Shown piece by piece: positions 1 through 64,000 of a stretch of DNA of 64,000 bases. The notes beneath the pieces were generated by a model. The model worked only from the letters and a program-made list of their open reading frames with translations. It did no database searches and had not been told where the DNA came from. Location of the stretch: positions 15,978-79,977 of the forward strand of contig JAEOTP010000015.1 in assembly GCA_016839765.1 (NCBI GenBank), given 5' to 3'. Source of the stretch: Promethearchaeota archaeon (GTDB lineage Archaea; Asgardarchaeota; Lokiarchaeia; Sigyniarchaeales; SOKP01). The stretch's first letter is position 1; every line of letters starts with the position of its first letter. A program made the position numbers and the translations under genes.

Positions 1-789
1 CGGATTCAAACTGATCATAAATTAATGTTAAGAAAAATGACCCAATGGTGCAAAGAAAACTCTAAATTACGAGAACAATTAGTATATATCTTAACAAGCG
101 CCGGAAGTCCTCGTTTCGCAAGTCAATTATTAAAACAAAGGGCTCCTCAAATAAAACATTTTCATGTTGGGCCAGCTTTGTGGTTGATTGATAAGATTGT
201 CGGTTCTGGATGTGATGGAATTGTTGCTACGGGTACAGAAGGTGGTGGGCATCAAAGTTATGAAGGGATTAGTACTCTTGTTTTAGTTCAACAAGCAGTA
301 ATAAAATATCCAGATAAACCTGTAATAGCATGTGGTGGTATTTCTAGCCCAGAAGGTGTAGCTTCTGGATTAGCTATGGGTGCTGATGCCGTTGCTATGG
401 GTACCAGGTTTATTGCTTCAAAGGAAAGCGAATTTCATCCTAATTATAAAGCTCTTATCCCTCCAGCGACTGCTCGGGACACATTACTAACTACAGGAGG
501 TTTTGGACCAATAAGATTATTAAAAAATAAATATTCTTTGGAGCATGGAGAAATTATGACAAAAGAACAAAAGGTTTCCCAAGAGCTTGCATATAATATG
601 GATGAATATTTAAAAGATCTTTATGCGTATGAAGTTGTTTATACTAAAGGGGATATAGAGAATGGAGCAATACCGGTAGGTCAAACATGTGGATTAATTG
701 ATTCTATAATGGATGTAGATGATATTATTACTAGTTTCTCAGATGGAGCTGAAAAGATCTTAAAGGATTTATGTTCTAAAATTTCATAA
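1..789 (+). CDS. Nitronate monooxygenase / FabK-like FMN oxidoreductase, C-terminal ~260 aa (5' end outside the window)
   Basis: The frame is open from nt 1 (RIQTDHKL precedes the first Met at 25). 'ACGGISSPEGVASGLAMGADAVAMGTRFIASKESEF' fits the GG..G...GA..V..GTRF FMN-binding signature of the NMO/2-nitropropane dioxygenase family. Confidence 0.75.
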   Translation, partial: RIQTDHKLMLRKMTQWCKENSKLREQLVYILTSAGSPRFASQLLKQRAPQIKHFHVGPALWLIDKIVGSGCDGIVATGTEGGGHQSYEGISTLVLVQQAVIKYPDKPVIACGGISSPEGVASGLAMGADAVAMGTRFIASKESEFHPNYKALIPPATARDTLLTTGGFGPIRLLKNKYSLEHGEIMTKEQKVSQELAYNMDEYLKDLYAYEVVYTKGDIENGAIPVGQTCGLIDSIMDVDDIITSFSDGAEKILKDLCSKIS

Positions 790-796
790 TTATTTC

Positions 797-1411
797 TTAA
801 ATATCTTTTCTCCAGAATTTTGGAATTAAAGCTCCTACATTCTTTTTATAAAAAAGATAACCTTCACCAAATCTTTTTATTAAATCTTTTTCCTCAAAAT
901 ATATCACGATCGGAGTTATTAGTACCATTAATGATATTATCCAGATTAAAAGGAATAGAGAATTTAATATCAAACATAAAATAATAAATAAAAGTATACT
1001 TCCTGAGATTTGTGGATGTCTAATCTGTTTATAAATTCCTCCATACATTTTAGTGTCTTTAGAAGTCTCTATAGTTTCTTTTCCAGCATCTTTTAGTGCC
1101 CTTATTAAGATATAGAAGCTTGGAACCGCAATTAAGATTGCAATAATTATCAAAAAGAGATAATTTTCTGAAATTCTACAATTAAGAACAGAAATAGGAA
1201 ACCAAATCCACAATAAAATTGAGATAATTAAAATTAAAAATATAATATCTGATAGAACCCTAAAAATAGCACATAATTTCCACGATCTTTCTCCAATCTT
1301 CTCTTCTCGAGTTGCGGGTATAACACTTAATATATAAAAGAAGAAAGTTAGAAAAATACTCAGATTAAGAGTTAAAAAGTTAATCCAACTTAATATTTCA
1401 AACAACGACAT
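797..1411 (-). CDS. Polytopic membrane methyltransferase, ICMT/PEMT (isoprenylcysteine carboxyl / phospholipid methyltransferase) family
   Basis: Five to six hydrophobic segments. The C-terminal 'GIYKQIRHPQISG...YFEEKDLIKRFGEGY' resembles the RHPxY...EE..L...FG..Y motif of this family. Confidence 0.6.
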   Translation of the reverse strand: MSLFEILSWINFLTLNLSIFLTFFFYILSVIPATREEKIGERSWKLCAIFRVLSDIIFLILIISILLWIWFPISVLNCRISENYLFLIIIAILIAVPSFYILIRALKDAGKETIETSKDTKMYGGIYKQIRHPQISGSILLFIILCLILNSLFLLIWIISLMVLITPIVIYFEEKDLIKRFGEGYLFYKKNVGALIPKFWRKDI

Positions 1412-1458
1412 TTTGCATTAACCTAATAAAATAACTTTATATTTTCATAATCAATATT

Positions 1459-1896
1459 TTAGATTTTTGGCTTATATAATTTTTTATCTGGGATAAAACT
1501 CATCATAACTAGGTCTTTTCTAATCTCCCAGCCTAATTTACTATAAAAAGCTATAACATCTTCATTATGTCTTTCGATGAATAAATGTATTTTATGAACT
1601 CCTTTTTGTTGAAATCTTTCTATTAACTCATCCATTAATAATGTACCATATCCTTTTTTCTGATATTCTGGGTCAATAGCTAAATGATGTACATACCCTC
1701 TTCTGCCATCAAAACCACCCATTATTATAGCTATAACTTTTTCATCTATTTTTGCAATTAAGCAAAGATCCGGGTTTCTATTTAACATTACATTAAGTTC
1801 ATCTTTGGTATCTGAAGATGTAATACTAATTCCAGTTCTTTTCCAGATCTCTACAACATCTTCATAAAATTGTAAGGAAAAATTTTCGATCTTCAT
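1459..1896 (-). CDS. GNAT family N-acetyltransferase
   Basis: 145 aa. 'RRGYVHHLAIDPEYQKKGYGTLLMDELIE' is the acetyl-CoA-binding motif A (Q/R-x-x-G-x-G/A). Confidence 0.8.
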   Translation of the reverse strand: MKIENFSLQFYEDVVEIWKRTGISITSSDTKDELNVMLNRNPDLCLIAKIDEKVIAIIMGGFDGRRGYVHHLAIDPEYQKKGYGTLLMDELIERFQQKGVHKIHLFIERHNEDVIAFYSKLGWEIRKDLVMMSFIPDKKLYKPKI

Positions 1897-1903
1897 GGTT
1901 TCT

Positions 1904-4018
1904 TCACGAATTATTAGAGGAGAACATATTTAACTTATTAATTTTTTTCCTAATTTCAATTTTCTTTTCTATAATCTCAATTACATAGGATGAAATTTTC
2001 TTCCTTTTGTTAATATCGGATGGTAAAGGCAAAGCAACTTCCATGATACGATTACCTAATGTTGCTATTGTTCCTTGTACAAATGTAATTGCTTGAATTT
2101 GCTTCTGAACGATATCAAGATTAATAAGGTATAATAATAAGTATGAATCAATAGCTTTATCATTTTCAAGTGCTTTAATTTGATAAATATGGCTTTGGAT
2201 GATAATTTTTGTATCCAATTCTGTAATATATGCTGTCTTTCCAATTAAGTTAGGTCCTCCATCTTTAACTAAAAGAATATCTCCTGCTTCAATGTTTTGT
2301 TTATCCTTATATAACTCATAAACTTCTTCCGAAGTTTTTTTATTTGAATCGAGATTTACCTCCCAATTATGAATTTCACTCGTACGTATAAAAGGAATTC
2401 CCCCTAATCCATAAACATGAGAACCAATTTCATCTCCACGGGGAAGATACCCATTTTTATTAGTATAGATTATGTTTTGTTCAATTAAATCTCCGAAAGT
2501 AGTTAATATTACATCTTTTTTAGTAGATAATGATTTGAGTGTTTTTTCAACTCCCGTATAATAACTTGGTATAAAAATTTCGTTTTTTATTTGACTTCTT
2601 TTAATTTTAAATATCTTTTGGCGTTTGAAATAATCAAAATCTTCATCATTTATTAATTCTAAATGTAAATCTAATAACTCATCATTAATGGTTGGCTTTC
2701 CATCTGAATCAAGTTTTTTACTACCATCCTTATTTAGTTTGTATAATACTTTTCCATCTTTATTATGACCAACATTATCTACAATAGCAAAATCAATCGT
2801 GTAGTCTTCTGGTACATTTTTAAGTTTCTGGAAAAATAAAATACTAGCTTTATTACATGTATAAGGCTGAAATGTGTTTTGATCTAATGAAATAACCCCT
2901 AAAATTTGACCATTTGAGTTTAAATATTCCCAGATATACCTATCTGTTGGATTACCAAATATTCCTTCTGGTAAAACTATTCCCAATTTCCCTCCATTTT
3001 TAAGTAATTGGACACATCTTTCAATAAACAAAATTTGTGGTGGTTGTTGTTTAACAAGTTTATTTTGCATTACCCATTTATTTCTGGTATTTTTCCATAT
3101 ATGTCCAAATTGATAATTGGATAAAATAGACTTATCATTAATTGGAATTTTAGAACCAAAAGGAGGATTAGTAATAATATAGTCAAATGAATTATCTTTT
3201 ATTATTTTCCTTGCTTCAGTCTGATATCCTTTTACATCTAAGGAATCTTCACAAAATATATAAGATTTTTCACCACTCAGAATCTCTAAATATAATTTAC
3301 ATAGTTTGACTAAAAACGAGTCTTTATCTATACCATATAAATTAGAAATAACTCCAAACTTCTTCTCTTCAATATTTTTTTCATCCGCTCTAAACTTTTT
3401 TTCAATTTTTAGCCAAAGTAAATCTTTACTTTCAAGTAAAAAACCTCCATGACCACAAGCAGGATCCAAAATGTAATCATCTATTTCTGGATTTAAATAA
3501 TTTACCATAAATTTTATTACATTAAAGGGTGTAAAAAATTGCCCTCCCTCATCCTTTAGTATCTTACTTACGAAGATTTCAAAAGCATCACTCAAAATGT
3601 CTCGAGAAGAATGTAAGAGTGAAATATTTTGTAATTCTCTTACAACTAGATAGACTAATTCTTGGTTTAGATTAATTTTTTCATCCTTACCGATTATATC
3701 TTTGTATTTCTCCTTAACATTTCTATTAAAAAAATCTTGGATTCTCAAAAATAAAGTGTATTCATTTTCCCCTTTTTTTATACAGAAATCAACAGGTTCT
3801 GCCGAAGATTTGTTTTTTTCATCAATTATTTTGCACAAAAGTAAATTTATAATTTCTTTAGACCTTGATCTAGTATCAGTATCTGTATACTTTAATTTTC
3901 CGTAAAGATGTTGGTTGATCTGAGAAAACGTCTTTTTTAAGTTTGTTACTTTGATTAAATCTTTCTTCTTTAATATTTCTGAATCCTCTTCTATATAATC
4001 TGTGATTTTAGCAGACAT
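1904..4018 (-). CDS. N6-adenine DNA methyltransferase (HsdM-like catalytic core) fused to one HsdS-like target recognition domain
   Basis: 'GQFFTP', motif I 'ILDPACGHGGFLL' and motif IV 'ITNPPFG' are present. The C-terminal ~250 aa ('LLVKDGGPNLIGKTAYI...TLGNRIMEVALPLP') looks like a type I S-subunit TRD. I see no nuclease motif and no adjacent endonuclease gene. Confidence 0.8.
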   Translation of the reverse strand: MSAKITDYIEEDSEILKKKDLIKVTNLKKTFSQINQHLYGKLKYTDTDTRSRSKEIINLLLCKIIDEKNKSSAEPVDFCIKKGENEYTLFLRIQDFFNRNVKEKYKDIIGKDEKINLNQELVYLVVRELQNISLLHSSRDILSDAFEIFVSKILKDEGGQFFTPFNVIKFMVNYLNPEIDDYILDPACGHGGFLLESKDLLWLKIEKKFRADEKNIEEKKFGVISNLYGIDKDSFLVKLCKLYLEILSGEKSYIFCEDSLDVKGYQTEARKIIKDNSFDYIITNPPFGSKIPINDKSILSNYQFGHIWKNTRNKWVMQNKLVKQQPPQILFIERCVQLLKNGGKLGIVLPEGIFGNPTDRYIWEYLNSNGQILGVISLDQNTFQPYTCNKASILFFQKLKNVPEDYTIDFAIVDNVGHNKDGKVLYKLNKDGSKKLDSDGKPTINDELLDLHLELINDEDFDYFKRQKIFKIKRSQIKNEIFIPSYYTGVEKTLKSLSTKKDVILTTFGDLIEQNIIYTNKNGYLPRGDEIGSHVYGLGGIPFIRTSEIHNWEVNLDSNKKTSEEVYELYKDKQNIEAGDILLVKDGGPNLIGKTAYITELDTKIIIQSHIYQIKALENDKAIDSYLLLYLINLDIVQKQIQAITFVQGTIATLGNRIMEVALPLPSDINKRKKISSYVIEIIEKKIEIRKKINKLNMFSSNNS

Positions 4019-4124
4019 TTGATAAAGTTAGGTATAAATTTGTTTTTTTTGCTTCTTATTCTATAAATCTCTATTGCTATTCAAATTATTATTCTTTTTT
4101 ATTAAGTGAAAATTAATCTTATTT

Positions 4125-4910
4125 ATGTCTTCGAATGAATTAAATTTGGGGGAATATATTGAATTTTCAATTAAACGACGGTTTGGAATAATAACGCTTA
4201 ATAGAGTTGATAGATCTAATGCTTTTAATATTGAACAACTAGAATATCTGAAAAATGCATTAATTCATTGCCAACAAAATGAAAAAATTAAAGGGGTGAT
4301 ACTTACCGCAAATGGAGATAGTTTTACTACAGGGATGGATTTACGTGCTGTGACGTCCTATGATTATGAAGGCGTAAAAAAATTAGAACAATTAGCTGCT
4401 CAAGTTTGTGAATTATTATATAATGGTAAACCTTCTATTTGTGCTATTAACGGGCGCACATTGGGGGAAGGGGTTGTATTTTTGGTCTGCTGTGATTACC
4501 GCATCGCTATAAAAGACAGTTTCTTTCAAATGCCTGAAATTAATTCTGCTATATTTCCAGGTACAGGGTGTGTTATTTTATTTTCTAAAATAATAGGAAT
4601 ATCTTGGACTAAGAAAATGCTCATGTTTTCAGAAAAATTAGATGCTTCAAAGGCTTTAGAAATAGGTCTAATTGATCAGATTGTTGATTCAAAAGAAGAT
4701 CTTATGAATTTTGCCATGGAGAAAGCAAAGTTTCTTTACTCAAAAAATCAAACTGTTATAAATGCAATCAAGTTATTAAGTAATCATCTACTTGATAAAA
4801 GTTTCAAAGAAGGTTATGAGTTAGAAAAAATAGGTTCTGACTGGTATAAATTTGAAAAAAAAGACGAAATGATTTATAATATACGAGAAAAGTTTAATTG
4901 GAAACCATAA
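4125..4910 (+). CDS. Enoyl-CoA hydratase/isomerase (crotonase) family protein
   Basis: 'GVILTANGDSFTTGMDL' and 'NGRTLGEGVVFLVCCDYRIA...MPEINSAIFPGTG' are typical crotonase oxyanion-hole segments. Confidence 0.8.
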   Translation: MSSNELNLGEYIEFSIKRRFGIITLNRVDRSNAFNIEQLEYLKNALIHCQQNEKIKGVILTANGDSFTTGMDLRAVTSYDYEGVKKLEQLAAQVCELLYNGKPSICAINGRTLGEGVVFLVCCDYRIAIKDSFFQMPEINSAIFPGTGCVILFSKIIGISWTKKMLMFSEKLDASKALEIGLIDQIVDSKEDLMNFAMEKAKFLYSKNQTVINAIKLLSNHLLDKSFKEGYELEKIGSDWYKFEKKDEMIYNIREKFNWKP

Positions 4911-5014
4911 ATGTTTTTTATCTTATTTAAATACTTTATTATAAATACATGAAAATATTAAGGAGATGAAAAGTAATTTCTTGGGAAGAATTTAATGAAT
5001 ATCCTCATTCGATT

Positions 5015-6658
5015 GTGGGAGTTATAAAAAAATGGGCTAAAGAACGCCCCAATAAAAAAGCACTTATTATATATGACACCAGTAAGGAAGTAACTTTTAA
5101 AGAGTTTAATGAAGCAATTAATATTATGGCATTTAAACTTTTCAATATGGGATTTAGAAAAGGAGACATCATAATAACCTCATTACCTTTTCTGTATGAA
5201 CATATTATTTTAGGATATGCGTGCGCAAAACTAGGTGTAATTTGGACACCATTAGACCTTAGATTGAAACCTCCAGAAATTATTAAATGCTTAGAATTAT
5301 TAAAAGAAAAAGCAAAAATGTATTGCCATTTAGGAAAGACGTCTGTAGCAAATTTCGGAATGATTGGTGCAGCGATTATGAAAAATAATCCTTGGTTACA
5401 ATATGTAGTACAATTCAGCACACCTGACGATAAATATAGAAAAGGGATAATTCCCGCATATCAGATTGTTGAGGAAGCAAAAAATGAAATGTCTGAAGCT
5501 ACAAAAAAACCTGACACTATGAAAGAGTTTAATGAGGAATGTGCTAGAGTTAGTGAAAATGACCCTATTATGATTGTTTTTACTACAGGGAGTACAGGCT
5601 TTCCTAAACCTGCTATGCTCACAAATCTGGGAATTACATGTCAAAATCTGTGTTTATCTAAAGGACTTAAAGCAGACTCTAATGACATTATGCTAGTAAA
5701 CCTTCCTCCGTCTCATGTTGGAGGAACTACAGAACAATTAATGACACCACTATTTAAAGGAGGAACCTGTGTGGTGCTTCATATTTTTGATCCCGCAAAA
5801 ACCCTTGATGCTATTCAAAAATATAAGGTTACTATAATGGGTCAAATCCCCGCTTTATTTGTAATGGAATGGAGATTACCGAATTATAGTCAATATGATT
5901 TAAGTTCACTTAAATTTGCTATTGCCGCTGGTCAACCTGTTGATAAACCATTCCTCGAAAAATTATCTGAAATGGCTCCAAATTTATTTACTGGTTTAGG
6001 ATTAACTGAAAGTTCTGGATTTTGTTCATATACTCCAACTGACCTCACTCTGGATGAATTTACTGGAACATTAGGTTATGATTTCCCAATTTACCCCATG
6101 ACTATTAGAAAGCCTATGAAAGAGGATGGGAGTGCAGGTAATGAACTTCCAGAAGGAGAAATCGGTGAAATATGTTATAATGGTCCCCAAACTTTTCTTG
6201 GTTATTTTGGTAATGAAGAAGCAACAAGAAAAACATTATCTACTGATGGATATCTTTATACTGGAGATATGGGTTTTATTGATAGCAAGGGTCTCCATCT
6301 TTCTGGTCGTAGAAAATTTCTTATCAAACCTAAAGGATTTCAAGTTTTTCCACCCGAAGTTGAGACATTTATTGCTGAATTGCCTCAAGTTGAGTTTGTT
6401 GGTGTTGTTGGAGCTAAACATGAAATATTCACAGAGGGCGTTGTTGTTTATATAAAATTAAGAGAGGGGCAAAGTTTAACTGAAAAAGAAGTGTTTGATC
6501 ATTGTAAAGGGATAGCTGCTTATAAAAGACCATCCTTAGTTGTGTTTCTAGATGAATTTCCGCTCAATCGTGTGGCCAAAACCGATTATGTAGCTCTTAA
6601 GGAGCGTGTAGAAAAGGATATTGAAGAAGCTAGAGCAATAGGGGGATGGGATACTTAA
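5015..6658 (+). CDS. AMP-dependent acyl-CoA synthetase/ligase (start uncertain, see finding at 4961-5017)
   Basis: 'TTGSTGFPKPAMLTN' (AMP-binding motif), 'GLGLTESSG', 'YTGDMGFID' and 'GRRKFLIKPKGFQVFPPEVE' are present. The listed start is GTG at 5015, but conserved-looking sequence continues upstream in frame. Confidence 0.85.
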   Translation: MGVIKKWAKERPNKKALIIYDTSKEVTFKEFNEAINIMAFKLFNMGFRKGDIIITSLPFLYEHIILGYACAKLGVIWTPLDLRLKPPEIIKCLELLKEKAKMYCHLGKTSVANFGMIGAAIMKNNPWLQYVVQFSTPDDKYRKGIIPAYQIVEEAKNEMSEATKKPDTMKEFNEECARVSENDPIMIVFTTGSTGFPKPAMLTNLGITCQNLCLSKGLKADSNDIMLVNLPPSHVGGTTEQLMTPLFKGGTCVVLHIFDPAKTLDAIQKYKVTIMGQIPALFVMEWRLPNYSQYDLSSLKFAIAAGQPVDKPFLEKLSEMAPNLFTGLGLTESSGFCSYTPTDLTLDEFTGTLGYDFPIYPMTIRKPMKEDGSAGNELPEGEIGEICYNGPQTFLGYFGNEEATRKTLSTDGYLYTGDMGFIDSKGLHLSGRRKFLIKPKGFQVFPPEVETFIAELPQVEFVGVVGAKHEIFTEGVVVYIKLREGQSLTEKEVFDHCKGIAAYKRPSLVVFLDEFPLNRVAKTDYVALKERVEKDIEEARAIGGWDT

Positions 6659-6670
6659 TTAAAAATAATT

Positions 6671-6720
6671 CCATGATTTATGTATTTCTTGATTAAATTT
6701 ACATAATCTTTAAATCATGG
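6671..6720 (+). terminator. Perfect 10-bp inverted repeat (CCATGATTTA / TAAATCATGG, 30-nt spacer) just after the acyl-CoA synthetase stop
   Basis: Read directly: 6671-6680 is the reverse complement of 6711-6720. Its position 13 nt after the stop codon suggests a 3'-end structure. Function untested. Confidence 0.3.
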
Positions 6721-6844
6721 TTTAAGTTTATAATCCATAACGACCTATACATATGTGATTTTATTAAAAACAAACCTTTGACTAAAAAAGCTGAAAATCT
6801 TATTAAAGAATATTTAAAAGCAATCTGTTTATAGGTGAAAGAAA

Positions 6845-7141
6845 GTGGCTAAGAAAAAGAAGGTTGAAGATGATACAGAAAAAGTCTTTATTGGCAAAAA
6901 GAAATCTATGAGTTATGTCATGGCAGCAATGGTTATTTTAAATGATAAACCAGTAAGACTTCTTGCTCGGGGTAGATCAATCTCTAGAGCAGTAGATGTA
7001 GCCGAAATTCTTATTAATAAATTTGTCCGCGGGGCGACTTATGGAGAAATAAAAATTGATACTGAAATAATAACTAATGATGATAATACTCAAACAAATG
7101 TATCATCTATTGAAATTGAAGTAATTCCACCTAAGAAATAA
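6845..7141 (+). CDS. albA: Alba (Sso10b) DNA/RNA-binding chromatin protein
   Basis: 98 aa with a GTG start after 'aggtgaaag'. 'VFIGKKKSMSYVMAAMVILNDKPVRLLARGRSISRAVDVAEIL' matches the conserved Alba core. Confidence 0.8.
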   Translation: MAKKKKVEDDTEKVFIGKKKSMSYVMAAMVILNDKPVRLLARGRSISRAVDVAEILINKFVRGATYGEIKIDTEIITNDDNTQTNVSSIEIEVIPPKK

Positions 7142-7188
7142 TTCATGTCAAAACCAAATAACTAGGAGAAAATCAGGAGACTTTCTCG

Positions 7189-7207
7189 TTTATTTTTTTT
7201 ATTTTTT
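7189..7207. terminator. Oligo-T tract between convergent genes (alba and the CooT-like gene)
   Basis: 'tttattttttttattttttt' sits between the two stop codons. Oligo-T is the usual archaeal termination signal for the plus-strand transcript. Confidence 0.4.
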
Positions 7208-7240
7208 AATTATCCTACTATGTTTGAGAACCTACTATTG

Positions 7241-7540
7241 TTATAGTGTTTTTTTAATGGCTTCTAATTCATTTTGAAGTGTTTCTATTTGTTCCTTTGT
7301 AGCTGAATTATCATTTATGCTCTTGAGTAGTTTAATGAAATCCCCAATAAGTGAATGTTCTAATACCATACATGTTTGATTTAATGTATTTACGTCCAGA
7401 ATTAAGGTTGATTTTAAGGTTTCTCCTATTCCTAACACATCTTTACATACTAATTCATAATTTTCATTGTAGGATAATACAACAACATCTTCTAATATCT
7501 GAGAACCATCGTTTTTCCTAATAATTTTAAATTCACACAT
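7241..7540 (-). CDS. cooT: CooT-like small nickel-binding protein with an extra C-terminal helix
   Basis: It starts 'MCEFKIIRKNDGSQILEDVVVL...', matching the Met-Cys-Glu N-terminus and beta-rich ~60-aa core of the CooT family. It lies divergently next to the CODH/ACS genes. Confidence 0.5.
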   Translation of the reverse strand: MCEFKIIRKNDGSQILEDVVVLSYNENYELVCKDVLGIGETLKSTLILDVNTLNQTCMVLEHSLIGDFIKLLKSINDNSATKEQIETLQNELEAIKKTL

Positions 7541-7694
7541 GTTAAACTTTTCACTAAATTTTTAAATATATACGCTTTAAATCTGCTTTAATTAAATAAA
7601 ACTAAATTTTTTAAAATAGGCTTAATAATTTAAAATATAACAATTATTTTAAAATATATACATAAAAACTTAAACAGAGGAAATTGGTGGAATT

Positions 7695-8225
7695 ATGGCA
7701 AGACCATATCAAAAAGCGAATATTCCCGGGCCAGAGATGGGTACAACTGTTTTTGAACCGCAAGTTATGGCTAACATTCTAAAGGCTCCAAAGAATAAAG
7801 TCCTTGTTATAGGAGCTGAATCCTTAACTTGGGAGCTTGATGGCAAGAAAGTTGCTGATTATTATATCGAAATTGCAAAGAAGCTAGATTGTCATGTCGT
7901 TGCTACTGGACATACCTACAAGTATTTAAAAGAAAAAATTGATTTAAATAAGCTTTGGGATATGTCCCTAATTAATATCACGGGAAGACTAGTTGATAAA
8001 GATTGGGAAGGATTGGATGGAAAAGGTCAATATAATATGGCTATTTTTGGGGGCCATCTTGTATTTTATGTGAGTCAAACCCTAAGTCGTATTAAGAATT
8101 TCTCAAACTGGGTAAGAACTATTGAATTAGATAAATATGCACATCCAAATGCGCGTTTTAGCTTGCCTAACTTTAGTGATAATGATTGGAAAGAGTTTTT
8201 AGAAAAATTAATTGAATTATTATAA
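7695..8225 (+). CDS. cdhB: Acetyl-CoA decarbonylase/synthase epsilon subunit (CdhB)
   Basis: 176 aa. 'DKDWEGLDGKGQYNMAIFGG...SQTLSRIKNFSN...TIELDKY' resembles my recollection of Methanosarcina CdhB ('DPKWPGLDGNGNYD...KNFSN'). It sits immediately upstream of cdhC. Confidence 0.7.
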   Translation: MARPYQKANIPGPEMGTTVFEPQVMANILKAPKNKVLVIGAESLTWELDGKKVADYYIEIAKKLDCHVVATGHTYKYLKEKIDLNKLWDMSLINITGRLVDKDWEGLDGKGQYNMAIFGGHLVFYVSQTLSRIKNFSNWVRTIELDKYAHPNARFSLPNFSDNDWKEFLEKLIELL

Positions 8226-8266
8226 TAAAAGAAAATTAAAACTAATATTATGAGGAGAAGTATAAA

Positions 8267-9673
8267 ATGAGTTTTTCAGATATGCCTGTAGATGTTGGCC
8301 CTGTATATGAGGGTGAACGTATCAGGGCAAACCAAATGTATGTAGAACTCGGCGGACCTAAAATTGAGAAACACTTTGAATTAGTTAGAGTTAAATCACC
8401 TAAAGAGATCAAGGATGGTCAAGTTATACTTCATGGTCCTGATATTAAGGACATGAAAGAAGGAGAAAGATATCCTATTGGAATTTTAGTAGAAGTTGCT
8501 GGACCTGAATTAGAAGAAGACTTAGAAGCTGTATTTGAAAGGCGAATTCATGAATTTTGCAACTTTGTAAATGGTATTATGCACTTAAATCAACGTTATA
8601 CTAATTGGATGCGCATTTCAAAATCCGCCTTTGAGAAAGGTTTAAATTCTTTCGATATGCTTGGAACAATTTTAATTAGGCTATATAAAGCAGAATTACC
8701 AATTATTGAGCAAGCTCAAGTCACCTTCTATACTGATGCAAAAGAAATTGAAAAACCTTACGATATGGCATTGGAAATCTACAATAAAAGAGATGAGAGA
8801 GCCAGAACAATCCATGATGAAGATGTCGATATGTTTTATGGATGTGTTTTGTGTCAATCTTTTGCTCCTACCCATGCATGCTGTATCACTCCTGATAGAA
8901 CTTCATTATGTGGTTCAATAAATTGGTTTGACGCCAGAGCTGCGGCAAAAGTAGATCCTAAAGGCCCTATCTATGAGGTACCACCTGGCGAGTGCATAAA
9001 TGAGCTGGCTGGAGAGTTTTCTGGTGTAAATGAAATGATTAAGAAACGTTCACTTGGTGAGATTGAAAGAATTTATCTTTACAGTGGAATGGAGTTCCCT
9101 CATACCTCGTGTGGCTGTTTTGAGGCAATTGATTTCTACATTCCTGAAGTAAATGGTCATGGAATTGTTGATCGCAACTATGGTGAAGTCGCTATAAATG
9201 GCTTACCTTTCTCAGCTATGGCCAACCAAACTGGGGGAGGAAAACAAATGCCTGGTTTCAATGGTGTGAGCATTCAGTACATCGCAAGTCCTAAATATCA
9301 AAAATATGACGGTGGTATTGAAACGATTGTCTGGATGCCTAAGGCTGTTAAAGATAGAATTGGAGAATTACTCCCACAAGACTTATTGCCAAAGATTGCA
9401 ACGGAGGAGGAAGTACAAGACATTAACCAGCTAAAAGATTTTCTAAAAGAGAAAGGTCATCCTGTTGTTGAGACTTGGGCAGAGCTTGAAGCAATGGAGG
9501 AAGAAGAGGAGGAATGGATAGAAGAAGGTGCAATGGTTCCTATGGGTACTGTTGGAATGACTATCCCAGGTGTTGGTGGCGCTGGTGGCTTTAAAGTGAT
9601 TCTAAAGAATTGCAAGATACATGCTGAGTCAATAATTATTAAGAAAATAGAACCTAAACGCAGAAAAAAATAA
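8267..9673 (+). CDS. cdhC: Acetyl-CoA synthase catalytic subunit, archaeal beta type (CdhC)
   Basis: 468 aa, the archaeal length, lacking the bacterial AcsB N-domain. 'CQSFAPTHACCITPDRTSLCG' and the A-cluster motif 'HTSCGCFE' are present. RBS 'gaggag' lies upstream. Confidence 0.9.
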   Translation: MSFSDMPVDVGPVYEGERIRANQMYVELGGPKIEKHFELVRVKSPKEIKDGQVILHGPDIKDMKEGERYPIGILVEVAGPELEEDLEAVFERRIHEFCNFVNGIMHLNQRYTNWMRISKSAFEKGLNSFDMLGTILIRLYKAELPIIEQAQVTFYTDAKEIEKPYDMALEIYNKRDERARTIHDEDVDMFYGCVLCQSFAPTHACCITPDRTSLCGSINWFDARAAAKVDPKGPIYEVPPGECINELAGEFSGVNEMIKKRSLGEIERIYLYSGMEFPHTSCGCFEAIDFYIPEVNGHGIVDRNYGEVAINGLPFSAMANQTGGGKQMPGFNGVSIQYIASPKYQKYDGGIETIVWMPKAVKDRIGELLPQDLLPKIATEEEVQDINQLKDFLKEKGHPVVETWAELEAMEEEEEEWIEEGAMVPMGTVGMTIPGVGGAGGFKVILKNCKIHAESIIIKKIEPKRRKK

Positions 9674-9734
9674 TTTAATCTTTTTTTATTTACTTTTTAT
9701 TCCTGATTTTTTAATTATCCTAATTTAAATTCAA

Positions 9735-10028
9735 TTATCGTTCGGTATATCCTACAAACCCTCCTATTAGCACTAATATTCCTCCAATTATACTAGTGTA
9801 AATTATCATGATTATTCCTAAAACTACAAATAGTATCCAATTCAGAGGAATAGGATTGTTTGGTCGAATTATACTTAATAATATAATGACAGCAATAACT
9901 ATAGCAACAATTAACGTAATTAGCTTAACAGTATCTAAATTTCTTTGATCGAATCCCATTATTGCTTCTATTAATGATATTGCCCCTCCAATACCTCCTA
10001 AAAGTTTCATTAAATCCTCGTTTCGCAT
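9735..10028 (-). CDS. Small membrane protein (about 3 TM segments), unknown function
   Basis: 97 aa, mostly hydrophobic (IGGAISLIEAIMG, LITLIVAIVIAVIILLSII, ILFVVLGIIMIIYTSIIGGILVLIGGFVG). Confidence 0.5.
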   Translation of the reverse strand: MRNEDLMKLLGGIGGAISLIEAIMGFDQRNLDTVKLITLIVAIVIAVIILLSIIRPNNPIPLNWILFVVLGIIMIIYTSIIGGILVLIGGFVGYTER

Positions 10029-10217
10029 TTTTTCTGAGTATTTAAGCTATAATTTAATTAAGTCTATAATAAAAATTCTTAATAAAAAATCTAATGATTT
10101 TTCTCAAATAATAATAAATATCTAATTAGTATTCATGCCTATATTTTTTACAAAAATGGCAATTATTTTGACTATATATTCAAAAGATTTATAACTTAGT
10201 TAATTCCAACTAGAGAT

Positions 10218-10237
10218 CAACGACTTTTTTGTCGTTG
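10218..10237. promoter_or_regulatory. Perfect palindrome CAACGAC-N6-GTCGTTG in the divergent region upstream of cooF
   Basis: Read directly. It is the only G+C-containing dyad in an otherwise very AT-rich 330-bp intergenic region, about 120 nt upstream of the cooF start. Confidence 0.3.
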
Positions 10238-10356
10238 TTTAGAAAAACTAATAAAGGTGAAATTCAAACACCTAAACTTAAAACCAATCTAAATATAAAA
10301 AATTATTTTTTATAAAAAAAAATTAAAACTAAATTTAAAATGAGGGAAGTCCAAAA

Positions 10357-10965
10357 ATGAAGACCGTATATGTAATACCAGAACATTGTATTGGATGTAA
10401 ACATTGTGAAATTGCTTGTTCAGTAGAACATTCAGAATCAAAAAATCTTTTTGCTGCAATTTTTGAAGAACCCTTTCCTACTCCAAGAATTCATGTAATG
10501 CCTTCTGTTGGAATATTGACCTATCCGGGTAAATGTCGACAATGTTACCCAACACCATGTATAAATGTATGTCCTTCAGGAGCAATAAGTAGAGATAAAG
10601 AAACAGAAACTATCCTTTTAAATGAAGAAAAATGTATTGCGTGTGGTATGTGTGCTATAGCCTGCCCTCTTGATGCGATTACTTTTCATCCATCTTGGAA
10701 GGTCTCTTTAGATAGGGAAGTTGCCATTAAATGTGACAATTGTCAAGAGCGTATTAGTGTTGGATTGAATCCAGTGTGCGTTGATGCATGTAAAACAATG
10801 GCTCTTAATTATGGAGATATTAACGAGATTATAAAAGAGGAAAGAAAAACAGTTGCTCAAAAAGTTGCAGCAGTAGAGACAGAAATTCGACCTGAAATTC
10901 CTGGATTAATAAAGTTGTGGCGTGATTTGGGTTTCTCTATGATGCAGGTAGGTGTGGAAAAATGA
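10357..10965 (+). CDS. cooF: CooF-like 4Fe-4S ferredoxin (CODH electron-transfer subunit)
   Basis: Several CxxCxxCxxxC(P) motifs ('CIGCKHCEIAC', 'CIACGMCAIACP', 'CDNCQERI'). Its stop overlaps the cooS start (ATGA). Confidence 0.7.
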   Translation: MKTVYVIPEHCIGCKHCEIACSVEHSESKNLFAAIFEEPFPTPRIHVMPSVGILTYPGKCRQCYPTPCINVCPSGAISRDKETETILLNEEKCIACGMCAIACPLDAITFHPSWKVSLDREVAIKCDNCQERISVGLNPVCVDACKTMALNYGDINEIIKEERKTVAQKVAAVETEIRPEIPGLIKLWRDLGFSMMQVGVEK

Positions 10966-12863
10966 AAAGGGAAATTATTTTAGAAAGGACAATAGATACA
11001 GCTGCACAAGAAATGTTAGAAAAAGCAACTGAAGAGCATATTGATACAGCTTGGGATAGATATGAAGCACAAGAACCACAATGTGGTTATGGATTACTTG
11101 GTATTTGTTGTAGAAATTGCGTTATGGGTCCTTGTCGAATTGATCCTTTTGGAAATGAGCCACAGAAAGGAGTGTGTGGTGCTGACGCGGATACAATCGT
11201 TGCTAGAAATCTTGCGAGAATGATTGCTGGAGGAGCGGCAGCGCATTCTGATCATGGTCGAGACATAGTAGAAGTTCTTCATTTAACTGCTGAGGGTAAA
11301 ACACAAGGATATCAAATAAATGATGAAGAAAAATTGAAACGAATTGCCCAAGAATATAGAATAATTACAGATGAAAGACCTAAAGAGGAAATAGCCAAGG
11401 AATTAGCAGAAAAAGCAATGGAAGAATTTGGGATGATTAAAAATACCATTCAATTTGCAGAACGAGCACCAGAGAAAAGAAAGGAGTTATGGAAAAATCT
11501 TGGAATTTGGCCACGAAGTATTGATAGAGAAATTGTTGAAATAATGCATCGTACTCATATAGGAGTTGGGGCAGAAATTGCGAGTCTATTATTACATGGC
11601 TTAAGAGCCTCTCTTAGTGATGGTTGGGGTGGATCAATGCTAGCTACAGAATTCAGTGATATTTTATGGGGGACTCCAAAACCAAAGGAGAGTACGGTAA
11701 GCCTTGGAGTGTTAAAGGAAGATCACGTTAATATTATTGTACATGGTCATAATCCTGTTTTGTCTGAAGTAATTGTAGATGCTGTTAGAGATCCTGAAAT
11801 GATTGAATTAGCAAAACAGAAAGGAGCTATTGGAATTAATATTGCTGGAATTTGTTGTACCTCAAATGAACTATTGATGAGAAAAGGGATTCCTGTTGCT
11901 GGAAACTTCCTGGTACAGGAATTAGCACTTATTTCTGGAGCTGTAGATGCTATGGTTGTAGATTATCAGTGTCTTATGCCCTCTTTACCATCAATTGCTA
12001 ATTGTTATCATTCAAAAGTAATAACTACCTCTCCAAAAGCTCAGATTCCTGGAGCCACTCACATTGAATTCGATCCTGAACATGCTTATGATATTGGAAC
12101 TAAGATTGTGAAAGAAGCTATTGAAGCCTATGAAAACAGAAACCCTAATCTTGTAAGAATCCCTAAGAAGATTGTAAAATTAATGGCTGGATTTTCTGCG
12201 GAAGCAATTCTGGAAGCTCTTGGTGGTACTGTGCAACCTTTAATTGATGCAATAGTAGCAGGAAAAATTCGCGGAATAGCTGCTGTAGTTGGTTGCAACA
12301 ATCCAAAAATTAAACATGATTTTAATCATGTTACCTTGACAAAACGATTAATTGAAAAGGATATTCTAGTTGTTGAAACTGGTTGTGCAGCAATAGCAAA
12401 TGCTAAGGCGGGTTTATTAGTTCCAGAAGCGGCAGATCAAGCTGGTGAAGGGTTAAAGGAAGTCGCAAAAAGTCTTGGGATACCTCCTGTTTTGCATATG
12501 GGTTCATGTGTTGATATAAGTAGAATTTTGAACGTTGCCGCTGCTATCGCAAACAAGTTAAATGTAGATATTAGCGACTTGCCGGTTGCTGGTGCCGCTC
12601 CAGAATGGATGTCTGAAAAAGCAGTTAGTATTGGAGCCTATGTTGTTTCTTCGGGAATATTTACAGTTCTTGGTGCTATTCCTCCTGTATTAGGAAGTAA
12701 AGGAGTAACAGAACTTCTCACACAAGGATTAAAAAACGTCGTAGGAGCTACTTTCGCTGTTGAACCAGATCCAGAGAAGGAAGCAGAATTAATAATTAAT
12801 CATATTAATGAAAAGCGAAAAGCTCTTGGATTAAAAGAAACACCAATAGAAACTGTTATGTAA
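10962..12863 (+). CDS. cooS: Ni,Fe carbon monoxide dehydrogenase catalytic subunit, CooS type
   Basis: 633 aa. 'CGYGLLGICCRNCVMGPCRI' (B/D-cluster cysteines), 'IIVHGHNP', 'GICCTSNE' and 'MGSCVDISR' are the conserved C-cluster ligand regions. Confidence 0.9.
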   Translation: MKREIILERTIDTAAQEMLEKATEEHIDTAWDRYEAQEPQCGYGLLGICCRNCVMGPCRIDPFGNEPQKGVCGADADTIVARNLARMIAGGAAAHSDHGRDIVEVLHLTAEGKTQGYQINDEEKLKRIAQEYRIITDERPKEEIAKELAEKAMEEFGMIKNTIQFAERAPEKRKELWKNLGIWPRSIDREIVEIMHRTHIGVGAEIASLLLHGLRASLSDGWGGSMLATEFSDILWGTPKPKESTVSLGVLKEDHVNIIVHGHNPVLSEVIVDAVRDPEMIELAKQKGAIGINIAGICCTSNELLMRKGIPVAGNFLVQELALISGAVDAMVVDYQCLMPSLPSIANCYHSKVITTSPKAQIPGATHIEFDPEHAYDIGTKIVKEAIEAYENRNPNLVRIPKKIVKLMAGFSAEAILEALGGTVQPLIDAIVAGKIRGIAAVVGCNNPKIKHDFNHVTLTKRLIEKDILVVETGCAAIANAKAGLLVPEAADQAGEGLKEVAKSLGIPPVLHMGSCVDISRILNVAAAIANKLNVDISDLPVAGAAPEWMSEKAVSIGAYVVSSGIFTVLGAIPPVLGSKGVTELLTQGLKNVVGATFAVEPDPEKEAELIINHINEKRKALGLKETPIETVM

Positions 12864-12893
12864 AATTTAATTGAGAAAAAGGTGCAAAGGAAA

Positions 12894-14120
12894 ATGAGAT
12901 TTGTAATAATCGGTACTGGTGGAGCTGGTGTAAGTGGTGTTGAAGCGATAAGAGAGCACGACCAAGAGTCAGAAATTATTATGATTTCTAAAGAAGATGT
13001 TCCGCCATATTCCGCTTGCCTTCTCTGTCATTACATCTTGGAAGAGGATGAACGAGATACGATTTTCTGGAAAGGAAAAGATTTTTTCGATCAGATGAAT
13101 ATTACTCCAATCTTAGGCAAAGAAGTAAAAAGTATTCAGCCTGAAAACAAAAAGGTTTTAGTTGACTCAGAATCGGTTGATTATGACAAACTTCTTATAG
13201 CAGCAGGTGGCTATGTTGATGTACCTCCTATAAAGAAACTTGATAAAAATGGTGTTTTTACATTCAAAACTTTGAGCAATACTGATAATATTTACAATTG
13301 GGTTAAAACCCAAAAAATTGAAAATGCTGTTGTGCTTGGTGCCGGTTTCATAGGTCTTGATGCTGCTGAGGGTTTGAAGAAAAAAAATATAAATGTTACT
13401 ATTGTAGAGGCTTTAGATAGGATTTTACCACGTATGCTTGATAAAGAAATGGGGAATATGGCAAAAGAGATTCTTGGAAAAAATGATATCAATCTTTTTC
13501 TAGAAAATAATATCACTGAGATTTTAGGGAAAAAAAAAGTAAAAGGTGTTAAACTTACTGATGGAACTGTTTTAGATGCCGATATCGTTATAATTGCCAC
13601 AGGTGTCAAACCAAATTTAGAGTTTTTAAGGGATAGTGGAATTAGAACAAATTCAGGAGTGATTGTAAATGAATATCTCGAAACAAATGTCCCTAATATA
13701 TACGCTGCAGGAGATGTCGCCGAATCTACTAATATTTCAACGGAAAATAGAGAATCAATTTTACTTTGGTCCAATGCATTAGTTCAGGGGACAGTTGCAG
13801 GTTATAATATGGTTGGAAAAAAGACTAAATATGAGGGTTCTGCTATTCAAACCCTTATTAAGGTATTTGGGATACCAATAATTTCAGATGGAGTATATGA
13901 AGGAGAAGAATTGAAATTTTTTGAAGATAGTATTTACAAGAAAATGTATCTTAAGAACTCAACTATTAATGGTTATATGCTTATTAATACGATGCAAAAT
14001 GCAGGGGTATATCACTCGCTCATGATAAGTAAGAGAGAAGTATCCAAATATAAGAAGTTTATATTAACAAATAAGTTTAATATAGGCAAAATCATAATGG
14101 AGGCTGCTTTAGTAAGCTAA
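12894..14120 (+). CDS. FAD/NAD(P)-dependent pyridine nucleotide-disulfide oxidoreductase associated with CODH
   Basis: Two Rossmann motifs ('FVIIGTGGAGVSG', 'AVVLGAGFIGLDAAE') and 'AAGDVAE'. I prefer the ATG at 12894 (MRFVIIGTG, after 'aaggtg') over the listed GTG at 12882. Confidence 0.8.
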   Translation: MRFVIIGTGGAGVSGVEAIREHDQESEIIMISKEDVPPYSACLLCHYILEEDERDTIFWKGKDFFDQMNITPILGKEVKSIQPENKKVLVDSESVDYDKLLIAAGGYVDVPPIKKLDKNGVFTFKTLSNTDNIYNWVKTQKIENAVVLGAGFIGLDAAEGLKKKNINVTIVEALDRILPRMLDKEMGNMAKEILGKNDINLFLENNITEILGKKKVKGVKLTDGTVLDADIVIIATGVKPNLEFLRDSGIRTNSGVIVNEYLETNVPNIYAAGDVAESTNISTENRESILLWSNALVQGTVAGYNMVGKKTKYEGSAIQTLIKVFGIPIISDGVYEGEELKFFEDSIYKKMYLKNSTINGYMLINTMQNAGVYHSLMISKREVSKYKKFILTNKFNIGKIIMEAALVS

Positions 14121-14325
14121 ATCGATACTAATAAAATTCTGACAAATTATTATTAATTAAATTTTTTTTTTATTATATTTTCAGCAGTGATTTATAATAT
14201 TATTAAATAATACTCATAGTTTTAATATGAACATAGTATAGTGATTCATTAGAACCACAATCAAAAATAATTATATACTAAGCTGTTAAAATACTAATTA
14301 TTAATATTAAATCTCGAAAAAATTA

Positions 14326-15288
14326 ATGAACTTCAAAATAATTATCTATGGTCAAGAGGGTGTAGGAACCGGTACTTTTCTTAAGAAGTATGCTAAAACT
14401 CCTATACATGTAGATGATGAAATAGAAGAGATGAGGAGACCGTTCTCTGATACAATATATTACAATATAAGAAAAGAGTTCGATGAAAAATATACTGTAA
14501 GTTCCATAATGAATGAAATTAAAAATATTTACGATAACGCCTTACACAAATACAGTAATAGCATTCTTAATGCAGAATTGTTTATAAATCCAGACATACA
14601 AAAGGCATTTGGATTTAAAATAAAAATATCACCTGAGATTGATTGGTTATCTTTTATATTTGATTATAATGGTTTGAAAATAGTATGTAGAGGTTCTATC
14701 AAGACAGAAATAGCGAAAGATTTTTTTAAAGTCCATGGAACGGCTCTGGAATTAATTAATTTCTTCAAGAACTTTAATTATTCTGTAGAATTAATTGACC
14801 AGACAGAAACTAGTTCGTTTTCTACAAAGTCAGATAAGGAATTAATAGTTGGAGCAGATTTTTTCCTTAAAAAGATTTTGGTTGATGAAAATACCATTAA
14901 TTTACAAATTTGGCATATCACAAGCGAGGAAAGATTTCAATTTTTAATACCAACCTATATAAAAGGTTCCTTAGGAGCCATCTTAATATTCGATATTACA
15001 AATTCTAAAACATTATATCATTTAATCGAGGTTATTCGAATTGTTAAAGAAAATGTTGGTAATATTCCAATTATATTGGTTGGGAATAAAATTGATTTAA
15101 AAAAATCAAGAGAAGTTTTTAAAGAAGAAGGAAATTTATTTAAAGAAACATATAGTTTAGCCTCTTACATAGAGATTTCCTCTAATTTGGGATATAATAT
15201 TGAAACTGTATTTATAGAACTTGTTAAATTATTACTTGAATATACGCAGACAAACCAAAAGGATGGATTAAGCATTCCGAATCTCTAG
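14326..15288 (+). CDS. Rab-like small GTPase fold with degenerate G1/G3 motifs and a ~140-aa insertion (probable pseudo-GTPase)
   Basis: G1 is 'GQEGVGTGT' (the P-loop Lys is replaced). Residues 173-206 'IVGADFFLKKILVDENTINLQIWHITSEERF' align with Rab 'TIGVDF...LQIWDTAGQERF'. G4 'NKID' is intact and G5 is 'SSN'. Confidence 0.7.
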   Translation: MNFKIIIYGQEGVGTGTFLKKYAKTPIHVDDEIEEMRRPFSDTIYYNIRKEFDEKYTVSSIMNEIKNIYDNALHKYSNSILNAELFINPDIQKAFGFKIKISPEIDWLSFIFDYNGLKIVCRGSIKTEIAKDFFKVHGTALELINFFKNFNYSVELIDQTETSSFSTKSDKELIVGADFFLKKILVDENTINLQIWHITSEERFQFLIPTYIKGSLGAILIFDITNSKTLYHLIEVIRIVKENVGNIPIILVGNKIDLKKSREVFKEEGNLFKETYSLASYIEISSNLGYNIETVFIELVKLLLEYTQTNQKDGLSIPNL

Positions 15289-15483
15289 AAATCGCGCTTA
15301 AGAAACTAATTTTTTTTTAATCTAACGATTTTTTTAAAAAAAACTTCAATTTGAGGGAAGCTTAGCAAGAAATCCGCGTCTTTAAAGAGAGGGTTAAGTG
15401 AATTTTTAAATAGTAAAAAAGTTATTTATTGCATATGAGAAGCGACGTCTTAACTTTAGAGGGTGTGAAGATTAATAATACAA

Positions 15484-15714
15484 TTGAGAGATTTATCAAT
15501 TATTTTCAACCTAGCGGTAAATTCACAGATGCTACAGGCACTATCCATGTATTTTAGAGCGGGATCAACTATTGCATCGACAGTAATTTTTGAACAAAAG
15601 GATCAAAGTACCTTGGTAATTCATATGGCGGTAGCTGGAGGAGGCGCAACCATATTTTCTGGGAATGCTAAGAAATCTATGCTTAAGAAGTTAAGAAACT
15701 TCTTATTAGAATAA
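15484..15714 (+). CDS. Hypothetical 76-aa protein (weak call, TTG start)
   Basis: ORF only. There is no ATG/GTG start and no recognisable motif. Confidence 0.25.
   Translation: MRDLSIIFNLAVNSQMLQALSMYFRAGSTIASTVIFEQKDQSTLVIHMAVAGGGATIFSGNAKKSMLKKLRNFLLE
15684..15705. terminator. 9-bp hairpin (TAAGAAGTT-aaga-AACTTCTTA) between convergent gene ends
   Basis: Read directly. It lies at the junction of the 15484..15714 (+) and 15721..16287 (-) ORFs. Confidence 0.3.
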
Positions 15715-15720
15715 ATGAAT

Positions 15721-16287
15721 TCAGAACTCCTTTAATCTGTGTACGATATTCCATTCTTTAACAAGTTTAGCTACACTAGAAGGTACAAAATGTTCCCACG
15801 ATTCCCCTTTTATCATAGCGTCCCGAATCTCGCTACCATTTAATCCTTTTTTCTCCAATGGACCTTCCCATAGGACGTGAATTTTTAAGCCTAATTTCTC
15901 AAAATATTTTCTTTTTTGGCGCCCCCAATCATCGTAAATTGTAAGAAAGAATATTGCATCCATCGGAACATAAAATTTGACAAGTTCTGGAAGATTAATT
16001 GGAAATGGAACGATTGAAAATTCAGATAATTTTAAACCTTTTTCCAATAATGCTTCTCGTATCATTACATAACGTTCATAGTAAGTCAATGGATTGGCTA
16101 AAGAAGTGCTTCGATGTGGATTCGATTTATGGTCTTTAGTTAAGAAGGGATCAGGATTTGTAATCCCTACAATAAGGTGTTTACATAATTCTTTTCCTGC
16201 TAATAGATATTTCACATGGTCATTATGGAGTATCTGGAATCTTCCATGAATCACGCCAATATCGTAAACTGATTCCTTATCTTGCAT
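15721..16287 (-). CDS. Cytidylyltransferase-fold nucleotidyltransferase, probably nicotinamide-nucleotide adenylyltransferase
   Basis: 'GVIHGRFQILHNDHVKYL' matches the GRFQPxHxGH motif of archaeal NMN adenylyltransferases. 188 aa. Confidence 0.65.
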   Translation of the reverse strand: MQDKESVYDIGVIHGRFQILHNDHVKYLLAGKELCKHLIVGITNPDPFLTKDHKSNPHRSTSLANPLTYYERYVMIREALLEKGLKLSEFSIVPFPINLPELVKFYVPMDAIFFLTIYDDWGRQKRKYFEKLGLKIHVLWEGPLEKKGLNGSEIRDAMIKGESWEHFVPSSVAKLVKEWNIVHRLKEF

Positions 16288-16453
16288 CTAATCATAAGAA
16301 TTATTTTGTTTTAGCGTAAATCGAATAATTCAAAAGATAATAATAATCTTTTTATTTAGAGGTTTCATAATCACTATTTTTTCAGGCTTTTACTATTTAT
16401 AAATTCTGATATAATTTTTATTTTATAACTGAGTGAGGTTTTCTGGTTTTTAA

Positions 16454-17647
16454 ATGTCAGCTAAAAATTCATTTTTTACGCTATATGGAGATTTCAACAA
16501 AAACAAAAGTAAAAATCAAGATACCACAATATTTATCCACGCAAGTGACATTCATTTGGGGAGTCATCAATATAGAAATGAATATCGAGCAGACGATTTT
16601 ATTAGAGCTTTTCAAGAAATTTTTTGTGTTTCAATAATTCATCATGCAGATTTTATACTATTAGGTGGGGATGTTTTTACATCTTTAGAAATGCTTCCTG
16701 GAAAGTTGACTAAGATTATAAATATATTAACAGAATTCAAAGATTATACTGGTGGAACAATTCCTATTATAGCGATAGAAGGAAATCATGATATTCGGAA
16801 ATTTTCAAGGGGAGTAAAGTTTTCTAAGCGTGGACAGTCATGGTTGAAACTTTTACTTAATTTAGATTTACTTATTCTTCTTGATGGTAATATGGAGGCA
16901 CCTCCAAATTCAATTTACTTACCTTATGACTCTAAGCATAAAAAGGGAGGCAAAATCCAAATTAAAAATACCATCATTTATGGTAATCATTATCTTGGTG
17001 AAGATCCAGAGGAATATATTCCGAAGATAACAAAAGCAATAGAAAAAAAGGAGAATTTTTTTTACATTCTTTTACAACATTTTGGAATCGAAGGACAAAT
17101 GAAAAATGTACCAGGAATTAATTATAATAAATTGCTTTCATTAAGAGAAAAAGTTGATTATCTAGCTTTAGGACATTATCATTTACAATTTATCTTAGAT
17201 GATTGGGTTTATAATCCCGGGTCTACCGAGGCAGCTTGTTCGGTTGATTCTAATTTTAAAAGAGGAGTCTTTATTGTTAAAATAACGGGAAAAAAACACT
17301 ATGAAAAAAAAGTTTATTCTCTTAGATTAATTAATAGAAAAAATATCTGGAAAACCATTTATTTCCCTTATTCTTTTAAAAATAAAGAGGACATTAAAAA
17401 TTACATAACTAAAAATCTAAAAGTAGAAATGAATAGATCAGGAGATGAACTTGATCTTTCAAATCCTGAAATACCTATGCTATATCTTGTATTAAAGGGC
17501 TGGAAACCATTATTAAAATATAAATTGAATGAAAGAGATTTGAAAGCAGAAATCTTAAAATCTCTACGTGTAGTTGATGTAAAAATTTATCAAAAATTTT
17601 CTGATCCTATAAAAAATCTAAATGACTTTCTTAATATTACATCATAA
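16454..17647 (+). CDS. Mre11/SbcD-like calcineurin-fold metallophosphoesterase (nuclease)
   Basis: Phosphoesterase motifs appear in order: 'HASDIHLG', 'LLGGDVF', 'IEGNHD', 'LLQHFG', 'GHYHLQ'. Confidence 0.7.
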   Translation: MSAKNSFFTLYGDFNKNKSKNQDTTIFIHASDIHLGSHQYRNEYRADDFIRAFQEIFCVSIIHHADFILLGGDVFTSLEMLPGKLTKIINILTEFKDYTGGTIPIIAIEGNHDIRKFSRGVKFSKRGQSWLKLLLNLDLLILLDGNMEAPPNSIYLPYDSKHKKGGKIQIKNTIIYGNHYLGEDPEEYIPKITKAIEKKENFFYILLQHFGIEGQMKNVPGINYNKLLSLREKVDYLALGHYHLQFILDDWVYNPGSTEAACSVDSNFKRGVFIVKITGKKHYEKKVYSLRLINRKNIWKTIYFPYSFKNKEDIKNYITKNLKVEMNRSGDELDLSNPEIPMLYLVLKGWKPLLKYKLNERDLKAEILKSLRVVDVKIYQKFSDPIKNLNDFLNITS

Positions 17648-17715
17648 TTGATTGGATTTAGACTTAATAATATAAAATTAGATCTTTTTAAACAACAATA
17701 ATTAAAAATTTAATT

Positions 17716-19332
17716 ATGGCATTAAAGGCTTTTCTTAAAAAAAATAAATTTTTCAGCATTATAACGTTAGTTTTTACTATTTGGATTTTATTTCTGATAA
17801 TTTTAGCCATATTTAATAGGAGAAATGTGATATTTTGGGAAAATATCTCTAATACTGATGTTTCTTCGGAATACTTAAGTGTTTTACCTCCCTTAAGGTA
17901 TATTTTAGAACCAATTGCTCAATTATCATTTATTTTAGAAATGGAGTTCTCTTGGTTATTTATTGTTATCATAATATACCCCATTTTACGAATAATATAT
18001 TTAATTTTAAGGAAAAAAGGAATAATTCATTCTAAAAAACTTAGATTGATAAAAAACCCGTTAGTAGATGTCATTAGATTTTCTTATAAAGTTTTAATGC
18101 TAACCATATTGGTTATTGGGTTAATAATTCTTGCAGGTTATTTAATTCAAGGATATTTTTTTGTTAGCAGGTATTTTATGATTCCTGTTCAAATTGGAGT
18201 TCATTTATGTATCATTCTTATTATAATTAAGACGTTATATGTTTTAATTAAATTATTCCATCCTAGACTTCAGTGCAACTATTCCAAGAAAAGAAAAAAA
18301 AAAGTAAAAAAGAGAATTAAAAGAAGATCTTTAAAATCTATAAAAAGAGAATTTGTTTATTTAGTTGGAGTTTGTTCCTTACTTTTGGGTATCAATATTT
18401 TATTAATTTCAATACCCTTTCCTACACATAGAATAGTACCTATCGTTCCTCTTGATGATGATGAATTTTTATTTGATTTTCATGTTCATACTACTTATTC
18501 AGATGGTTGGCTTACTCCAGAAGAGAGAGTTCTTTGGTATATAGAACAAGGAATTTCAGGTGCAGCATTTTCTGATCACGACAACATAAGAGGAGCGTCA
18601 GCGGCTCAAAATTTTGTCGAAGTGAATGGACTTCAATTTATAGTTTTCATGGCTGAGGAATGGACTGATAATGAAAACGGTATTCATATGAATTATTTTG
18701 GGATTGCAGAAGAATTAGTCCCACTTCAATCTTATACTCCTGGAGGCCCTACAGCTAAGAATGCTCAAGATACTATAGCTTATGTAAAGGCTAATGGAGG
18801 ATATATTACCGTAAATCATTATAACGCCGATCCTAATCCAAATGGAGGAGTCGGTGTCCCATATAATTTGACTCAGTTAAGAGATTGGGGCGTCGATGGT
18901 TTTGAAATTATTAATGGTGGTAGTTATGGAGGTAAATATCAAGATATAAGAAATTTTACTCTCTCAAACAATTTAATATGCATAGGAGGAAGTGATATCC
19001 ACACAAATGAACCATTAAACACGTTCATTAAGATAAAATTATCTGATCCAACGAATTTAACAATTACAAATATCTTTGAAACTATGAAAACAAATTCAAC
19101 TCATGAAGTAATTGGTATAAAGTTAAATCCTAAAGCAGTTGATTTCCCTGGTGATCTAAATGATTTTGGGTTTTATGTAATTGAAGATTTTATCAATTAT
19201 TTTCTAAATGTTGATGTGTACCAGTCATTATCATGGATCATATGGTCTGGAGCAGTATATATTATAATCTTTCTGTCTTATAGAAAAATTAAAAAAGTAG
19301 ACATAGCTTTTTTAAAACGTAAAATCTTATAA
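17716..19332 (+). CDS. Membrane-anchored PHP-domain metal-dependent phosphoesterase
   Basis: There are about 6 N-terminal TM segments and one C-terminal TM. Between them are 'FDFHVHTTYSDGWLTPEE', 'FSDHDNIRG' and 'GGSDIHT', typical PHP motifs. Confidence 0.7.
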   Translation: MALKAFLKKNKFFSIITLVFTIWILFLIILAIFNRRNVIFWENISNTDVSSEYLSVLPPLRYILEPIAQLSFILEMEFSWLFIVIIIYPILRIIYLILRKKGIIHSKKLRLIKNPLVDVIRFSYKVLMLTILVIGLIILAGYLIQGYFFVSRYFMIPVQIGVHLCIILIIIKTLYVLIKLFHPRLQCNYSKKRKKKVKKRIKRRSLKSIKREFVYLVGVCSLLLGINILLISIPFPTHRIVPIVPLDDDEFLFDFHVHTTYSDGWLTPEERVLWYIEQGISGAAFSDHDNIRGASAAQNFVEVNGLQFIVFMAEEWTDNENGIHMNYFGIAEELVPLQSYTPGGPTAKNAQDTIAYVKANGGYITVNHYNADPNPNGGVGVPYNLTQLRDWGVDGFEIINGGSYGGKYQDIRNFTLSNNLICIGGSDIHTNEPLNTFIKIKLSDPTNLTITNIFETMKTNSTHEVIGIKLNPKAVDFPGDLNDFGFYVIEDFINYFLNVDVYQSLSWIIWSGAVYIIIFLSYRKIKKVDIAFLKRKIL

Positions 19333-19354
19333 CTAATTTTATCTTTTTTTTTGT

Positions 19355-19810
19355 TTAAATATAGTAAAAAGTTTTGTCATCATCGTATTTATCTTTATCA
19401 TCGTCATTCTCGTCATCATCGTCATTTAGAAATTTTTTTGACAGTAATTTTAAAATTTCTTCTGGATCCATGTCAGGGTCAAAATCTTTTAAATCATTTA
19501 AGTTTATTGGGATTATCCCACCTTTTTTAAATGGAATCATACCTGCCTTTATTTCTTTTTCTATTTTTTGTTGCTTTCTAGCATTTAAAGCTAACTCTTT
19601 TTTCATTAATTCGCTTAACTGGTCGGCCACAAGTTCATCCAATTCTTCTGGTCTTAGATTTAGAAGTACTTCTTCGCTATAAAGTCTAGTAAGTCTTTTA
19701 ATAGCCTTTAGTTTCTTATATTCGGGTATTTGGTTAATGGATTTCAAGCCTAAAAGGTTAATTATATTCAACCAATCCAGTTGATAAGTCCAAGGTTCTG
19801 TTTCTGACAT
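19355..19810 (-). CDS. Hypothetical protein with a poly-acidic C-terminal tail
   Basis: 151-aa ORF. The C-terminus is 'LNDDDDENDDDKDKYDDDK'. No recognisable family. Confidence 0.45.
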   Translation of the reverse strand: MSETEPWTYQLDWLNIINLLGLKSINQIPEYKKLKAIKRLTRLYSEEVLLNLRPEELDELVADQLSELMKKELALNARKQQKIEKEIKAGMIPFKKGGIIPINLNDLKDFDPDMDPEEILKLLSKKFLNDDDDENDDDKDKYDDDKTFYYI

Positions 19811-19977
19811 TTTATTATATAAAATTAGTTATCAAATTTTGAAATTTTGGATGCTAGATAAATGTTTATCTTTTTCTTAAAGAAGAAAATTTATCGATAT
19901 AAATTTATGGTTTGTAATCTATTAAATGTTTTCACCATTATGTTTTAAAATTATAAAGAAAAAATTTTTAATCTGCT

Positions 19978-20826
19978 TTAATTTTTGAAGAACTTCTGAA
20001 AATTTGCTACAATTAGTTCGGGTTTATCATGCATAACCCAATGAGAAGCATCTATCTTAACAACTATAAGATGCTTAACATATTCAGATAATCCATCTAA
20101 AACTTGAGGTAGTACCGCCTTATCTTGCATACCATGAATGACTAAGGTTGGTAGGCTGATAATTCCTGTCCAATCATCAAAATTAAGATTTGCCCTATAA
20201 TAATTGACACCACTTAATATTGCGTTCGGTTGAGACCAGGCATCTAAATATTTTTGTTTATCAGTTTCGGTAAAATCTTTTTTATTAATCAATCCTTCAA
20301 AAACGGCCCATTTTAACCACTTATAATCATTTTCGTAAAGGAATTTTTCCCCATCTGGTTTAAGGAATTCAAAAATATAATAACTGGCTTTCTGTTGGTC
20401 CTTATCAGTTCTTAATTTTTCTTGCCAAATTTTTGGATGGGGGCCATTTAGTATTGCAAGCTTTTTAACCTTTTTTGGATATTTTTCAGCAAAAGCCCAT
20501 GATATAAGTGCTCCCCAATCGTGTCCTGCGAGAAAAAAACTACCTAAATTTAATTTTTCGCTTAAAGCATGTATGTCATCAACTAAAAGTTCAATTCTAT
20601 ACTTCCGAATGCCTTTTGGTTTATCTGATAAATTATATCCCCTTAAATCAGGAATTATCAGTTCAAAATAATCCTTAAGCTTAGGGATTATATTTTTCCA
20701 ACCATACCAGAAATCAGGAAAACCATGAAGTAATAATAGAGGTTCTCCAGATCCGATAAAGACTGTGTGTAGTTTAATACCATTTACAGATATATATTTT
20801 TCTTCTATCTCCTTTAACCAATCCAT
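19978..20826 (-). CDS. Alpha/beta hydrolase, epoxide hydrolase / haloalkane dehalogenase-like
   Basis: 'LLLLHGFPDFWYGWKNIIPKL' (HGxP oxyanion motif), the nucleophile elbow 'AGHDWGA', and a C-terminal 'SHWVMHDKPE'. Confidence 0.8.
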   Translation of the reverse strand: MDWLKEIEEKYISVNGIKLHTVFIGSGEPLLLLHGFPDFWYGWKNIIPKLKDYFELIIPDLRGYNLSDKPKGIRKYRIELLVDDIHALSEKLNLGSFFLAGHDWGALISWAFAEKYPKKVKKLAILNGPHPKIWQEKLRTDKDQQKASYYIFEFLKPDGEKFLYENDYKWLKWAVFEGLINKKDFTETDKQKYLDAWSQPNAILSGVNYYRANLNFDDWTGIISLPTLVIHGMQDKAVLPQVLDGLSEYVKHLIVVKIDASHWVMHDKPELIVANFQKFFKN

Positions 20827-21060
20827 TTTAATCCTACAATATAAATGATTATTCTAATTTTGAATAGTCTTATTAATTAAAAAACAATCGGCTTATAATT
20901 CAAAAATTTTCGTTTAAAAATTGGACTCTATAAATAGAGATCAGAGACAACAGAGGTTGTCAATTCTTAAATAAAATATGTGATAAAGAATTTTAAAAAA
21001 TAAAATTTTCAATAAAAAGTAACATTAAAATATAGTCAACAAAAAAAACTTTTAATTGTT

Positions 21061-21270
21061 CTATTCAAAATAATTTCTGAAAGATTCTTCAAAATCATCA
21101 ACCGATTCACTATTCAATTCAGCAAATTTGTAGCGTCCCCGGGGTAGATTTTTCTTTTCCTTAAAATGTTTTTTAAAAGAACTCTCAAAATCACTTGCAC
21201 TCATACTATTTTCTTCTGCGAATTTAATTTCACCAAAATTTTTCAGATATTCTGGATCTGGTTTACTCAT
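21061..21270 (-). CDS. Small acidic protein made of two copies of a ~30-aa repeat
   Basis: 'KFAEENSMSASDFESSFKKHFKE' and 'KFAELNSESVDDFEESFRNYFE' are an internal duplication within 69 aa. Confidence 0.4.
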   Translation of the reverse strand: MSKPDPEYLKNFGEIKFAEENSMSASDFESSFKKHFKEKKNLPRGRYKFAELNSESVDDFEESFRNYFE

Positions 21271-21747
21271 TTTTTTTTCTTACCTCGTAACTTTTGTAAA
21301 ATTTTTGTTCAAATAATTATTTATATAATTAGAATACTAATGCATAATCATCTATTTAAACCTTTTCATACAATTAAACAATTAAAATTATTATAAATCT
21401 ATATTCGGAAAAGATTCCCACTTATATGTTATTGAATTTATTGAGAAATGAGTTATTTTTTTCAAATTGTAATAATTCTACTTGCTTATCTTCGAATATT
21501 AGATATATATTGATAAAATTAATATCTCAAAATAATAATTTCATTTCAAAATTTGAAGATTTTATAAAATTTTCATAAAGTGAATTTGGAGGTTTATACA
21601 ATGATGTAATCAATTTCAATTAATTTATTAACAAAATCCAAAATCATGAGAACAACCCAAAAACAATAAATATGAGAATATAAATTTATAATAAAAAACG
21701 TAATTATCAATGTTTTTGGAAAATTCTTCTTGTTATAGGGGCTTAAG

Positions 21748-22695
21748 ATGAGTAGAAAAATAGAAGATAAAACTTATTTAAATTATTTATTGCAATCTCT
21801 AAATGTAGATGATTTGAAACAAATATGTAGAGATTTCAATATCAAAGGATTTTCTAAATGGAAAAAAGTAGAAATAATTGAAAATATTCTGAGCTTTTTA
21901 TCTGAAGAAGAACAGAAAGAATTAATTAAAGAAAAAGAATTAGATATTATCTCAGATTCGCTGGATCTTGCAATTAAGAAAATTAAAGGGATAGAAAGAG
22001 AAAAATTAAGCGCAATTAGGATAGCGAATGAAGAAGAACATTTAGTTGAGATTGATTTCGAAGGTTTTAATTGGAATAGTTCCTCTTATTTAGCTATTAA
22101 TCCACAAAATATTGATAACCCAGAAAGAGATTGTGATTGCCGTATTGGAGCTAATATGGGATTTTGTAGCCATTTTTGGGTAGGATTTATTTTATCATTA
22201 AAACGAAACTATTTTCAATTAAAAGATTGGACATTGACAATTTTACCAGAAGATTTCGAAAAGAAAATTCAAAATATAGAAATCTCAGTTATTTTAGGTG
22301 AACAAGATAAAGCAGAAGTTTTAACTTTGGTAGATACCAGTTCCGAGGATGCTGAATTAATAAAACATCTTGATCAAAGTATCACTGTTTATGAAGGGGA
22401 ACTTGTTAAAATGGAAAAGAAACAACAACAATTTCAAGATATTGTTACCAATTATTATTTGGGAGCATTGAATGACGTTCGATTTGGTCCAAGAATTCAA
22501 AAAAAAAGTGATTTTAAAGAGGAAGAGATTGAAACTATTGCCGAATTAAATATTCGAATAAGTGAAAAATTATTTGAAGAACTTAATTTAAGAGAAGGAG
22601 ACAAAATAACTACAAATGGTAAATTAACTAGAGATGATTTTTTAAAGTTATATGTTGTAAAGAATATCAGAAAAATCACTAAAATTAATGATTGA
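21748..22695 (+). CDS. SWIM zinc-finger protein with an N-terminal SAP/Rho-N-like helix-extension-helix motif
   Basis: 'CDCRIGANMGFCSHF' fits CxC-x(n)-CxH. The N-terminal 'LNVDDLKQICRDFNIKGFSKWKKVEIIENIL' resembles SAP/Rho_N modules. Confidence 0.6.
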   Translation: MSRKIEDKTYLNYLLQSLNVDDLKQICRDFNIKGFSKWKKVEIIENILSFLSEEEQKELIKEKELDIISDSLDLAIKKIKGIEREKLSAIRIANEEEHLVEIDFEGFNWNSSSYLAINPQNIDNPERDCDCRIGANMGFCSHFWVGFILSLKRNYFQLKDWTLTILPEDFEKKIQNIEISVILGEQDKAEVLTLVDTSSEDAELIKHLDQSITVYEGELVKMEKKQQQFQDIVTNYYLGALNDVRFGPRIQKKSDFKEEEIETIAELNIRISEKLFEELNLREGDKITTNGKLTRDDFLKLYVVKNIRKITKIND

Positions 22696-22804
22696 TCCTA
22701 TAAAATAAATCAATATTAATTTTATATTTATACAATATTAATAATATGAATTTTTATCGTTATGATTCTATTTTATGTTTGAATAATATTGTTGAAAAAA
22801 AATC

Positions 22805-24184
22805 ATGAAAAATATAAATTCTGGTTATATTGATGATTTTAATATGATCTTAGCGACAGATTTTTATCAATTAACTATGAGTGCTGCTTATTACCAGTAT
22901 AATCTTGAAAATAATATTAATGAAAATGACGAAAAAGCCTCTTTTGAATTATTTATAAGGCAATATCCGAAAAATCGTAATTATTTAATTTTTGCTGGTT
23001 TAGAACAAGCGATATATTATTTATTAAATGCCAGATTTACTGAAAGGACTATAGAATTTTTAAGAAAAAAAGAAGTATTCAAAAATTTAGATTCAAGTTT
23101 CTATGATGTTTATTTACCGAATTTTAAATTTAAGTTAAATGTCTGGTCGATGAAAGAAGGAGACTACTTTTTTCCAAATGAACCAATAATGAGAATCCAA
23201 GGACCAATGATTCATGCTCAACTTGCTGAAACCTTTTTACTTAACGTGATCAATTATCAAACATTAGTTGCATCTAAAGCATCAAGAGTAAGAAATATAG
23301 CCCCAAATAAAGTCTTACTTGAGTTTGGAACAAGAAGGTCCCATAGTCCGCTTGCTGGAGTGTATGCCGCTAGAGCTAGTTACATAGCTGGTTTTGATGG
23401 TACAAGTAATGTAATAGCTGATCTTGAACTTGGAATTAATTCAACAGGAACGATGGCTCATAGTTTCGTTCAAAGATTTAATAGTGAGATTGAAAGTTTT
23501 AACACGTATTATGATATTTACAAAGAAAATTCAATTTTTTTAATTGATACATATGACACTGAAGAAGGTGCTCGAAAATCCTGCAAATTCGGCAATAAAA
23601 TTAGAGGGGTTAGAATTGACTCAGGTAATCTTATCGATCACGCCAAAAAAGTTCGAAATATCTTGGATAAGGAAGGCTGTGATAAAGTTTTAATCGTTGC
23701 AAGTTCAGATTTGAATGAATACAAAATAAAGGAAATTCTTGATAATAAGGCACCAATAGATGCTTTCGGCATAGGGACTGAATTAGCAACTTCAAGAGAC
23801 GATCCTACAATTTCTGGGGTATATAAACTAATAGAATATAATGATGCTCCAAAGATTAAAGTTAGCGAGGAAAAATTAACTTATCCTGGAATTAAACAAA
23901 TAGATAGGATATTTGATAGAAGTGGAATATTTAAAGAAGACATATTAAGATTGGATGAGGAATTTGAAGTTCCTAATTCAAAACCATTATTAATACCTAT
24001 AATGATGGATGGGAAATTAATTTATGATTTGCCCAAGATAGATGAAATCCGCCAATACTACTTGAAAAATATGGAAACCCTACCCAAGGGGTATAAAGTA
24101 TTGAAAGAGAACCATCTATTTAGGCTAAAAATTTCACAAAAATTAGAAAGTTTGACAGAATCATTGAAAGGAAAGTATGACTAA
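22805..24184 (+). CDS. pncB: Nicotinate phosphoribosyltransferase
   Basis: 'TDFYQLTMSAAYY', 'EFGTRRSHS', 'TGTMAHSFVQ' and 'IDTYDT' are hallmark NAPRTase segments. Confidence 0.85.
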   Translation: MKNINSGYIDDFNMILATDFYQLTMSAAYYQYNLENNINENDEKASFELFIRQYPKNRNYLIFAGLEQAIYYLLNARFTERTIEFLRKKEVFKNLDSSFYDVYLPNFKFKLNVWSMKEGDYFFPNEPIMRIQGPMIHAQLAETFLLNVINYQTLVASKASRVRNIAPNKVLLEFGTRRSHSPLAGVYAARASYIAGFDGTSNVIADLELGINSTGTMAHSFVQRFNSEIESFNTYYDIYKENSIFLIDTYDTEEGARKSCKFGNKIRGVRIDSGNLIDHAKKVRNILDKEGCDKVLIVASSDLNEYKIKEILDNKAPIDAFGIGTELATSRDDPTISGVYKLIEYNDAPKIKVSEEKLTYPGIKQIDRIFDRSGIFKEDILRLDEEFEVPNSKPLLIPIMMDGKLIYDLPKIDEIRQYYLKNMETLPKGYKVLKENHLFRLKISQKLESLTESLKGKYD

Positions 24185-24359
24185 TTTAAATAATAAGAGT
24201 GATAATTTAAAAGAAAAATCATTGTTTAAGTTATTTTTTTTAAGAAGTATTTTTAATATCTGATTTACCCAATTATTTCATTAATTTAAATTTATGATTA
24301 AAGGTGAGAAACTAATAACTAGATGAGAATCCTGTACAAAGTATAATCACACCGCCTTT

Positions 24360-25265
24360 TTGCTTATAATACTAGTAGGATTGCTTTTTTCAACACTATC
24401 TATTCCAGCTAAAGGACAAGAATTGATATGGTATGATGATTTTTACGATATAAATCACATTGAATATTTTATTGAATTCTACCCAGATAGAAATGGATAT
24501 TCGACAACGAAATATGCTATGGAATTAAATAAAATCACCGAAGGAGATAATACTAATTTAATGGTTGATATATATTACAATGACTTAGATTTAACCTATA
24601 CTAATGATGATTTCTTTTACACAATATCTCTTAAAACCCGTGAAATATTAGATACAAGTGATAATATTTATGATATTTACTTTAATGGAACATATACAGA
24701 ATTATTCTTGAATCTTTCGAATATAGGAAATCCACAATTATTTCGAATAGATGAGAATGTTGTATTCACCGATTATTTAACAAGGGGTTTTTCATTAGGA
24801 TTATTCAAAATAAATACCGAATTTAACTACATTGAAGAAGTAATATATAACGAGAATTTATTGCTTAATTTTACAACTTACCATTATTCGACAACATATA
24901 CATGGAGTGGACTTGGGATAGCTTGAGATTCATTCGCATCTTGGATGTTAGAAGCTGATTATTTTTTCGATAAAATTACTGGTCTTTTAATAGCCGAAAC
25001 TTTACATGTTCATCGATGGGACTATAAAGATAATAAGCCACAATATGAGCAATACGATTATCATTCTTTTAACCGCAAATTAGCAATGGTTAATTCACAA
25101 ATCATTTTGAAAGATTACCAAAAAATCGTAAAAGGAGATAATATTTACCTGCTAGAAAGCATATATTGGATAATATCTATAGGAATTATTGTTTCTATTA
25201 CTATACTTTACGGTATTTTGAAGAGATCAAAAATTAACATAAAGACCAAGGAGAACCTACGATGA
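24360..25265 (+). pseudogene. Secreted, C-terminally anchored protein interrupted by one in-frame TGA (alternatively two ORFs, 24360..24926 and 24945..25265)
   Basis: Both listed ORFs are in the same frame, separated only by TGA at 24924-24926. The N-terminal signal-like segment (LIILVGLLFSTLSIPAKGQE) is in the first ORF and the single TM anchor (IYWIISIGIIVSITILYGIL) is in the second. Confidence 0.5.
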
Positions 25266-25409
25266 ATCTACTATAATAAATTATAGATAGTAGAAGAGTG
25301 AAAGGATGCACCTTTCAAACTCCTTATTATTAATACTAAATTAATTTTATAAATTAGTTCTGAATATTATCTATTATTCAAACTAAACAACTTTTAGAGG
25401 TAAAAGATA

Positions 25410-25700
25410 TTGAGTGAAAAACCAAAATTAGGTTATCGAATTATTGGAACAATAAAAAGTGTGAAAGGTACCTGTTCAGCAGGTCATAAAGTGGGGGATC
25501 AAATAGAATTGAGCGGGTATGGCTCCAATCCACAATTGTGTGGGTTTTTTTATCACGATATCTTCCCATATATAATAATGCTCCAATTTGGGGGAGGATT
25601 TCCTTCAGATTGGGGCGGAGATCCTGATGTTGTGGAGCTAACGTGTATAGATAAAGTAAATGCGGTGACAATAGAATTAAAAAGAATCAAGGAGGATTAA
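25410..25700 (+). CDS. TIGR04076-like small protein
   Basis: 96 aa, TTG start. 'GTCSAGHKVGDQIEL...LCGFFYHDIFPYIIMLQFGGGFP' matches my recollection of the TIGR04076 pattern (C..H.vGD ... lC ... l.P.i..l..GG.fP). Confidence 0.5.
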   Translation: MSEKPKLGYRIIGTIKSVKGTCSAGHKVGDQIELSGYGSNPQLCGFFYHDIFPYIIMLQFGGGFPSDWGGDPDVVELTCIDKVNAVTIELKRIKED

Positions 25701-25843
25701 ATAAAGTTTAATTAAATGAATATTGATTTATTCAAATTTCCTTTTTACCTAATATTTAAACGAATGTTTTATTACAGATAACTTTTTAATCTTTCATCTC
25801 TGGATGATTATTAATACACTTAATTTTTACTAGGGAGTGAGGT

Positions 25844-26017
25844 ATGTATATGGAAAAAAAATTAGATATACCACAAAATTTACATATTCTTTCTTGTCCA
25901 TTCTTTAAGGGCTGTAATCTTCCAAAAAGTAGATGCAGTTTTCCTGAATATAAAGTATGTCCTGATTACCAATCTAAATTGAATGCTTTAAGACAGGAAT
26001 CAAAAGTATTATATTAA
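25844..26017 (+). CDS. Unlisted 57-aa Cys-rich small ORF
   Basis: My translation is MYMEKKLDIPQNLHILSCPFFKGCNLPKSRCSFPEYKVCPDYQSKLNALRQESKVLY. The ATG is preceded by 'gggagtgaggt' (good SD-like spacing). There are four Cys. It is below the ORF-track length cutoff. Confidence 0.4.
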   Translation: MYMEKKLDIPQNLHILSCPFFKGCNLPKSRCSFPEYKVCPDYQSKLNALRQESKVLY

Positions 26018-26172
26018 AGATTTCCTAAGTTCTTCTTATTGAAATTAAATCTTTAAAGAATTCTTATATTTACTTAATAAGTTAGGTTTTGTTGTAATTA
26101 AAATACAATTTTTAACTAAAGGAATATTTTATTTATTGATTTTTTAATTAGGAACTTGTTTTATTCTAAGGC

Positions 26173-27651
26173 GTGTTAAGCTTGAATGATAATAATATTG
26201 TTGATATATTTCTGAATCCTAAATCTGTGGCGGTTATTGGAGCTTCAAAAAACATGTTAAAGGGAGGTTATCGTATTTTAAGTAATCTCGTGCTAAATAA
26301 CTTCAATGGAAAAATATTTCCAGTTAATCCTAATGCGACTGGTAAATTATATGGTTTAGAATTTAAAAAGTCAGTGTTAGACATTGAAGAAGAAGTTGAT
26401 ATTGCTATATTTTATGTTCCAAATCAATTAATTCCAAAATTATTAGAAGAATGTGTTAAAAAAGGCATAAAAGGAGCAATTATTGAAACTTCTGGATTTG
26501 AGGAAGTTGGTGAGAAAGGCCTTGAATTAAGTGACCAAATTTTAGAAATAACTGATACTTTTTCTAAAATAAGAATTGTTGGGCCTAATTGTATGGGCCT
26601 TACTAGAATCGATTCTGATAGTAATAAAGAAAATAAAAGCGGCTTTTTTACTTCCTTTTTAGTATTTAATGAATATAAAAGAGGAAATATTGCTATTATA
26701 AGTCAATCAGGTATGTTAAATGGGGGATATTTTACCCATGTTGTCACCAAGTATCCAAATCTTGGTTTTAGATATATATGCTCTATTGGAAATAAAATGG
26801 ATTTAAGTGAAATAGAATTTTTAGATTATTTCTTAAATGATACTGATATAAATGTTATTGCAATGTATCTTGAATCGTTTAAAGACCCTCGAAAATTCAT
26901 TAATTTATGTAAAAAGGCAAAAAGTATGCCAGATAAAACAATCATTTTAGTTAAGGGAGGTTTAACTTCTCAAGGTCAGAGTTCTTCTTTAAGTCATACA
27001 GCCGCTCTTTCAGAAAACTTTAAGTTAACAGAAGGTGTGATTAAACAATCAGGAATTATTCAAGCTCGGAATTTTTTTGAATTATTTGAGTTTGCCAGGA
27101 CTTTTTCTATGCTATATAAATCTAAGAAAATTTTACCAAAACGAGGATATCTTGCACAAGTTTTTGGATCAGGAGGAGCAGGAACAATTTCTGCCGATCT
27201 TACAATGCAGTATGGTTTAAAACTTCCAATTTTGGGAGAGAAAGCATATTCTGCTCTTGTAGAATTATTTCCTCCATGGATGCCCCCAAATAAATTTGCA
27301 TTTGTAGATATTTGGCCAGCTATGGAAAAAGCTATGACTAATAGTAAAAATCCTCGGGATGTTATTCGATCTGTTTATAATATTTTATTAGAGGAACCTG
27401 AAATAGAAGGGATTTTTAACATGCTATTTTGCTCAAAGCAATTTAGAGCTGTAAATGATGTGAATAATCTGATTGATATAATATCCACCTATCCTAAACC
27501 TGTTTTTCTGTATTTGGTTGGAGAATTTGAAGAAACTCGTCAGATTTCTCAGCAACTAGGTAAAAATAATATACCTAGCTTTTCAAATTTAGAGGACATG
27601 GTAAAGAATTTCCAAATACTAATTCAAGAATCAAAAAATAAAAGCAACTAG
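26173..27651 (+). CDS. ADP-forming acyl/acetyl-CoA synthetase, alpha (CoA-binding / succinyl-CoA-synthetase-like) subunit
   Basis: 'PKSVAVIGASKN...GGYRIL', 'PVNP', 'IVGPNCMG' and the phosphohistidine loop 'SLSHTAAL'. There is no ATP-grasp beta subunit nearby. Confidence 0.75.
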   Translation: MLSLNDNNIVDIFLNPKSVAVIGASKNMLKGGYRILSNLVLNNFNGKIFPVNPNATGKLYGLEFKKSVLDIEEEVDIAIFYVPNQLIPKLLEECVKKGIKGAIIETSGFEEVGEKGLELSDQILEITDTFSKIRIVGPNCMGLTRIDSDSNKENKSGFFTSFLVFNEYKRGNIAIISQSGMLNGGYFTHVVTKYPNLGFRYICSIGNKMDLSEIEFLDYFLNDTDINVIAMYLESFKDPRKFINLCKKAKSMPDKTIILVKGGLTSQGQSSSLSHTAALSENFKLTEGVIKQSGIIQARNFFELFEFARTFSMLYKSKKILPKRGYLAQVFGSGGAGTISADLTMQYGLKLPILGEKAYSALVELFPPWMPPNKFAFVDIWPAMEKAMTNSKNPRDVIRSVYNILLEEPEIEGIFNMLFCSKQFRAVNDVNNLIDIISTYPKPVFLYLVGEFEETRQISQQLGKNNIPSFSNLEDMVKNFQILIQESKNKSN

Positions 27652-27696
27652 CTTTTCTAGAAACAAATTAATTCTATAAAAAATTATTTACCTACT

Positions 27697-28929
27697 ATGA
27701 ATCTTGAAAATACTTCTTTTTATAACTTTATAATAGTTGGAGCTGGACCAGCGGGTTTGACTGCTGGAATAGTAGCTGCTAGGAAAGGATTTTCAACAAT
27801 CATATTAGAAAAAGGAAAAATTGCAGGACCAAAACCGAGAGGGGAAGGAATGGCTCATATGCCTATAGTAGACAAAATATTAGGAAAAGATTTTCTTCCT
27901 TCAATTGGATTGAAATCTAATGGTGGACGAGTTTGGCACTCCCCTGGTGATTTAAAATCCAGTACTACATATCGGGATTATCCTCACTATTTCTTTGAAT
28001 GGCGTACATTCATTGATCGATTCGTAGGGGCGGCTAATGAATTAAAGGTTCCAGTCTTACTGAATAGTGAAGTAATTGAGCCTATTGAAAGAAAAAATGT
28101 AACTATAGGTGTGAAATACAGAGATAAAGAAGGAAATGTCAAGGAAATCTATGGAAATGCGATTTTAGATTGTAGTGGTTATGAAGGAGTTATTGGAAAG
28201 AAATATGGAATATCTTATAATGAGATGAATTGCCCTATAATTAAATGTCTTATTAGTAATGCAAACTATGATCTAGAAGAACATCCTGATTTGGAATACT
28301 TCTTTATAGGTAATGGTGATTTAGATTATTCCCCAAACTTTCCTCCAAGTGTTGCTTATTTCTTCCCTTTAGATAATAAAAAAGCTGAAGTAGGTTTGAT
28401 GTTGAGAATGGCACAAGTTCCCAATATGAAAACAGTTAAAATTCCTAACGAAAATGAAATAATGAAAGTTTGGGATTCCATTAAAGCCTCATATCCAAGC
28501 TTTAGTGAATTTTTTAAAGGCGCTAATATTGATTATGAAGAACCAACCCAATTACCAAACGTTAAAATGGCAGAAATCTTTGTGCCAAATCCAGGAGTGG
28601 TGTTGATAGGTGATAGTGCAGGATTTGTAAATCCATTTGGTTCGTCTGGACTCTACTTTTCTATGGAAATGGGTAACTTTTGGGTTAATATAATCTCAGA
28701 AAAATTGAAAAATACCAATAATGACATAAAATACAACGAAATCTTATGGAATACTAAAAATATCAATGAATTCAATAGTAAATTTGAAAATTTTGAAGTA
28801 TTTAAACAGGTACAGCATATGTACAATCTGATTGGAGCATTTGAATATAAGATTTTCAATAGATTACGTACAGCAGAGAAAATTAATAGAAAATGGGACT
28901 ATATTAAATCACTCTTAAAACAAGCATAA
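27697..28929 (+). CDS. FAD-dependent geranylgeranyl reductase family oxidoreductase
   Basis: 'FIIVGAGPAGLTAGIVAARKGFSTIILEKG' dinucleotide-binding motif and 'LIGDSAGFVNPFGSSG'. The length is typical of archaeal GGR. Confidence 0.7.
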   Translation: MNLENTSFYNFIIVGAGPAGLTAGIVAARKGFSTIILEKGKIAGPKPRGEGMAHMPIVDKILGKDFLPSIGLKSNGGRVWHSPGDLKSSTTYRDYPHYFFEWRTFIDRFVGAANELKVPVLLNSEVIEPIERKNVTIGVKYRDKEGNVKEIYGNAILDCSGYEGVIGKKYGISYNEMNCPIIKCLISNANYDLEEHPDLEYFFIGNGDLDYSPNFPPSVAYFFPLDNKKAEVGLMLRMAQVPNMKTVKIPNENEIMKVWDSIKASYPSFSEFFKGANIDYEEPTQLPNVKMAEIFVPNPGVVLIGDSAGFVNPFGSSGLYFSMEMGNFWVNIISEKLKNTNNDIKYNEILWNTKNINEFNSKFENFEVFKQVQHMYNLIGAFEYKIFNRLRTAEKINRKWDYIKSLLKQA

Positions 28930-29144
28930 TCTCATTGGGTTAAAAATAGTTCAAAAATATCATTTCTTCACAGAAGAAAGGGTGAAAGTATGATTTTTAA
29001 CAATTAATAAATAATACTAATAAGAGTATGAACTATTGAGATTGTTAATTGTAGTAATTGTAGTAAAATCTTTAAATAATTTGAAACTTAATTTTGTTTA
29101 ATTACTTATTTGAATAAAACACTTAAAATTGGAGAAAATTTAGA

Positions 29145-30908
29145 ATGTACCATTTAGATGGAACAGACGTTTTAGAGGCAAAATATTACAGAAAGACTTT
29201 TAGTATATGCCCAGAATGCATGGAAAGAATTCCAGCTGAAGTTTACGAAGATGATAATGAAGAGATCTGGATGAAAAAAAATTGTCTGGAACATGGCGAT
29301 TTTAAAGACAAAATAAGCTCTTCCGCAAAATATTACAAATGGACTCACCATGCCATGAAAGATAAAGACGGAAACATCGTATGGCAATTCGATAAGGATG
29401 GAGAAGCTAATCCTGCTGATTGTGCACCAGAAGATCCACGAGGTTGTCCTTATAACTGTGGACTCTGTCCAGAACATAAATCTACATGCGCATTGGCTTT
29501 AATCGATTTAACTAATCGCTGTAATTTTAACTGTAATTTCTGTTATGCTAATGTGGAAAAAGCTGGTTATTTAATTGAACCGACATTAGAAGAAATCGGA
29601 CGAATTATGGACCATTTTAGAAATAAACCACTTCCTGCCGTTGCCATCATGTTCACCGGAGGAGAACCAACCGTAAGAAAAGACTTCCCTGAAATCTGCA
29701 AGATGGCAAAGGACAAAGGATTTAAAGAGGTCATTGTAGCCACAAACGGATATGGATTCCAACGTAAGAAAGGCGGACTAGAATTTACTAAAAAATGTTG
29801 GGAAATGGGTTTAGATACCTTGTATTTCCAATTTGATGGAATTAATGATATTACCTATGAAAAAACTCGTGGAATTAAAAATCTTATGGCATATAAGCAA
29901 AGAGTCATAGATAACTGTCGAAAGGCAGGTCTTAGTTCCGTTGTTTTAGTCGCAACGATTGCCAAGGGTGTTACTGACATTGAGATTGGAAATATAATAC
30001 AATATTCGATTGATAACATTGACATTGTGCGAGGTATTACTTTCCAACCGGTTTCGCTATGTGGACGGATTACAGCAGAAGAGATGGATGATCTTCGAAT
30101 AACAAATGCAGATGTTTTAAAAGCAATTGAGGAACAAACTGGTGGAAAGATCAGCATGGAAAATGCATGGTATCCGCTGACAACTATAGTGGAGTTCGGC
30201 AGACTCATCGCATATTTAGCTGAAGTTGAGCCTATTGAATTTACTTGCCACCCTGATTGCGGATTTGCTACTTACATGGCGATAGATCCCGATACACATG
30301 AAATGGTTCCAATTATGGACTATTTCGATCCGTTGAAAGTTATTGATTTTGCTAATAAATTCTGGGAAAAAATCAAACATAAAGAAAAACAGGAGATTAA
30401 ATTCTTTGAAAATTTTATGGGTGATTTTGGAAAAACACTTGATAAAGGCTTGAATTTTCTTGATAAAACTCAGCTTCGCGCCAGATTTCTTTTAGGAATA
30501 TTACAATACATGAAAAAACCAGGAAAACTTATGGAGATGTTTGGTAGATTAATAATGAATGGGGATTGGGAGAGTATTAGCTCATTCAGCCATGGAACGC
30601 TCTTACTTTCAAGTATGCACTTCCAAGATGCATATAATATGGATCTCGAAAGGACAAAAAGATGTATTGTACATTTTGGAGTAGCTATGCCAGATGGAAC
30701 TGTAAACGAGATTTCATTTTGTACTATGAATACACTGCATCGTCCCAATATAGAGAAACAAGTCGCTAAAAAAATTACACAAAAAGTTAGAGACGAATTT
30801 GATACTGCAGTTGGTCAAGCCAGAAAGGACATTGAACAGGAAGTAGAGCTAGAAGTTGCTCAAAATGGTGGTATTGATAGAAATGAACTAGAAGAGGAGG
30901 AGGAATAA
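29145..30908 (+). CDS. Radical SAM enzyme of the COG1964 type, resembling tetraether lipid synthase (Tes / GDGT-MAS, MJ0619-like)
   Basis: CxxxCxxC 'CNFNCNFCYAN', 'MFTGGEPT', and the N-terminal zinc-ribbon-like 'CPECMERIPAEVY...WMKKNCLEHGDF' that I recall from MJ0619-type proteins. Radical SAM is certain. The Tes assignment is from memory. Confidence 0.6.
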   Translation: MYHLDGTDVLEAKYYRKTFSICPECMERIPAEVYEDDNEEIWMKKNCLEHGDFKDKISSSAKYYKWTHHAMKDKDGNIVWQFDKDGEANPADCAPEDPRGCPYNCGLCPEHKSTCALALIDLTNRCNFNCNFCYANVEKAGYLIEPTLEEIGRIMDHFRNKPLPAVAIMFTGGEPTVRKDFPEICKMAKDKGFKEVIVATNGYGFQRKKGGLEFTKKCWEMGLDTLYFQFDGINDITYEKTRGIKNLMAYKQRVIDNCRKAGLSSVVLVATIAKGVTDIEIGNIIQYSIDNIDIVRGITFQPVSLCGRITAEEMDDLRITNADVLKAIEEQTGGKISMENAWYPLTTIVEFGRLIAYLAEVEPIEFTCHPDCGFATYMAIDPDTHEMVPIMDYFDPLKVIDFANKFWEKIKHKEKQEIKFFENFMGDFGKTLDKGLNFLDKTQLRARFLLGILQYMKKPGKLMEMFGRLIMNGDWESISSFSHGTLLLSSMHFQDAYNMDLERTKRCIVHFGVAMPDGTVNEISFCTMNTLHRPNIEKQVAKKITQKVRDEFDTAVGQARKDIEQEVELEVAQNGGIDRNELEEEEE

Positions 30909-31196
30909 ATGCCGGAAGAAATAATAGAAACAAAAGATGGGCTTAAACTTCGTAAACTGGCTGAATTGAAAACTTCAGCGGAAAAAGATTACGAAGATGC
31001 AATGCTTAGTCGAGTAGAATACTTCAAGAAGAAAAATGAAGAAAAAAGCGGGTTTAATAGTACTTTGCAGAACACTTTCTTTAAAGCTTTCAGTACTGCT
31101 TTAGATCTTAAGGTAAACATAGATAAGGCCTTAGGAGAGGAAAATTTGAAGAAGATTCGTGATGTAATAGACAATATCCTCTTATTTGGCTTATAA
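30909..31196 (+). CDS. 95-aa helical protein, translationally abutting the radical SAM gene
   Basis: The ATG directly follows the upstream TAA ('gaggaggaggaaTAAATG', so the SD lies within the upstream gene). No recognisable motif. Confidence 0.5.
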   Translation: MPEEIIETKDGLKLRKLAELKTSAEKDYEDAMLSRVEYFKKKNEEKSGFNSTLQNTFFKAFSTALDLKVNIDKALGEENLKKIRDVIDNILLFGL

Positions 31197-31354
31197 ATTA
31201 TTTTTTGAAACTTTTTTTATTTTATTTTGATTTTTCTTTTAAACCATAATAGGAATATTTTTAATTTTATAGGATTGTTAAATTATTAAAAAAGGGGATA
31301 AACTTTCCACTTTATTTATAATTTTTAAACTAACCTATTAATGATTATAATAAT

Positions 31355-31849
31355 ATGTCTATGAATGTAATACTATATGGAGATTTGAAACATAAGGAGC
31401 AGCAAAAGACCAATAAAGACAGCAGTCCTTTAAAAATTAATATTTCAAATAGAGAAATAAATACTGTATATGATCTTTTAGATAATCTTAACATAGGAGA
31501 GAATAAAATAAGTCATATCTTCGTTAATCATAATTATTGTGGTCCTGGAAAAGAAATTAAAGAAGGAGATAGAGTTGCCTTATTTCCAAAAAGAATGGCT
31601 TTAATGTTTGTAGAAATTCCTCAATCAAATTCAATTGAGGTTAGAGTTAAGCTTTCTGCTGATTTAAGAAAATATGGACCAGAGGAGTCTATAATAGCCA
31701 TACCAGAAGGTAGCAATCTACTAAAAATATTTAAAAAATACAATATCACTAAAGAAGAAAGAAATTTAACAACATTGATAAATGGAATTGCTTGTCATGA
31801 CAAACAATATATTTTAAGAAGTGGAGATGTTGTTGCATTTAAAATATAA
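31355..31849 (+). CDS. Tandem MoaD/ThiS-like beta-grasp (ubiquitin-fold) protein without a C-terminal Gly-Gly
   Basis: The two halves each resemble MoaD/ThiS: 'VILYGDLKHK...IKEGDRVALFP' and 'VRVKLSADLRKYG...LRSGDVVAFKI'. The protein ends at the position where PPxxGG would follow. Confidence 0.5.
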   Translation: MSMNVILYGDLKHKEQQKTNKDSSPLKINISNREINTVYDLLDNLNIGENKISHIFVNHNYCGPGKEIKEGDRVALFPKRMALMFVEIPQSNSIEVRVKLSADLRKYGPEESIIAIPEGSNLLKIFKKYNITKEERNLTTLINGIACHDKQYILRSGDVVAFKI

Positions 31850-31937
31850 TTCTTCTTTTGAGATTTTTTAGTATTTATCAAATTATAATTCAATTTTCCA
31901 AAGTTATTTTTGAGATAGTAATTTAAATTAGATTAAG

Positions 31938-33020
31938 ATGATTTTTAACTTCTTTACCTTATCTATTACACTTTTATTTATTGTAAATGCGTTCGCTCAA
32001 TTATATTATGCAATCAAGTTAAGAAAGAATTTTTCGGAAAAACATAATATAATTAATTCAGTACTAGTATTTTTGCTTTGGATTCTTGCGGGAATATTAT
32101 ATCCTTTTTTTTATATAAGAGATGATGTGTATACCAGATGGTTTCAATCATTATCAATGCAAATAATATGTATATACGCTCCGCTTCTTATTCTTTTTAT
32201 ATTATTTTATCAACGTCGCTTCGTTATTAAGAATAACAAGGAACTAATACATGAAAGGTCAATTGAAAATTTTTTAGAAAAAATGGATTCTGTTTATAAA
32301 GGTAAATCTGAAAATAAGAATTATCCGTTAATCACCGATTTACATAGAAAAGCGTTTCATTTGATACCAGTCGTGGTAATTATTTTTTTGTGGTTATTTG
32401 CTGTTAAAATATGGGATGGAATATGGGACGCAGATCTTTTTTGGGGCATAACTGGAGAGGAATACGCTATTTTTTTGATTGTAACTGTCGGATATACAGG
32501 TATACTGATATTTGCAGCATTAGATTACGTCCGTTTATCCTACATATTTGAAAGTAGGAATATTTATCATCTAATGCCAAGTTCTATTTCAAATATCTTA
32601 GCAAAAACGTTAAAACCTAATGAAATATATGAATTTACTAAACCTGTCGCTTTAGTTTTGTCTTTTGTTCCTATTTTTTTCCTTCCTATAAGTATTTTTT
32701 CAGCAACAGCATTAATCTCTACTTTAGGTGATGGCGCAGCTTCTATTTTTGGGATACGATTTGGAAAAAAAACCTTTCCTAAAGGAAGTAAAAAAACTAT
32801 AATCGGATATCTGGCTGGCTTTTTATCATCTCTAGGTTGCTCTATCATTGTGTTTTTAATTTTTGAGCCATTTATGCCTATAATTAAATTGAGCATTATT
32901 TCACTTAGTGGAGCTTTAACATTTTTGACTATAGATTTGTTAAATTTAAAAATAGATGATAATATTACCAATCCAATATTTTGTGGATTAATAATGTTCC
33001 TAGTTTTTCTTTATATTTAG
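31938..33020 (+). CDS. Polyprenol (dolichol/phytol) kinase family membrane protein
   Basis: About 9 TM segments. 'STLGDGAASIFGIRFGKKTFPKGSKKTIIGYLAGFLSS' matches the GDG.A...G...GK......KS.eGs motif of the DolK/VTE5 CTP-dependent kinases. Confidence 0.65.
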   Translation: MIFNFFTLSITLLFIVNAFAQLYYAIKLRKNFSEKHNIINSVLVFLLWILAGILYPFFYIRDDVYTRWFQSLSMQIICIYAPLLILFILFYQRRFVIKNNKELIHERSIENFLEKMDSVYKGKSENKNYPLITDLHRKAFHLIPVVVIIFLWLFAVKIWDGIWDADLFWGITGEEYAIFLIVTVGYTGILIFAALDYVRLSYIFESRNIYHLMPSSISNILAKTLKPNEIYEFTKPVALVLSFVPIFFLPISIFSATALISTLGDGAASIFGIRFGKKTFPKGSKKTIIGYLAGFLSSLGCSIIVFLIFEPFMPIIKLSIISLSGALTFLTIDLLNLKIDDNITNPIFCGLIMFLVFLYI

Positions 33021-33044
33021 AAATGACAGTTAGAATTTAATAGG

Positions 33045-36005
33045 CTAAAAAAAAGCATCTAACTTCTTAGTTTCAATCTCTTTTTTTGATCTTTTTTGAT
33101 ACCCTTTATATATAATCTCTTCAAATTCAATATTCAAAGCGTCCAATACCTGTTCTAGTGCTGATTGTAAAAGATCTCTATATTTTGACACATCTAAATC
33201 CTGAAATTTTGCTAATTCCAGAACCTTCGCTCCAGTCTTGTCATTGCTTTTAATAAAACTTATTGTTTCCCCCTTTTGATACTTTTTTCCAGTGGCTTTA
33301 TGATGTTCTTTAGCTGCTCTTACATGTTGAGGAATTACCTTATCATATCTACTAATATCTTTCTGTATACTAATATTAATAGTGTAATCTTCTAAGTTAA
33401 ATGCATCAGGTTTACCTATTTTATTTCTATTATCCTTTATAATTTCAATTATTCTCTTTCTTGCTTTCTTAAATTCCTGATCATTAGTTACATTTTTTAA
33501 GATATCCAATATCTCATTGAAAACCTTTTTGATAAAATCCGGAGTATTTTTCTTTTTAGCCACTAATCCTTTTATATCAATATATTTCGTATCCTTATAT
33601 ATACCTACATAATTTTTTTTTCTCTGAGAAAGTGCTAAGAATTGGTATGTTTTTTCCTCTTCTAAATCTAAATCTAACTCTTTTTTGCTCCATTCAGATA
33701 TTTCTTTCATTTGTTGTTTCGTTGGGTTCGCTAAAAACACCGAGTCTGTATCGCCATATAATACTTCTACTCCTAATTCCTCTGCTTTTTTAATAGTCTG
33801 TTTGATTGAATATTGACCTATCCCAGTAGTACTTTCAGCAACTGGTAAGCAAAACAATGGAAAGTTTTGACTACCAAAAACTCCATAGGACCCATTTATA
33901 AATACTTTAAGAGCTTGTTGAATTGTTTGATAATAGCTCCTCTGTTTGGGAGAAGTATTTTTATCGCTTGATTTAGGTTTGAAAAATTTCACTCTAATGT
34001 CTCGGAAAAATCCTACAACATACGCAAATATTCCCATCTTATGTGTACATATATGATAAGGTGTTCCTTTCACAAAATTATTTTTATCATCTTCATGAGG
34101 ACAGAGTACAGTTTCATAAGAAAGATTAGATTCTTTAATAATAGAAGGATATAGGCTGGCAAAATCCATAACAACAACATTATAATGAATTCCGGGTACA
34201 GGTGGAACAACATAAGCTCCAAGAAATTTTTCATCATCAAATTTAGACATTAAGGCTCCACCTTTTTTTAATTCTGAGATCTCTGATCGCCTTGGAATGA
34301 GATATTCCTTTCTGCGGTGTTCAAAATAGAAGATACTCTGGATCCAAGTTGAAATTTGACGTCTAACCATTTCATGAATTGGCAATTTAGTTATCCTACA
34401 CAATAAAATGATTAAATTCCACACTAATGAATTATTGAACTGTGTCAATTCCAATGTTAAAATGGAATCTTTTAGATTGTACCACGTGAGAATATCATAT
34501 TCCATTTCATAAATTTCTTCTTCATGCTCGTATTTTTTTCTACCTAATAATGCTGCACTTATCGCATTTAGCGAAGCACTTTCATATGCTCCACCAAATG
34601 CATAACCAGAAATACTTCTATTAAAGAAAAAGTTAAATAAATCAATATGGACTCCCTTTCTGAGATCGCAATCTGATTTTGAAAGTAATCCATATCCTCT
34701 TTTTACATGTATAGGATTTAAATCTCTATCAATTTTTAATTTGTCTGCTCGATGAGACATATAATTCAGATCAAAATTATCTCCATTAAAGGTAATTATT
34801 ATCGGATATTCCCATAAAATCCTGAAAGTCTCCTCTAATAACTCCTTTTCATCTTTAAAATAGAAAAGTTGAGCATCAGAAGGAAAATCTTTATGAACTT
34901 TCCGATATGAGAAGCCCTCCCTTTCTAAAACATAAACAAACTTGAGTCCATCATTTGAAACAAATGAAACGCTAATTATCTCTTGTTTTGCGAGTTGAGG
35001 ATCAGGTATAATAAAATCTTCTGGTCCTAAATTAACTTCAATGTCCATTGCTAAACGCTTCACATCGGGTATTGGTGTAAGGAAAATATTCAAAAATTTC
35101 TCAGAAAATTCTTGTATCTCTGGAGATTCATCTTTAAAAACATTTCTAAGTTCGCTAGCCATTGTTTTTGATTCTTCTGAATCTTCTTCAAAACTTATTT
35201 TCTCAATTTTTCCATTCTTAATTTTATAAATTAGTCCAGGAATTAATTGTATATCGTATATATAATTCAAGTGGTATCTAATATCTGCCTCCCAGGCTTT
35301 AATATCATTTTTACCTAAAATATTTTTTATATTTAAACCTGAACCACCAATATTTGTAGGAGTTTTACCATAGATTTTTGAAATCTCGATTTCTTTATCA
35401 CTGATCAAATCATAACGCTTTATTTCCTCAAATCGCTTAAATCCGTCGTACTCCGTTATTTTCTTTTGTATTACATGCTCATTAATTCTTTCTTCATAGT
35501 ATAAATTTTTTAATTCCGATATTGGCTCCTTACTTAAACAGTATGGTTCATGGCCAGTTGTATCAATCCAGATCCTTATTTCATCTGAATCTAGATCATA
35601 AAATTTACAATAAGCTTTATTTTGCCCACCATCATAATCAACGTCGAGCAATAATCCTCTTTCTAGATTTTGAATAAGTTCTCCTTTTTTATTCAGATAG
35701 CGTATATATTTTGAGGAAACTGATTCACGAAATATTTTTTCCACCTTTATATTACCCTTTTTCAATCCAAAGGGTTCGGGATTTCCTTTAAAGAATAATT
35801 TCTGAGGAATTGATTTTAATTGAGACTCTTGTATTAAAATCTCTTTTTCTTCTTCAATATCATCTTTTTCAATTATTTTTTCTTCTAATGAGTCTTGTTC
35901 ATAAGTTCCTTTTTCTACCTTCGGTTTATCATCAACAAATGAAATAAGAGACTTTTGCTTTTGATCTGGGGTTTTTTCCTTATCAGATTTTTTGGAGCTT
36001 GGCAA
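33045..36005 (-). CDS. polB: Family B DNA polymerase (canonical catalytic motifs) with a Lys/Glu-rich N-terminal extension
   Basis: Exo I 'LAMDIEV', motif A 'DFASLYPSII', motif B 'KVFINGSYGVFG', motif C 'LYGDTDSVFL'. C-terminal 'KKLDAFF' is PIP-box-like. TTG start (no ATG within the first ~280 codons). Confidence 0.92.
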   Translation of the reverse strand: MPSSKKSDKEKTPDQKQKSLISFVDDKPKVEKGTYEQDSLEEKIIEKDDIEEEKEILIQESQLKSIPQKLFFKGNPEPFGLKKGNIKVEKIFRESVSSKYIRYLNKKGELIQNLERGLLLDVDYDGGQNKAYCKFYDLDSDEIRIWIDTTGHEPYCLSKEPISELKNLYYEERINEHVIQKKITEYDGFKRFEEIKRYDLISDKEIEISKIYGKTPTNIGGSGLNIKNILGKNDIKAWEADIRYHLNYIYDIQLIPGLIYKIKNGKIEKISFEEDSEESKTMASELRNVFKDESPEIQEFSEKFLNIFLTPIPDVKRLAMDIEVNLGPEDFIIPDPQLAKQEIISVSFVSNDGLKFVYVLEREGFSYRKVHKDFPSDAQLFYFKDEKELLEETFRILWEYPIIITFNGDNFDLNYMSHRADKLKIDRDLNPIHVKRGYGLLSKSDCDLRKGVHIDLFNFFFNRSISGYAFGGAYESASLNAISAALLGRKKYEHEEEIYEMEYDILTWYNLKDSILTLELTQFNNSLVWNLIILLCRITKLPIHEMVRRQISTWIQSIFYFEHRRKEYLIPRRSEISELKKGGALMSKFDDEKFLGAYVVPPVPGIHYNVVVMDFASLYPSIIKESNLSYETVLCPHEDDKNNFVKGTPYHICTHKMGIFAYVVGFFRDIRVKFFKPKSSDKNTSPKQRSYYQTIQQALKVFINGSYGVFGSQNFPLFCLPVAESTTGIGQYSIKQTIKKAEELGVEVLYGDTDSVFLANPTKQQMKEISEWSKKELDLDLEEEKTYQFLALSQRKKNYVGIYKDTKYIDIKGLVAKKKNTPDFIKKVFNEILDILKNVTNDQEFKKARKRIIEIIKDNRNKIGKPDAFNLEDYTINISIQKDISRYDKVIPQHVRAAKEHHKATGKKYQKGETISFIKSNDKTGAKVLELAKFQDLDVSKYRDLLQSALEQVLDALNIEFEEIIYKGYQKRSKKEIETKKLDAFF

Positions 36006-36220
36006 AATAATTACCTTTTAAAAATTAAATTTAACTTTCTAATTAATAATATTATAATATTCATTATAATCTCAACTATTTTTAATTTAATAACCATATA
36101 TAAGGATAGGGACTAATAAAAACCATTAATAAAGTGAATAACATTCAAAGAAATTCTAATTAATAATAATAATGTAACTAATTTATTGAAAAATAAGAAG
36201 CATTATTTTATCTTTGAAAT

Positions 36221-36568
36221 TTATTGACTCGTTCTATTTTCTTTAATAATCTTCTTTATCTCTTCTAAAAGGAGTTGTTTTTCAGCAATAAACCAATGTA
36301 ATTTTGATTTTTCAGGGTGTTCTTGATGAATTGTTTCAGCAAGCTTTCTAATTTCTTCCTCAAGGGGTTTAATAACTTCTCCATTCACATCATCCCTAAT
36401 TAACAACACCAAATTATCAGTTTCGAGGGGTTTAATATCATATCCATTCTTTACATTTTTATTTATTGTAACACATAATTCGGCAAGAAACCAAACGCTT
36501 TTTTCATAACCTTCATGTGATTTATATCTTTGAAACGCCAATACTTCTACATCTTCTTTTGTGAACAA
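36221..36568 (-). CDS. Hypothetical 115-aa protein
   Basis: ORF with a TTG start. No motif recognised. Confidence 0.4.
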   Translation of the reverse strand: MFTKEDVEVLAFQRYKSHEGYEKSVWFLAELCVTINKNVKNGYDIKPLETDNLVLLIRDDVNGEVIKPLEEEIRKLAETIHQEHPEKSKLHWFIAEKQLLLEEIKKIIKENRTSQ

Positions 36569-36770
36569 TTTTTTTTAAACAACTCCTTCATTAAATAATT
36601 TAAACGTTAATCTTATTATCAAAAAAGAAAGTTTTACATTTAATTATTTGTATTGAGATTTATAAGCTGTTAAAACCACAAAATTAAAAATTCATTGTAT
36701 TTTAATAGTATTATTAGAGTATAATTATTTTCAAATTAAGCCTCCGTGGCTTAGTGGTAGAGCAGCAGAC

Positions 36771-36799
36771 TGTGAATGATTAAAGCTTTCTCTCTGCAC
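36771..36799 (+). other. tRNA intron 1 (29 nt) at non-canonical position 32/33
   Basis: A 4-bp helix, GCAG (36765-68) with CUGC (36794-97), is flanked by two identical 3-nt bulges, ACU (36769-71 and 36798-800). The outer helix (3 bp) and inner helix are weak, so this is a relaxed BHB. Confidence 0.6.
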
Positions 36800-36826
36800 T
36801 TGTAATCTGCCGGTCGTGGGTTCAAG

Positions 36827-36856
36827 TATTCAGAGCGTTTGGTTCTGAGTTGAAAT
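36827..36856 (+). other. tRNA intron 2 (30 nt) in the T-loop at position 59/60
   Basis: Textbook hBHBh': T stem, then a 4-bp helix UUCA (36821-24) with UGAA (36851-54), with 3-nt bulges AGU and AUU, then an 8-bp intron helix 36828-35 / 36843-50. Confidence 0.8.
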
Positions 36857-36978
36857 TCCCACCGGGGGCTTTCTTAATTTACTACTCCTTCTAACCAAAT
36901 ATTTTAAAGAAAGCCTTAAATCAAGTAATATTATAAATCTTTAAGTTAATATTTAGATCAAACCTTTAAATCTCGAAA

Positions 36979-38562
36979 ATGAACAAAATTAACCAAATAA
37001 TTTTATGCATTATTGATGATGTAAGTTCAGATCATTTTTTTAACTTAATAAATAAAGGTCGTCTTCTAAATTTTAAAAAATTAATGAAAAGTGGAATTTT
37101 TTCAACAAGTTGTATAACTGATTTTCCAGCGATAACATTTCCAACTCAAGTCTCAATAATTACTGGAACCTATACTGGTGATTATCGAAATGAGTTATGT
37201 CACGGTGTTCCAATGTATGATTGGATGGAACGGAGTGTCTCACCTCCGATGTTACGTTCATATGGTACTTATGGTTCTGACGAACGAGTTCAAATTTATA
37301 AAATAAATGAAGACATTGGAAATAAATGCCAAACTATATTTGAAATGGTTGACGAGGGAAATTCCGCTAGTATAGCTCAATTTATCAATAGAGGCACCAA
37401 ATATTTCTTCCCAGAGAGAAAAACAAAACTAATGATGTACTATCTCTTCATAAAATATTACAAAAACATTAAAGAAATGATGATAAGAGCAAATACAATT
37501 ATTGTAAAGGAACTTCTAAAGACTTTTAAAACTCCAAGGAAATTTTTTGAAAACCAAGAACCCCCAATTATCTCACTGTTATGGTTTGTTTCATCTGATT
37601 TATTAATGCATAGTTTTGGTTATGATTCAAAAATTTATGAATTAAATCTTCGACATATTGATAAAGTAATGGGATATTTGATTGAAGAACTCGATAAATT
37701 AGGATATTTGGATGATACAGTATTAGCTATAACCTCCGATCATGGAAATTACAAGGCAAATAAGATTGGAAATATGGGCTTATTTCTTAGAAGTAAAGGA
37801 TTAACGCAATATCATCCTCGTAAAAATATTAAAGGAAATATGGATCTAGCCGAATTTGGAGGATTAGGGTTTTTTTATTTTAAATCGAATAATCCAATTT
37901 CAAAGAAAATTTGGAAGTATCCAAACTTGGAGAGTTTTAAAGTATATGGCCCAAAGAAGGTAAATTTATTTCAAGAATTATTTAAGATTGATGGTACTGA
38001 ATTGATGTATTATAAAGATGATGAAAATTCGACAGATAAAGGTATGATTTATTTAAAGAGGAAAAATCCTGAAACAAATAAAATTGAATCTGGATATATT
38101 GAATATCGGGGAAATTCTAAAGATCTTAAAACAAAATATGTATCTGAAAATCAAAATAATGATATTTTTGGATATTCTGATGATGCGCTCGCATTTAAAT
38201 TGTTGGATAACAAATTTCATTCAATTCAAGAATGGCTAGATGTTACTTATCATGCTAACTATCCAATATATCCGGATCTATTAATAAGACATTTTAAAAA
38301 TCCTCGAAGTGCAGATATTATCATTAGCACTAAAGGTAAAATTGCTTATAACATTAAACATGGTCGAGAGAGGCGTAGTAGTTATTATTTGCATGACATT
38401 GGTTTAAGGAGGAGCGCTGTTGTACCTCTAATAATAGCAGGGCCTGATGAGATCCCCCAAAGAGAAATATCTCATTGTAAAATAACTGATATTGTACCTA
38501 CATTATTAAAATTGTTAGGAAAAACTCCTCATAAAAGTGTTGTAGGAAAAACTCTAATTTAA
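36979..38562 (+). CDS. Alkaline-phosphatase superfamily protein (type I phosphodiesterase / nucleotide pyrophosphatase-like)
   Basis: 'ILCIIDDVSSDHF', 'FPAITFPTQVSIITGTYTGDY' (nucleophile Thr region) and 'AITSDHGN'. Confidence 0.7.
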   Translation: MNKINQIILCIIDDVSSDHFFNLINKGRLLNFKKLMKSGIFSTSCITDFPAITFPTQVSIITGTYTGDYRNELCHGVPMYDWMERSVSPPMLRSYGTYGSDERVQIYKINEDIGNKCQTIFEMVDEGNSASIAQFINRGTKYFFPERKTKLMMYYLFIKYYKNIKEMMIRANTIIVKELLKTFKTPRKFFENQEPPIISLLWFVSSDLLMHSFGYDSKIYELNLRHIDKVMGYLIEELDKLGYLDDTVLAITSDHGNYKANKIGNMGLFLRSKGLTQYHPRKNIKGNMDLAEFGGLGFFYFKSNNPISKKIWKYPNLESFKVYGPKKVNLFQELFKIDGTELMYYKDDENSTDKGMIYLKRKNPETNKIESGYIEYRGNSKDLKTKYVSENQNNDIFGYSDDALAFKLLDNKFHSIQEWLDVTYHANYPIYPDLLIRHFKNPRSADIIISTKGKIAYNIKHGRERRSSYYLHDIGLRRSAVVPLIIAGPDEIPQREISHCKITDIVPTLLKLLGKTPHKSVVGKTLI

Positions 38563-38616
38563 GAACTATCTGAAATTATGTATTCTAATCTAAAAGCTTA
38601 AAAAAATAAGCTAACA

Positions 38617-39573
38617 TTGAACAACGAAATTTTAATTACTGGTACAGATGGATTTATCGGTTCATATTTAAAGAGCTATTTTTTAGATAATCAATATAGG
38701 GTATATGGAACTGTTTACAATCTGAGAGAACCTAATGATTATGAAGTAAAAATTGACTTTCGAAAAAAGCAAGATTTTGAAAAATTACCAAATAAAACTT
38801 TTGATATTATTATACATACCGTTGGAATAGTGGATCAAACTGTTCCAAAAAAGTTAATAATGTCCGTTAATGCTAAAGGTACAAAATATATTTGTAATTG
38901 GGCTCTAAAGCATAAATGTAAACATTTTATATTCGTTAGCTCTGTTTCTGCATATGGTTTTAAACTGTTAGGGGAAAATCGTTCTGAAAAGAAAACAAGG
39001 AGAACCTTTGGAATTTTAAGTCTACCTTATATGAAATCCAAAGCAAACGCAGAACGATATATTGAAAAAAGTGGGTTATATTATACTATATTAAGACTTC
39101 CTCCTGTTTTAGGTAAAGGTGATACTTATCTCTCTCCTGCAATTATTCCTAAACTACTTCAAGGCACCTTTTTCTTTTGTGGTAAAAAGGATCGAAAATT
39201 TTCTACTCTTAACATAAAGAATCTAGGTCCAATTCTTACCAAAATAATCCAAGATGATCCATATTGTGAGGTATTTAATTGTACTGATTTCGAAATTACT
39301 TGGAGTGAATTAATAGAAGAATATGCAAAACGGTTAGAGATTGACTTAATTAAGCAATATAAACCTTTATTGAGCTGCTTGAAAAGGTGGAGTGATAAAC
39401 AATATTTACTGATATTAGGTTTTGCTCGATTTGGATGTCATTATTCAAATGATAAATTAATAAATAGATATAACTTTATCCCTATATACTCATGGAAAGA
39501 TGGAATAAAAGAAGCAGTTGATGGTTATAAAACTAAAAAAGAAGATTGGAAAAAAAATTCCGTCTTATTGTAA
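38617..39573 (+). CDS. NAD-dependent epimerase/dehydratase (SDR) family protein
   Basis: 'ILITGTDGFIGSYL' Rossmann motif and 'YMKSK' (YxxxK). TTG start. Confidence 0.75.
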   Translation: MNNEILITGTDGFIGSYLKSYFLDNQYRVYGTVYNLREPNDYEVKIDFRKKQDFEKLPNKTFDIIIHTVGIVDQTVPKKLIMSVNAKGTKYICNWALKHKCKHFIFVSSVSAYGFKLLGENRSEKKTRRTFGILSLPYMKSKANAERYIEKSGLYYTILRLPPVLGKGDTYLSPAIIPKLLQGTFFFCGKKDRKFSTLNIKNLGPILTKIIQDDPYCEVFNCTDFEITWSELIEEYAKRLEIDLIKQYKPLLSCLKRWSDKQYLLILGFARFGCHYSNDKLINRYNFIPIYSWKDGIKEAVDGYKTKKEDWKKNSVLL

Positions 39574-39686
39574 TTAACTAAAAGCTAATGATTATAAAGA
39601 TATAATTATATTATTAATATTGTTTCAATAAGCTAGCTTACCTAATTAAGTTTCAATTTCTTAATAACAGGACTGATATTTTAATA

Positions 39687-40298
39687 ATGGTTGAGTTGAA
39701 TAAATTCATAGAAGAGTTAAAAAGTTCACGAAATATTGTTCGGATAACGGTAGTAGGAGATGGTGCGGTAGGGAAAACAACTTTAGTCCGAGCACTTCTT
39801 CGAAAAACTAAAAATTGTTCTGGAAATCATTCAAATATTAATTTAATAGAGGAAAAGGAAATTAAGCGTACTCCCTTCATAGAGATAGAATCTTGGACAT
39901 ATAAAGATTTGATAATTCAGTGCTATGATTTAGCAGGCCAAAGAATTCCAGGTGCTCATCCTTTAGATATTTTACAAAGTCAAGTTATTAGTTCAATAGA
40001 TATTTTCATTTTTGTTTTCTCAGTTGATAGATATAAGTCTTTTGAAAACCTTAATAATTGGAGGACATTAATGAATTTAAATAACATGAGAAGGGATAAT
40101 AACGGATTAATACTTGTTGGAAACAAAATAGACTTAGAGAGAAATGTATCAAGAGGACTAGTACAATTAATTGCTGGGGAAGACAGATACTTTCATTCAT
40201 ATGTAGAAACAAGTGCAACAAAGGAAATTGGAATTGAAGAATTATTAGATGAAATTGTTAATGTTGGAAAAAAAATCTTAACATTTTACAGCTCTTAA
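39687..40298 (+). CDS. Ras-superfamily small GTPase with all G motifs intact
   Basis: G1 'GDGAVGKTT', G3 'DLAGQ', G4 'GNKIDL', G5 'ETSAT'. Confidence 0.85.
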   Translation: MVELNKFIEELKSSRNIVRITVVGDGAVGKTTLVRALLRKTKNCSGNHSNINLIEEKEIKRTPFIEIESWTYKDLIIQCYDLAGQRIPGAHPLDILQSQVISSIDIFIFVFSVDRYKSFENLNNWRTLMNLNNMRRDNNGLILVGNKIDLERNVSRGLVQLIAGEDRYFHSYVETSATKEIGIEELLDEIVNVGKKILTFYSS

Positions 40299-40309
40299 TT
40301 GATAATTGT

Positions 40310-42529
40310 ATGACTATTATAAATTGTAAACTCTGTAATGAAAAGATTAGTTTTGACCTTCATAATGCAGGAACTTACTTACATATAACTGAGTCAGGAA
40401 ATCCTATGATTGGAAAATTATACACAGTCCGCGTAGGACATCAAACTAATTCAGGATCATTACATATAAATGTTGTTGTTATCGATCAAAGAGGTGAATA
40501 TCGTGCTCATAAAGATTACTATGAAGATAAACAACTTAAGGATAAAACAGCTGATATATGGGAAAAAATAATACATCAAATTCCAATAGAAATTCGAGCC
40601 TATTTATCCTTAGCAAATAATGAGGAAAAAAAAATTATCTCCTCAATTCCTGAACCATTTACTAAATCTGCTAATGAATGGTATGATGTTTTAATAAGAT
40701 TAAAAAATGAAAATCCAAATAATCAGTTGCTCAGCCTTCTTTCTGTTAAATGGGGTTTTATTATAGGTAAAGGAAAGCAGCTTTTACAGGATACTTATAA
40801 TCCTAATTCCTGGAGTTATCCTATCTATATACGCTTACAAGCAAGATTTGCTCCTAGACCAGAATTAGTTGGAATAGCAAAAAACATGAACATACCTTCT
40901 GCTCCCCCTTTAATGCAATTAGAAGAAGCGATCGCTAGAGCTGAAACTTATTTGCGTTTAAATGAATATAATCTTATAAAAGAATTATATAATGACTCTT
41001 TGAGAAAATGGGGAAATGAAACTTCTATTGAAATGAAAACTGGGTTAATGCTTATTCAAGGATATTATGGTTTTGGGTTCTACTTCCTTGGGGATATCAA
41101 TAAAGGACTTGAATTAATAGAACCAGCTTTTAATTTCGGACAAATAATTGAAAACCGTGAAGTAATCAGCATTACTGGAAATTTTTATGCTGCAGTGCTC
41201 CAATCCAGTGGAGAATTAGAAAAAACTTTACAGACTTACAATATTGTTCTAGATGTTAGTGAAGATATGGGTGATGAAAGAACTAAAGCTGTAATCTCAA
41301 CAAATATGTCCATTGTTGAGTCAAAACAAGGATTATATGATAAAGCATTAAAACGTCAAAGAGCTATTTTAGAGTCACCAGTAGTTAAAGATGAATTTTT
41401 CTTAAAAATTTCGCTCCAAAGCATTATCGCTGAGACGCTCTTTATAGCTGAGCATTATGATGAGTCAAAAGAGTTATGTCAAGCAATACTTCTTGAGAAA
41501 AATATGCCAACTAATTACAAATTTGATACCCTTTCCACCTTAAAAAAAATTGCCGGAAAGACTGATTCACCCGAATTATTGGAGTTTGTCACCAATAATC
41601 TACCGGATGATAAAGAATTTTTAGAAACACCTGTATATAAGATTTTTAATTATGATTTACAAGCAATTAATGCAAAATTACACGAAAACTGGCATGAATT
41701 AATTGAGTGTTTAAAGAACGAACGAGATATTATGTTTAAGAATAAATTGGTAGAAGATGCGAGTGATATTGAAATTAGACTTGCTGATGGATATTTTAAA
41801 CAATATCAAAAATCTGATAAGCTTGAATATCTCAATCATGCATATAGCCATTTAGACTTAGCTAAAATTATTGCTATAGAGCAACAAAATTATCTAGATC
41901 ATTGTAGATTGGTAATGCTTAAAGGATTTCTAGCTTCAAAAAGTAAGTTATCTGAACAAGCAGAAATGAATTTTAAAGAAGCTTTGAAAATCGCTCGGGT
42001 ATATAAATTAACTCATTTAGAAAGTCAAATTATCCAGCAATTAGATTTACTAAAAAAAGGTAGTATTGAAAAGTCTGCAGGTTCATTTTTACGGAAATTA
42101 TTCAATAGATTAACCTTCAGAAAAGTTGAAGAGTCAAAACCAAAACAAAAAAGCATAATCTATGCAGTATCCATAGGAGCCCAAGATTCTACTTGGATGA
42201 TGATTTTACAAAATGAAAAAGATGGTAATCCGGAACATACTAATTATCTTTTAGGATTCCGTGATTTATGGAATCATTTAGGAACAGATAACATTCAGCA
42301 ACAAGTAAATTATTTTACAGTCAGTAAGGGAGCTGTTTTAATCGAGAAGTCACTAAATTTTCAATTAATTGCTCTAAGCAATAAATTAGATTATTTAACT
42401 AGATTAACACTTCAGAATCTATTACCTAAGATAGAAAATTTCTCTTATAAAAATATTCCCGAAAAGTTGACAGAACACGTGCATGAACTGATTAATAGCA
42501 CTTTAACTAATTTTTTCAAAGTCAAGTAA
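40310..42529 (+). CDS. 739-aa TPR-like repeat protein, probably co-transcribed with the GTPase
   Basis: It starts 11 nt after the GTPase stop. The central region is helical-repeat-like ('AIARAETYLRLNEYNLIKELYNDSL', 'GELEKTLQTYNIVLDVSEDMGDERTKA', 'GLYDKALKRQRAILE'). The last ~130 aa alternate strand- and helix-like segments. Confidence 0.6.
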   Translation: MTIINCKLCNEKISFDLHNAGTYLHITESGNPMIGKLYTVRVGHQTNSGSLHINVVVIDQRGEYRAHKDYYEDKQLKDKTADIWEKIIHQIPIEIRAYLSLANNEEKKIISSIPEPFTKSANEWYDVLIRLKNENPNNQLLSLLSVKWGFIIGKGKQLLQDTYNPNSWSYPIYIRLQARFAPRPELVGIAKNMNIPSAPPLMQLEEAIARAETYLRLNEYNLIKELYNDSLRKWGNETSIEMKTGLMLIQGYYGFGFYFLGDINKGLELIEPAFNFGQIIENREVISITGNFYAAVLQSSGELEKTLQTYNIVLDVSEDMGDERTKAVISTNMSIVESKQGLYDKALKRQRAILESPVVKDEFFLKISLQSIIAETLFIAEHYDESKELCQAILLEKNMPTNYKFDTLSTLKKIAGKTDSPELLEFVTNNLPDDKEFLETPVYKIFNYDLQAINAKLHENWHELIECLKNERDIMFKNKLVEDASDIEIRLADGYFKQYQKSDKLEYLNHAYSHLDLAKIIAIEQQNYLDHCRLVMLKGFLASKSKLSEQAEMNFKEALKIARVYKLTHLESQIIQQLDLLKKGSIEKSAGSFLRKLFNRLTFRKVEESKPKQKSIIYAVSIGAQDSTWMMILQNEKDGNPEHTNYLLGFRDLWNHLGTDNIQQQVNYFTVSKGAVLIEKSLNFQLIALSNKLDYLTRLTLQNLLPKIENFSYKNIPEKLTEHVHELINSTLTNFFKVK

Positions 42530-42547
42530 AGATTAATATTTACTTTT

Positions 42548-42988
42548 GTGAAGCGTATGGAACCTAAATTTATGTCAAAAGTATTAAAAATTAAAGATAA
42601 AACCAGAATAAAAGTTCGTTTTAATGACACGGATGCAATGGGTATCGTACATTTTAAAAATTATTTAGTATATTTTGACGATGGTTTTGTCAGTTTTATG
42701 AATAACTTACTTGCTCCTAAAAGAATAGAGGACACTGTTCATGAAGGATTTGTATTTGGTGTTAAAAAAGTTGATATTACTTATCAAGGTTCTGTAGGAT
42801 TTGGGGATTATGTAATAGTTGAGACCCAAATAACAGAAATGGGGAATTCTTCTGTTACATTTCATCATAAGATTTTTAGGGAATCCGATAATAAATTAAT
42901 TGCAACAATTAATTGCGTAAGGCTAGTTATGGAGCTTCGAACTAATAAATTAGTAAAAGTTAATGATTTTTTTACTAAATATCTTTAA
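42548..42988 (+). CDS. Hotdog-fold acyl-CoA thioesterase (4HBT/YbgC-like)
   Basis: 'VRFNDTDAMGIVHFKNYLVYFDDG' is the catalytic Asp region of 4HBT-type thioesterases. The start could be the ATG at 42557 or 42572 rather than the GTG at 42548. Confidence 0.75.
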   Translation: MKRMEPKFMSKVLKIKDKTRIKVRFNDTDAMGIVHFKNYLVYFDDGFVSFMNNLLAPKRIEDTVHEGFVFGVKKVDITYQGSVGFGDYVIVETQITEMGNSSVTFHHKIFRESDNKLIATINCVRLVMELRTNKLVKVNDFFTKYL

Positions 42989-43063
42989 TTTTTAATAAGA
43001 TTATACATTCAAATGATCATTCTATTTGATTATATTTTATAAAGAGTAAAGAAGGTTAAGAAT

Positions 43064-44077
43064 ATGGATTCTAATATTGCAGCAGCCAATGCTCTTCAAT
43101 ATGTTTTAGAAGCTAAACCAGGGGAAACTATACTAATAATTTCCGATGATATAAAAAAAGAAGTAGGACAAGCTTTCGCAAGTGGAGCAATTGATTTAGG
43201 GCTGTGGACTCGTTTAGTTATTTTAGAAACGGAAGATGAATTATTTAGAACAGAAATACCTGCTAATCTATTAGAAATGCTAAACTCACCTTATAAACCA
43301 GATATTTTTATCAATATTTTTAGAGATACCAGTAAAGAAACACCTTTTCGAATTAAGATAGTTCAATTAGAGACTCGAAAGAAGCTTTCACGAGCGGGAC
43401 ACTGTCCAGGTATAACTATGGATATGTTAACAAAAGGAGCTTTATCATTAAAAAAGGAAGAATATATTAAAATGCAAAATAATGCTAGAAGGTTATTAAC
43501 CGTACTACAAGATGTAGAATCAGCGAAAGTAAAAGCACCAAATGGTTCCAATTTCGAGTTAAGTGTTAAAAATAGAACTTGGTTCTCAGATACATATATT
43601 GATTGGAAATTAATGAAATGGATGAATTTACCTGTTGGGGAAGTTCTTATAGGACCTATTGAAACCTCAATGCAAGGAACTCTAGTATGTGATCTAGCAA
43701 TTGGTGGAATAGGTCCAATAGAAAAAAAAATTACGTTAGAGGTTAAGGACGGTCGTGTTGAGAGTGTTGTAAGTGAAGATAAAGAAGTTCTCAACAATGT
43801 TAAAGAAACACAAGCAATTGATGAGATGGCAAAATATGTAGGAGAATTTGCCTTTGGACTTAACCCTAAAGCCAGATTAGTCGAACAATTTCTCGAAGCT
43901 GAAAAAATAGATAATGCGATACATGTTGCGTTTGGCAACAATATGGATTACCCAGGCATAGTAGCAAATAATTCAGCACAACATCAAGACTTTTTGGTTG
44001 ATAACCCAACAGTAGAAATATTTTACACAAATGGTCGTTCTCGTATAGTGATGGATAAAGGAAAATTAATTATATAA
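43064..44077 (+). CDS. M29 family aminopeptidase (AmpS/aminopeptidase T-like)
   Basis: 'NLPVGEVLIGPIE', 'EFAFGLNP' and 'IHVAFGNN' follow the conserved order of M29 metal-binding motifs. Confidence 0.7.
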   Translation: MDSNIAAANALQYVLEAKPGETILIISDDIKKEVGQAFASGAIDLGLWTRLVILETEDELFRTEIPANLLEMLNSPYKPDIFINIFRDTSKETPFRIKIVQLETRKKLSRAGHCPGITMDMLTKGALSLKKEEYIKMQNNARRLLTVLQDVESAKVKAPNGSNFELSVKNRTWFSDTYIDWKLMKWMNLPVGEVLIGPIETSMQGTLVCDLAIGGIGPIEKKITLEVKDGRVESVVSEDKEVLNNVKETQAIDEMAKYVGEFAFGLNPKARLVEQFLEAEKIDNAIHVAFGNNMDYPGIVANNSAQHQDFLVDNPTVEIFYTNGRSRIVMDKGKLII

Positions 44078-44105
44078 TTAATTTTTACAATATTTCTATT
44101 TTTTA

Positions 44106-45206
44106 TCATGTAATTTGAATAGGGGGTATAAATACATCTCTTGGACCGGTTCTTTTTAGTTTAATGGCATTTTCAGGACAAAAATGAGCACACACTCCAC
44201 ACCCTATACATTTTTTTTGATTTACTTTTGCTGTTGAATTACTTAACTCAATTGTTTCCATAGGACATTTTTCTACACAAGTTCCACATCCTAGACAATA
44301 TTCTTCATTAATTACAGCTAAATATGATGATATTGTATGTAAAGGCGCAATTCCTTGGTAATACATTCGAAACGGGCCACAACAACATTTGCAGCAGTTA
44401 CATATTGCTTCTAAACCTCGATTTGTATCCAAATGAACATGAAATACTTTGTGAACTAAACCATAATCCTCAGCTTCTCTAAAGATTTTTAAAGCATCCT
44501 CTTTCGAGATGGGTTTCCCAAAATTATGTTCTATAACAAATTGAGCACTTTTATCTAAAAAAAAGCAATTTTGTTTCGGTGCGTTTAATTTACATGGATC
44601 ATCTACCAACTCTTTTTCTTGCCGACAGTAACAATTTGCTAAAGCAATATCATCATAATCATTGATAATTTGTTCTATTTCTTCATAAGGCATAATACCC
44701 TCACCAGCTACCTCTATTTGTTTTTCTACTGGAATAATTCGATCTAGTGCTGGAGTATTCTTAAATTGTTCAACAATACGATCATAATTCTTCTGAGTTC
44801 CTTCTCTCAATTCCTTAAATAATTTTTCAAAAAAATATGCCTTTTTTTTATCTTTTTCTGTTGAAGTTCCCCTAAGAAATTGATATTCAAAAATTCCAGG
44901 CCACATTGGCATTAAACGATAAACCATAATGCCTGTTCTTCTACTGGGAACTCCAACAATTACACCATTGTCCATTAAGCTATTTAATATTTTATTTAAT
45001 GAGTCATCATCTAAATCGCTTTTTTGTTTAATCTCGTTAATATTTAGTGAAGGTTTTTTAAAAATTAAAATAAAATTAGCTTGTTCTTCTGACATTAAAG
45101 TTTTTATTAACTCTATTATTGTAGGTGTTATTGGTATAGGCATTTGTCCTGCTTTAGCAATAGTTCTTGCTGCTCGATACCAGAGTTTTTCTATTTTTTC
45201 AGTCAT
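44106..45206 (-). CDS. Fe-S protein with a C-terminal 2x[4Fe-4S] ferredoxin domain and an additional Cys cluster
   Basis: 'CLGCGTCVEKCP' and 'CIGCGVCAHFCP', plus 'CNCCKCCCG' and 'CYCRQE'. The N-terminal region looks winged-helix-like. Confidence 0.7.
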   Translation of the reverse strand: MTEKIEKLWYRAARTIAKAGQMPIPITPTIIELIKTLMSEEQANFILIFKKPSLNINEIKQKSDLDDDSLNKILNSLMDNGVIVGVPSRRTGIMVYRLMPMWPGIFEYQFLRGTSTEKDKKKAYFFEKLFKELREGTQKNYDRIVEQFKNTPALDRIIPVEKQIEVAGEGIMPYEEIEQIINDYDDIALANCYCRQEKELVDDPCKLNAPKQNCFFLDKSAQFVIEHNFGKPISKEDALKIFREAEDYGLVHKVFHVHLDTNRGLEAICNCCKCCCGPFRMYYQGIAPLHTISSYLAVINEEYCLGCGTCVEKCPMETIELSNSTAKVNQKKCIGCGVCAHFCPENAIKLKRTGPRDVFIPPIQIT

Positions 45207-45313
45207 AATTTAAAATGAAGCCAGAATATTTTATCCCAAAATTAATGTATAGAAAAAACTAACATTATTTAATTATATTGCGCTGTTTATGAAAAAGAAA
45301 TTAATGACTGTTT

Positions 45314-45739
45314 TCAAAGAGGTTCTCTGACTAGATAATATATTTTTTCAGAATTGCATTTAGGACAATTCACTTTCTTATCCTTTGAAGCGGATTCGTC
45401 CTCCCATTCTTCATTGCAATTTAAACAACCATACCCTATAAATCCTTTTTTAACATCAATATTTCCCCCATAAACTTTAATGGCTTTTCCCTCCATTATA
45501 GCTTGCGTTACCTTTTGATGAGCGCTTTCTAATATTCTAGAAAAAGTAGGTTGAGACACTCCCATTTTATTTGCAGAATCTTGTTGATTTAAATCGATAT
45601 AGTGTTTTAAACGCAATGCTTCGAATTCTGCTACAGTTAGAATTATTTGATCTTCAGCTAATGGGCCCTCTATTGCTCTTCGAAAATATTGATTATCTGG
45701 TGGACTTTTCACCATACGCATTCTTGTTCGACGACCCAT
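45314..45739 (-). CDS. DUF134 (UPF0251) HTH DNA-binding protein with a C-terminal zinc ribbon
   Basis: 'MGRRTRMRMVKSPPDNQYF...LTVAEFEALRLKHYIDLNQQDSANKMGVSQPTFSRIL' is the DUF134 pattern. The C-terminus has 'CLNC...CPKC'. I use the ATG at 45739 rather than the listed TTG at 45784. Confidence 0.7.
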   Translation of the reverse strand: MGRRTRMRMVKSPPDNQYFRRAIEGPLAEDQIILTVAEFEALRLKHYIDLNQQDSANKMGVSQPTFSRILESAHQKVTQAIMEGKAIKVYGGNIDVKKGFIGYGCLNCNEEWEDESASKDKKVNCPKCNSEKIYYLVREPL

Positions 45740-46185
45740 AGTCAACACTGAAATAATTAAGTTATATTTGAAATATTTATTCAAAATTTTTATAATTATT
45801 TATTCACATTATAAATTTTAATTATGGGGTTATATGTTATAAATGAATTGAATTTTTAATGTGAGATATCGATTAGATCAAATTCTTTATTTTTTTTAAT
45901 TTTTAAATTAATTTTAAAAAATATATTACCTACATTGATATTATTATCATATATTTATAAAAATCAAAAAAAGGGTGTTCTAAAGTTAGATATATTGAAT
46001 ATCAAATAATTATTGGAGATACTCCACCTGGAATAATAACTGAGGATATTCGGGAAATTGGTACTCCAGAAAAGGGTAAGGTTTTTGAGGAGCAAATTGA
46101 AGAAGTAGAGAGGGAAGCAAAATTATTTCCTAAAGGTGTAATTCACCATCTTTCAACTGAAGCCTACGTTTGGAACTTTTCTCTA

Positions 46186-47088
46186 GTGTATCAAGCTCGT
46201 AGTTTTGATGTAATTAAATGGAAAACTGCCTTTTCTTGGAAAGAGGCTATGGATGAAAAAGAAATGAAAAAATATGAAATTGAAAAAGGCTTGTTCATCG
46301 GTGTAGTTGCTGGAATATTCTTTTTTTTAATAGATGAAAATATTGATAGAAATTACATTCAATTAGCAGAAATGATTGACATTTTCATTCAAAAAACCAA
46401 TCAGGAGGCACCATTTTTAGTCTATGGGCTTTTAGAAAGTAAAAAAAAAGTTACTGAATTAAAAACTAATAAAGAAATGCTCAAAAATCTAGCGGATATA
46501 AAAACTTTGGTATCTAAATATGGTGGTGAATTTAAGCTAGAGAATTTAAAAGAAATTAAAATAAATTTACCATCCTTGATCAGAGAATATTCCCATTATA
46601 TATTAACAACCTTTAAATCTTCTGCAACGAATTATAAAAATCTTAAACTTAATCAAGTATATTTCTTAGACTATGAAGATTTAACCGCATTAAGAGAGAT
46701 TGAACTTTCATTAAGTCAACAATTAAAAGCTGGAGAGACTGTAGATGAATTGTTAGCTGAATTGTTCTTTAAATATCTAAAGCAGTATCAAGAAAAAATT
46801 GAACCTGTTATAGAAGAACCGGTAGCTCAAGAAGTTGAAAAACCTGTTCCTAAAAGAGCTCAAATAATTAAGGTAATTATCGAAGAAATTAAAAAAGGAA
46901 TAAGAAGACAATGTCCTGAATGCCTTAATAATGACAGAAATAAAATTAGAGAAGTTTTAGATAAAGATAATATAATAATGGAAAACCCAAACATTTACGG
47001 GTTTAAATATATCTGCGGAATGTGTGGTTGTGAATTTACTAAAACAGATATGATAAAAAAGGTAAAAGAAGAACAAAAAACTTCTTAG
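46186..47088 (+). CDS. Hypothetical protein with a C-terminal zinc ribbon (true start probably upstream, see finding)
   Basis: 'CPECLNN...CGMCGCEF'. The frame is open back to 45961 and has coding-like sequence there. Confidence 0.5.
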   Translation: MYQARSFDVIKWKTAFSWKEAMDEKEMKKYEIEKGLFIGVVAGIFFFLIDENIDRNYIQLAEMIDIFIQKTNQEAPFLVYGLLESKKKVTELKTNKEMLKNLADIKTLVSKYGGEFKLENLKEIKINLPSLIREYSHYILTTFKSSATNYKNLKLNQVYFLDYEDLTALREIELSLSQQLKAGETVDELLAELFFKYLKQYQEKIEPVIEEPVAQEVEKPVPKRAQIIKVIIEEIKKGIRRQCPECLNNDRNKIREVLDKDNIIMENPNIYGFKYICGMCGCEFTKTDMIKKVKEEQKTS

Positions 47089-47148
47089 TTAATGAATTTT
47101 TATATTTTTTGAATTATTTAACCAAATTATTAACTTATTTTTCAACGG

Positions 47149-48333
47149 GTGTATATAATTAAAATAGAGTATGCAAATCGATTAGGGAGATTGCCTAAAT
47201 ATATTTTTGCTGCTATTGAAGAGCTAAAAGAACAGAAAAAAAAAGAAGGAATGGATTTAATTTCTCTCGGTATAGGAGATCCTGATTTACCAACTCCAAA
47301 TGTAATTATTGAAGAATTAATTAAACAAGTTAAATTACCTGAAAACCAAAATTATCCCTCCAGTATGGGTGAGCAAGAATTTAGAGAGGCAATAGCAAAA
47401 TGGAATAAAATAAGATATGGAATAAATTTAAACCCCTCTACAGAAGTTTCTCATGTCTTGGGAGGTAAAGAAGGAGTAGCAAACATTGCAAGAGCTTTTA
47501 TTAACCCAGGAGATCTCGTATTATGCCCTAATCCTGGATATCCTGTTTATGAAAATGGTGCTACAAAATTATGCGATGGAGAGCCATATTTAATGCCATT
47601 AAAAAAAGAAAATAATTTCTTACCAGAAATTGAAGCAATTGATAAAGAAGTCCTTAAGAAAGCTAAATTGATATATTTAAATTACCCTAATAATCCTACT
47701 GGTGCGATAGTTCCTAGAGATTATTTAAAAAAAATGATTGATTTTGCTGAAGATTATAATTTTATCATAGTTTATGACAATCCATATTCAGAATTCACCT
47801 ATGGTAATTATATTGCCCCCTCTATATTGCAATTTAGTTTAGATCACGTAGAAATCAACAGCGCATCCAAAATGTTTAATATGACAGGTTTTCGATGCGG
47901 TTGGATAGCTGGAAATGCTGAAATAATTGAGGGCCTAAGAAAAGTTAAATCTCAAATTGATTCAGGGGGTTCAATTTTTATTCAAAAAGCACTAATTAAG
48001 GGTCTCAATGAATATACTTCGCAAAAAAAACCAGAAATAGTCGCAGAAACTATGCGAATTTATGAAAAAAGGCGAGATGTATTAGTTAATGGTTTAAATA
48101 AAATGGGGTGGAAAACTGAGAAACCAAAAGCAACTTTTTATATCTGGACTCAAATTCCCGAGGGGGAAGAAAATAGTATGGAATTCACTAAAAAACTAAT
48201 AAATGTGGGCGTTATTATCACACCTGGTATTGGATTTGGAAGATATGGAGAGAGATTTGTTAGATTTGCATTAACAAAATCTGTCGAAAGAATAAATGAA
48301 GCTTTAGAAAGGATTGAAAAAATAATTAATTAA
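47149..48333 (+). CDS. Class I/II PLP-dependent aminotransferase (AspC / LL-diaminopimelate aminotransferase-like)
   Basis: 'ISLGIGDPDLPTP', 'YPNNPTG' and 'NSASKMFNMTGFRCGW' (PLP lysine). GTG start. Confidence 0.85.
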   Translation: MYIIKIEYANRLGRLPKYIFAAIEELKEQKKKEGMDLISLGIGDPDLPTPNVIIEELIKQVKLPENQNYPSSMGEQEFREAIAKWNKIRYGINLNPSTEVSHVLGGKEGVANIARAFINPGDLVLCPNPGYPVYENGATKLCDGEPYLMPLKKENNFLPEIEAIDKEVLKKAKLIYLNYPNNPTGAIVPRDYLKKMIDFAEDYNFIIVYDNPYSEFTYGNYIAPSILQFSLDHVEINSASKMFNMTGFRCGWIAGNAEIIEGLRKVKSQIDSGGSIFIQKALIKGLNEYTSQKKPEIVAETMRIYEKRRDVLVNGLNKMGWKTEKPKATFYIWTQIPEGEENSMEFTKKLINVGVIITPGIGFGRYGERFVRFALTKSVERINEALERIEKIIN

Positions 48334-48355
48334 AAAAGAAAGATTATATAATTAC

Positions 48356-48580
48356 CTATTTTGAATTTTTTCCATATTTACGCCAAAGATACCCCATCTT
48401 TCTCTGATCTTCGCTTTCTATTTTGCCTTGCGGAGAATTAGAGTAATCTAAAACCATTATAACAGGGGCTTTATCTGAATCCCAATCTTTATAATAATCT
48501 AATATCATTTCAGGATCTAGGTTCTCTGCTAATTTTTTTTTCGTTTTTTTCCACCTCTTTTTTATTAATTGAGTTATCAC
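48356..48580 (-). CDS. Hypothetical small protein (weak call)
   Basis: 74-aa ORF with a GTG start. An internal ATG would give about 50 aa. No motif. Confidence 0.3.
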   Translation of the reverse strand: MITQLIKKRWKKTKKKLAENLDPEMILDYYKDWDSDKAPVIMVLDYSNSPQGKIESEDQRKMGYLWRKYGKNSK

Positions 48581-48637
48581 GCAGAGGAATCAATCCTTAA
48601 CCTACCATTTTCTTAAAATTTCATGGAATATTATGTT

Positions 48638-48760
48638 GAGAGAACAAATCCCTAAAAGTTAAAAGAAAAGGGTAAGAAGAAGGATTTATTCTCTCTTCAT
48701 AATACTACAACTGGGATAAAAGCTCTCTTATAGCCTTCCCGTGGTAATGTAGTATTATGA
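48638..48760. other. Two adjacent long hairpins in a divergent intergenic region (candidate structured RNA or protein-binding dyads)
   Basis: Hairpin 1: 48638-51 GAGAGAACAAATCC pairs with 48682-95 GGATTTATTCTCTC (13 bp plus 1 mismatch). Hairpin 2: 48697-709 TCATAATACTACA pairs with 48748-60 TGTAGTATTATGA (13 bp, perfect), with an inner GGGA/UCCC helix. Confidence 0.3.
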
Positions 48761-48939
48761 TGTGAAAATACCATTTTTAGTATGATAGATTGTTATTAAA
48801 AATAACAGGCGTAAACTTATAAATTTACCCATTTCATTCCCATTTGTCAAGATATTAGGGCTCATAGTTTCTCTATTTTTGTCAAAACAATTATAAAGTA
48901 ATTCTTTAAGGTAGTTATTATTTAAAATCATGATAATTT

Positions 48940-50259
48940 ATGAAGAAAAAAATAGTTCTAATAGGAGCTGGTTCAACTTCTTTTGGGCCTTCAATGTTTA
49001 CCGATTTATATTTAAGCAAAATTTTAGATGGTTCTACAATAATACTCCATGATATTGATAAAGAAAAATTAGAAATCATATATGAATTACTTACGATTGA
49101 AAATGAAGTGAGGAATAATAAATTCATAATTGAACGTACAAAGAATAGAAGAAAAGCTTTAAAGGATGCAGATTTCATAATTAATTCTATTGAAGTTGGT
49201 AATCGAATAGAACTTTGGAGGCAAGATTATAAAATACCTAGAAATTATGGCTCTACACAAGTTTTAGGAGAGAATGGGGGTCCAGGGGGCATGTTTCACT
49301 CATTTAGAGTAATTCCTCCAATTATTGAGATTGTAAAGGATGTAGAAAAAATCTGTCCAAATGCATTTTTCATTAATTTTTCTAATCCAATGTCCAGAGT
49401 ATGTTTAGCTATTAAAAGGAGTACTAATCTCAATTTTATAGGACTTTGTCACGAAATCCATTCTCTTGAACATCATATTCCACTCATATTTAATAATAAG
49501 CTTGGAGATATTAGAATGATTGTTGCAGGATTAAATCATTTTGGTTTCTTATTATCTCTTGAAGACTTAAATTCTGGTAAGAATTTATTGCCAAAATTTA
49601 ATGCTAAAGCTATGGATTACTTTAAAAACCATGAAGATCGATTTGAATTTTCAGAGCTAACATTTAAAGTATTTGAAAAATTTGGATATTTTCCCCACGC
49701 AGGTGATAATCATATGGGTGAATATCTCCAATTTGCTGAAGAATTTACAAAAAAACAAGATATGATTGATTGGATTGACCGAACTGATGATGAAAATCAG
49801 GGTATTTATCAGCGAGTATTGAGATATTACAAGCGACTTATAAAAGGAAGATATCCGAAAAAAGGGATGCTATCTCGAAGCCCATCTGGAGAAAGAGCTA
49901 TACCCATAATAGAAGCTTTATTAACGGATGCAAATTCTTATGAAAATTCAGTTAATATTCCAAATGACGCCCTTATTGAAAATTTGCCGCGAGACTTAGT
50001 TATTGAAGTACCTGTACGGGTTGACAAAAATGGAGTTCATGGTATTAAAATAGGTTCAATGCCAAGAAATATTGCGGCATTATTGCGCATAGAGGCTACG
50101 ATTCAAGATCTATGTGTTGAAGCTATATTGCAAAAATCACGAGATTTAGCAATTACCGCCTTAGCGCTAGATCCTAATGTAGGTAGTTTCAAAAGAGCAG
50201 AAAAAATTTTTGAAGAAATGACAGAGCTTCAAAAAGATTACTTACCTACTTTCAAATGA
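48940..50259 (+). CDS. Glycoside hydrolase family 4 (NAD+/Mn2+-dependent glycosidase)
   Basis: N-terminal 'KIVLIGAGSTSFGP' Rossmann motif, 'FINFSNPM', 'GLCHE' and 'GLNHFG' are typical GH4 segments. Confidence 0.75.
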   Translation: MKKKIVLIGAGSTSFGPSMFTDLYLSKILDGSTIILHDIDKEKLEIIYELLTIENEVRNNKFIIERTKNRRKALKDADFIINSIEVGNRIELWRQDYKIPRNYGSTQVLGENGGPGGMFHSFRVIPPIIEIVKDVEKICPNAFFINFSNPMSRVCLAIKRSTNLNFIGLCHEIHSLEHHIPLIFNNKLGDIRMIVAGLNHFGFLLSLEDLNSGKNLLPKFNAKAMDYFKNHEDRFEFSELTFKVFEKFGYFPHAGDNHMGEYLQFAEEFTKKQDMIDWIDRTDDENQGIYQRVLRYYKRLIKGRYPKKGMLSRSPSGERAIPIIEALLTDANSYENSVNIPNDALIENLPRDLVIEVPVRVDKNGVHGIKIGSMPRNIAALLRIEATIQDLCVEAILQKSRDLAITALALDPNVGSFKRAEKIFEEMTELQKDYLPTFK

Positions 50260-50274
50260 ATGACTAAAATTCAT

Positions 50275-50299
50275 ATTTCTATTTTTTCAAAATAGAAAT
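50275..50299 (+). terminator. Perfect 11-bp hairpin (ATTTCTATTTT-ttc-AAAATAGAAAT) 16 nt after the GH4 stop, followed by TTT
   Basis: Read directly. Its position suggests a 3'-end structure. Confidence 0.35.
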
Positions 50300-50470
50300 T
50301 TTATTAAAACGATTATAGGGAATTTAGGAAAAATAGTAGTAAATTATATATTTTAGTTGTAAAAATGTATGAATTACTAGCAAAATTGTATGAAATATTT
50401 ATAAGACAAATTTATATTAATATATACTTAAAGGTATTAATATATTAAGTGATTTGACTTTTATTAGCTC

Positions 50471-53400
50471 ATGGAATCCAAAAATATTAAAAAATCTAGT
50501 GAAAGAATTGAAAAAGCTACCACATTTCTCACAAGGTTGTGGTGGTTTTTTCTTTTTCTAATCGGGATTCCTTTAGTAATTGCTACTGTTAGCTATTTTA
50601 TTATCCAATATATCATAAAAGATGTTTATTTTTCTATAGGGCTTGCTGTAATTGTATATATGTTTTCAATTTTCTTTTTCTATAAAAGTTTTGACCAATA
50701 TCGAAAAAAACCTCTTTTTATTAACAATCAAAACAACCTTTCTGCCAGAATTCACATACTTTTTATAGTTAGCATCCTATCTTTAGTGGTTACCCCTATT
50801 TTCATTTTGGTTGCACCGCAGGGATACTATTTTGAATTATTTCCTTTAATTTCGTTCTGCCTTTTATATAACATTATTTATTACTATTATTACTTTCAAC
50901 CTGTAGAATATTTTGATGTATCTGAATCAAGATTCAAGCGTAAACTTAGTTTCAAATCAACTTTAAAACAATTTCATAATATAGTGATTTTGATAAATTT
51001 CATTATCCATGTATTTTTTTTGATTTATACTTATTATACTAAGTTATTATGGCTAATATTGGTAACTTTAGTTACCAATATATTTTTTTATATCTTTACC
51101 CTACTATCTACAATTAAGCTAAAGAAAAAGATAAGGGATGCTATCGAGAAAGGAGTACTATTTCAAGAATATATAATCAAATTTAAGCAAAAATTTTCTG
51201 TATCAATTATCAGTCTTTCTTTTTTATTATTAATACAATTACCATTTGATATCCTTCTTTTTAATACTTTATCTGGTGTTGTTTATACCAATTTAGATTA
51301 TATATTATTTGCGTTTGGAGCTATAATTTTCATTTTCTTATATTTAAAACTAAGGATTTATATTTCAATACATTACAAAAGAAATCTATTGATATTAAAT
51401 GGGAATAAATTAAATAATTCAAATCAAGAACCTTCAGATTTCTTAATTAAATATCAGAAATGGAACATGATATTATCAATATTTTTCATTGTCTTTACCT
51501 CTTTATTTTCTTTAGGAATTAATTTCCCAATTATAATTGTAATCAGCATTCCAGTAATCATTATTTCTACTTATTTTGAGCAAAAAGCAAATTATTGCCC
51601 AAAGAAATATAGTCGATATGTATATCTTTTAAGTAGTGTAATATTATTGGGATTTGGTATTTTTTGGATTTTACCCTCCTTTTTCGATACTCTGAGTTTA
51701 GAGATTCAATTAATTATATTTCTTGTGAGTTTCTATTTGGATTTACAAATTTTTATTCAATATGACTATTTTGATAGGAATAAAATTATATTTATACAAC
51801 ACCTATTAGCTTTTACTTGTTTCTTAGTAATTACTTACTCATTTTATCCAATTATTTCATCAATTTATTTTGATTTTCTTATTGAACCCTTATTGATTAA
51901 TATCGTCAATATCCTTTTCTATGCATTATTATCTCTCTTAGCATTATTAGGAACATTCTATTATTTATATTTTCGATATTTTAGGAAAAACCAATGGAAG
52001 AGTTTCAATCTAATTTTAAATATCACTATAATCTCTATTGAAATCCTTTTATTTGCTCTTATAAGTTTGAAGATTTTCATTTCTATGGATGTGATTGCAT
52101 TTATTAACTATGTTTTAGTTTTTACTATTCTTTTACCATTAATTTTTGATTTATTTATCGGATTTAACTATATTCTTGGAATAAATACTGCTAAAAAAAG
52201 CTTCAAACAATTATATTCTTCTAGTTGGATTTTAGTTTTAATGATTTTTACTTTTATTTTTTACTTTACTTTTAATAATTTTATATTCCTAATTGCTGAT
52301 TTATTATATCTCTCTGCTCTTTCTCAGATTTTATTAAAATTTGGAGAAGAAATTGACCAAATTTCTCACGAAACTTTTAGTAAGGTTATGAAATTTAATT
52401 CCGTTTTTATTATTATAGAGATTTCTTGCTTAATTTTTTCAATATCGTATATAAATTTCGCTTTTATCGGAATTATCAATAATATTTTACTCTCTTGCTA
52501 TATTACATTGATTTTTAATGCATTTTTGTGTAATATTCTAAAAGAAAAACTGTTTTCAAAATCAATAGTAGTATTAATTAATGAAATTTGTTTATTATTT
52601 ACTACAGGACTCACTTTTTATTATCTATATCAATATACTTTCGGATCTTATTATATTTATGTTCTACCAATCCTGTTTTCCAGCCTTTTCTTTTTCCTCC
52701 CAATATATTATACCAAATCCTTAAAAAAGTATCCAAATTTGATAAAAAATATTACCACCGTAGCCAGTATAGTATTTTCTATTTCTTTATCCCTCATACC
52801 CACAATCTTGAGCTTGGAATTTGTAAGATTAGGTAAATATGTTGATTTAATTACCATTTTCAATTTAACAGCTTTCATTATTTATGGAATTTTACTTTTT
52901 ATTATAGCTTTCTCGCGCAAGCTGAAAATTAGGGAAAAAAGAATAAAATTAGTATTAATAATACAGATATTAATCGAATTTATTTTGGCAGTAACAGCAG
53001 TATTTTATTACGTGAGTATTGCTTTAAAGGGTACCCTTTTTGAGTATTCAGTTCCTTTAGTAGCCACCTCAGCATTTCTTTTTATTCCTTTTATATTCTT
53101 ATATAAAAAGCAATTTATTGGTATCAAAATAAATAAATTGCTTCTTTTTTCTAATTTTATTTTTCTCTGGGGTAGTATAATATCAATTCCATCCATTTAT
53201 AGTATAGAATTTTTCAGATTGGGTAATTATTTGGAATTTTACTATATGTTAATAATAATTATCGTATTATTCTATGGATTTTTGAAATTTTTATATCCTT
53301 TATCTAAATACATCGAAATTAAAGATAAATTTAATTATATAATATACACATTACAAATTTTCACTTGGTTTATTATTACTATTGCTATTTCTTTAATTAT

Positions 53401-56400
53401 TCCTTTTAACTTTTTAATCCAATCGCTTAATTGGTTAAATACTTTAGTAGTATGCAGTACATTTTTATTATTTTTTGGATTAAATATTATTAATCTCCCT
53501 CAGATAGAAAATTTCAAACAGATAGTTTTTGAAAATAAAAAAAGCAAGTTAGATTTTTATAAAATTTATAAAATTTATGAATATTACAAAAATATAATAT
53601 ATTTTGGGTTAATTTTCTCAGTTTCTTCCTTAATATATTCATTAATTCAATCTTTGAATTTACCCTACCTAATTTTTCAGTCTAGCAATAGTTTGATGAC
53701 AATTTCTTTTGATTTAGGTATTTTTTCAGGTATTTCTCTAATTATATTTCATCTGAGTAATTTACTTATTGAAATTGAATTTAGGAAAACAAAAGAAATA
53801 ATTGAAACACTTTTATGGTTAGCTATAAAATTCAATCTACTATTAATTATATCATTATTCCCTTTTCAGATCTCAATTATTAATAGGATTTTTTTAATAA
53901 TTTTAATATTTACCGTATTAAGTCCAATTACGATTAAATTTTTTAGAAATCACTTTATCATTTTAGAAGAAACTTATTTAAACACTAAAAAAATTATAGG
54001 AATCTTATTTTTTATTTCATTATTAGGTTTTTTTCTTGATTTTTTGTGGAATATTTATATAAGTGTACCATATTTTTGGAGTAATACTTATGTTTTACTT
54101 TCTCTAATCATTAGTATAGCTTTATTATTTTCTAACTATTATTTTTCAGTTTTTAATGATTATATCGAGAAAAAATCTGAGCTTAATATTTATGGACTCT
54201 ACTTTCAATCTTTTCTAATTTTTATAATTTTATTATTCATGAATATAGGCCCCTCTTTAGTTCTTTTAGTGATCATTTTTATAATCCTCTATCGGAAAAG
54301 GATTAGGAATATATACTTACGTTTAGTCAACTACCTGGTAGGTAGCTATGTGTGTTTGATAGTAGTGAATATATTTATAATTAGTTTCGATCTACTATCT
54401 ACATTTATATATATTCATCCTGGATTTTATGTATGTGTTTATATATTATCATTTATTTTAATATTATTCATATCAATTATTCTAAATATCAAGAAGATCA
54501 ATGTTTTAGAAGAATATTTATTAGATTTATTAATTCCTAGTTTAATTTTTACGTCAATATTAATTTTTAATCTCATTCCTCTTTTTTATAATATAACAGT
54601 TTCTGTTGCAATTCTCTTACTTTTATTAAGTATCTTCTTTTATCGTCAAGAAGATAAAAGGTATATATGGTTTATTCGCCCTTGTGCCTTATTATTTTTA
54701 TTTGACCTAATAAGTATTAGCTCTTATTTCATAATATTTAGCTTACCTCTTTATTATGAATACAATCTGATTCTAAGCTCTACACTTACCTTTAGCATAA
54801 TAGGTTTTTGTTTTGCCTTGTTTTTTCATGATTTACGAGGTAAACTAAAAAGGAGATTAATTTCCATTATTCTTATATTAAGTGTAGCTAGTTCTTTCAC
54901 ATTTTCTTATCTTCTCTTAAAAATTTCGTTCTCTCTCACTCTATCTGATATTTATCCATGGATTATTGCTGGAAATATTGCTATTATTCTTTCATATATT
55001 GCCATTGGAATTTATCAATGGAAAATATCATGGGCAATTTGGAAAGCAGGCTATTGGATTTGGATATTTACCCCTATAATTAATTATTTAATAATTGCTG
55101 AATCTTTTACTGAAATTAATATCTATACCAATGCTCTGAATTTTTTTGGGATACCTATTTATGGCTCACATTTGATTGCTTTTGTTATTTGTTTATTAAT
55201 ATCTTTACCTTTCTGGTATACTTGGATAAAAGAACATTTTAACCAAGTCTTATTTATCATTTGGGGATTAAGTTTATTTTTGATCTATTGGTTTAGTCAA
55301 AATGCATTTTTTGGATCTACCTTTTTAATTAATTTATCATTTGTAGGAATATCTATAATCTTTTTAATGCCTATTTTTTATAGGTTAAGACTCTGGAAAA
55401 TACTTTCGATTTTGTGGCTAGCTTTTACTAGTATTTTAACAATTTTCGTTTCCTATCTATTTTTAGAAACTAAATTGGGATTAGACATGATCATATCAAT
55501 GGATTTAATTCTAATCGGATTTCTATTTATAATTTTCTCTTTCTTTCCAAATATAAGGGCATTAAAAAATATTGTACTAATTATCGCTTATTCTATCGCA
55601 ATAACTGGTATCTTTCTAACAATATTGAATTTAATTTTTTCAATTACTTACAACCTGCCTGTGTCAATCAATATGTCTTTCATTATAATAGCATTTAGTC
55701 TATTTACTTCTCGAATATTGAAATTAAATCGAAAATTATTCAATTTTTTAATTTCTACAATTTTAACTATTAACTTTTCACTTTTAACATTCTTTACTTT
55801 TAGTTTAATTCCAAATTTTGAGCTATTCGCTCTATTTTTCGCTATAAGCGTTTGTGGAGGCTCCCTTCTAATATTTAATCGCTATAGGATGATTTCCCCT
55901 ATTAAAAAGATTATACCATTAATGATTCTTTCTACTGGTGTTGCATTAACATTGTCTTCCTTAATTTATATTTTTATACCGAATTCCTTTTTTATTGTAT
56001 CTGCCACATTTATTGCTGTAATTCTATTATTAAATTACCCTACTTTAGAGTATATTCGCCATATATTATTGTATTTAGTTCCAATACCTTTCTGTTTGGT
56101 TATTTTACACTTTTTGTCATTAATAGGACTATTTCAACCATTATTAAATTTAATTTTAATTGGATTGATTTTATATACCTCAATTTTTCAAATTTTTACT
56201 TATTTGAAATATGGTACGGTTAAGATAGTTAATCTTTTGTCTTTTATATTGAATTCAACCTATCTTTCATTATTAATTACAATTCTTAGTCCTGTTACGA
56301 TTTTATATCAAATTCTCGAATTTTGTATAATTTGGTCAATTTTAATAATATTTTGTATTAACTATCTTGAAAGGGCAGGTCAGGAACTTGTTAAAGAAAA

Positions 56401-58987
56401 AACTATTTCGACTTTTTTAAGAATTAGTAGCTTAATCACAGTATTGCTTTATTTTGAAATAGCTGTTCTAATTTTTGTGGTATTAAATGAGTTCTTGGTA
56501 TTAGAAATTACGATAAATATTGTAGCATTCTTTGGAACTTTATTTCTATTATCATTTCTAGATATTATTTTATTGAAAAGAGTGAATAAGAAAATAATTT
56601 ACCCAATTAACATTCTCAGCTACTTATTTATTTCAATTAGCTTTTTTATCTTTTTCAATCAATTTTTAGCTATAAATGTGCAATTAATCTTCTTAAATCT
56701 AATAATATTATTCACACTGCAGTTCTATACCGTTTATATTATTTTTGCTTTCTTAAAACAATATGAGAGTTTTGATAAGGATAAATTAAGTACTTATCGC
56801 AAAATTATTCAAACAATTCAAGTAAATATTATATTTTTCATTATGGGTTTATTTGGATCCTCTTATTTCACAACACTTATCTTAGATAGTGAACCGATTC
56901 TTAGTGGGCTGCCTTCAATTTTCCTATTCTTAATGATATTTACTTTCATACTTTTTACTCTTAATCATATAGTTAGGAATAAATTTAGGCAACACATTTT
57001 ATTTGGATACTATATCATATTTTTCATTAATTTCGCATTCTTTTGGGTCTCTTTTATAATTATTTTTAATCTGATTAACACGCTTTCCATTAGTCTATTA
57101 TTATTTACTATTACAATATTAATTTCTTATCTTGTTTATTCAGTTGGTAATATTTACAAGGAAAAAGTAAAAATAGGGCAAATTAATAAAATATATTCAT
57201 TAATCATCTTCTTTCTTTACTTAGAGATTTCAATAATCCTCTTTGGATTATCTTATATATATCTTAATATATTTGAAAGCATTCTTATTTCACAAATAGC
57301 CTTATTTTTGATTTCCATAATGGAAAGGTATATAATACGAAAAGTTAAAACTACTATAGTTTTTATCCTCCATACAATAAGTTATTTTAATATTAGCTGG
57401 TCTCTCTTTGTTGTTATATTTCAATTTACTCAAAATATTTTTGATTTAAATCTAATTTTCTTTATTCTTATGCAGTTTTATACAAATAATTCGTATTTTA
57501 TTACTAGATCTAAATTTAATTTATCTAAAGAACCTGATTTTAAGAAGTGGAAGCTAATTAGACAGAAAGTAATTGGATCTTGTTTTTATTTAACTTTATT
57601 ATTATATATTCTAAATTATTTAATACTCGTTATTACCGAAATTCAATTAATTATTTTAATTTTAGGCGTAATAATTCATGGATTAATGTATATTGATAAG
57701 TTTATCTTTAAATTCTTAGCTGAACTTTCAAAGTATGTAATAATTTTCTCAATTTTCTTGATATTAGGCACCTCATTTTTATATTCTTTAGGTTGGGTTT
57801 TTATTTTTTCATTTCAAATAATCCCCTTAATAATTCTTTTAGTTTTACTCGAAATAACATATCTCATAAAATTATTTGAATTATGGGACGTTAAAAAAGT
57901 CAACTTTTCTAAAATTAGAAATCCCTTGATAAATTTGTACTATATGAACTTTTTAATATGGCCGTTTTTTTATTTAGGCTTCGAAATTTTTAATATCTTA
58001 GCTATAATGTTGATCTTTTCAATTATCTTGATATTTTTATCTGTAATAGATATACGTATCAATACAATTAATCAAAAATTAAGAATAACAATATTAAAGA
58101 CTGGTTATATTATGTTTGTCTCATTATTATCTTTAGAAATATTTTTCTTTCTGGAATTTGTAATTCAACCAAATCTTCTATTCAATTTTTCAGTATCAGG
58201 ATTATTTTTCCTCATTACAATTGGATTCATAATAAAGCCATTCAAAAGACATAGAGCTCTTTCATTCTTTTATTGGTTATCTATTTTTTCACTGATAAGT
58301 CTAATAATATATTTTGCTTATTTAAGTGGTTGGAGTTTCACAGTATTGCTAGTGGGCATTGTATTATATCCTTTCATATTTATGCTTGAAGAATTAAAAG
58401 AATTATTTAACCATTTGTTAGAATACCTTCATAAGTTTATTTTAAAGATTAAACGCATTATATCTTTTGTTTATAGAAAATTTATTAATTTCCTTAAAAA
58501 TAACTTTAGAATAATCCAGATAATACTCTCTATATTTATTGGAGCAATAACAGGTATAACTTTCTCAGATATGGTATTAAACATCTTAGATCTATATCAT
58601 GCAACACTGCTATCTCTTGCTACCTTTGGAATTGCTTATGCTATTACAGATTACGTCTGGTATCATACGTACGTTAAAAAATTAGGTGATATTAAACAGA
58701 TATTTAGGCAAAAATTAAAAATCTTTATTATAATATGGATAAGTTTTTCCAGCTTTATTTTTGCTTTAATATTACCTATAATAGAATCTATTCTGTATCA
58801 AATTTTCCTTATTTTAATACCATTTTGGGGATTAGGTGCGATATTAATCTGGGTCGTAAATAGAAAAGAAGCTAAAGAAAAAATTTCAGTTAAAGTGAGA
58901 TTTTTTATTACCTTATCTACAATAATCTTATTTATTGTGTGGATAGGTATTATATTGCTTTGGTACTTTACTGAGGTTCAAACTTAA
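50471..58987 (+). CDS. Giant (2,838 aa) polytopic integral membrane protein with internal repeats, unknown function
   Basis: An uninterrupted 8.5-kb frame in AT-rich DNA. The translation is nearly continuous 20-25-aa hydrophobic segments separated by short basic/polar loops. Diverged repeats are visible (see finding). Confidence 0.85.
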   Translation: MESKNIKKSSERIEKATTFLTRLWWFFLFLIGIPLVIATVSYFIIQYIIKDVYFSIGLAVIVYMFSIFFFYKSFDQYRKKPLFINNQNNLSARIHILFIVSILSLVVTPIFILVAPQGYYFELFPLISFCLLYNIIYYYYYFQPVEYFDVSESRFKRKLSFKSTLKQFHNIVILINFIIHVFFLIYTYYTKLLWLILVTLVTNIFFYIFTLLSTIKLKKKIRDAIEKGVLFQEYIIKFKQKFSVSIISLSFLLLIQLPFDILLFNTLSGVVYTNLDYILFAFGAIIFIFLYLKLRIYISIHYKRNLLILNGNKLNNSNQEPSDFLIKYQKWNMILSIFFIVFTSLFSLGINFPIIIVISIPVIIISTYFEQKANYCPKKYSRYVYLLSSVILLGFGIFWILPSFFDTLSLEIQLIIFLVSFYLDLQIFIQYDYFDRNKIIFIQHLLAFTCFLVITYSFYPIISSIYFDFLIEPLLINIVNILFYALLSLLALLGTFYYLYFRYFRKNQWKSFNLILNITIISIEILLFALISLKIFISMDVIAFINYVLVFTILLPLIFDLFIGFNYILGINTAKKSFKQLYSSSWILVLMIFTFIFYFTFNNFIFLIADLLYLSALSQILLKFGEEIDQISHETFSKVMKFNSVFIIIEISCLIFSISYINFAFIGIINNILLSCYITLIFNAFLCNILKEKLFSKSIVVLINEICLLFTTGLTFYYLYQYTFGSYYIYVLPILFSSLFFFLPIYYTKSLKKYPNLIKNITTVASIVFSISLSLIPTILSLEFVRLGKYVDLITIFNLTAFIIYGILLFIIAFSRKLKIREKRIKLVLIIQILIEFILAVTAVFYYVSIALKGTLFEYSVPLVATSAFLFIPFIFLYKKQFIGIKINKLLLFSNFIFLWGSIISIPSIYSIEFFRLGNYLEFYYMLIIIIVLFYGFLKFLYPLSKYIEIKDKFNYIIYTLQIFTWFIITIAISLIIPFNFLIQSLNWLNTLVVCSTFLLFFGLNIINLPQIENFKQIVFENKKSKLDFYKIYKIYEYYKNIIYFGLIFSVSSLIYSLIQSLNLPYLIFQSSNSLMTISFDLGIFSGISLIIFHLSNLLIEIEFRKTKEIIETLLWLAIKFNLLLIISLFPFQISIINRIFLIILIFTVLSPITIKFFRNHFIILEETYLNTKKIIGILFFISLLGFFLDFLWNIYISVPYFWSNTYVLLSLIISIALLFSNYYFSVFNDYIEKKSELNIYGLYFQSFLIFIILLFMNIGPSLVLLVIIFIILYRKRIRNIYLRLVNYLVGSYVCLIVVNIFIISFDLLSTFIYIHPGFYVCVYILSFILILFISIILNIKKINVLEEYLLDLLIPSLIFTSILIFNLIPLFYNITVSVAILLLLLSIFFYRQEDKRYIWFIRPCALLFLFDLISISSYFIIFSLPLYYEYNLILSSTLTFSIIGFCFALFFHDLRGKLKRRLISIILILSVASSFTFSYLLLKISFSLTLSDIYPWIIAGNIAIILSYIAIGIYQWKISWAIWKAGYWIWIFTPIINYLIIAESFTEINIYTNALNFFGIPIYGSHLIAFVICLLISLPFWYTWIKEHFNQVLFIIWGLSLFLIYWFSQNAFFGSTFLINLSFVGISIIFLMPIFYRLRLWKILSILWLAFTSILTIFVSYLFLETKLGLDMIISMDLILIGFLFIIFSFFPNIRALKNIVLIIAYSIAITGIFLTILNLIFSITYNLPVSINMSFIIIAFSLFTSRILKLNRKLFNFLISTILTINFSLLTFFTFSLIPNFELFALFFAISVCGGSLLIFNRYRMISPIKKIIPLMILSTGVALTLSSLIYIFIPNSFFIVSATFIAVILLLNYPTLEYIRHILLYLVPIPFCLVILHFLSLIGLFQPLLNLILIGLILYTSIFQIFTYLKYGTVKIVNLLSFILNSTYLSLLITILSPVTILYQILEFCIIWSILIIFCINYLERAGQELVKEKTISTFLRISSLITVLLYFEIAVLIFVVLNEFLVLEITINIVAFFGTLFLLSFLDIILLKRVNKKIIYPINILSYLFISISFFIFFNQFLAINVQLIFLNLIILFTLQFYTVYIIFAFLKQYESFDKDKLSTYRKIIQTIQVNIIFFIMGLFGSSYFTTLILDSEPILSGLPSIFLFLMIFTFILFTLNHIVRNKFRQHILFGYYIIFFINFAFFWVSFIIIFNLINTLSISLLLFTITILISYLVYSVGNIYKEKVKIGQINKIYSLIIFFLYLEISIILFGLSYIYLNIFESILISQIALFLISIMERYIIRKVKTTIVFILHTISYFNISWSLFVVIFQFTQNIFDLNLIFFILMQFYTNNSYFITRSKFNLSKEPDFKKWKLIRQKVIGSCFYLTLLLYILNYLILVITEIQLIILILGVIIHGLMYIDKFIFKFLAELSKYVIIFSIFLILGTSFLYSLGWVFIFSFQIIPLIILLVLLEITYLIKLFELWDVKKVNFSKIRNPLINLYYMNFLIWPFFYLGFEIFNILAIMLIFSIILIFLSVIDIRINTINQKLRITILKTGYIMFVSLLSLEIFFFLEFVIQPNLLFNFSVSGLFFLITIGFIIKPFKRHRALSFFYWLSIFSLISLIIYFAYLSGWSFTVLLVGIVLYPFIFMLEELKELFNHLLEYLHKFILKIKRIISFVYRKFINFLKNNFRIIQIILSIFIGAITGITFSDMVLNILDLYHATLLSLATFGIAYAITDYVWYHTYVKKLGDIKQIFRQKLKIFIIIWISFSSFIFALILPIIESILYQIFLILIPFWGLGAILIWVVNRKEAKEKISVKVRFFITLSTIILFIVWIGIILLWYFTEVQT

Positions 58988-59022
58988 GAAGGTTTTTGTA
59001 TAAAAAATTAAAAATAATGAAA

Positions 59023-59184
59023 TTATAGATTTTTCTTTTTCCAATCCCTTAAAAAATCTTTAAATTCCCCATCCTTTATGCCAATAGAATTTTTTTTAGG
59101 TTTTTCAGTAACAGAATTATGATTGGGAGCATTTTTCTTAAAATTTAATGTCCAATCATAATAAGAGACTGCTTTTGATGACAT
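59023..59184 (-). CDS. Unlisted 53-aa ORF (weak)
   Basis: My translation is MSSKAVSYYDWTLNFKKNAPNHNSVTEKPKKNSIGIKDGEFKDFLRDWKKKNL. There is no supporting motif. Confidence 0.2.
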   Translation of the reverse strand: MSSKAVSYYDWTLNFKKNAPNHNSVTEKPKKNSIGIKDGEFKDFLRDWKKKNL

Positions 59185-59341
59185 AATTTTAGATCTCTAT
59201 TTTAATAAAATAAATTACAACAGAGTGCCAGATTTCTAAAAAAATTGATAGTTACAATATTAATAAAAATAATATAAAAAGCCTAAATAGGATGTTGAAT
59301 TGATATTTTATACTTTTCAAGTATTTTAACTGTGATTTATT

Positions 59342-59887
59342 ATGGGAGAAGAACAAGATAATACGAAAATAAATGTAAAAGATTGGATAATCATTAGTAC
59401 TACTATGATAGGAGCAGTTTTAACTATTCTTGCTCTAATTTGGCAACTTAAACCCTCTTATGGGATTATTACGGTTACTTTTCTGTTATTACTTTCATTT
59501 ATATTATTTGTTAACTCGGTATCAGCAAATTCTAAAGCAAATTTTGAAATTAGGGCAAAAAAGATTCCAGAAAAACAAATATATAGGTTTGTATCCTTTG
59601 CTGAATATACATTTGGCCTTGGTTTTACTTTTGTTATAACTGCATTTTCTCTGCTTGGTTACAAATATTTTATAGATTTCGTAGGACGCACTTTAATCGC
59701 ATTGGTTTTACCAATTTCTTTTATGGTAACAGCTTGGTTTATGATTTTTATATATAACACAATAAATTATTCTGGAAAGCCATTTAAGAGTATTAGAAGC
59801 TTAAAACGAAATTTATGGATAATACTAGAATTAAGCAGTTTAGCCTTTATAATATTGGATTTCTTTGAAATTATTTTAATTCCATAA
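59342..59887 (+). CDS. Membrane protein (about 5 TM segments), unknown function
   Basis: 181 aa with hydrophobic segments (WIIISTTMIGAVLTILALIW, IITVTFLLLLSFILFV, and others). Confidence 0.5.
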   Translation: MGEEQDNTKINVKDWIIISTTMIGAVLTILALIWQLKPSYGIITVTFLLLLSFILFVNSVSANSKANFEIRAKKIPEKQIYRFVSFAEYTFGLGFTFVITAFSLLGYKYFIDFVGRTLIALVLPISFMVTAWFMIFIYNTINYSGKPFKSIRSLKRNLWIILELSSLAFIILDFFEIILIP

Positions 59888-59906
59888 ACTTTTTTTTATT
59901 ATTAAT

Positions 59907-60065
59907 CTAAATAACAACAGAATAAACTCGTTTTGGTCTACCTGCTTTCTCACCTTTTATAATTTCTTCCTTAATTAATCCCTGATTAATTAATAAGTCA
60001 AGAATTTCTCTTAATTTTGCGCCTCCAATTTAAATTAAATTGCCTTTTGTCAGCTCTTTTCTCAA
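59907..60065 (-). pseudogene. Remnant of a small winged-helix DNA-binding gene with an in-frame TAA
   Basis: Minus-strand translation: (TTG)RKELTKGNLI*IGGAKLREILDLLINQGLIKEEIIKGEKAGRPKRVYSVVI*. The 'GLI...GRPxxxY' pattern is typical of ArsR/MarR-type wings. The stop is at 60030-60032. Confidence 0.35.
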
Positions 60066-60120
60066 TTTAAATATTGTCTGAAAAAAGGAAATCTTTAAAT
60101 ATCCTATATACGTTATATCA

Positions 60121-60150
60121 GTCACTGGTAGTCCAGTAACTGGTAGTCCA
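60121..60150. promoter_or_regulatory. Tandem 15-bp direct repeat (GTCACTGGTAGTCCA / GTAACTGGTAGTCCA) containing ACTGG/CCAGT dyads, upstream of the PadR gene
   Basis: Read directly, 14/15 identical. ACTGG-N4-CCAGT-N1-ACTGG-N4-CCA forms overlapping palindromes ending 56 nt before the padR-like ATG. It is a plausible autoregulatory operator. Confidence 0.45.
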
Positions 60151-60205
60151 ATAACCGATATTAATACTAGTTATTAAAACAATTATCTATGAGTTTGAGT
60201 TAAAC

Positions 60206-60784
60206 ATGGTTGAAAATTATCACAAAAATTTTGAAAAAGTGATGAAAAAAAACTTTACCAATATTTTTGTTCTTTCTATCCTTGAAAATAGTCCTTCTCA
60301 TGGTTATAAAATAGGGAATGAAATTGAAAAGCGCACCTTAGGAATGTGGAATCCGTCTGCATCGACACTATATTGGATATTAAATAACTTAAGGGAAAAA
60401 AAATTTATAAAACTCCTTGAAGAAGATAAAAATAAGAAAGTTTATGAAATTACAGACACAGGCAGAGAAACTTTAAAATTAATGAAATTAACTCAACGAA
60501 AGATAAGAAAAACTTATCGTCGTTTCCTTTCAACATCCATAACAAATGGGGGTTCAGTTGATCCAGAGGAGCTTGAGCACTTTGATGATGTTCCATCAAT
60601 CCAAATGTTACCGACCGCACTAAAACCAGATAAATTTAAGGAATTAACTCTTAATGAAAGATTCCAGCTTCTAGAAGCTCAAAGAGCATCAATTATAGAA
60701 AATCGAGATCGAATGAATGATTATATCAAGGACTTCGATGAAACAATCTTAAAAGTCAAAAGAGAATTGGAAAAAGAGGGGTAG
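60206..60784 (+). CDS. PadR family transcriptional regulator with an extended C-terminal helical domain
   Basis: 'ILSILENSPSHGYKIGNEIEKRT...WNPSASTLYWILNNLREKKFI...KKVYEITDTGRETL' is the PadR winged-helix pattern. Confidence 0.8.
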   Translation: MVENYHKNFEKVMKKNFTNIFVLSILENSPSHGYKIGNEIEKRTLGMWNPSASTLYWILNNLREKKFIKLLEEDKNKKVYEITDTGRETLKLMKLTQRKIRKTYRRFLSTSITNGGSVDPEELEHFDDVPSIQMLPTALKPDKFKELTLNERFQLLEAQRASIIENRDRMNDYIKDFDETILKVKRELEKEG

Positions 60785-60834
60785 AGATCTCAACCAGGAA
60801 AATTTAGAAAAATAAAAAATAGAAGAGAGTTGAT

Positions 60835-61812
60835 ATGAAATTGAGTATTGACCAAAATAAAAAAAGAATATTTTTTCTTACTTTTCTTATCTCTTATAAA
60901 TGTACAAATGAATGTAAGCATTGTGCAATTCCAGGTTCTCCAAATCAAGACGACATTTCAATGGAATTAGGGGATGTAAAAAGATATTTGGATGATATTA
61001 CCTCTAATTATATAGTTGATGAAGTCGGTTTTTTTGGAGGAGAGCCACTACTTAACTTTAATTTACTAGTGAGCCTCATTGAAGAAGTGAAAAAATTTAA
61101 TATTCCAAAGATTGGATTACCCACCAATGGCTATTGGGGAAAAAATGATTTAACTGCAAAGAAATACGCTCTAAAATTAAAAGAAGCGGGGTTGAATCAA
61201 ATTGGTTTTAGCGTTGACGCATTTCATCAAGAATTTATTCCACTCGATGTAGTGAGACGAGCAATAAAAGCTGCTCATGAAGTTGGAATTGAATGGATAG
61301 GTTTGGTATCCCAAATTCTAGGACCTGAAAATGAAAATAATCAATTTAATGAACAAACCAAAAACATTACTGATATCCTTTCAAAAGAGTTTGAGTTTTG
61401 CGAAGTAATAAAAAGTGAGTTACAAGTAAGAGGTCGAGCAGCAAACCAACTTACAGAATATTTCCCAATGATGACAATACCTTCAGATAGGTGTCTTATT
61501 TTTAAGGTTCCGATGTTTATGATTGATCCCAATGGATGGGTTTTTCATCAATTATGTCATGGAATTTGTATCGGGAATGCCAATACAAATTCCTTATCCG
61601 AAATAATAAGTGATTTTAACTATAGAAAACATCCGATAATAGGTAAGTTAGTAGCGAAAGGAGGACCTAAAAATCTTCTTGACATTGCGATTGAAAAAGG
61701 ATATGAGCCACTAAATGGGTATGCAGACAAATGTCATCTTTGTTTTAGTGCACGGAATTTTCTCCGTCCTTTTTATCCAAATATCCTCGAACCTTCAAAT
61801 TTGTACTTCTAA
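60835..61812 (+). CDS. Radical SAM protein, unknown substrate
   Basis: 'YKCTNECKHCAI' (CxxxCxxC) and 'FFGGEPLLNF'. C-terminal Cys residues (CHGICIG, CHLCF) may bind an auxiliary cluster. Confidence 0.75.
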   Translation: MKLSIDQNKKRIFFLTFLISYKCTNECKHCAIPGSPNQDDISMELGDVKRYLDDITSNYIVDEVGFFGGEPLLNFNLLVSLIEEVKKFNIPKIGLPTNGYWGKNDLTAKKYALKLKEAGLNQIGFSVDAFHQEFIPLDVVRRAIKAAHEVGIEWIGLVSQILGPENENNQFNEQTKNITDILSKEFEFCEVIKSELQVRGRAANQLTEYFPMMTIPSDRCLIFKVPMFMIDPNGWVFHQLCHGICIGNANTNSLSEIISDFNYRKHPIIGKLVAKGGPKNLLDIAIEKGYEPLNGYADKCHLCFSARNFLRPFYPNILEPSNLYF

Positions 61813-61953
61813 ACCTATAAAGTTAGAGAAATTATAATTTCTTAATAATCCAAGAAGAACAAATCCAAAAAATATGAAAACTATAATATAACAAGCTTTT
61901 ATTTAACTCTTTTTTTTTATTACATTATTAATTTAAATTTGTCAAAAAGGTGA

Positions 61954-62292
61954 ATGAATATTCAAGAATTTAATAAATCAAGAAAAATAATAATGGATAA
62001 AATGAAAGAGAAAGACCAATTTTTTAAGGATTTTGGTAAGCTTGATGATAGGGCATTCTCAGATGGTTTTATCCCTAAAAAATATAAAGAATTAACTATG
62101 ATTTCTATATCAATTGTTACAAAATGTAAGGAATGTATCTCCTACCACATTCAAGAGAGTGTTAATAGGGATTCTAGCCCTTCAGAAATAGTAGACGCAA
62201 TAAAAATGGGGATGATGGCAGGTGGTTCCACAACCTATCCATATGTAAGACATGCGTTTAACACCTTAATTGAATTAAAAGTATTAGAATAA
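61954..62292 (+). CDS. Carboxymuconolactone decarboxylase / AhpD-like family protein
   Basis: 112 aa. 'TKCKECISYHIQES' is the CxxC..H motif of AhpD-like proteins. Confidence 0.7.
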   Translation: MNIQEFNKSRKIIMDKMKEKDQFFKDFGKLDDRAFSDGFIPKKYKELTMISISIVTKCKECISYHIQESVNRDSSPSEIVDAIKMGMMAGGSTTYPYVRHAFNTLIELKVLE

Positions 62293-62900
62293 TCGTAAGG
62301 GTAAATGCCTTATTTTTATATAAAATAAATTTAGGGGTTAAAATTTTAAAAGAGAAAAGGTTCGAGAAGCTACAATGACAACCAAAAGGTCTTCGCGACA
62401 ACCAAAAGATTGTTATTGTGTGGTAATGTCTTCCTTTCCTAGGATGGGAAAGCTCAATATATTACTAATACTTCAAATCAAAATACGGTATGGAAAGAAT
62501 CATCATCCGTAAGAATAATCGCTTACTCCTATGAACGATATTATCGTTTGATAACTTCACCAATTCGTTAGAATAGGCCAGATTAATATCAAATACAAAC
62601 CAAAAGGCTGATATTTTTAATTCCGATCGTGTTTATAACGCACAATCACCTTTCATATCGCTATTGATTATCTGTGGACCAATGCATTGAGGTTACATTA
62701 CCTCTTCTCGACGTTCACATCAAAGATGTGAACAATTATAATTGTGATAAGTTTATATTTAAATAAACCTATTAACGGGTTATTAAAGAAAAATGTCGCT
62801 AGATCTAAACTATATTTTTTTTAAGTCGGAATTCAACTTTACTTTCTTAATCAGGATTATGTTGTCAAAAAAGACATTAACTAAATCTATCTTTAAATTT

Positions 62901-64000
62901 TTATCCAATAAAACAAGATAAATTTCTTTGGTTAGATTTTTTCTTATAATCTCGCTTTAACAATTCCTCAAGTTCAGGAAATTTGAAAGGAAAAATATTT
63001 TCGAAAGCTCTCTTTAATAATTCAACGTACTTCTTTTGATCGTATTGATGTATCTTTTCATCATAGAGATCAGAGAGAATAACCTTCCGTTCAGGGAAAT
63101 CAGGATCGGCCTCTGCATTAAGAATAATATATCGTACATTTTTTCCAGGGGTTGCGATAATACCAGAATCTTCTAATTGTCTGGCAGCTACAGCTTGATA
63201 GGAGTTTACTTTATATGCTGATGGCTTACGAGAGATTCTTTGTTTGATTGTAAGCTCTTGGCGAGATATTTTCCCGGAATAGACTCTATCAGTATATTCA
63301 TAGAGTTTTCTTTTTGCCCTTGGAATCCTTTTTATAAACTCATCAACGGTTTGAGCGCCTTTGAATACATCAATAAAGGCACATTGGGCATCTTTCACAA
63401 TAGTGGGCATATCTCTGCGCCGAACTTCGATACCCCTAACTTTAATCTCTCCTGTACTTTTTATGCCCCAATAATGACTAAGAGCAGGAATATCTGGTTC
63501 AGCTCTAGAGGGAAGAAATACAATAATATTATATCTACCTTCCCAGCTCATTGGAATGCTTGTATGTTCCGATATTCTATCTGCAATTTTTTTAGTAATA
63601 TCCTCAAATTCCTCTGGTGATTTTCCCTTTGTATCTTGAAGCCATATGGAATCAACAATACCATGAATGATTTTGCAACTGTATGCTTCGGCAATTTCAG
63701 CTGCACGCATAAGAAATTCGCGTGCAAATGCACAAACGGTTTGATGAGCTTCAATTTTACCGAAGCGGGCATTTTTAAATCCTAAATATCCAAAACTTAC
63801 AACAAGCACCCATTTTAAGGCAATATCGGTAAATTTATAGCGAAGATTTCCTGTTTTTCGAACATATTCCTTATATTGCAACCTTTTTCTTAGAGGAAGT
63901 TTTATTGATTTTGAGATTATTCCTTCTCTTTTTGAGCAGATATGAAAATCCAATCCTGGTACTTTCATCCCTGTTCCATCATCTTTGCAGCATTTACAAT
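62901..64000 (-). CDS. Second family-B DNA polymerase paralog, C-terminal part (5' end outside the window), with a non-canonical motif C
   Basis: Motif B-like 'KWVLVVSFGYLGFKNARFGKIEAHQTVCAFAREFL' (compare Pfu-type 'KLLANSFYGYYGYAKARWY...SVTAWGR'). Motif C is 'IIHGIVDSIWL' instead of Y-x-DTD-S/G. The frame is open to nt 64000 (...CKCCKDDGTG precedes the listed Met). Confidence 0.8.
   Translation of the reverse strand, partial: CKCCKDDGTGMKVPGLDFHICSKREGIISKSIKLPLRKRLQYKEYVRKTGNLRYKFTDIALKWVLVVSFGYLGFKNARFGKIEAHQTVCAFAREFLMRAAEIAEAYSCKIIHGIVDSIWLQDTKGKSPEEFEDITKKIADRISEHTSIPMSWEGRYNIIVFLPSRAEPDIPALSHYWGIKSTGEIKVRGIEVRRRDMPTIVKDAQCAFIDVFKGAQTVDEFIKRIPRAKRKLYEYTDRVYSGKISRQELTIKQRISRKPSAYKVNSYQAVAARQLEDSGIIATPGKNVRYIILNAEADPDFPERKVILSDLYDEKIHQYDQKKYVELLKRAFENIFPFKFPELEELLKRDYKKKSNQRNLSCFIG

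Follow-up and report, generated by a model that had tools for sequence, protein, structure and literature searches.

Multiple and non-canonical tRNA introns were reportedly described in Crenarchaeota/Thermoproteales by Marck & Grosjean in 2003 and by Sugahara et al. in 2008. Position 59/60 is catalogued as one of the known non-canonical tRNA intron sites (PMC4090602). Among Asgard archaea, Atabeyarchaeia and Freyarchaeia carry introns in 92-95% of their tRNA genes, often non-canonical and multiple (PMC11291895). The splicing endonuclease of Asgard archaea is an (alpha-beta)2 enzyme and bears an L1 loop (PMC5829648), a feature that accompanies a broad range of substrates and allows relaxed bulge-helix-bulge (BHB) motifs to be processed (PMC5829648, PMC6379350).

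Here, I describe a tRNA gene in a 64-kb stretch of archaeal DNA (the whole of which is referred to as the window) that very probably gives rise to a functional tRNA-Thr(UGU) in an Asgard relative of Hodarchaeota, and whose two BHB introns, at positions 32/33 and 59/60, are predicted to be spliced by proteins. The position of the first intron is such that an apparent histidine anticodon, GUG, stands in the unspliced sequence.

The gene, its predicted product and its neighbourhood

The presence of a tRNA gene at 36740-36870 of the forward strand (tRNA positions 1-73) is well beyond chance: its 131 nt form a G+C island (50% G+C against 29% for the window), its precursor folds with a z-score of -2.9 relative to shuffles (minimum free energy, MFE, -48.6 kcal/mol), and its exons recur unchanged in many other genomes. 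Scanning the window for G+C islands returned no second tRNA-like one. Exon 1 (36740-36770, positions 1-32) comprises the 5' strand of the acceptor stem, the D-arm, the 5' strand of the anticodon stem and C32, and shows no differences in any ortholog carrying GCCTCCG among the matches listed. It is followed by intron 1 (36771-36799, 29 nt, site 32/33), which holds the His-like GUG at 36772-36774, and by exon 2 (36800-36826, positions 33-59), which opens with U33 and the anticodon UGU (36801-36803) and continues through the 3' strand of the anticodon stem, the variable loop, the 5' strand of the T-stem and the T-loop nucleotides 54-59. Intron 2 (36827-36856, 30 nt, site 59/60) has a strict hBHBh' motif, and exon 3 (36857-36870, positions 60-73) supplies U60, the 3' strands of the T-stem and of the acceptor stem, and the discriminator U73. 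All these features lie on the forward strand; a T-rich trailer without an encoded CCA follows. Placing intron 1 at 36772-36800 instead leaves the product unchanged, because a U follows both cut sites.

The preliminary description of this DNA had proposed that removal of two inserts restores a cloverleaf, and every base and coordinate that it gave proved correct when the sequence was read again. With both inserts deleted, ARAGORN folds the remaining 72 nt into a standard cloverleaf and calls it tRNA-Thr(tgt), its acceptor stem consisting of G1-C72, C2-G71, C3-G70, U4.G69, C5-G68, C6-G67 and G7-C66; the discriminator is the T at 36870 and the base at position -1 is an A (36739). The same 72 nt exist as an uninterrupted gene in the Promethearchaeia MAG WORC5 (locus L084), identical at 72/72 positions to the predicted spliced product. 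Its neighbours are those found in the window, a family B DNA polymerase and then a small conserved ORF on one side and a phosphodiesterase on the other, and the WORC5 gene is an intronless positional ortholog. The Hodarchaeota MAG DZ1B.205 (L024, accession prefix JBHLKA01) shares 90.6% identity with the window across 6.5 kb and has the same two-intron gene with a single base difference, located in the loop of intron 2.

Further relatives were collected in several ways. Searching one genome per species with a sequence pattern gave at least 120 matches; most of these were bacterial or archaeal tRNAs that share the D-arm and are otherwise unrelated, and several Asgard genes with the same exons were among the matches listed. 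When metagenome contigs were searched for introns at 32/33, 13 more loci were obtained, and a lookup of neighbouring proteins gave one match, on a 7.5-kb contig that begins within the tRNA gene. The locus is carried by the sample SRR14699982.

As to the surroundings of the gene in the window, the polymerase (986 aa) is encoded at 33045-36005, and the small ORF (115 aa) lies between it and the tRNA at 36221-36568 on the reverse strand. The position and sequence of this ORF are kept across the orthologous loci, the relatives starting with M(P)FTKEDV, and it has no family match in Pfam or NCBIfam. A family B DNA polymerase domain is also borne by a second ORF (62901-63968, reverse strand, 355 aa), which matches only the C-terminal part of the profile. 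Ras/Roc-family small GTPase genes, which are typical of Asgard archaea, are found at 14326-15288 and 39687-40298, both on the forward strand, the latter being followed by the gene of a 739-aa TPR protein. A CO dehydrogenase/acetyl-CoA synthase cluster extends over 7695-12863 (forward strand), with epsilon and beta subunits, a ferredoxin and the Prismane/CODH catalytic subunit. Finally, an uninterrupted ORF of 2838 aa (50471-58987, forward strand) has no match in Pfam or NCBIfam. Taken with the match to the Hodarchaeota MAG, the polymerase, the CODH/ACS subunits and the two GTPases mark the host as an Asgard archaeon.

Splice motifs of the two introns

The gene was scanned for BHB motifs in all geometries, each consisting of a central helix of 4 bp, either strand of which is followed by a 3-nt bulge, the cut being placed after the second nucleotide of each bulge. 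Intron 2 is the best candidate in the gene by a wide margin: its central helix, UUCA (36821-36824) with UGAA (36851-36854), pairs at 4/4 positions, the bulges are AGU (36825-36827, cut after AG) and AUU (36855-36857, cut after AU), the inner helix has 8 bp (36828-36835 with 36843-36850) and the outer helix is the 5-bp T-stem. The centroid fold of the precursor reproduces this strict T-arm motif. Among the matches listed there are 10 variants of the intron, each 30 nt long, and their aligned motif is 93.5% paired with 5 covarying pairs, against 26-56% when the registers are slid. The differences seen in the close relatives L024 and L130 fall within the loop or keep the pairing, as in the change of the U-G pair 36829-36849 to U-A. 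Thus the textbook motif that had been described for this site was recovered in all its parts, with covariation in agreement, and intron 2 is, on sequence and predicted fold, a putative archaeal BHB intron with a strict motif.

Intron 1 is of a different make. The 5' strand of its central helix is GCAG (36765-36768, positions 27-30, forward strand), followed by the bulge ACU (36769-36771, cut between C and U); the 3' strand is CUGC (36794-36797), followed by a second ACU (36798-36800), so that the 3' cut falls after 36799. The perfect pairing flanked by two identical ACU bulges, on which the original assignment of the site had been based, is thus present as described. Six registers allow a 29-nt deletion that leaves a 7-nt anticodon loop, and only 32/33 has a central helix paired at 4/4 positions; the 37/38 register, which would produce a tRNA-His, reaches 2/4, the very value that had been noted for it beforehand, and 33/34, 34/35, 35/36 and 36/37 reach 1/4 each. 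A 27-nt register at 36772-36798 (CAGA with UCUG) also has a 4/4 helix and was rejected for its 9-nt loop.

Both the MFE and the centroid fold of the precursor use the pairing with the intronic CUGC and present A36798-C36799-U36800 as a 3-nt bulge between two helices, whereas forcing the exon anticodon stem into the fold costs about 6 kcal/mol. Folding the anticodon-arm segment by itself (local MFE) gave structures that disagreed from one variant to the next, and these were left out of the evidence. Inside the intron, the inner helix is made of G36772-C36792, G36774-C36790, A36775-U36789 and A36776-U36788, with U.U mismatches. U36793 stands opposite the 5' ACU bulge, where A31 or the first base of the intron could be its partner; in relatives, the equivalent base is U, G or A. 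The opposing U36793 and the incompleteness of the inner helix together suggest a relaxed motif. Intron 1 would therefore fit a relaxed rather than a strict BHB motif, its 5' site being the less tidy of the two according to both sequence and fold.

A relaxed motif with weak flanking helices had been anticipated, and this holds as far as the motif is concerned. Two particulars do not stand: the register of the inner helix was off by one (G36772 does not pair with U36793), and the outer helix is longer than the 3 bp that are in register with invariant exon bases, for in the MFE and centroid folds it resumes after an AA bulge and gains about 10 further pairs with the region of the D-arm. Covariation cannot test this outer helix, since the exon bases there are invariant.

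It is in the intron itself that relatives are informative. Among the matches listed, 15 distinct variants, 23-29 nt long, occupy the exact 32/33 site, in genes whose spliced products are 0-5 nt away from that of the window, compensatory changes in the acceptor stem included. These introns are otherwise highly variable, yet their 3' end is CUG[C/U]-A-N in 15/15 cases, and the central helix is 100% paired throughout the listed variants. In the inner helix, 5/6 pairs are altered on both sides among the 15, examples being GUAGUA/UACUAC, GCAGUU/AACUGC, GAAGUA/UACUUU and CGGAU/AUUCG; that of the window, with 4/6 pairs, is the second weakest of the set. When the 15 listed variants are aligned in a fixed register, 93.3% of the cells are paired, against 24-52% with slid partners, and the observed covariation was reached in 0/500 shuffles. 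In a separate register test, pairs formed at 77/90 positions, the mean for shuffled introns being 38.6 +/- 4.5.

Other introns are found in the same gene and in its threonine counterparts. Three loci with the same exons (L022 at 1642-1744, L089 and L112) are without the 32/33 intron and carry instead an intron of 30-31 nt just 3' of an intact CUUGUAA loop; a motif at 38/39, in which UUGU pairs with GUAA or GUAG, fits it best, and its 3' ends (CUCUGUA[A/G]A) look like those of introns at 32/33 (CUCUGUAA). Along with the intronless gene of L084, these 38/39-like introns suggest, at the level of sequence, that introns may have been lost, gained or slid within one orthologous gene. In Asgard MAGs, genes for the sister isoacceptor tRNA-Thr(CGU), namely L009, L035, L099, L109, L119, L068, L090 and L103, carry introns as well, at several sites: within the anticodon stem, behind that stem or in the variable region, and in the T-loop. 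Only some of them are detected by ARAGORN.

Identity of the tRNA and the His-like GUG

The determinants reported for archaeal tRNA-Thr are G1-C72, C2-G71 and a third pair printed as C3-U70, with U73 being a determinant in H. volcanii and not in A. pernix (PMC9976931). The gene in the window, with G1-C72, C2-G71, C3-G70 and U73, matches this reported set. For archaeal tRNA-His the determinants are C73, C50-G64 and G29-C41 (PMC9976931), and none of them is present: the bases are U at 73, U-A at 50-64 and A-U at 29-41, and position -1 is occupied by A, the bacterial set being G-1 and C73. The identity elements that had been put forward in favour of threonine are thus found in the gene. Along the same line, its acceptor stem and D-arm are the same in the intronless Asgard Thr(UGU) and Thr(CGU) genes among the matches listed.

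One competing reading is a tRNA-His(GUG) with a canonical 37/38 intron at 36776-36804, in which exon 1 would provide the loop C-U-GUG-A-A. The unspliced sequence does read GCAGA-CUGUGAA; in the alignment to the Rfam tRNA covariance model, CUGUG fills loop positions 32-36 and the insertion comes after it; deletion of 36776-36804 also gives a cloverleaf in ARAGORN, called His(gtg); and the anticodon stem formed by the exons would be a good outer helix of 5 bp. Besides the poor central helix of that register and the missing histidine determinants, it is the relatives that speak against it. The intron starts with A in 12/15 of the listed variants, and an intron starting with A would, if cut at 37/38, put A at position 33, where U is universal, and would make anticodons of unrelated triplets. 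As far as sequences can tell, these 12 listed variants rule out the 37/38 reading, and in the intronless gene at the syntenic position the anticodon is UGU, the remainder of the tRNA being identical. A histidine tRNA is hence extremely unlikely, and the assignment of UGU, and not GUG, as the mature anticodon, made at the outset from the geometry of the intron, is upheld by the 72/72 identity with L084, by the A-starting introns in relatives with the same exons and by the Thr(tgt) call that ARAGORN makes for those relatives.

A tRNA-Asn(GUU) with a 35/36 intron, or a tRNA-Thr(GGU) with a 34/35 intron, are two more ways of cutting the same precursor. The first one owes its appearance to ARAGORN, which, with introns allowed, calls Asn(gtt) with an intron at 35/36 for the gene of the window after intron 2 has been removed by hand, and also calls Asn(gtt) for L095. 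Both registers have a central helix paired at 1/4 positions, the body of the tRNA is that of an Asgard tRNA-Thr, with D-arm and acceptor as in the intronless Thr(UGU) and Thr(CGU) genes, and the sequence of the intronless ortholog is that of the UGU product; the chance of either being right is vanishingly small, and tRNA-Thr(UGU) is retained.

Software deals poorly with this gene, as had been foreseen. ARAGORN, either by default or with introns allowed, had no hit in the whole window, and neither did Rfam at gathering thresholds. At a permissive threshold, the Rfam tRNA model matches 36741-36868 with 27.6 bits, the curated cut-off being 29, and its alignment, with insertions of 31 and 32 nt, makes GUG the anticodon. 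ARAGORN gets single-intron orthologs right when their intron starts with A, calling them Thr(tgt) with an intron at position 32. The single-intron ortholog at 6128-6228 of L095 is miscalled because its 32/33 intron starts with UGUAG. Default ARAGORN and curated Rfam therefore miss the gene and permissive runs return a wrong anticodon (Asn, or GUG and hence His), an annotation trap owing to which genomes of this lineage could seem to be without a tRNA-Thr(UGU), or could be credited with one spurious tRNA too many.

What, then, is the GUG at the start of intron 1? It is the beginning of an inner-helix strand (consensus GU[A/G]G...) placed after a U, the intron starting with U-GUG-A. Among the listed variants, three start with U and have a purine as the fifth intron base, and their apparent anticodons are GUG in the group of the window, GUA (Tyr-like) in L095 and ACG (Arg-like) in L124. 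Since the three mimic three different anticodons, GUG is not a conserved feature. I conclude from the compared sequences that it would be a chance by-product of the position of the intron, not a functional decoy, and that it would never be part of the mature tRNA. The "decoy His anticodon" of the preliminary description is right insofar as a GUG-like loop is present and misleads the tools; the word decoy is an overstatement for what follows by chance from a U-GUG-A start. In the U-starting lineages (window and L024, L095, L124), an occasional cut in the alternative register might yield a minor tRNA with the body of tRNA-Thr and the anticodon GUG, GUA or ACG, which would amount to a built-in, low-level His-to-Thr mistranslation or to a regulated second product of one gene; nothing supports this, and it must be considered very unlikely.

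Expression, processing and comparison with known systems

At 36672-36695 of the forward strand, 45-68 nt 5' of the gene, lies the element AAAACCACAAAATTAAAAATTCAT, present in a single copy in the window. Among 134 loci compared, this element of 21-24 nt, AAAACCRCAAAATTAAAAATT(Y)AT, is found 5' of the orthologous tRNA-Thr(UGU) in 17 and is absent elsewhere. A second conserved block, ACATTTAATTATTTGTATTGAG, is located farther upstream, at about 36635-36656, and both blocks are far more conserved than the intergenic DNA around them. Judging from their sequences, they are probably the promoter of the tRNA and, in divergent orientation, that of the small ORF.

The conservation of this upstream region bears on a further explanation, namely that the gene is a decaying or unexpressed copy, a pseudogene whose inserts are not spliced. 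Such a copy might be expected to show what is indeed seen here: an inner helix of intron 1 that is weak in the lineage of the window, a CCA that is not encoded while it is in several orthologs, and the silence of standard tools. It fits badly with exons showing 100% identity to their counterparts in genomes where the DNA of the flanking genes retains only about 70-75%, with splice-motif nucleotides that are intact and with changes in L024 and L130 that spare the pairing, or with the conserved upstream element. A pseudogene is accordingly an improbable reading, and a functional tRNA-Thr(UGU) gene is the preferred one. With regard to the 3' end in general, CCA is encoded (GGGGGCTCCA) in L022, L025, L093, L112, L122, L123, L125, L128, L132 and L133; it is not in the lineage of the window (GGGGGCTTTC, 36870-36880), L084, L095, L114 and L134.

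The pathway that can be proposed for the functional gene would start with transcription from the conserved upstream promoter. In the precursor, the T-arm intron (59/60) would fold into a strict helix-bulge-helix-bulge-helix, a step to which sequence, fold and covariation all point. In the anticodon arm, the same three kinds of evidence suggest that G27-G30, the 5' strand of what is to become the anticodon stem, would pair first with the CUGC close to the 3' end of intron 1. Such pairing would put the 3' splice site in the 3-nt bulge ACU, between C and U33, and the 5' splice site, after C32, would lie in a 3-nt bulge or in a small internal loop. As expected from established knowledge, the archaeal splicing endonuclease would cut both introns and an RtcB-type ligase would join the exons. 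The anticodon stem G27-A31/U39-C43 would then form, with a loop reading C-U-UGU-A-A, and CCA, as it is not encoded, would be added post-transcriptionally. A Pfam search of about 45 ORFs in the 64-kb window returned no splicing endonuclease, RtcB or CCA-adding enzyme.

Most of these traits have counterparts in the tRNA genes of Crenarchaeota/Thermoproteales (PMC4090602, PMC6379350): protein-spliced BHB introns, sometimes more than one per gene, introns outside 37/38 and also at 59/60, relaxed motifs handled by an (alpha-beta)2 endonuclease, and the refolding of a precursor in which one strand of a stem pairs first with the intron. Unlike those thermophilic Crenarchaeota, the host of the window is an Asgard archaeon close to Hodarchaeota with 29% G+C. 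Within the Asgard superphylum itself, Atabeyarchaeia and Freyarchaeia offer a similar case, in that there are introns which tRNAscan-SE misses and automatically derived tRNA sets are incomplete (PMC11291895); the reports on Asgard introns and endonucleases (PMC11291895, PMC5829648) give genome-wide counts, without this gene, this lineage or the misreading of an anticodon caused by a 32/33 intron.

Many non-canonical tRNA introns being already known in Asgard archaea, the two-intron tRNA-Thr(UGU) gene joins a known class and is not a new splicing mechanism, so that existing knowledge of tRNA splicing is left unchanged by it. What it adds is a set of orthologs with the same exons and either no intron, one at 32/33 only, one at 32/33 and one at 59/60, or one just 3' of the loop, a set which may help the study of how archaeal tRNA introns are gained, lost and moved. 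Outside archaea, the nearest likeness is offered by Cyanidioschyzon merolae and by the genomes of nucleomorphs (PMC3728597, PMC4090602), whose tRNA genes have BHB-dependent introns in the D-, anticodon- and T-arms, sometimes two or three per gene; those genes are eukaryotic, nuclear or nucleomorph, whereas the gene content of the window (family B polymerase, CODH/ACS, Asgard-type small GTPases) is archaeal.

Follow-up and report, generated by a model that had tools for sequence, protein, structure and literature searches.

A conserved giant membrane protein of Asgard archaea with approximately 80 predicted transmembrane helices

The DNA analyzed here, a stretch of 64,000 nucleotides from an Asgard archaeal contig (the window, to which all coordinates refer), contains a giant open reading frame that is a real, conserved Asgard gene. 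It is almost certainly a genuine single-copy chromosomal gene of an orphan family confined to Asgard archaea, encoding a giant integral membrane protein of approximately 80 transmembrane (TM) helices with very short loops. With the same near certainty, repeat arrays flank a strongly conserved central core, and tandem duplication of two units, A and B, the copy number of which depends on the lineage, gave rise to part of the protein. Its function can be proposed only tentatively, the favored reading being a scaffold embedded in the bilayer that works on the membrane itself.

The open reading frame is a genuine gene

The frame of 2,838 codons that was originally predicted is present as described, with an ATG start on the + strand.

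50471..58987, + strand: giant gene, ATG start, 2,838 codons encoding 2,838 aa; polytopic membrane protein with ~80–86 TM helices

As had been supposed, a frame of this length is not due to chance and the other frames are broken: computed on the local base composition, the probability of 2,838 codons without a stop is ~6e-97, and the remaining five frames over the region contain 157–358 stops each. That the gene is genuine was borne out by purifying selection (dN/dS 0.20 over 2,373 codons; range 0.19–0.33) and by conservation across about 79 Asgard genomes, and an assembly artefact, named at the outset as a potential pitfall, is excluded because the frame is intact in 45 independently assembled loci. 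The protein is composed to 18.6% of I, 16.2% of L and 12.3% of F and has a GRAVY value of +1.12. The reading of the frame as non-functional, be it an artefact of composition in T-rich DNA, repeats that were collapsed or chimerically joined during assembly, or a pseudogene in decay, is effectively refuted and retains next to no probability: it could draw on the low GC content of the region (0.22–0.25 compared to ~0.30) with its strong skew of T over A, on the F/I/L/Y-rich, TM-like peptides expected from translating T-rich frames and on internal repeats that could in principle mislead assemblers, but it is opposed by the negligible chance of such an open frame, by the dN/dS of ~0.2, by the invariance of the start codon and motifs in the family, by intact frames of 2,393–3,341 aa in the 45 loci on contigs of up to 1.8 Mb, and by repeat copies that share just 21–35% protein identity and are thus too diverged to be collapsed by an assembler.

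An orphan family of Asgard archaea

Intact orthologues of 2,400–3,750 aa make up 82 protein clusters and are encoded at 79 genomic loci; Asgard MAGs are the source of all of them, and no locus belongs to a cultured strain. The advice to seek homologues among Asgard archaea was therefore well placed, since all relatives found are Asgard. The family is defined by a length of 2,400–3,750 aa, a chain that is nearly all TM, and motifs in the core and at the C-terminus. Its best pattern is the core motif Y[QYK]W[KRE][IVL]SWxIW, followed by the C-terminal pattern [RK][EQK][KRN][IL][SA][IV]KWRF. The window protein belongs to the family by this definition, carrying YQWKISWAIW at aa 1515–1524 and KEKISVKVRF at aa 2802–2811, in which V for W is the only departure.

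Orthologues of the same length class have 27–97% identity, and over its full length the window protein can be aligned to 45 orthologues (27–61% identity). The median identity is 35% for the giant protein compared to 66–78% for its neighbours, i.e., it diverges faster, in line with hydrophobicity and packing as its main constraints. The orthologues are annotated as “hypothetical protein” or “membrane protein of unknown function,” e.g., CEE42_09440 of Loki_b31 and LCGC14_0684080; these unannotated proteins from MAGs of Lokiarchaeota and other Asgard archaea are true orthologues that have the same synteny and do not differ in kind. A literature search found no paper describing this giant-TM family.

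Membrane character and topology

Hydropathy analysis yields 80 non-overlapping Kyte-Doolittle peaks >1.6 and ~86 once long hydrophobic runs are split. The original extrapolation to roughly 80 TM segments therefore holds, and the 18 segments counted by eye in the first 640 aa compare with 16 peaks. Of all residues, 92.6% lie within a 19-aa window of hydropathy >1.0. The longest hydrophilic run comprises 24 aa, in agreement with the earlier statement that no such stretch exceeds 25–30 aa, and the median longest polar run in 97 full-length relatives is also 24 aa. This short run and the empty Pfam and NCBIfam searches bear out that a soluble or catalytic domain is absent. K/R-rich and K/R-free loops alternate, corresponding to a positive-inside pattern, and the alternation is predicted to be strict in the modelled core. 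The loops of the repeat units have 3–12 aa and the K/R-free loops 3–11 aa.

Internal repeats cover roughly one third of the chain

Repeats were assessed by chunk-versus-chunk BLAST with shuffles preserving composition and hydrophobicity class and by hhalign of segments with reversed-profile controls. The five peptides quoted in the original prediction are all in frame at their coordinates, and both repeat pairs recognized there exceed the shuffle and the reversed-profile controls. In the chunk BLAST, aa 701–841 align to aa 828–971 with 66.6 bits and aa 1959–2087 to aa 2214–2338 with 62.8 bits, compared to usually 40–47 bits and at most 54.7 bits for the shuffles. The profile-profile scores of these pairs are 136 and 108, respectively, with a maximum of 24.4 for the reversed-profile control. 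Two units can be delineated, a 129-aa unit A with four TM helices and a super-unit B of ~255 aa with eight.

52556..52945, + strand: unit A copy 1, aa 696–825; unit HMM 114–126 bits, hhalign 136
52943..53335, + strand: unit A copy 2, aa 825–955; unit HMM 103–119 bits
53072..53914, + strand: first full copy of super-unit B, aa 868–1148, ~8 TM; found by iteration of the unit-B HMM
56339..57109, + strand: second full copy of super-unit B, aa 1957–2213; unit-B HMM 140–177 bits
57113..57841, + strand: third full copy of super-unit B, aa 2215–2457; unit-B HMM 157–216 bits
57896..58222, + strand: weak echo of unit B, aa 2476–2584; hhalign 35.5, probability 80%, control maximum 24.4

In unit A, K/R-rich loops follow TM2 and TM4 and a conserved EFxRLGxY loop follows TM3; its HMM gives no match on reversed sequences at E ≤ 0.1. 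The first copy of unit B scored 15 bits on HMM iteration and 122–152 bits after inclusion, with 0–1 hits in the reversed control, and since the second copy of unit A overlaps it, unit A represents half of unit B. The second and third copies of unit B are offset by 254 aa (hhalign score 108). A third echo that had been proposed at aa 2474–2496 is weakly supported, with the hhalign score and probability listed for aa 2476–2584, and this segment is absent from the unit-HMM matches at E ≤ 1e-3. The alignment of the units has no near-invariant column, and buried charges vary among the repeat copies.

The original description of the protein as built from diverged repeats holds for about one third of the chain and is overstated for the whole, because only this part is detectably repetitive. 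The origin of the whole protein from one repeat was considered and ruled out: the iterated HMMs stop at two copies for unit A and 3.5 for unit B, with clean reversed controls. In the family set of 45 loci, unit A occurs in 1–4 and unit B in 3–4 copies per protein, and indels of 126 and 252 columns correspond to whole multiples of the unit. In P0059, a relative beyond this set, extra tandem unit-B-like copies are visible.

A conserved core, an N-terminal module and C-terminal elements

Next to the repeats, several further elements can be distinguished along the chain.

50471..51430, + strand: N-terminal module, aa 1–320, ~8 TM; dispensable in some family members
54518..56020, + strand: conserved core, aa 1350–1850; most conserved part of the family
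55013..55240, + strand: Trp-rich irregular module, aa 1515–1590, according to the predicted secondary structure of model 1
58388..58510, + strand: amphipathic helix of ~40 aa, aa 2640–2680, EELKELFNHLLEYLHKFILKIKRIISFVYRKFINFLKNNF; largest non-membrane element
58874..58903, + strand: C-terminal motif, consensus [RK]EK-ISIKWRF, in the window KEKISVKVRF; directly precedes the last TM helix

Alignment occupancy is 0.69–0.82 in the N-terminal module compared to about 1.0 elsewhere, and a subgroup of ~2,540 aa covers 89% of the query. Both P0090 and P0078 carry an inserted CxxC..CxxC zinc ribbon in the loop equivalent to aa 143–160, suggesting that this loop is cytoplasmic. Extra soluble domains were considered in the longer relatives and discarded, the additional non-membrane parts there being only acidic low-complexity inserts and the zinc ribbon of 25 aa.

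Conservation per 50 aa reaches 0.55–0.72 in the core compared to about 0.45 elsewhere, and invariant W, P, N, S, Y and F residues are concentrated there. The peak of 0.72 at aa 1501–1550 falls to the Trp-rich module, for which model 1 predicts the order YQWKISWAIWKxGW, four short helices, a β-hairpin (aa 1556–1563) and two short helices. Judged from this model, the module would be the sole non-canonical membrane element of the protein, lying at the interface or possibly re-entrant.

Close to the C-terminus, the amphipathic helix is predicted to form part of a continuous helix of 78 residues (model residues 672–749, aa 2621–2698). The longest hydrophilic run falls at this helix, and its residue E2640 is invariant in the family, as are E2800, K2808 and R2810 near the C-terminus. 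Moreover, the third copy of unit B contains the conserved buried ionisable residues E2252, H2301, H2403, D2409 and E2461, with a conservation of 87–100% in 46 sequences. In the whole protein, roughly 14 conserved polar or ionisable residues are located inside hydrophobic segments (Q443, E524, N566, E650, K1120, D1190, N1538, N1734, D2031, E2252, H2301, H2403, E2461 and R2810), suggesting binding or conduction of something polar.

Comparison with known families and folds

The family is an orphan and its architecture is new. The original prediction knew of no characterized family of this architecture, and the searches of Pfam, NCBIfam, PDB profiles and Foldseek agree with this. In Pfam, hmmscan of the whole protein returned no family at E ≤ 10, 33 core and 23 C-terminal family segments gave nothing recurrent at E ≤ 1, and none of the 82 relatives has a precomputed domain; for P0090, there are sub-threshold zinc-ribbon matches only. 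No NCBIfam model matches the window protein, and profile searches of all PDB chain sequences, which presumably include Piezo1 and Piezo2, gave no hit at E ≤ 10. Transporter superfamilies (MFS, ABC permeases, RND, APC and others) are not matched in Pfam, NCBIfam, PDB profiles or Foldseek; neither do GT-C and other polytopic membrane enzymes give a profile match, nor was a soluble domain found. A match of the repeat unit to a transporter or enzyme HMM, which would have spoken against the original prediction, was likewise not obtained. In the K/R-free loops, a conserved acidic motif was not seen.

Of 1.84 billion representative proteins searched exhaustively by HMM, only the family itself was recovered, with P0126 as the single outside match. 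A link to TMEM175 (PF06736) via this protein was considered and rejected: P0126 is encoded on a 1-kb contig, its residues 37–82 are near-identical to the family consensus and its residues 70–122 form the TMEM175 hit, so that it looks like a fragment or chimera, and the window protein does not match PF06736. Hydrophobic words saturated a word-indexed search that used the repeat-unit profile; of 8,000 candidates scored, the search returned a single protein of 174 aa and missed the full-length members.

AlphaFold models were obtained with a pLDDT of 79 for model 1 (the core) and 76 for model 2 and a pTM of 0.53 and 0.43, respectively; the overall shape of both is uncertain. Both are predicted to consist almost wholly of long helices of 20–30 residues. 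Foldseek found no significant match to the PDB for either model. The insignificant matches are overwhelmingly soluble α-solenoid, TPR or designed repeat proteins with TM-scores of ~0.1. The list for model 1 includes three membrane proteins (MurJ, an ESX-3 component and NorA; E ≥ 1.6, TM-score ≤ 0.14), and the top 50 for model 2 contain neither a channel nor a transporter.

Genomic neighbourhood

47149..48333, + strand: class I/II aminotransferase, LL-diaminopimelate aminotransferase-like (Pfam and NCBIfam)
48940..50259, + strand: GH4 glycoside hydrolase, α-galactosidase-like (Pfam and NCBIfam); upstream neighbour
50260..50470, no strand: AT-rich spacer of 211 bp upstream of the giant gene
59342..59887, + strand: unannotated protein of 181 aa with ~5 hydrophobic segments; downstream neighbour

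In 32 of the 45 loci, the GH4 gene immediately precedes the giant gene in the same orientation, and it is still present where the giant protein has dropped to 30% identity; the aminotransferase is upstream in 40 of the 45. The 181-aa protein, which has no match in Pfam, NCBIfam or PDB, is sometimes conserved; in 16 of 52 loci, its gene follows the giant gene at a distance of ≤3 kb. Furthermore, UxaE and UxaC are found upstream of the giant gene in another member. The conserved block consists of GH4, aminotransferase, Fer4-TrmB, PolB and Rad51 and is absent from some members. In the 32 loci, GH4 and the giant gene are always ≥109 bp apart, and the 211-bp spacer of the window probably holds the giant gene's own putative promoter. 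These gaps, the mixed housekeeping content and the absences point to an inherited gene order rather than an operon. On the same grounds, synteny was discarded as a guide to function: the block unites different functions, is set apart by gaps of ≥109 bp and does not occur in every member.

Possible functions

The original prediction regarded any functional role as speculation, and the lack of a family, profile or fold match leaves this assessment in place. The protein probably acts on or within the membrane, because >90% of its chain lies inside the bilayer and no part projects to which a soluble partner could bind. As a possible mechanism, proposed with low confidence, an array of helical hairpins embedded in the bilayer would act on the membrane itself. 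The hairpins would form an extended palisade, a “membrane solenoid” covering in the order of 100 nm2 of bilayer, that might organize or shape the membrane or bear tension. The variable repeat arrays would set the length and footprint of this scaffold, and the conserved core and C-terminal module could confer the specific function, e.g., self-association or a small conduit. In favor of a scaffold, the modular arrays vary in copy number like those of structural repeat proteins, and Pfam, NCBIfam and PDB profiles yield no enzyme or transporter signature. The predicted helix length of 20–30 residues and the solenoid-type Foldseek matches may argue for the hairpin-array geometry, which is proposed with low confidence as it derives from secondary structure and the kind of matches at TM-scores of ~0.1. 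However, it is not obvious why a pure scaffold would require an irregular core of such strong conservation or the ~14 conserved buried polar or ionisable residues.

Soluble α-solenoids (TPR/HEAT; Ski3, Ctr9, LGN) are the top, albeit insignificant, Foldseek neighbours of both models. They share with the Asgard protein long antiparallel arrays of helical hairpins and a repeat number that varies between orthologues. In contrast, they are water-soluble with helices of 12–20 residues, whereas those of the Asgard protein have 20–30 residues, are hydrophobic and follow the positive-inside rule. TM-scores of about 0.1 show that there is no real structural match.

By analogy, the protein might be a mechanosensor or channel of the Piezo kind, in which an ion pathway would lie in the core or the C-terminal module and the footprint of the arrays would convert tension or curvature to gating; this reading is considered unlikely. 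The blades of Piezo consist of nine 4-TM units, and with 38 TM helices per chain it is described as holding the record for TM passes among membrane proteins to date (PMC9256749). Eukaryotic Piezo1/Piezo2 and the Asgard protein have a similar length (about 2,500–2,800 aa), are overwhelmingly embedded in the membrane and combine less conserved repeat arrays, variable in copy number in the Asgard family, with a conserved module; the tandem 4-TM units of the Asgard protein may be comparable to those of the Piezo blades. Moreover, the predicted irregular, possibly re-entrant region coincides with the conservation peak, conserved ionisable residues lie within hydrophobic segments, and the long helix modelled close to the C-terminus is amphipathic, any equivalence to the Piezo beam being putative. 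However, no sequence or fold similarity is detectable: Pfam Piezo models and PDB sequences give no match and no Piezo chain is among the Foldseek matches listed. The Asgard protein furthermore has about twice as many TM helices, 129- and 255-aa repeat units with loops of 3–12 aa, and a conserved module that is central and not only C-terminal. It lacks the extracellular cap, the anchor and large loops, and a cap domain is not possible because its non-membrane stretches never exceed 24 aa. The likeness is thus a design analogy and not membership. An independently evolved footprint machine, in which expandable 4-/8-TM arrays and a re-entrant core would sense or impose tension or curvature, is given the same low standing.

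The buried charges could alternatively belong to an array that translocates ions or solutes, with 8-TM modules moving protons, metal ions or a substrate by means of buried acidic and His residues, a reading of rather small probability. The membrane arm of complex I contains NuoL/M/N-type subunits with buried Glu, Lys and His and the lateral helix of NuoL. The Asgard protein resembles this arm and the Mrp complex in its long array of helical modules within the membrane, its conserved buried E, D, H and K, in particular E2252, H2301, H2403, D2409 and E2461, and the predicted layout of a 40-aa amphipathic helix flanked by TM helices near the C-terminus. A tie to sugar-catabolic genes is also possible given the GH4 gene in 32 of 45 loci and UxaE/UxaC in another member. 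However, complex I and Mrp use several separate 14-TM PF00361 subunits instead of one chain, and the Asgard protein has no match to PF00361 (Proton_antipo_M) or its fold nor to any other transporter or antiporter in Pfam, NCBIfam or PDB. In the Foldseek lists, the only membrane proteins are the three insignificant ones of model 1, with none in the top 50 of model 2. In addition, the ionisable residues differ between the repeat copies, and gaps of at least 109 bp and mixed housekeeping neighbours (aminotransferase, PolB, Rad51) that are missing in some members weaken the tie to sugar catabolism.

A giant membrane enzyme with lipids or lipid-linked glycans as substrates, whose active site the core or the H/D/E cluster would provide at the cytoplasmic interface, is very doubtful: conserved His, Asp and Glu near cytoplasmic helix ends in the third copy of unit B, the highly conserved interface module of the core and the glycoside hydrolase that often adjoins the gene are compatible with it, but GT-C, desaturase, CAAX-protease-like and other membrane-enzyme families give no match, a conserved acidic motif was not seen in the extracytoplasmic loops, and ~80 TM helices far exceed the need of any known membrane enzyme.

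Implications

If the annotation holds, the known maximum of TM helices per polypeptide would be roughly doubled. This raises the question how a chain of 80 helices without a soluble domain is inserted and folded, and which roles it could play beyond acting on the bilayer. As a single-copy gene with strongly conserved motifs accessible to antibodies and mutagenesis and with natural variants in repeat number, it is a clean target for such studies. Asgard archaea are the closest prokaryotic relatives of eukaryotes, and models of eukaryogenesis give their membrane architecture a central place. The apparent restriction of the family to this group makes the protein a lineage-specific membrane component worth characterizing, and a footprint machine of the kind outlined above, if true, might have a part in the unusual protrusions and dynamics of Asgard membranes.

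A giant reading frame encoding a membrane protein

The gene in question occupies the following position.

50471-58987, plus strand: giant open reading frame, ATG start, 2,838 codons

Given the base composition of this region (A 0.32, T 0.45), a run of 2,838 codons without a stop would arise by chance with a probability of ~6e-97, and across the same span 157-358 stop codons are present in the other five frames. The GC content of the gene is 0.22-0.25 vs. ~0.30 in the flanks (window 50001-60000), and this interval shows a strong T over A skew; both features are due to the F/I/L/Y-rich codon content and not to a foreign origin.

The protein consists of ~80 transmembrane (TM) helices without a soluble domain. 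It is dominated by Ile (18.6%), Leu (16.2%) and Phe (12.3%), has a GRAVY value of +1.12 and displays 80 non-overlapping hydropathy peaks (~86 when extended hydrophobic stretches are divided), with hydrophobic 19-aa windows covering 92.6% of its residues. The longest polar run comprises 24 aa, and among 97 full-length relatives the median of the longest non-membrane run is also 24 aa. The original prediction of a giant protein made almost entirely of TM segments is supported in its overall reading: the open reading frame is real, and all peptides quoted from it were recovered in frame and at their coordinates in the translation.

An orphan family restricted to Asgard archaea

Among the 5.8 billion protein clusters searched are 82 relatives from Lokiarchaeota, Promethearchaeota and other Asgard MAGs, nearly all 2,000-3,750 aa in length, the few shorter ones originating from short contigs. 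None of the 82 carries a precomputed Pfam domain, and the best names among them are "hypothetical protein" or "membrane protein of unknown function". With each prokaryotic species represented by a single genome, 79 loci were found to carry the family, whose divergent members extend to Sigynarchaeota. The frame is intact (2,393-3,341 aa) at 45 distinct loci, whose contigs are as long as 1.8 Mb, and dN/dS amounts to 0.20 compared to an 85%-identical orthologue (2,373 codons) and to 0.19 compared to 60%-identical orthologues. The intact orthologous loci and the low dN/dS of ~0.2 therefore rule out an assembly artefact or a compositional pseudo-ORF, and the probability that the frame encodes no functional protein is negligible. 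The gene is a genuine member of an Asgard-restricted orphan family. It diverges fast, with a median identity across genomes of 35% vs. 66-78% for its neighbors in those genomes.

Some database labels deserve mention. Locus L014 (DATKTW010000160.1) was deposited as "Candidatus Nanopelagicaceae bacterium", yet it carries the giant gene, and its PadR, radical-SAM and PolB genes are 76-82% identical to those of the window; given these Asgard neighbors it is probably a mis-binned Asgard contig. Moreover, loci L005, L008, L013, L036, L040, L041, L057 and other JBHL* records bear Hod-, Hermod-, Thor- and Odinarchaeota labels. Their giant genes are at most 85% identical to that of the window (85% at L008) and their flanking genes, where present, 60-95%. 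The phylum labels of these records look mutually inconsistent.

A conserved irregular core

Family conservation peaks at aa 1350-1850, a core in which Trp, Pro, Asn, Ser and Tyr occur at invariant positions. AlphaFold2 was supplied with family alignments for aa 1250-2000 (model 1; pLDDT 79, pTM 0.53) and aa 1950-2838 (model 2; pLDDT 76, pTM 0.43). Long helices of 20-30 residues make up nearly all of both models. The exception is aa 1515-1590, which comprises the motif YQWKISWAIWKxGW as well as several predicted short helices and a beta-hairpin and coincides exactly with the conservation peak; the family thus possesses a conserved irregular core. Near the C-terminus, model 2 contains a continuous helix of 78 residues including an amphipathic stretch of ~40 aa, the largest non-membrane element of the protein.

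In the modelled core, K/R-rich and K/R-free loops alternate strictly. Two relatives, P0090 and P0078, carry a ~25-aa CxxC…CxxC zinc ribbon in the loop matching aa 143-160 (DNA 50897-50950), suggesting that this loop is cytoplasmic. Apart from these ribbons, other members have acidic low-complexity inserts (40-146 aa) at other positions; no further soluble additions were seen in the family. Furthermore, ~14 buried polar residues are conserved (including E650, K1120, N1538, E2252, H2301, H2403 and E2461), with no conservation from one repeat copy to another.

Partial construction from repeat units

4-TM and 8-TM units whose copy number varies make up part of the protein. Chunk-wise BLAST aligned aa 701-841 with 828-971 (66.6 bits) and aa 1959-2087 with 2214-2338 (62.8 bits), class-preserving shuffles usually giving 40-47 bits (maximum 54.7); hhalign on family profiles scored these pairs 136 and 108, respectively (maximum for reversed profiles 24.4). 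Unit HMMs iterated over 46 full-length proteins, with 0-1 hits in reversed-sequence controls, converged on the following copies.

aa 696-825 and 825-955: unit A (129 aa, 4-TM)
aa 868-1148, 1959-2213 and 2215-2460: super-unit B (~255 aa, 8-TM; unit A is half of it)
aa 738-871: half copy of super-unit B

Repetition is therefore detectable in about one third of the chain, and the proposal that the protein is built from repeats has to be toned down to this share. Within the repeat regions, indels spanning 126 and 252 alignment columns distinguish the orthologues, in which unit A is present 1-4 times and unit B 3-4 times; in the relative P0059 extra tandem unit-B-like copies are visible. This shows that unit number is evolutionarily plastic.

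Search for known families and folds

The giant protein has no match in Pfam-A (E ≤ 10), in NCBIfam (E ≤ 0.01) or in a profile search of all PDB chain sequences (E ≤ 10), and nothing recurrent emerged at E ≤ 1 from 33 core and 23 C-terminal segments taken from family members. No description of the family was found in a literature search. When the core profile was run exhaustively with hmmsearch against 1.84 billion representative proteins, 54 were returned, the clear matches being family giants or their terminal fragments. The single apparent outsider was P0126 (ENA, 196 aa, 1,058-bp contig), which follows the family consensus (…FYRQHDERYKWFIKPCVLLAVFD…) almost exactly at residues 37-82 and matches the Pfam model of the TMEM175 K+ channel at residues 70-122; it was rejected as a homology link to TMEM175, the 1-kb contig probably being chimeric or fragmentary. 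Foldseek comparison of both models with 350,542 PDB chains gave no match at E ≤ 1e-3 (best E = 0.6 and 3.8e-3; TM-scores ~0.1), and the top non-significant matches were overwhelmingly soluble alpha-solenoid, TPR and designed repeat proteins.

Genomic context

Gene order is widely kept as Fer4/TrmB (minus strand), aminotransferase, GH4 and giant gene: at 32 of 45 loci GH4 is the immediate upstream neighbor in the same orientation, with the aminotransferase upstream at 40 and Fer4/TrmB at 31. PolB, DUF8156, DUF3795 and Rad51 often follow downstream, and some members have UxaE/UxaC, an FG-GAP protein or ABC transporters as neighbors instead. The gap between GH4 and the giant gene is at least 109 bp in every case, and the neighbors share no functional theme; the conserved neighborhood is treated as inherited gene order rather than an operon. 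A small ORF lies downstream, and the gene content elsewhere in the window resembles that of an Asgard chromosome, small GTPases of eukaryote-like kind being typical of Asgard genomes.

59342-59887, plus strand: 181-aa ORF, ~five hydrophobic segments, no match in Pfam, NCBIfam or PDB
14326-15288 and 39687-40298: two Ras/Roc/Arf-type small GTPases with eukaryote-like signature, the first with an N-terminal extension of ~160 aa lacking a Pfam match
8267-14120: CODH/acetyl-CoA synthase cluster (CdhC-like ACS beta subunit, prismane/CooS-type CODH), followed by a pyridine-nucleotide-disulfide oxidoreductase
33045-36005 and 62901-63968, both minus strand: family-B DNA polymerase genes; in the second (355 aa; syntenic counterparts ~800 aa) only the polymerase domain was matched
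1904-4018, minus strand: N6-adenine DNA methylase, 704 aa, Eco57I/type IIG-like

At 16 of 52 loci the 181-aa ORF is found no more than 3 kb downstream of the giant gene; its product may be a partner subunit, or the proximity may be coincidental.

Possible functions

As almost nothing of the protein lies outside the bilayer, it would act in or on the membrane. We tentatively favor a hairpin array that is embedded in the bilayer and might organize or shape the membrane or bear tension there, with the core and the C-terminal module supplying specificity. This reading agrees with the solenoid-like models, with the fast divergence and with a repeat number that is evolutionarily plastic. The conserved core and the buried ionizable residues argue for a more specific role. 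A Piezo-like tension sensor or channel, conceivable by analogy, is unlikely, and in membership tests the protein fell outside Piezo and TMEM175. Slightly less probable still is an array translocating ions or solutes; the tests likewise placed the protein outside the complex I/Mrp antiporters and the known transporter superfamilies. A membrane enzyme is improbable, and the test for GT-C was negative as well.

Piezo, with 38 TM helices, was described as having the most TM passes of any membrane protein so far (PMC9256749), whereas the giant Asgard protein has ~80. No precedent was found for its architecture.
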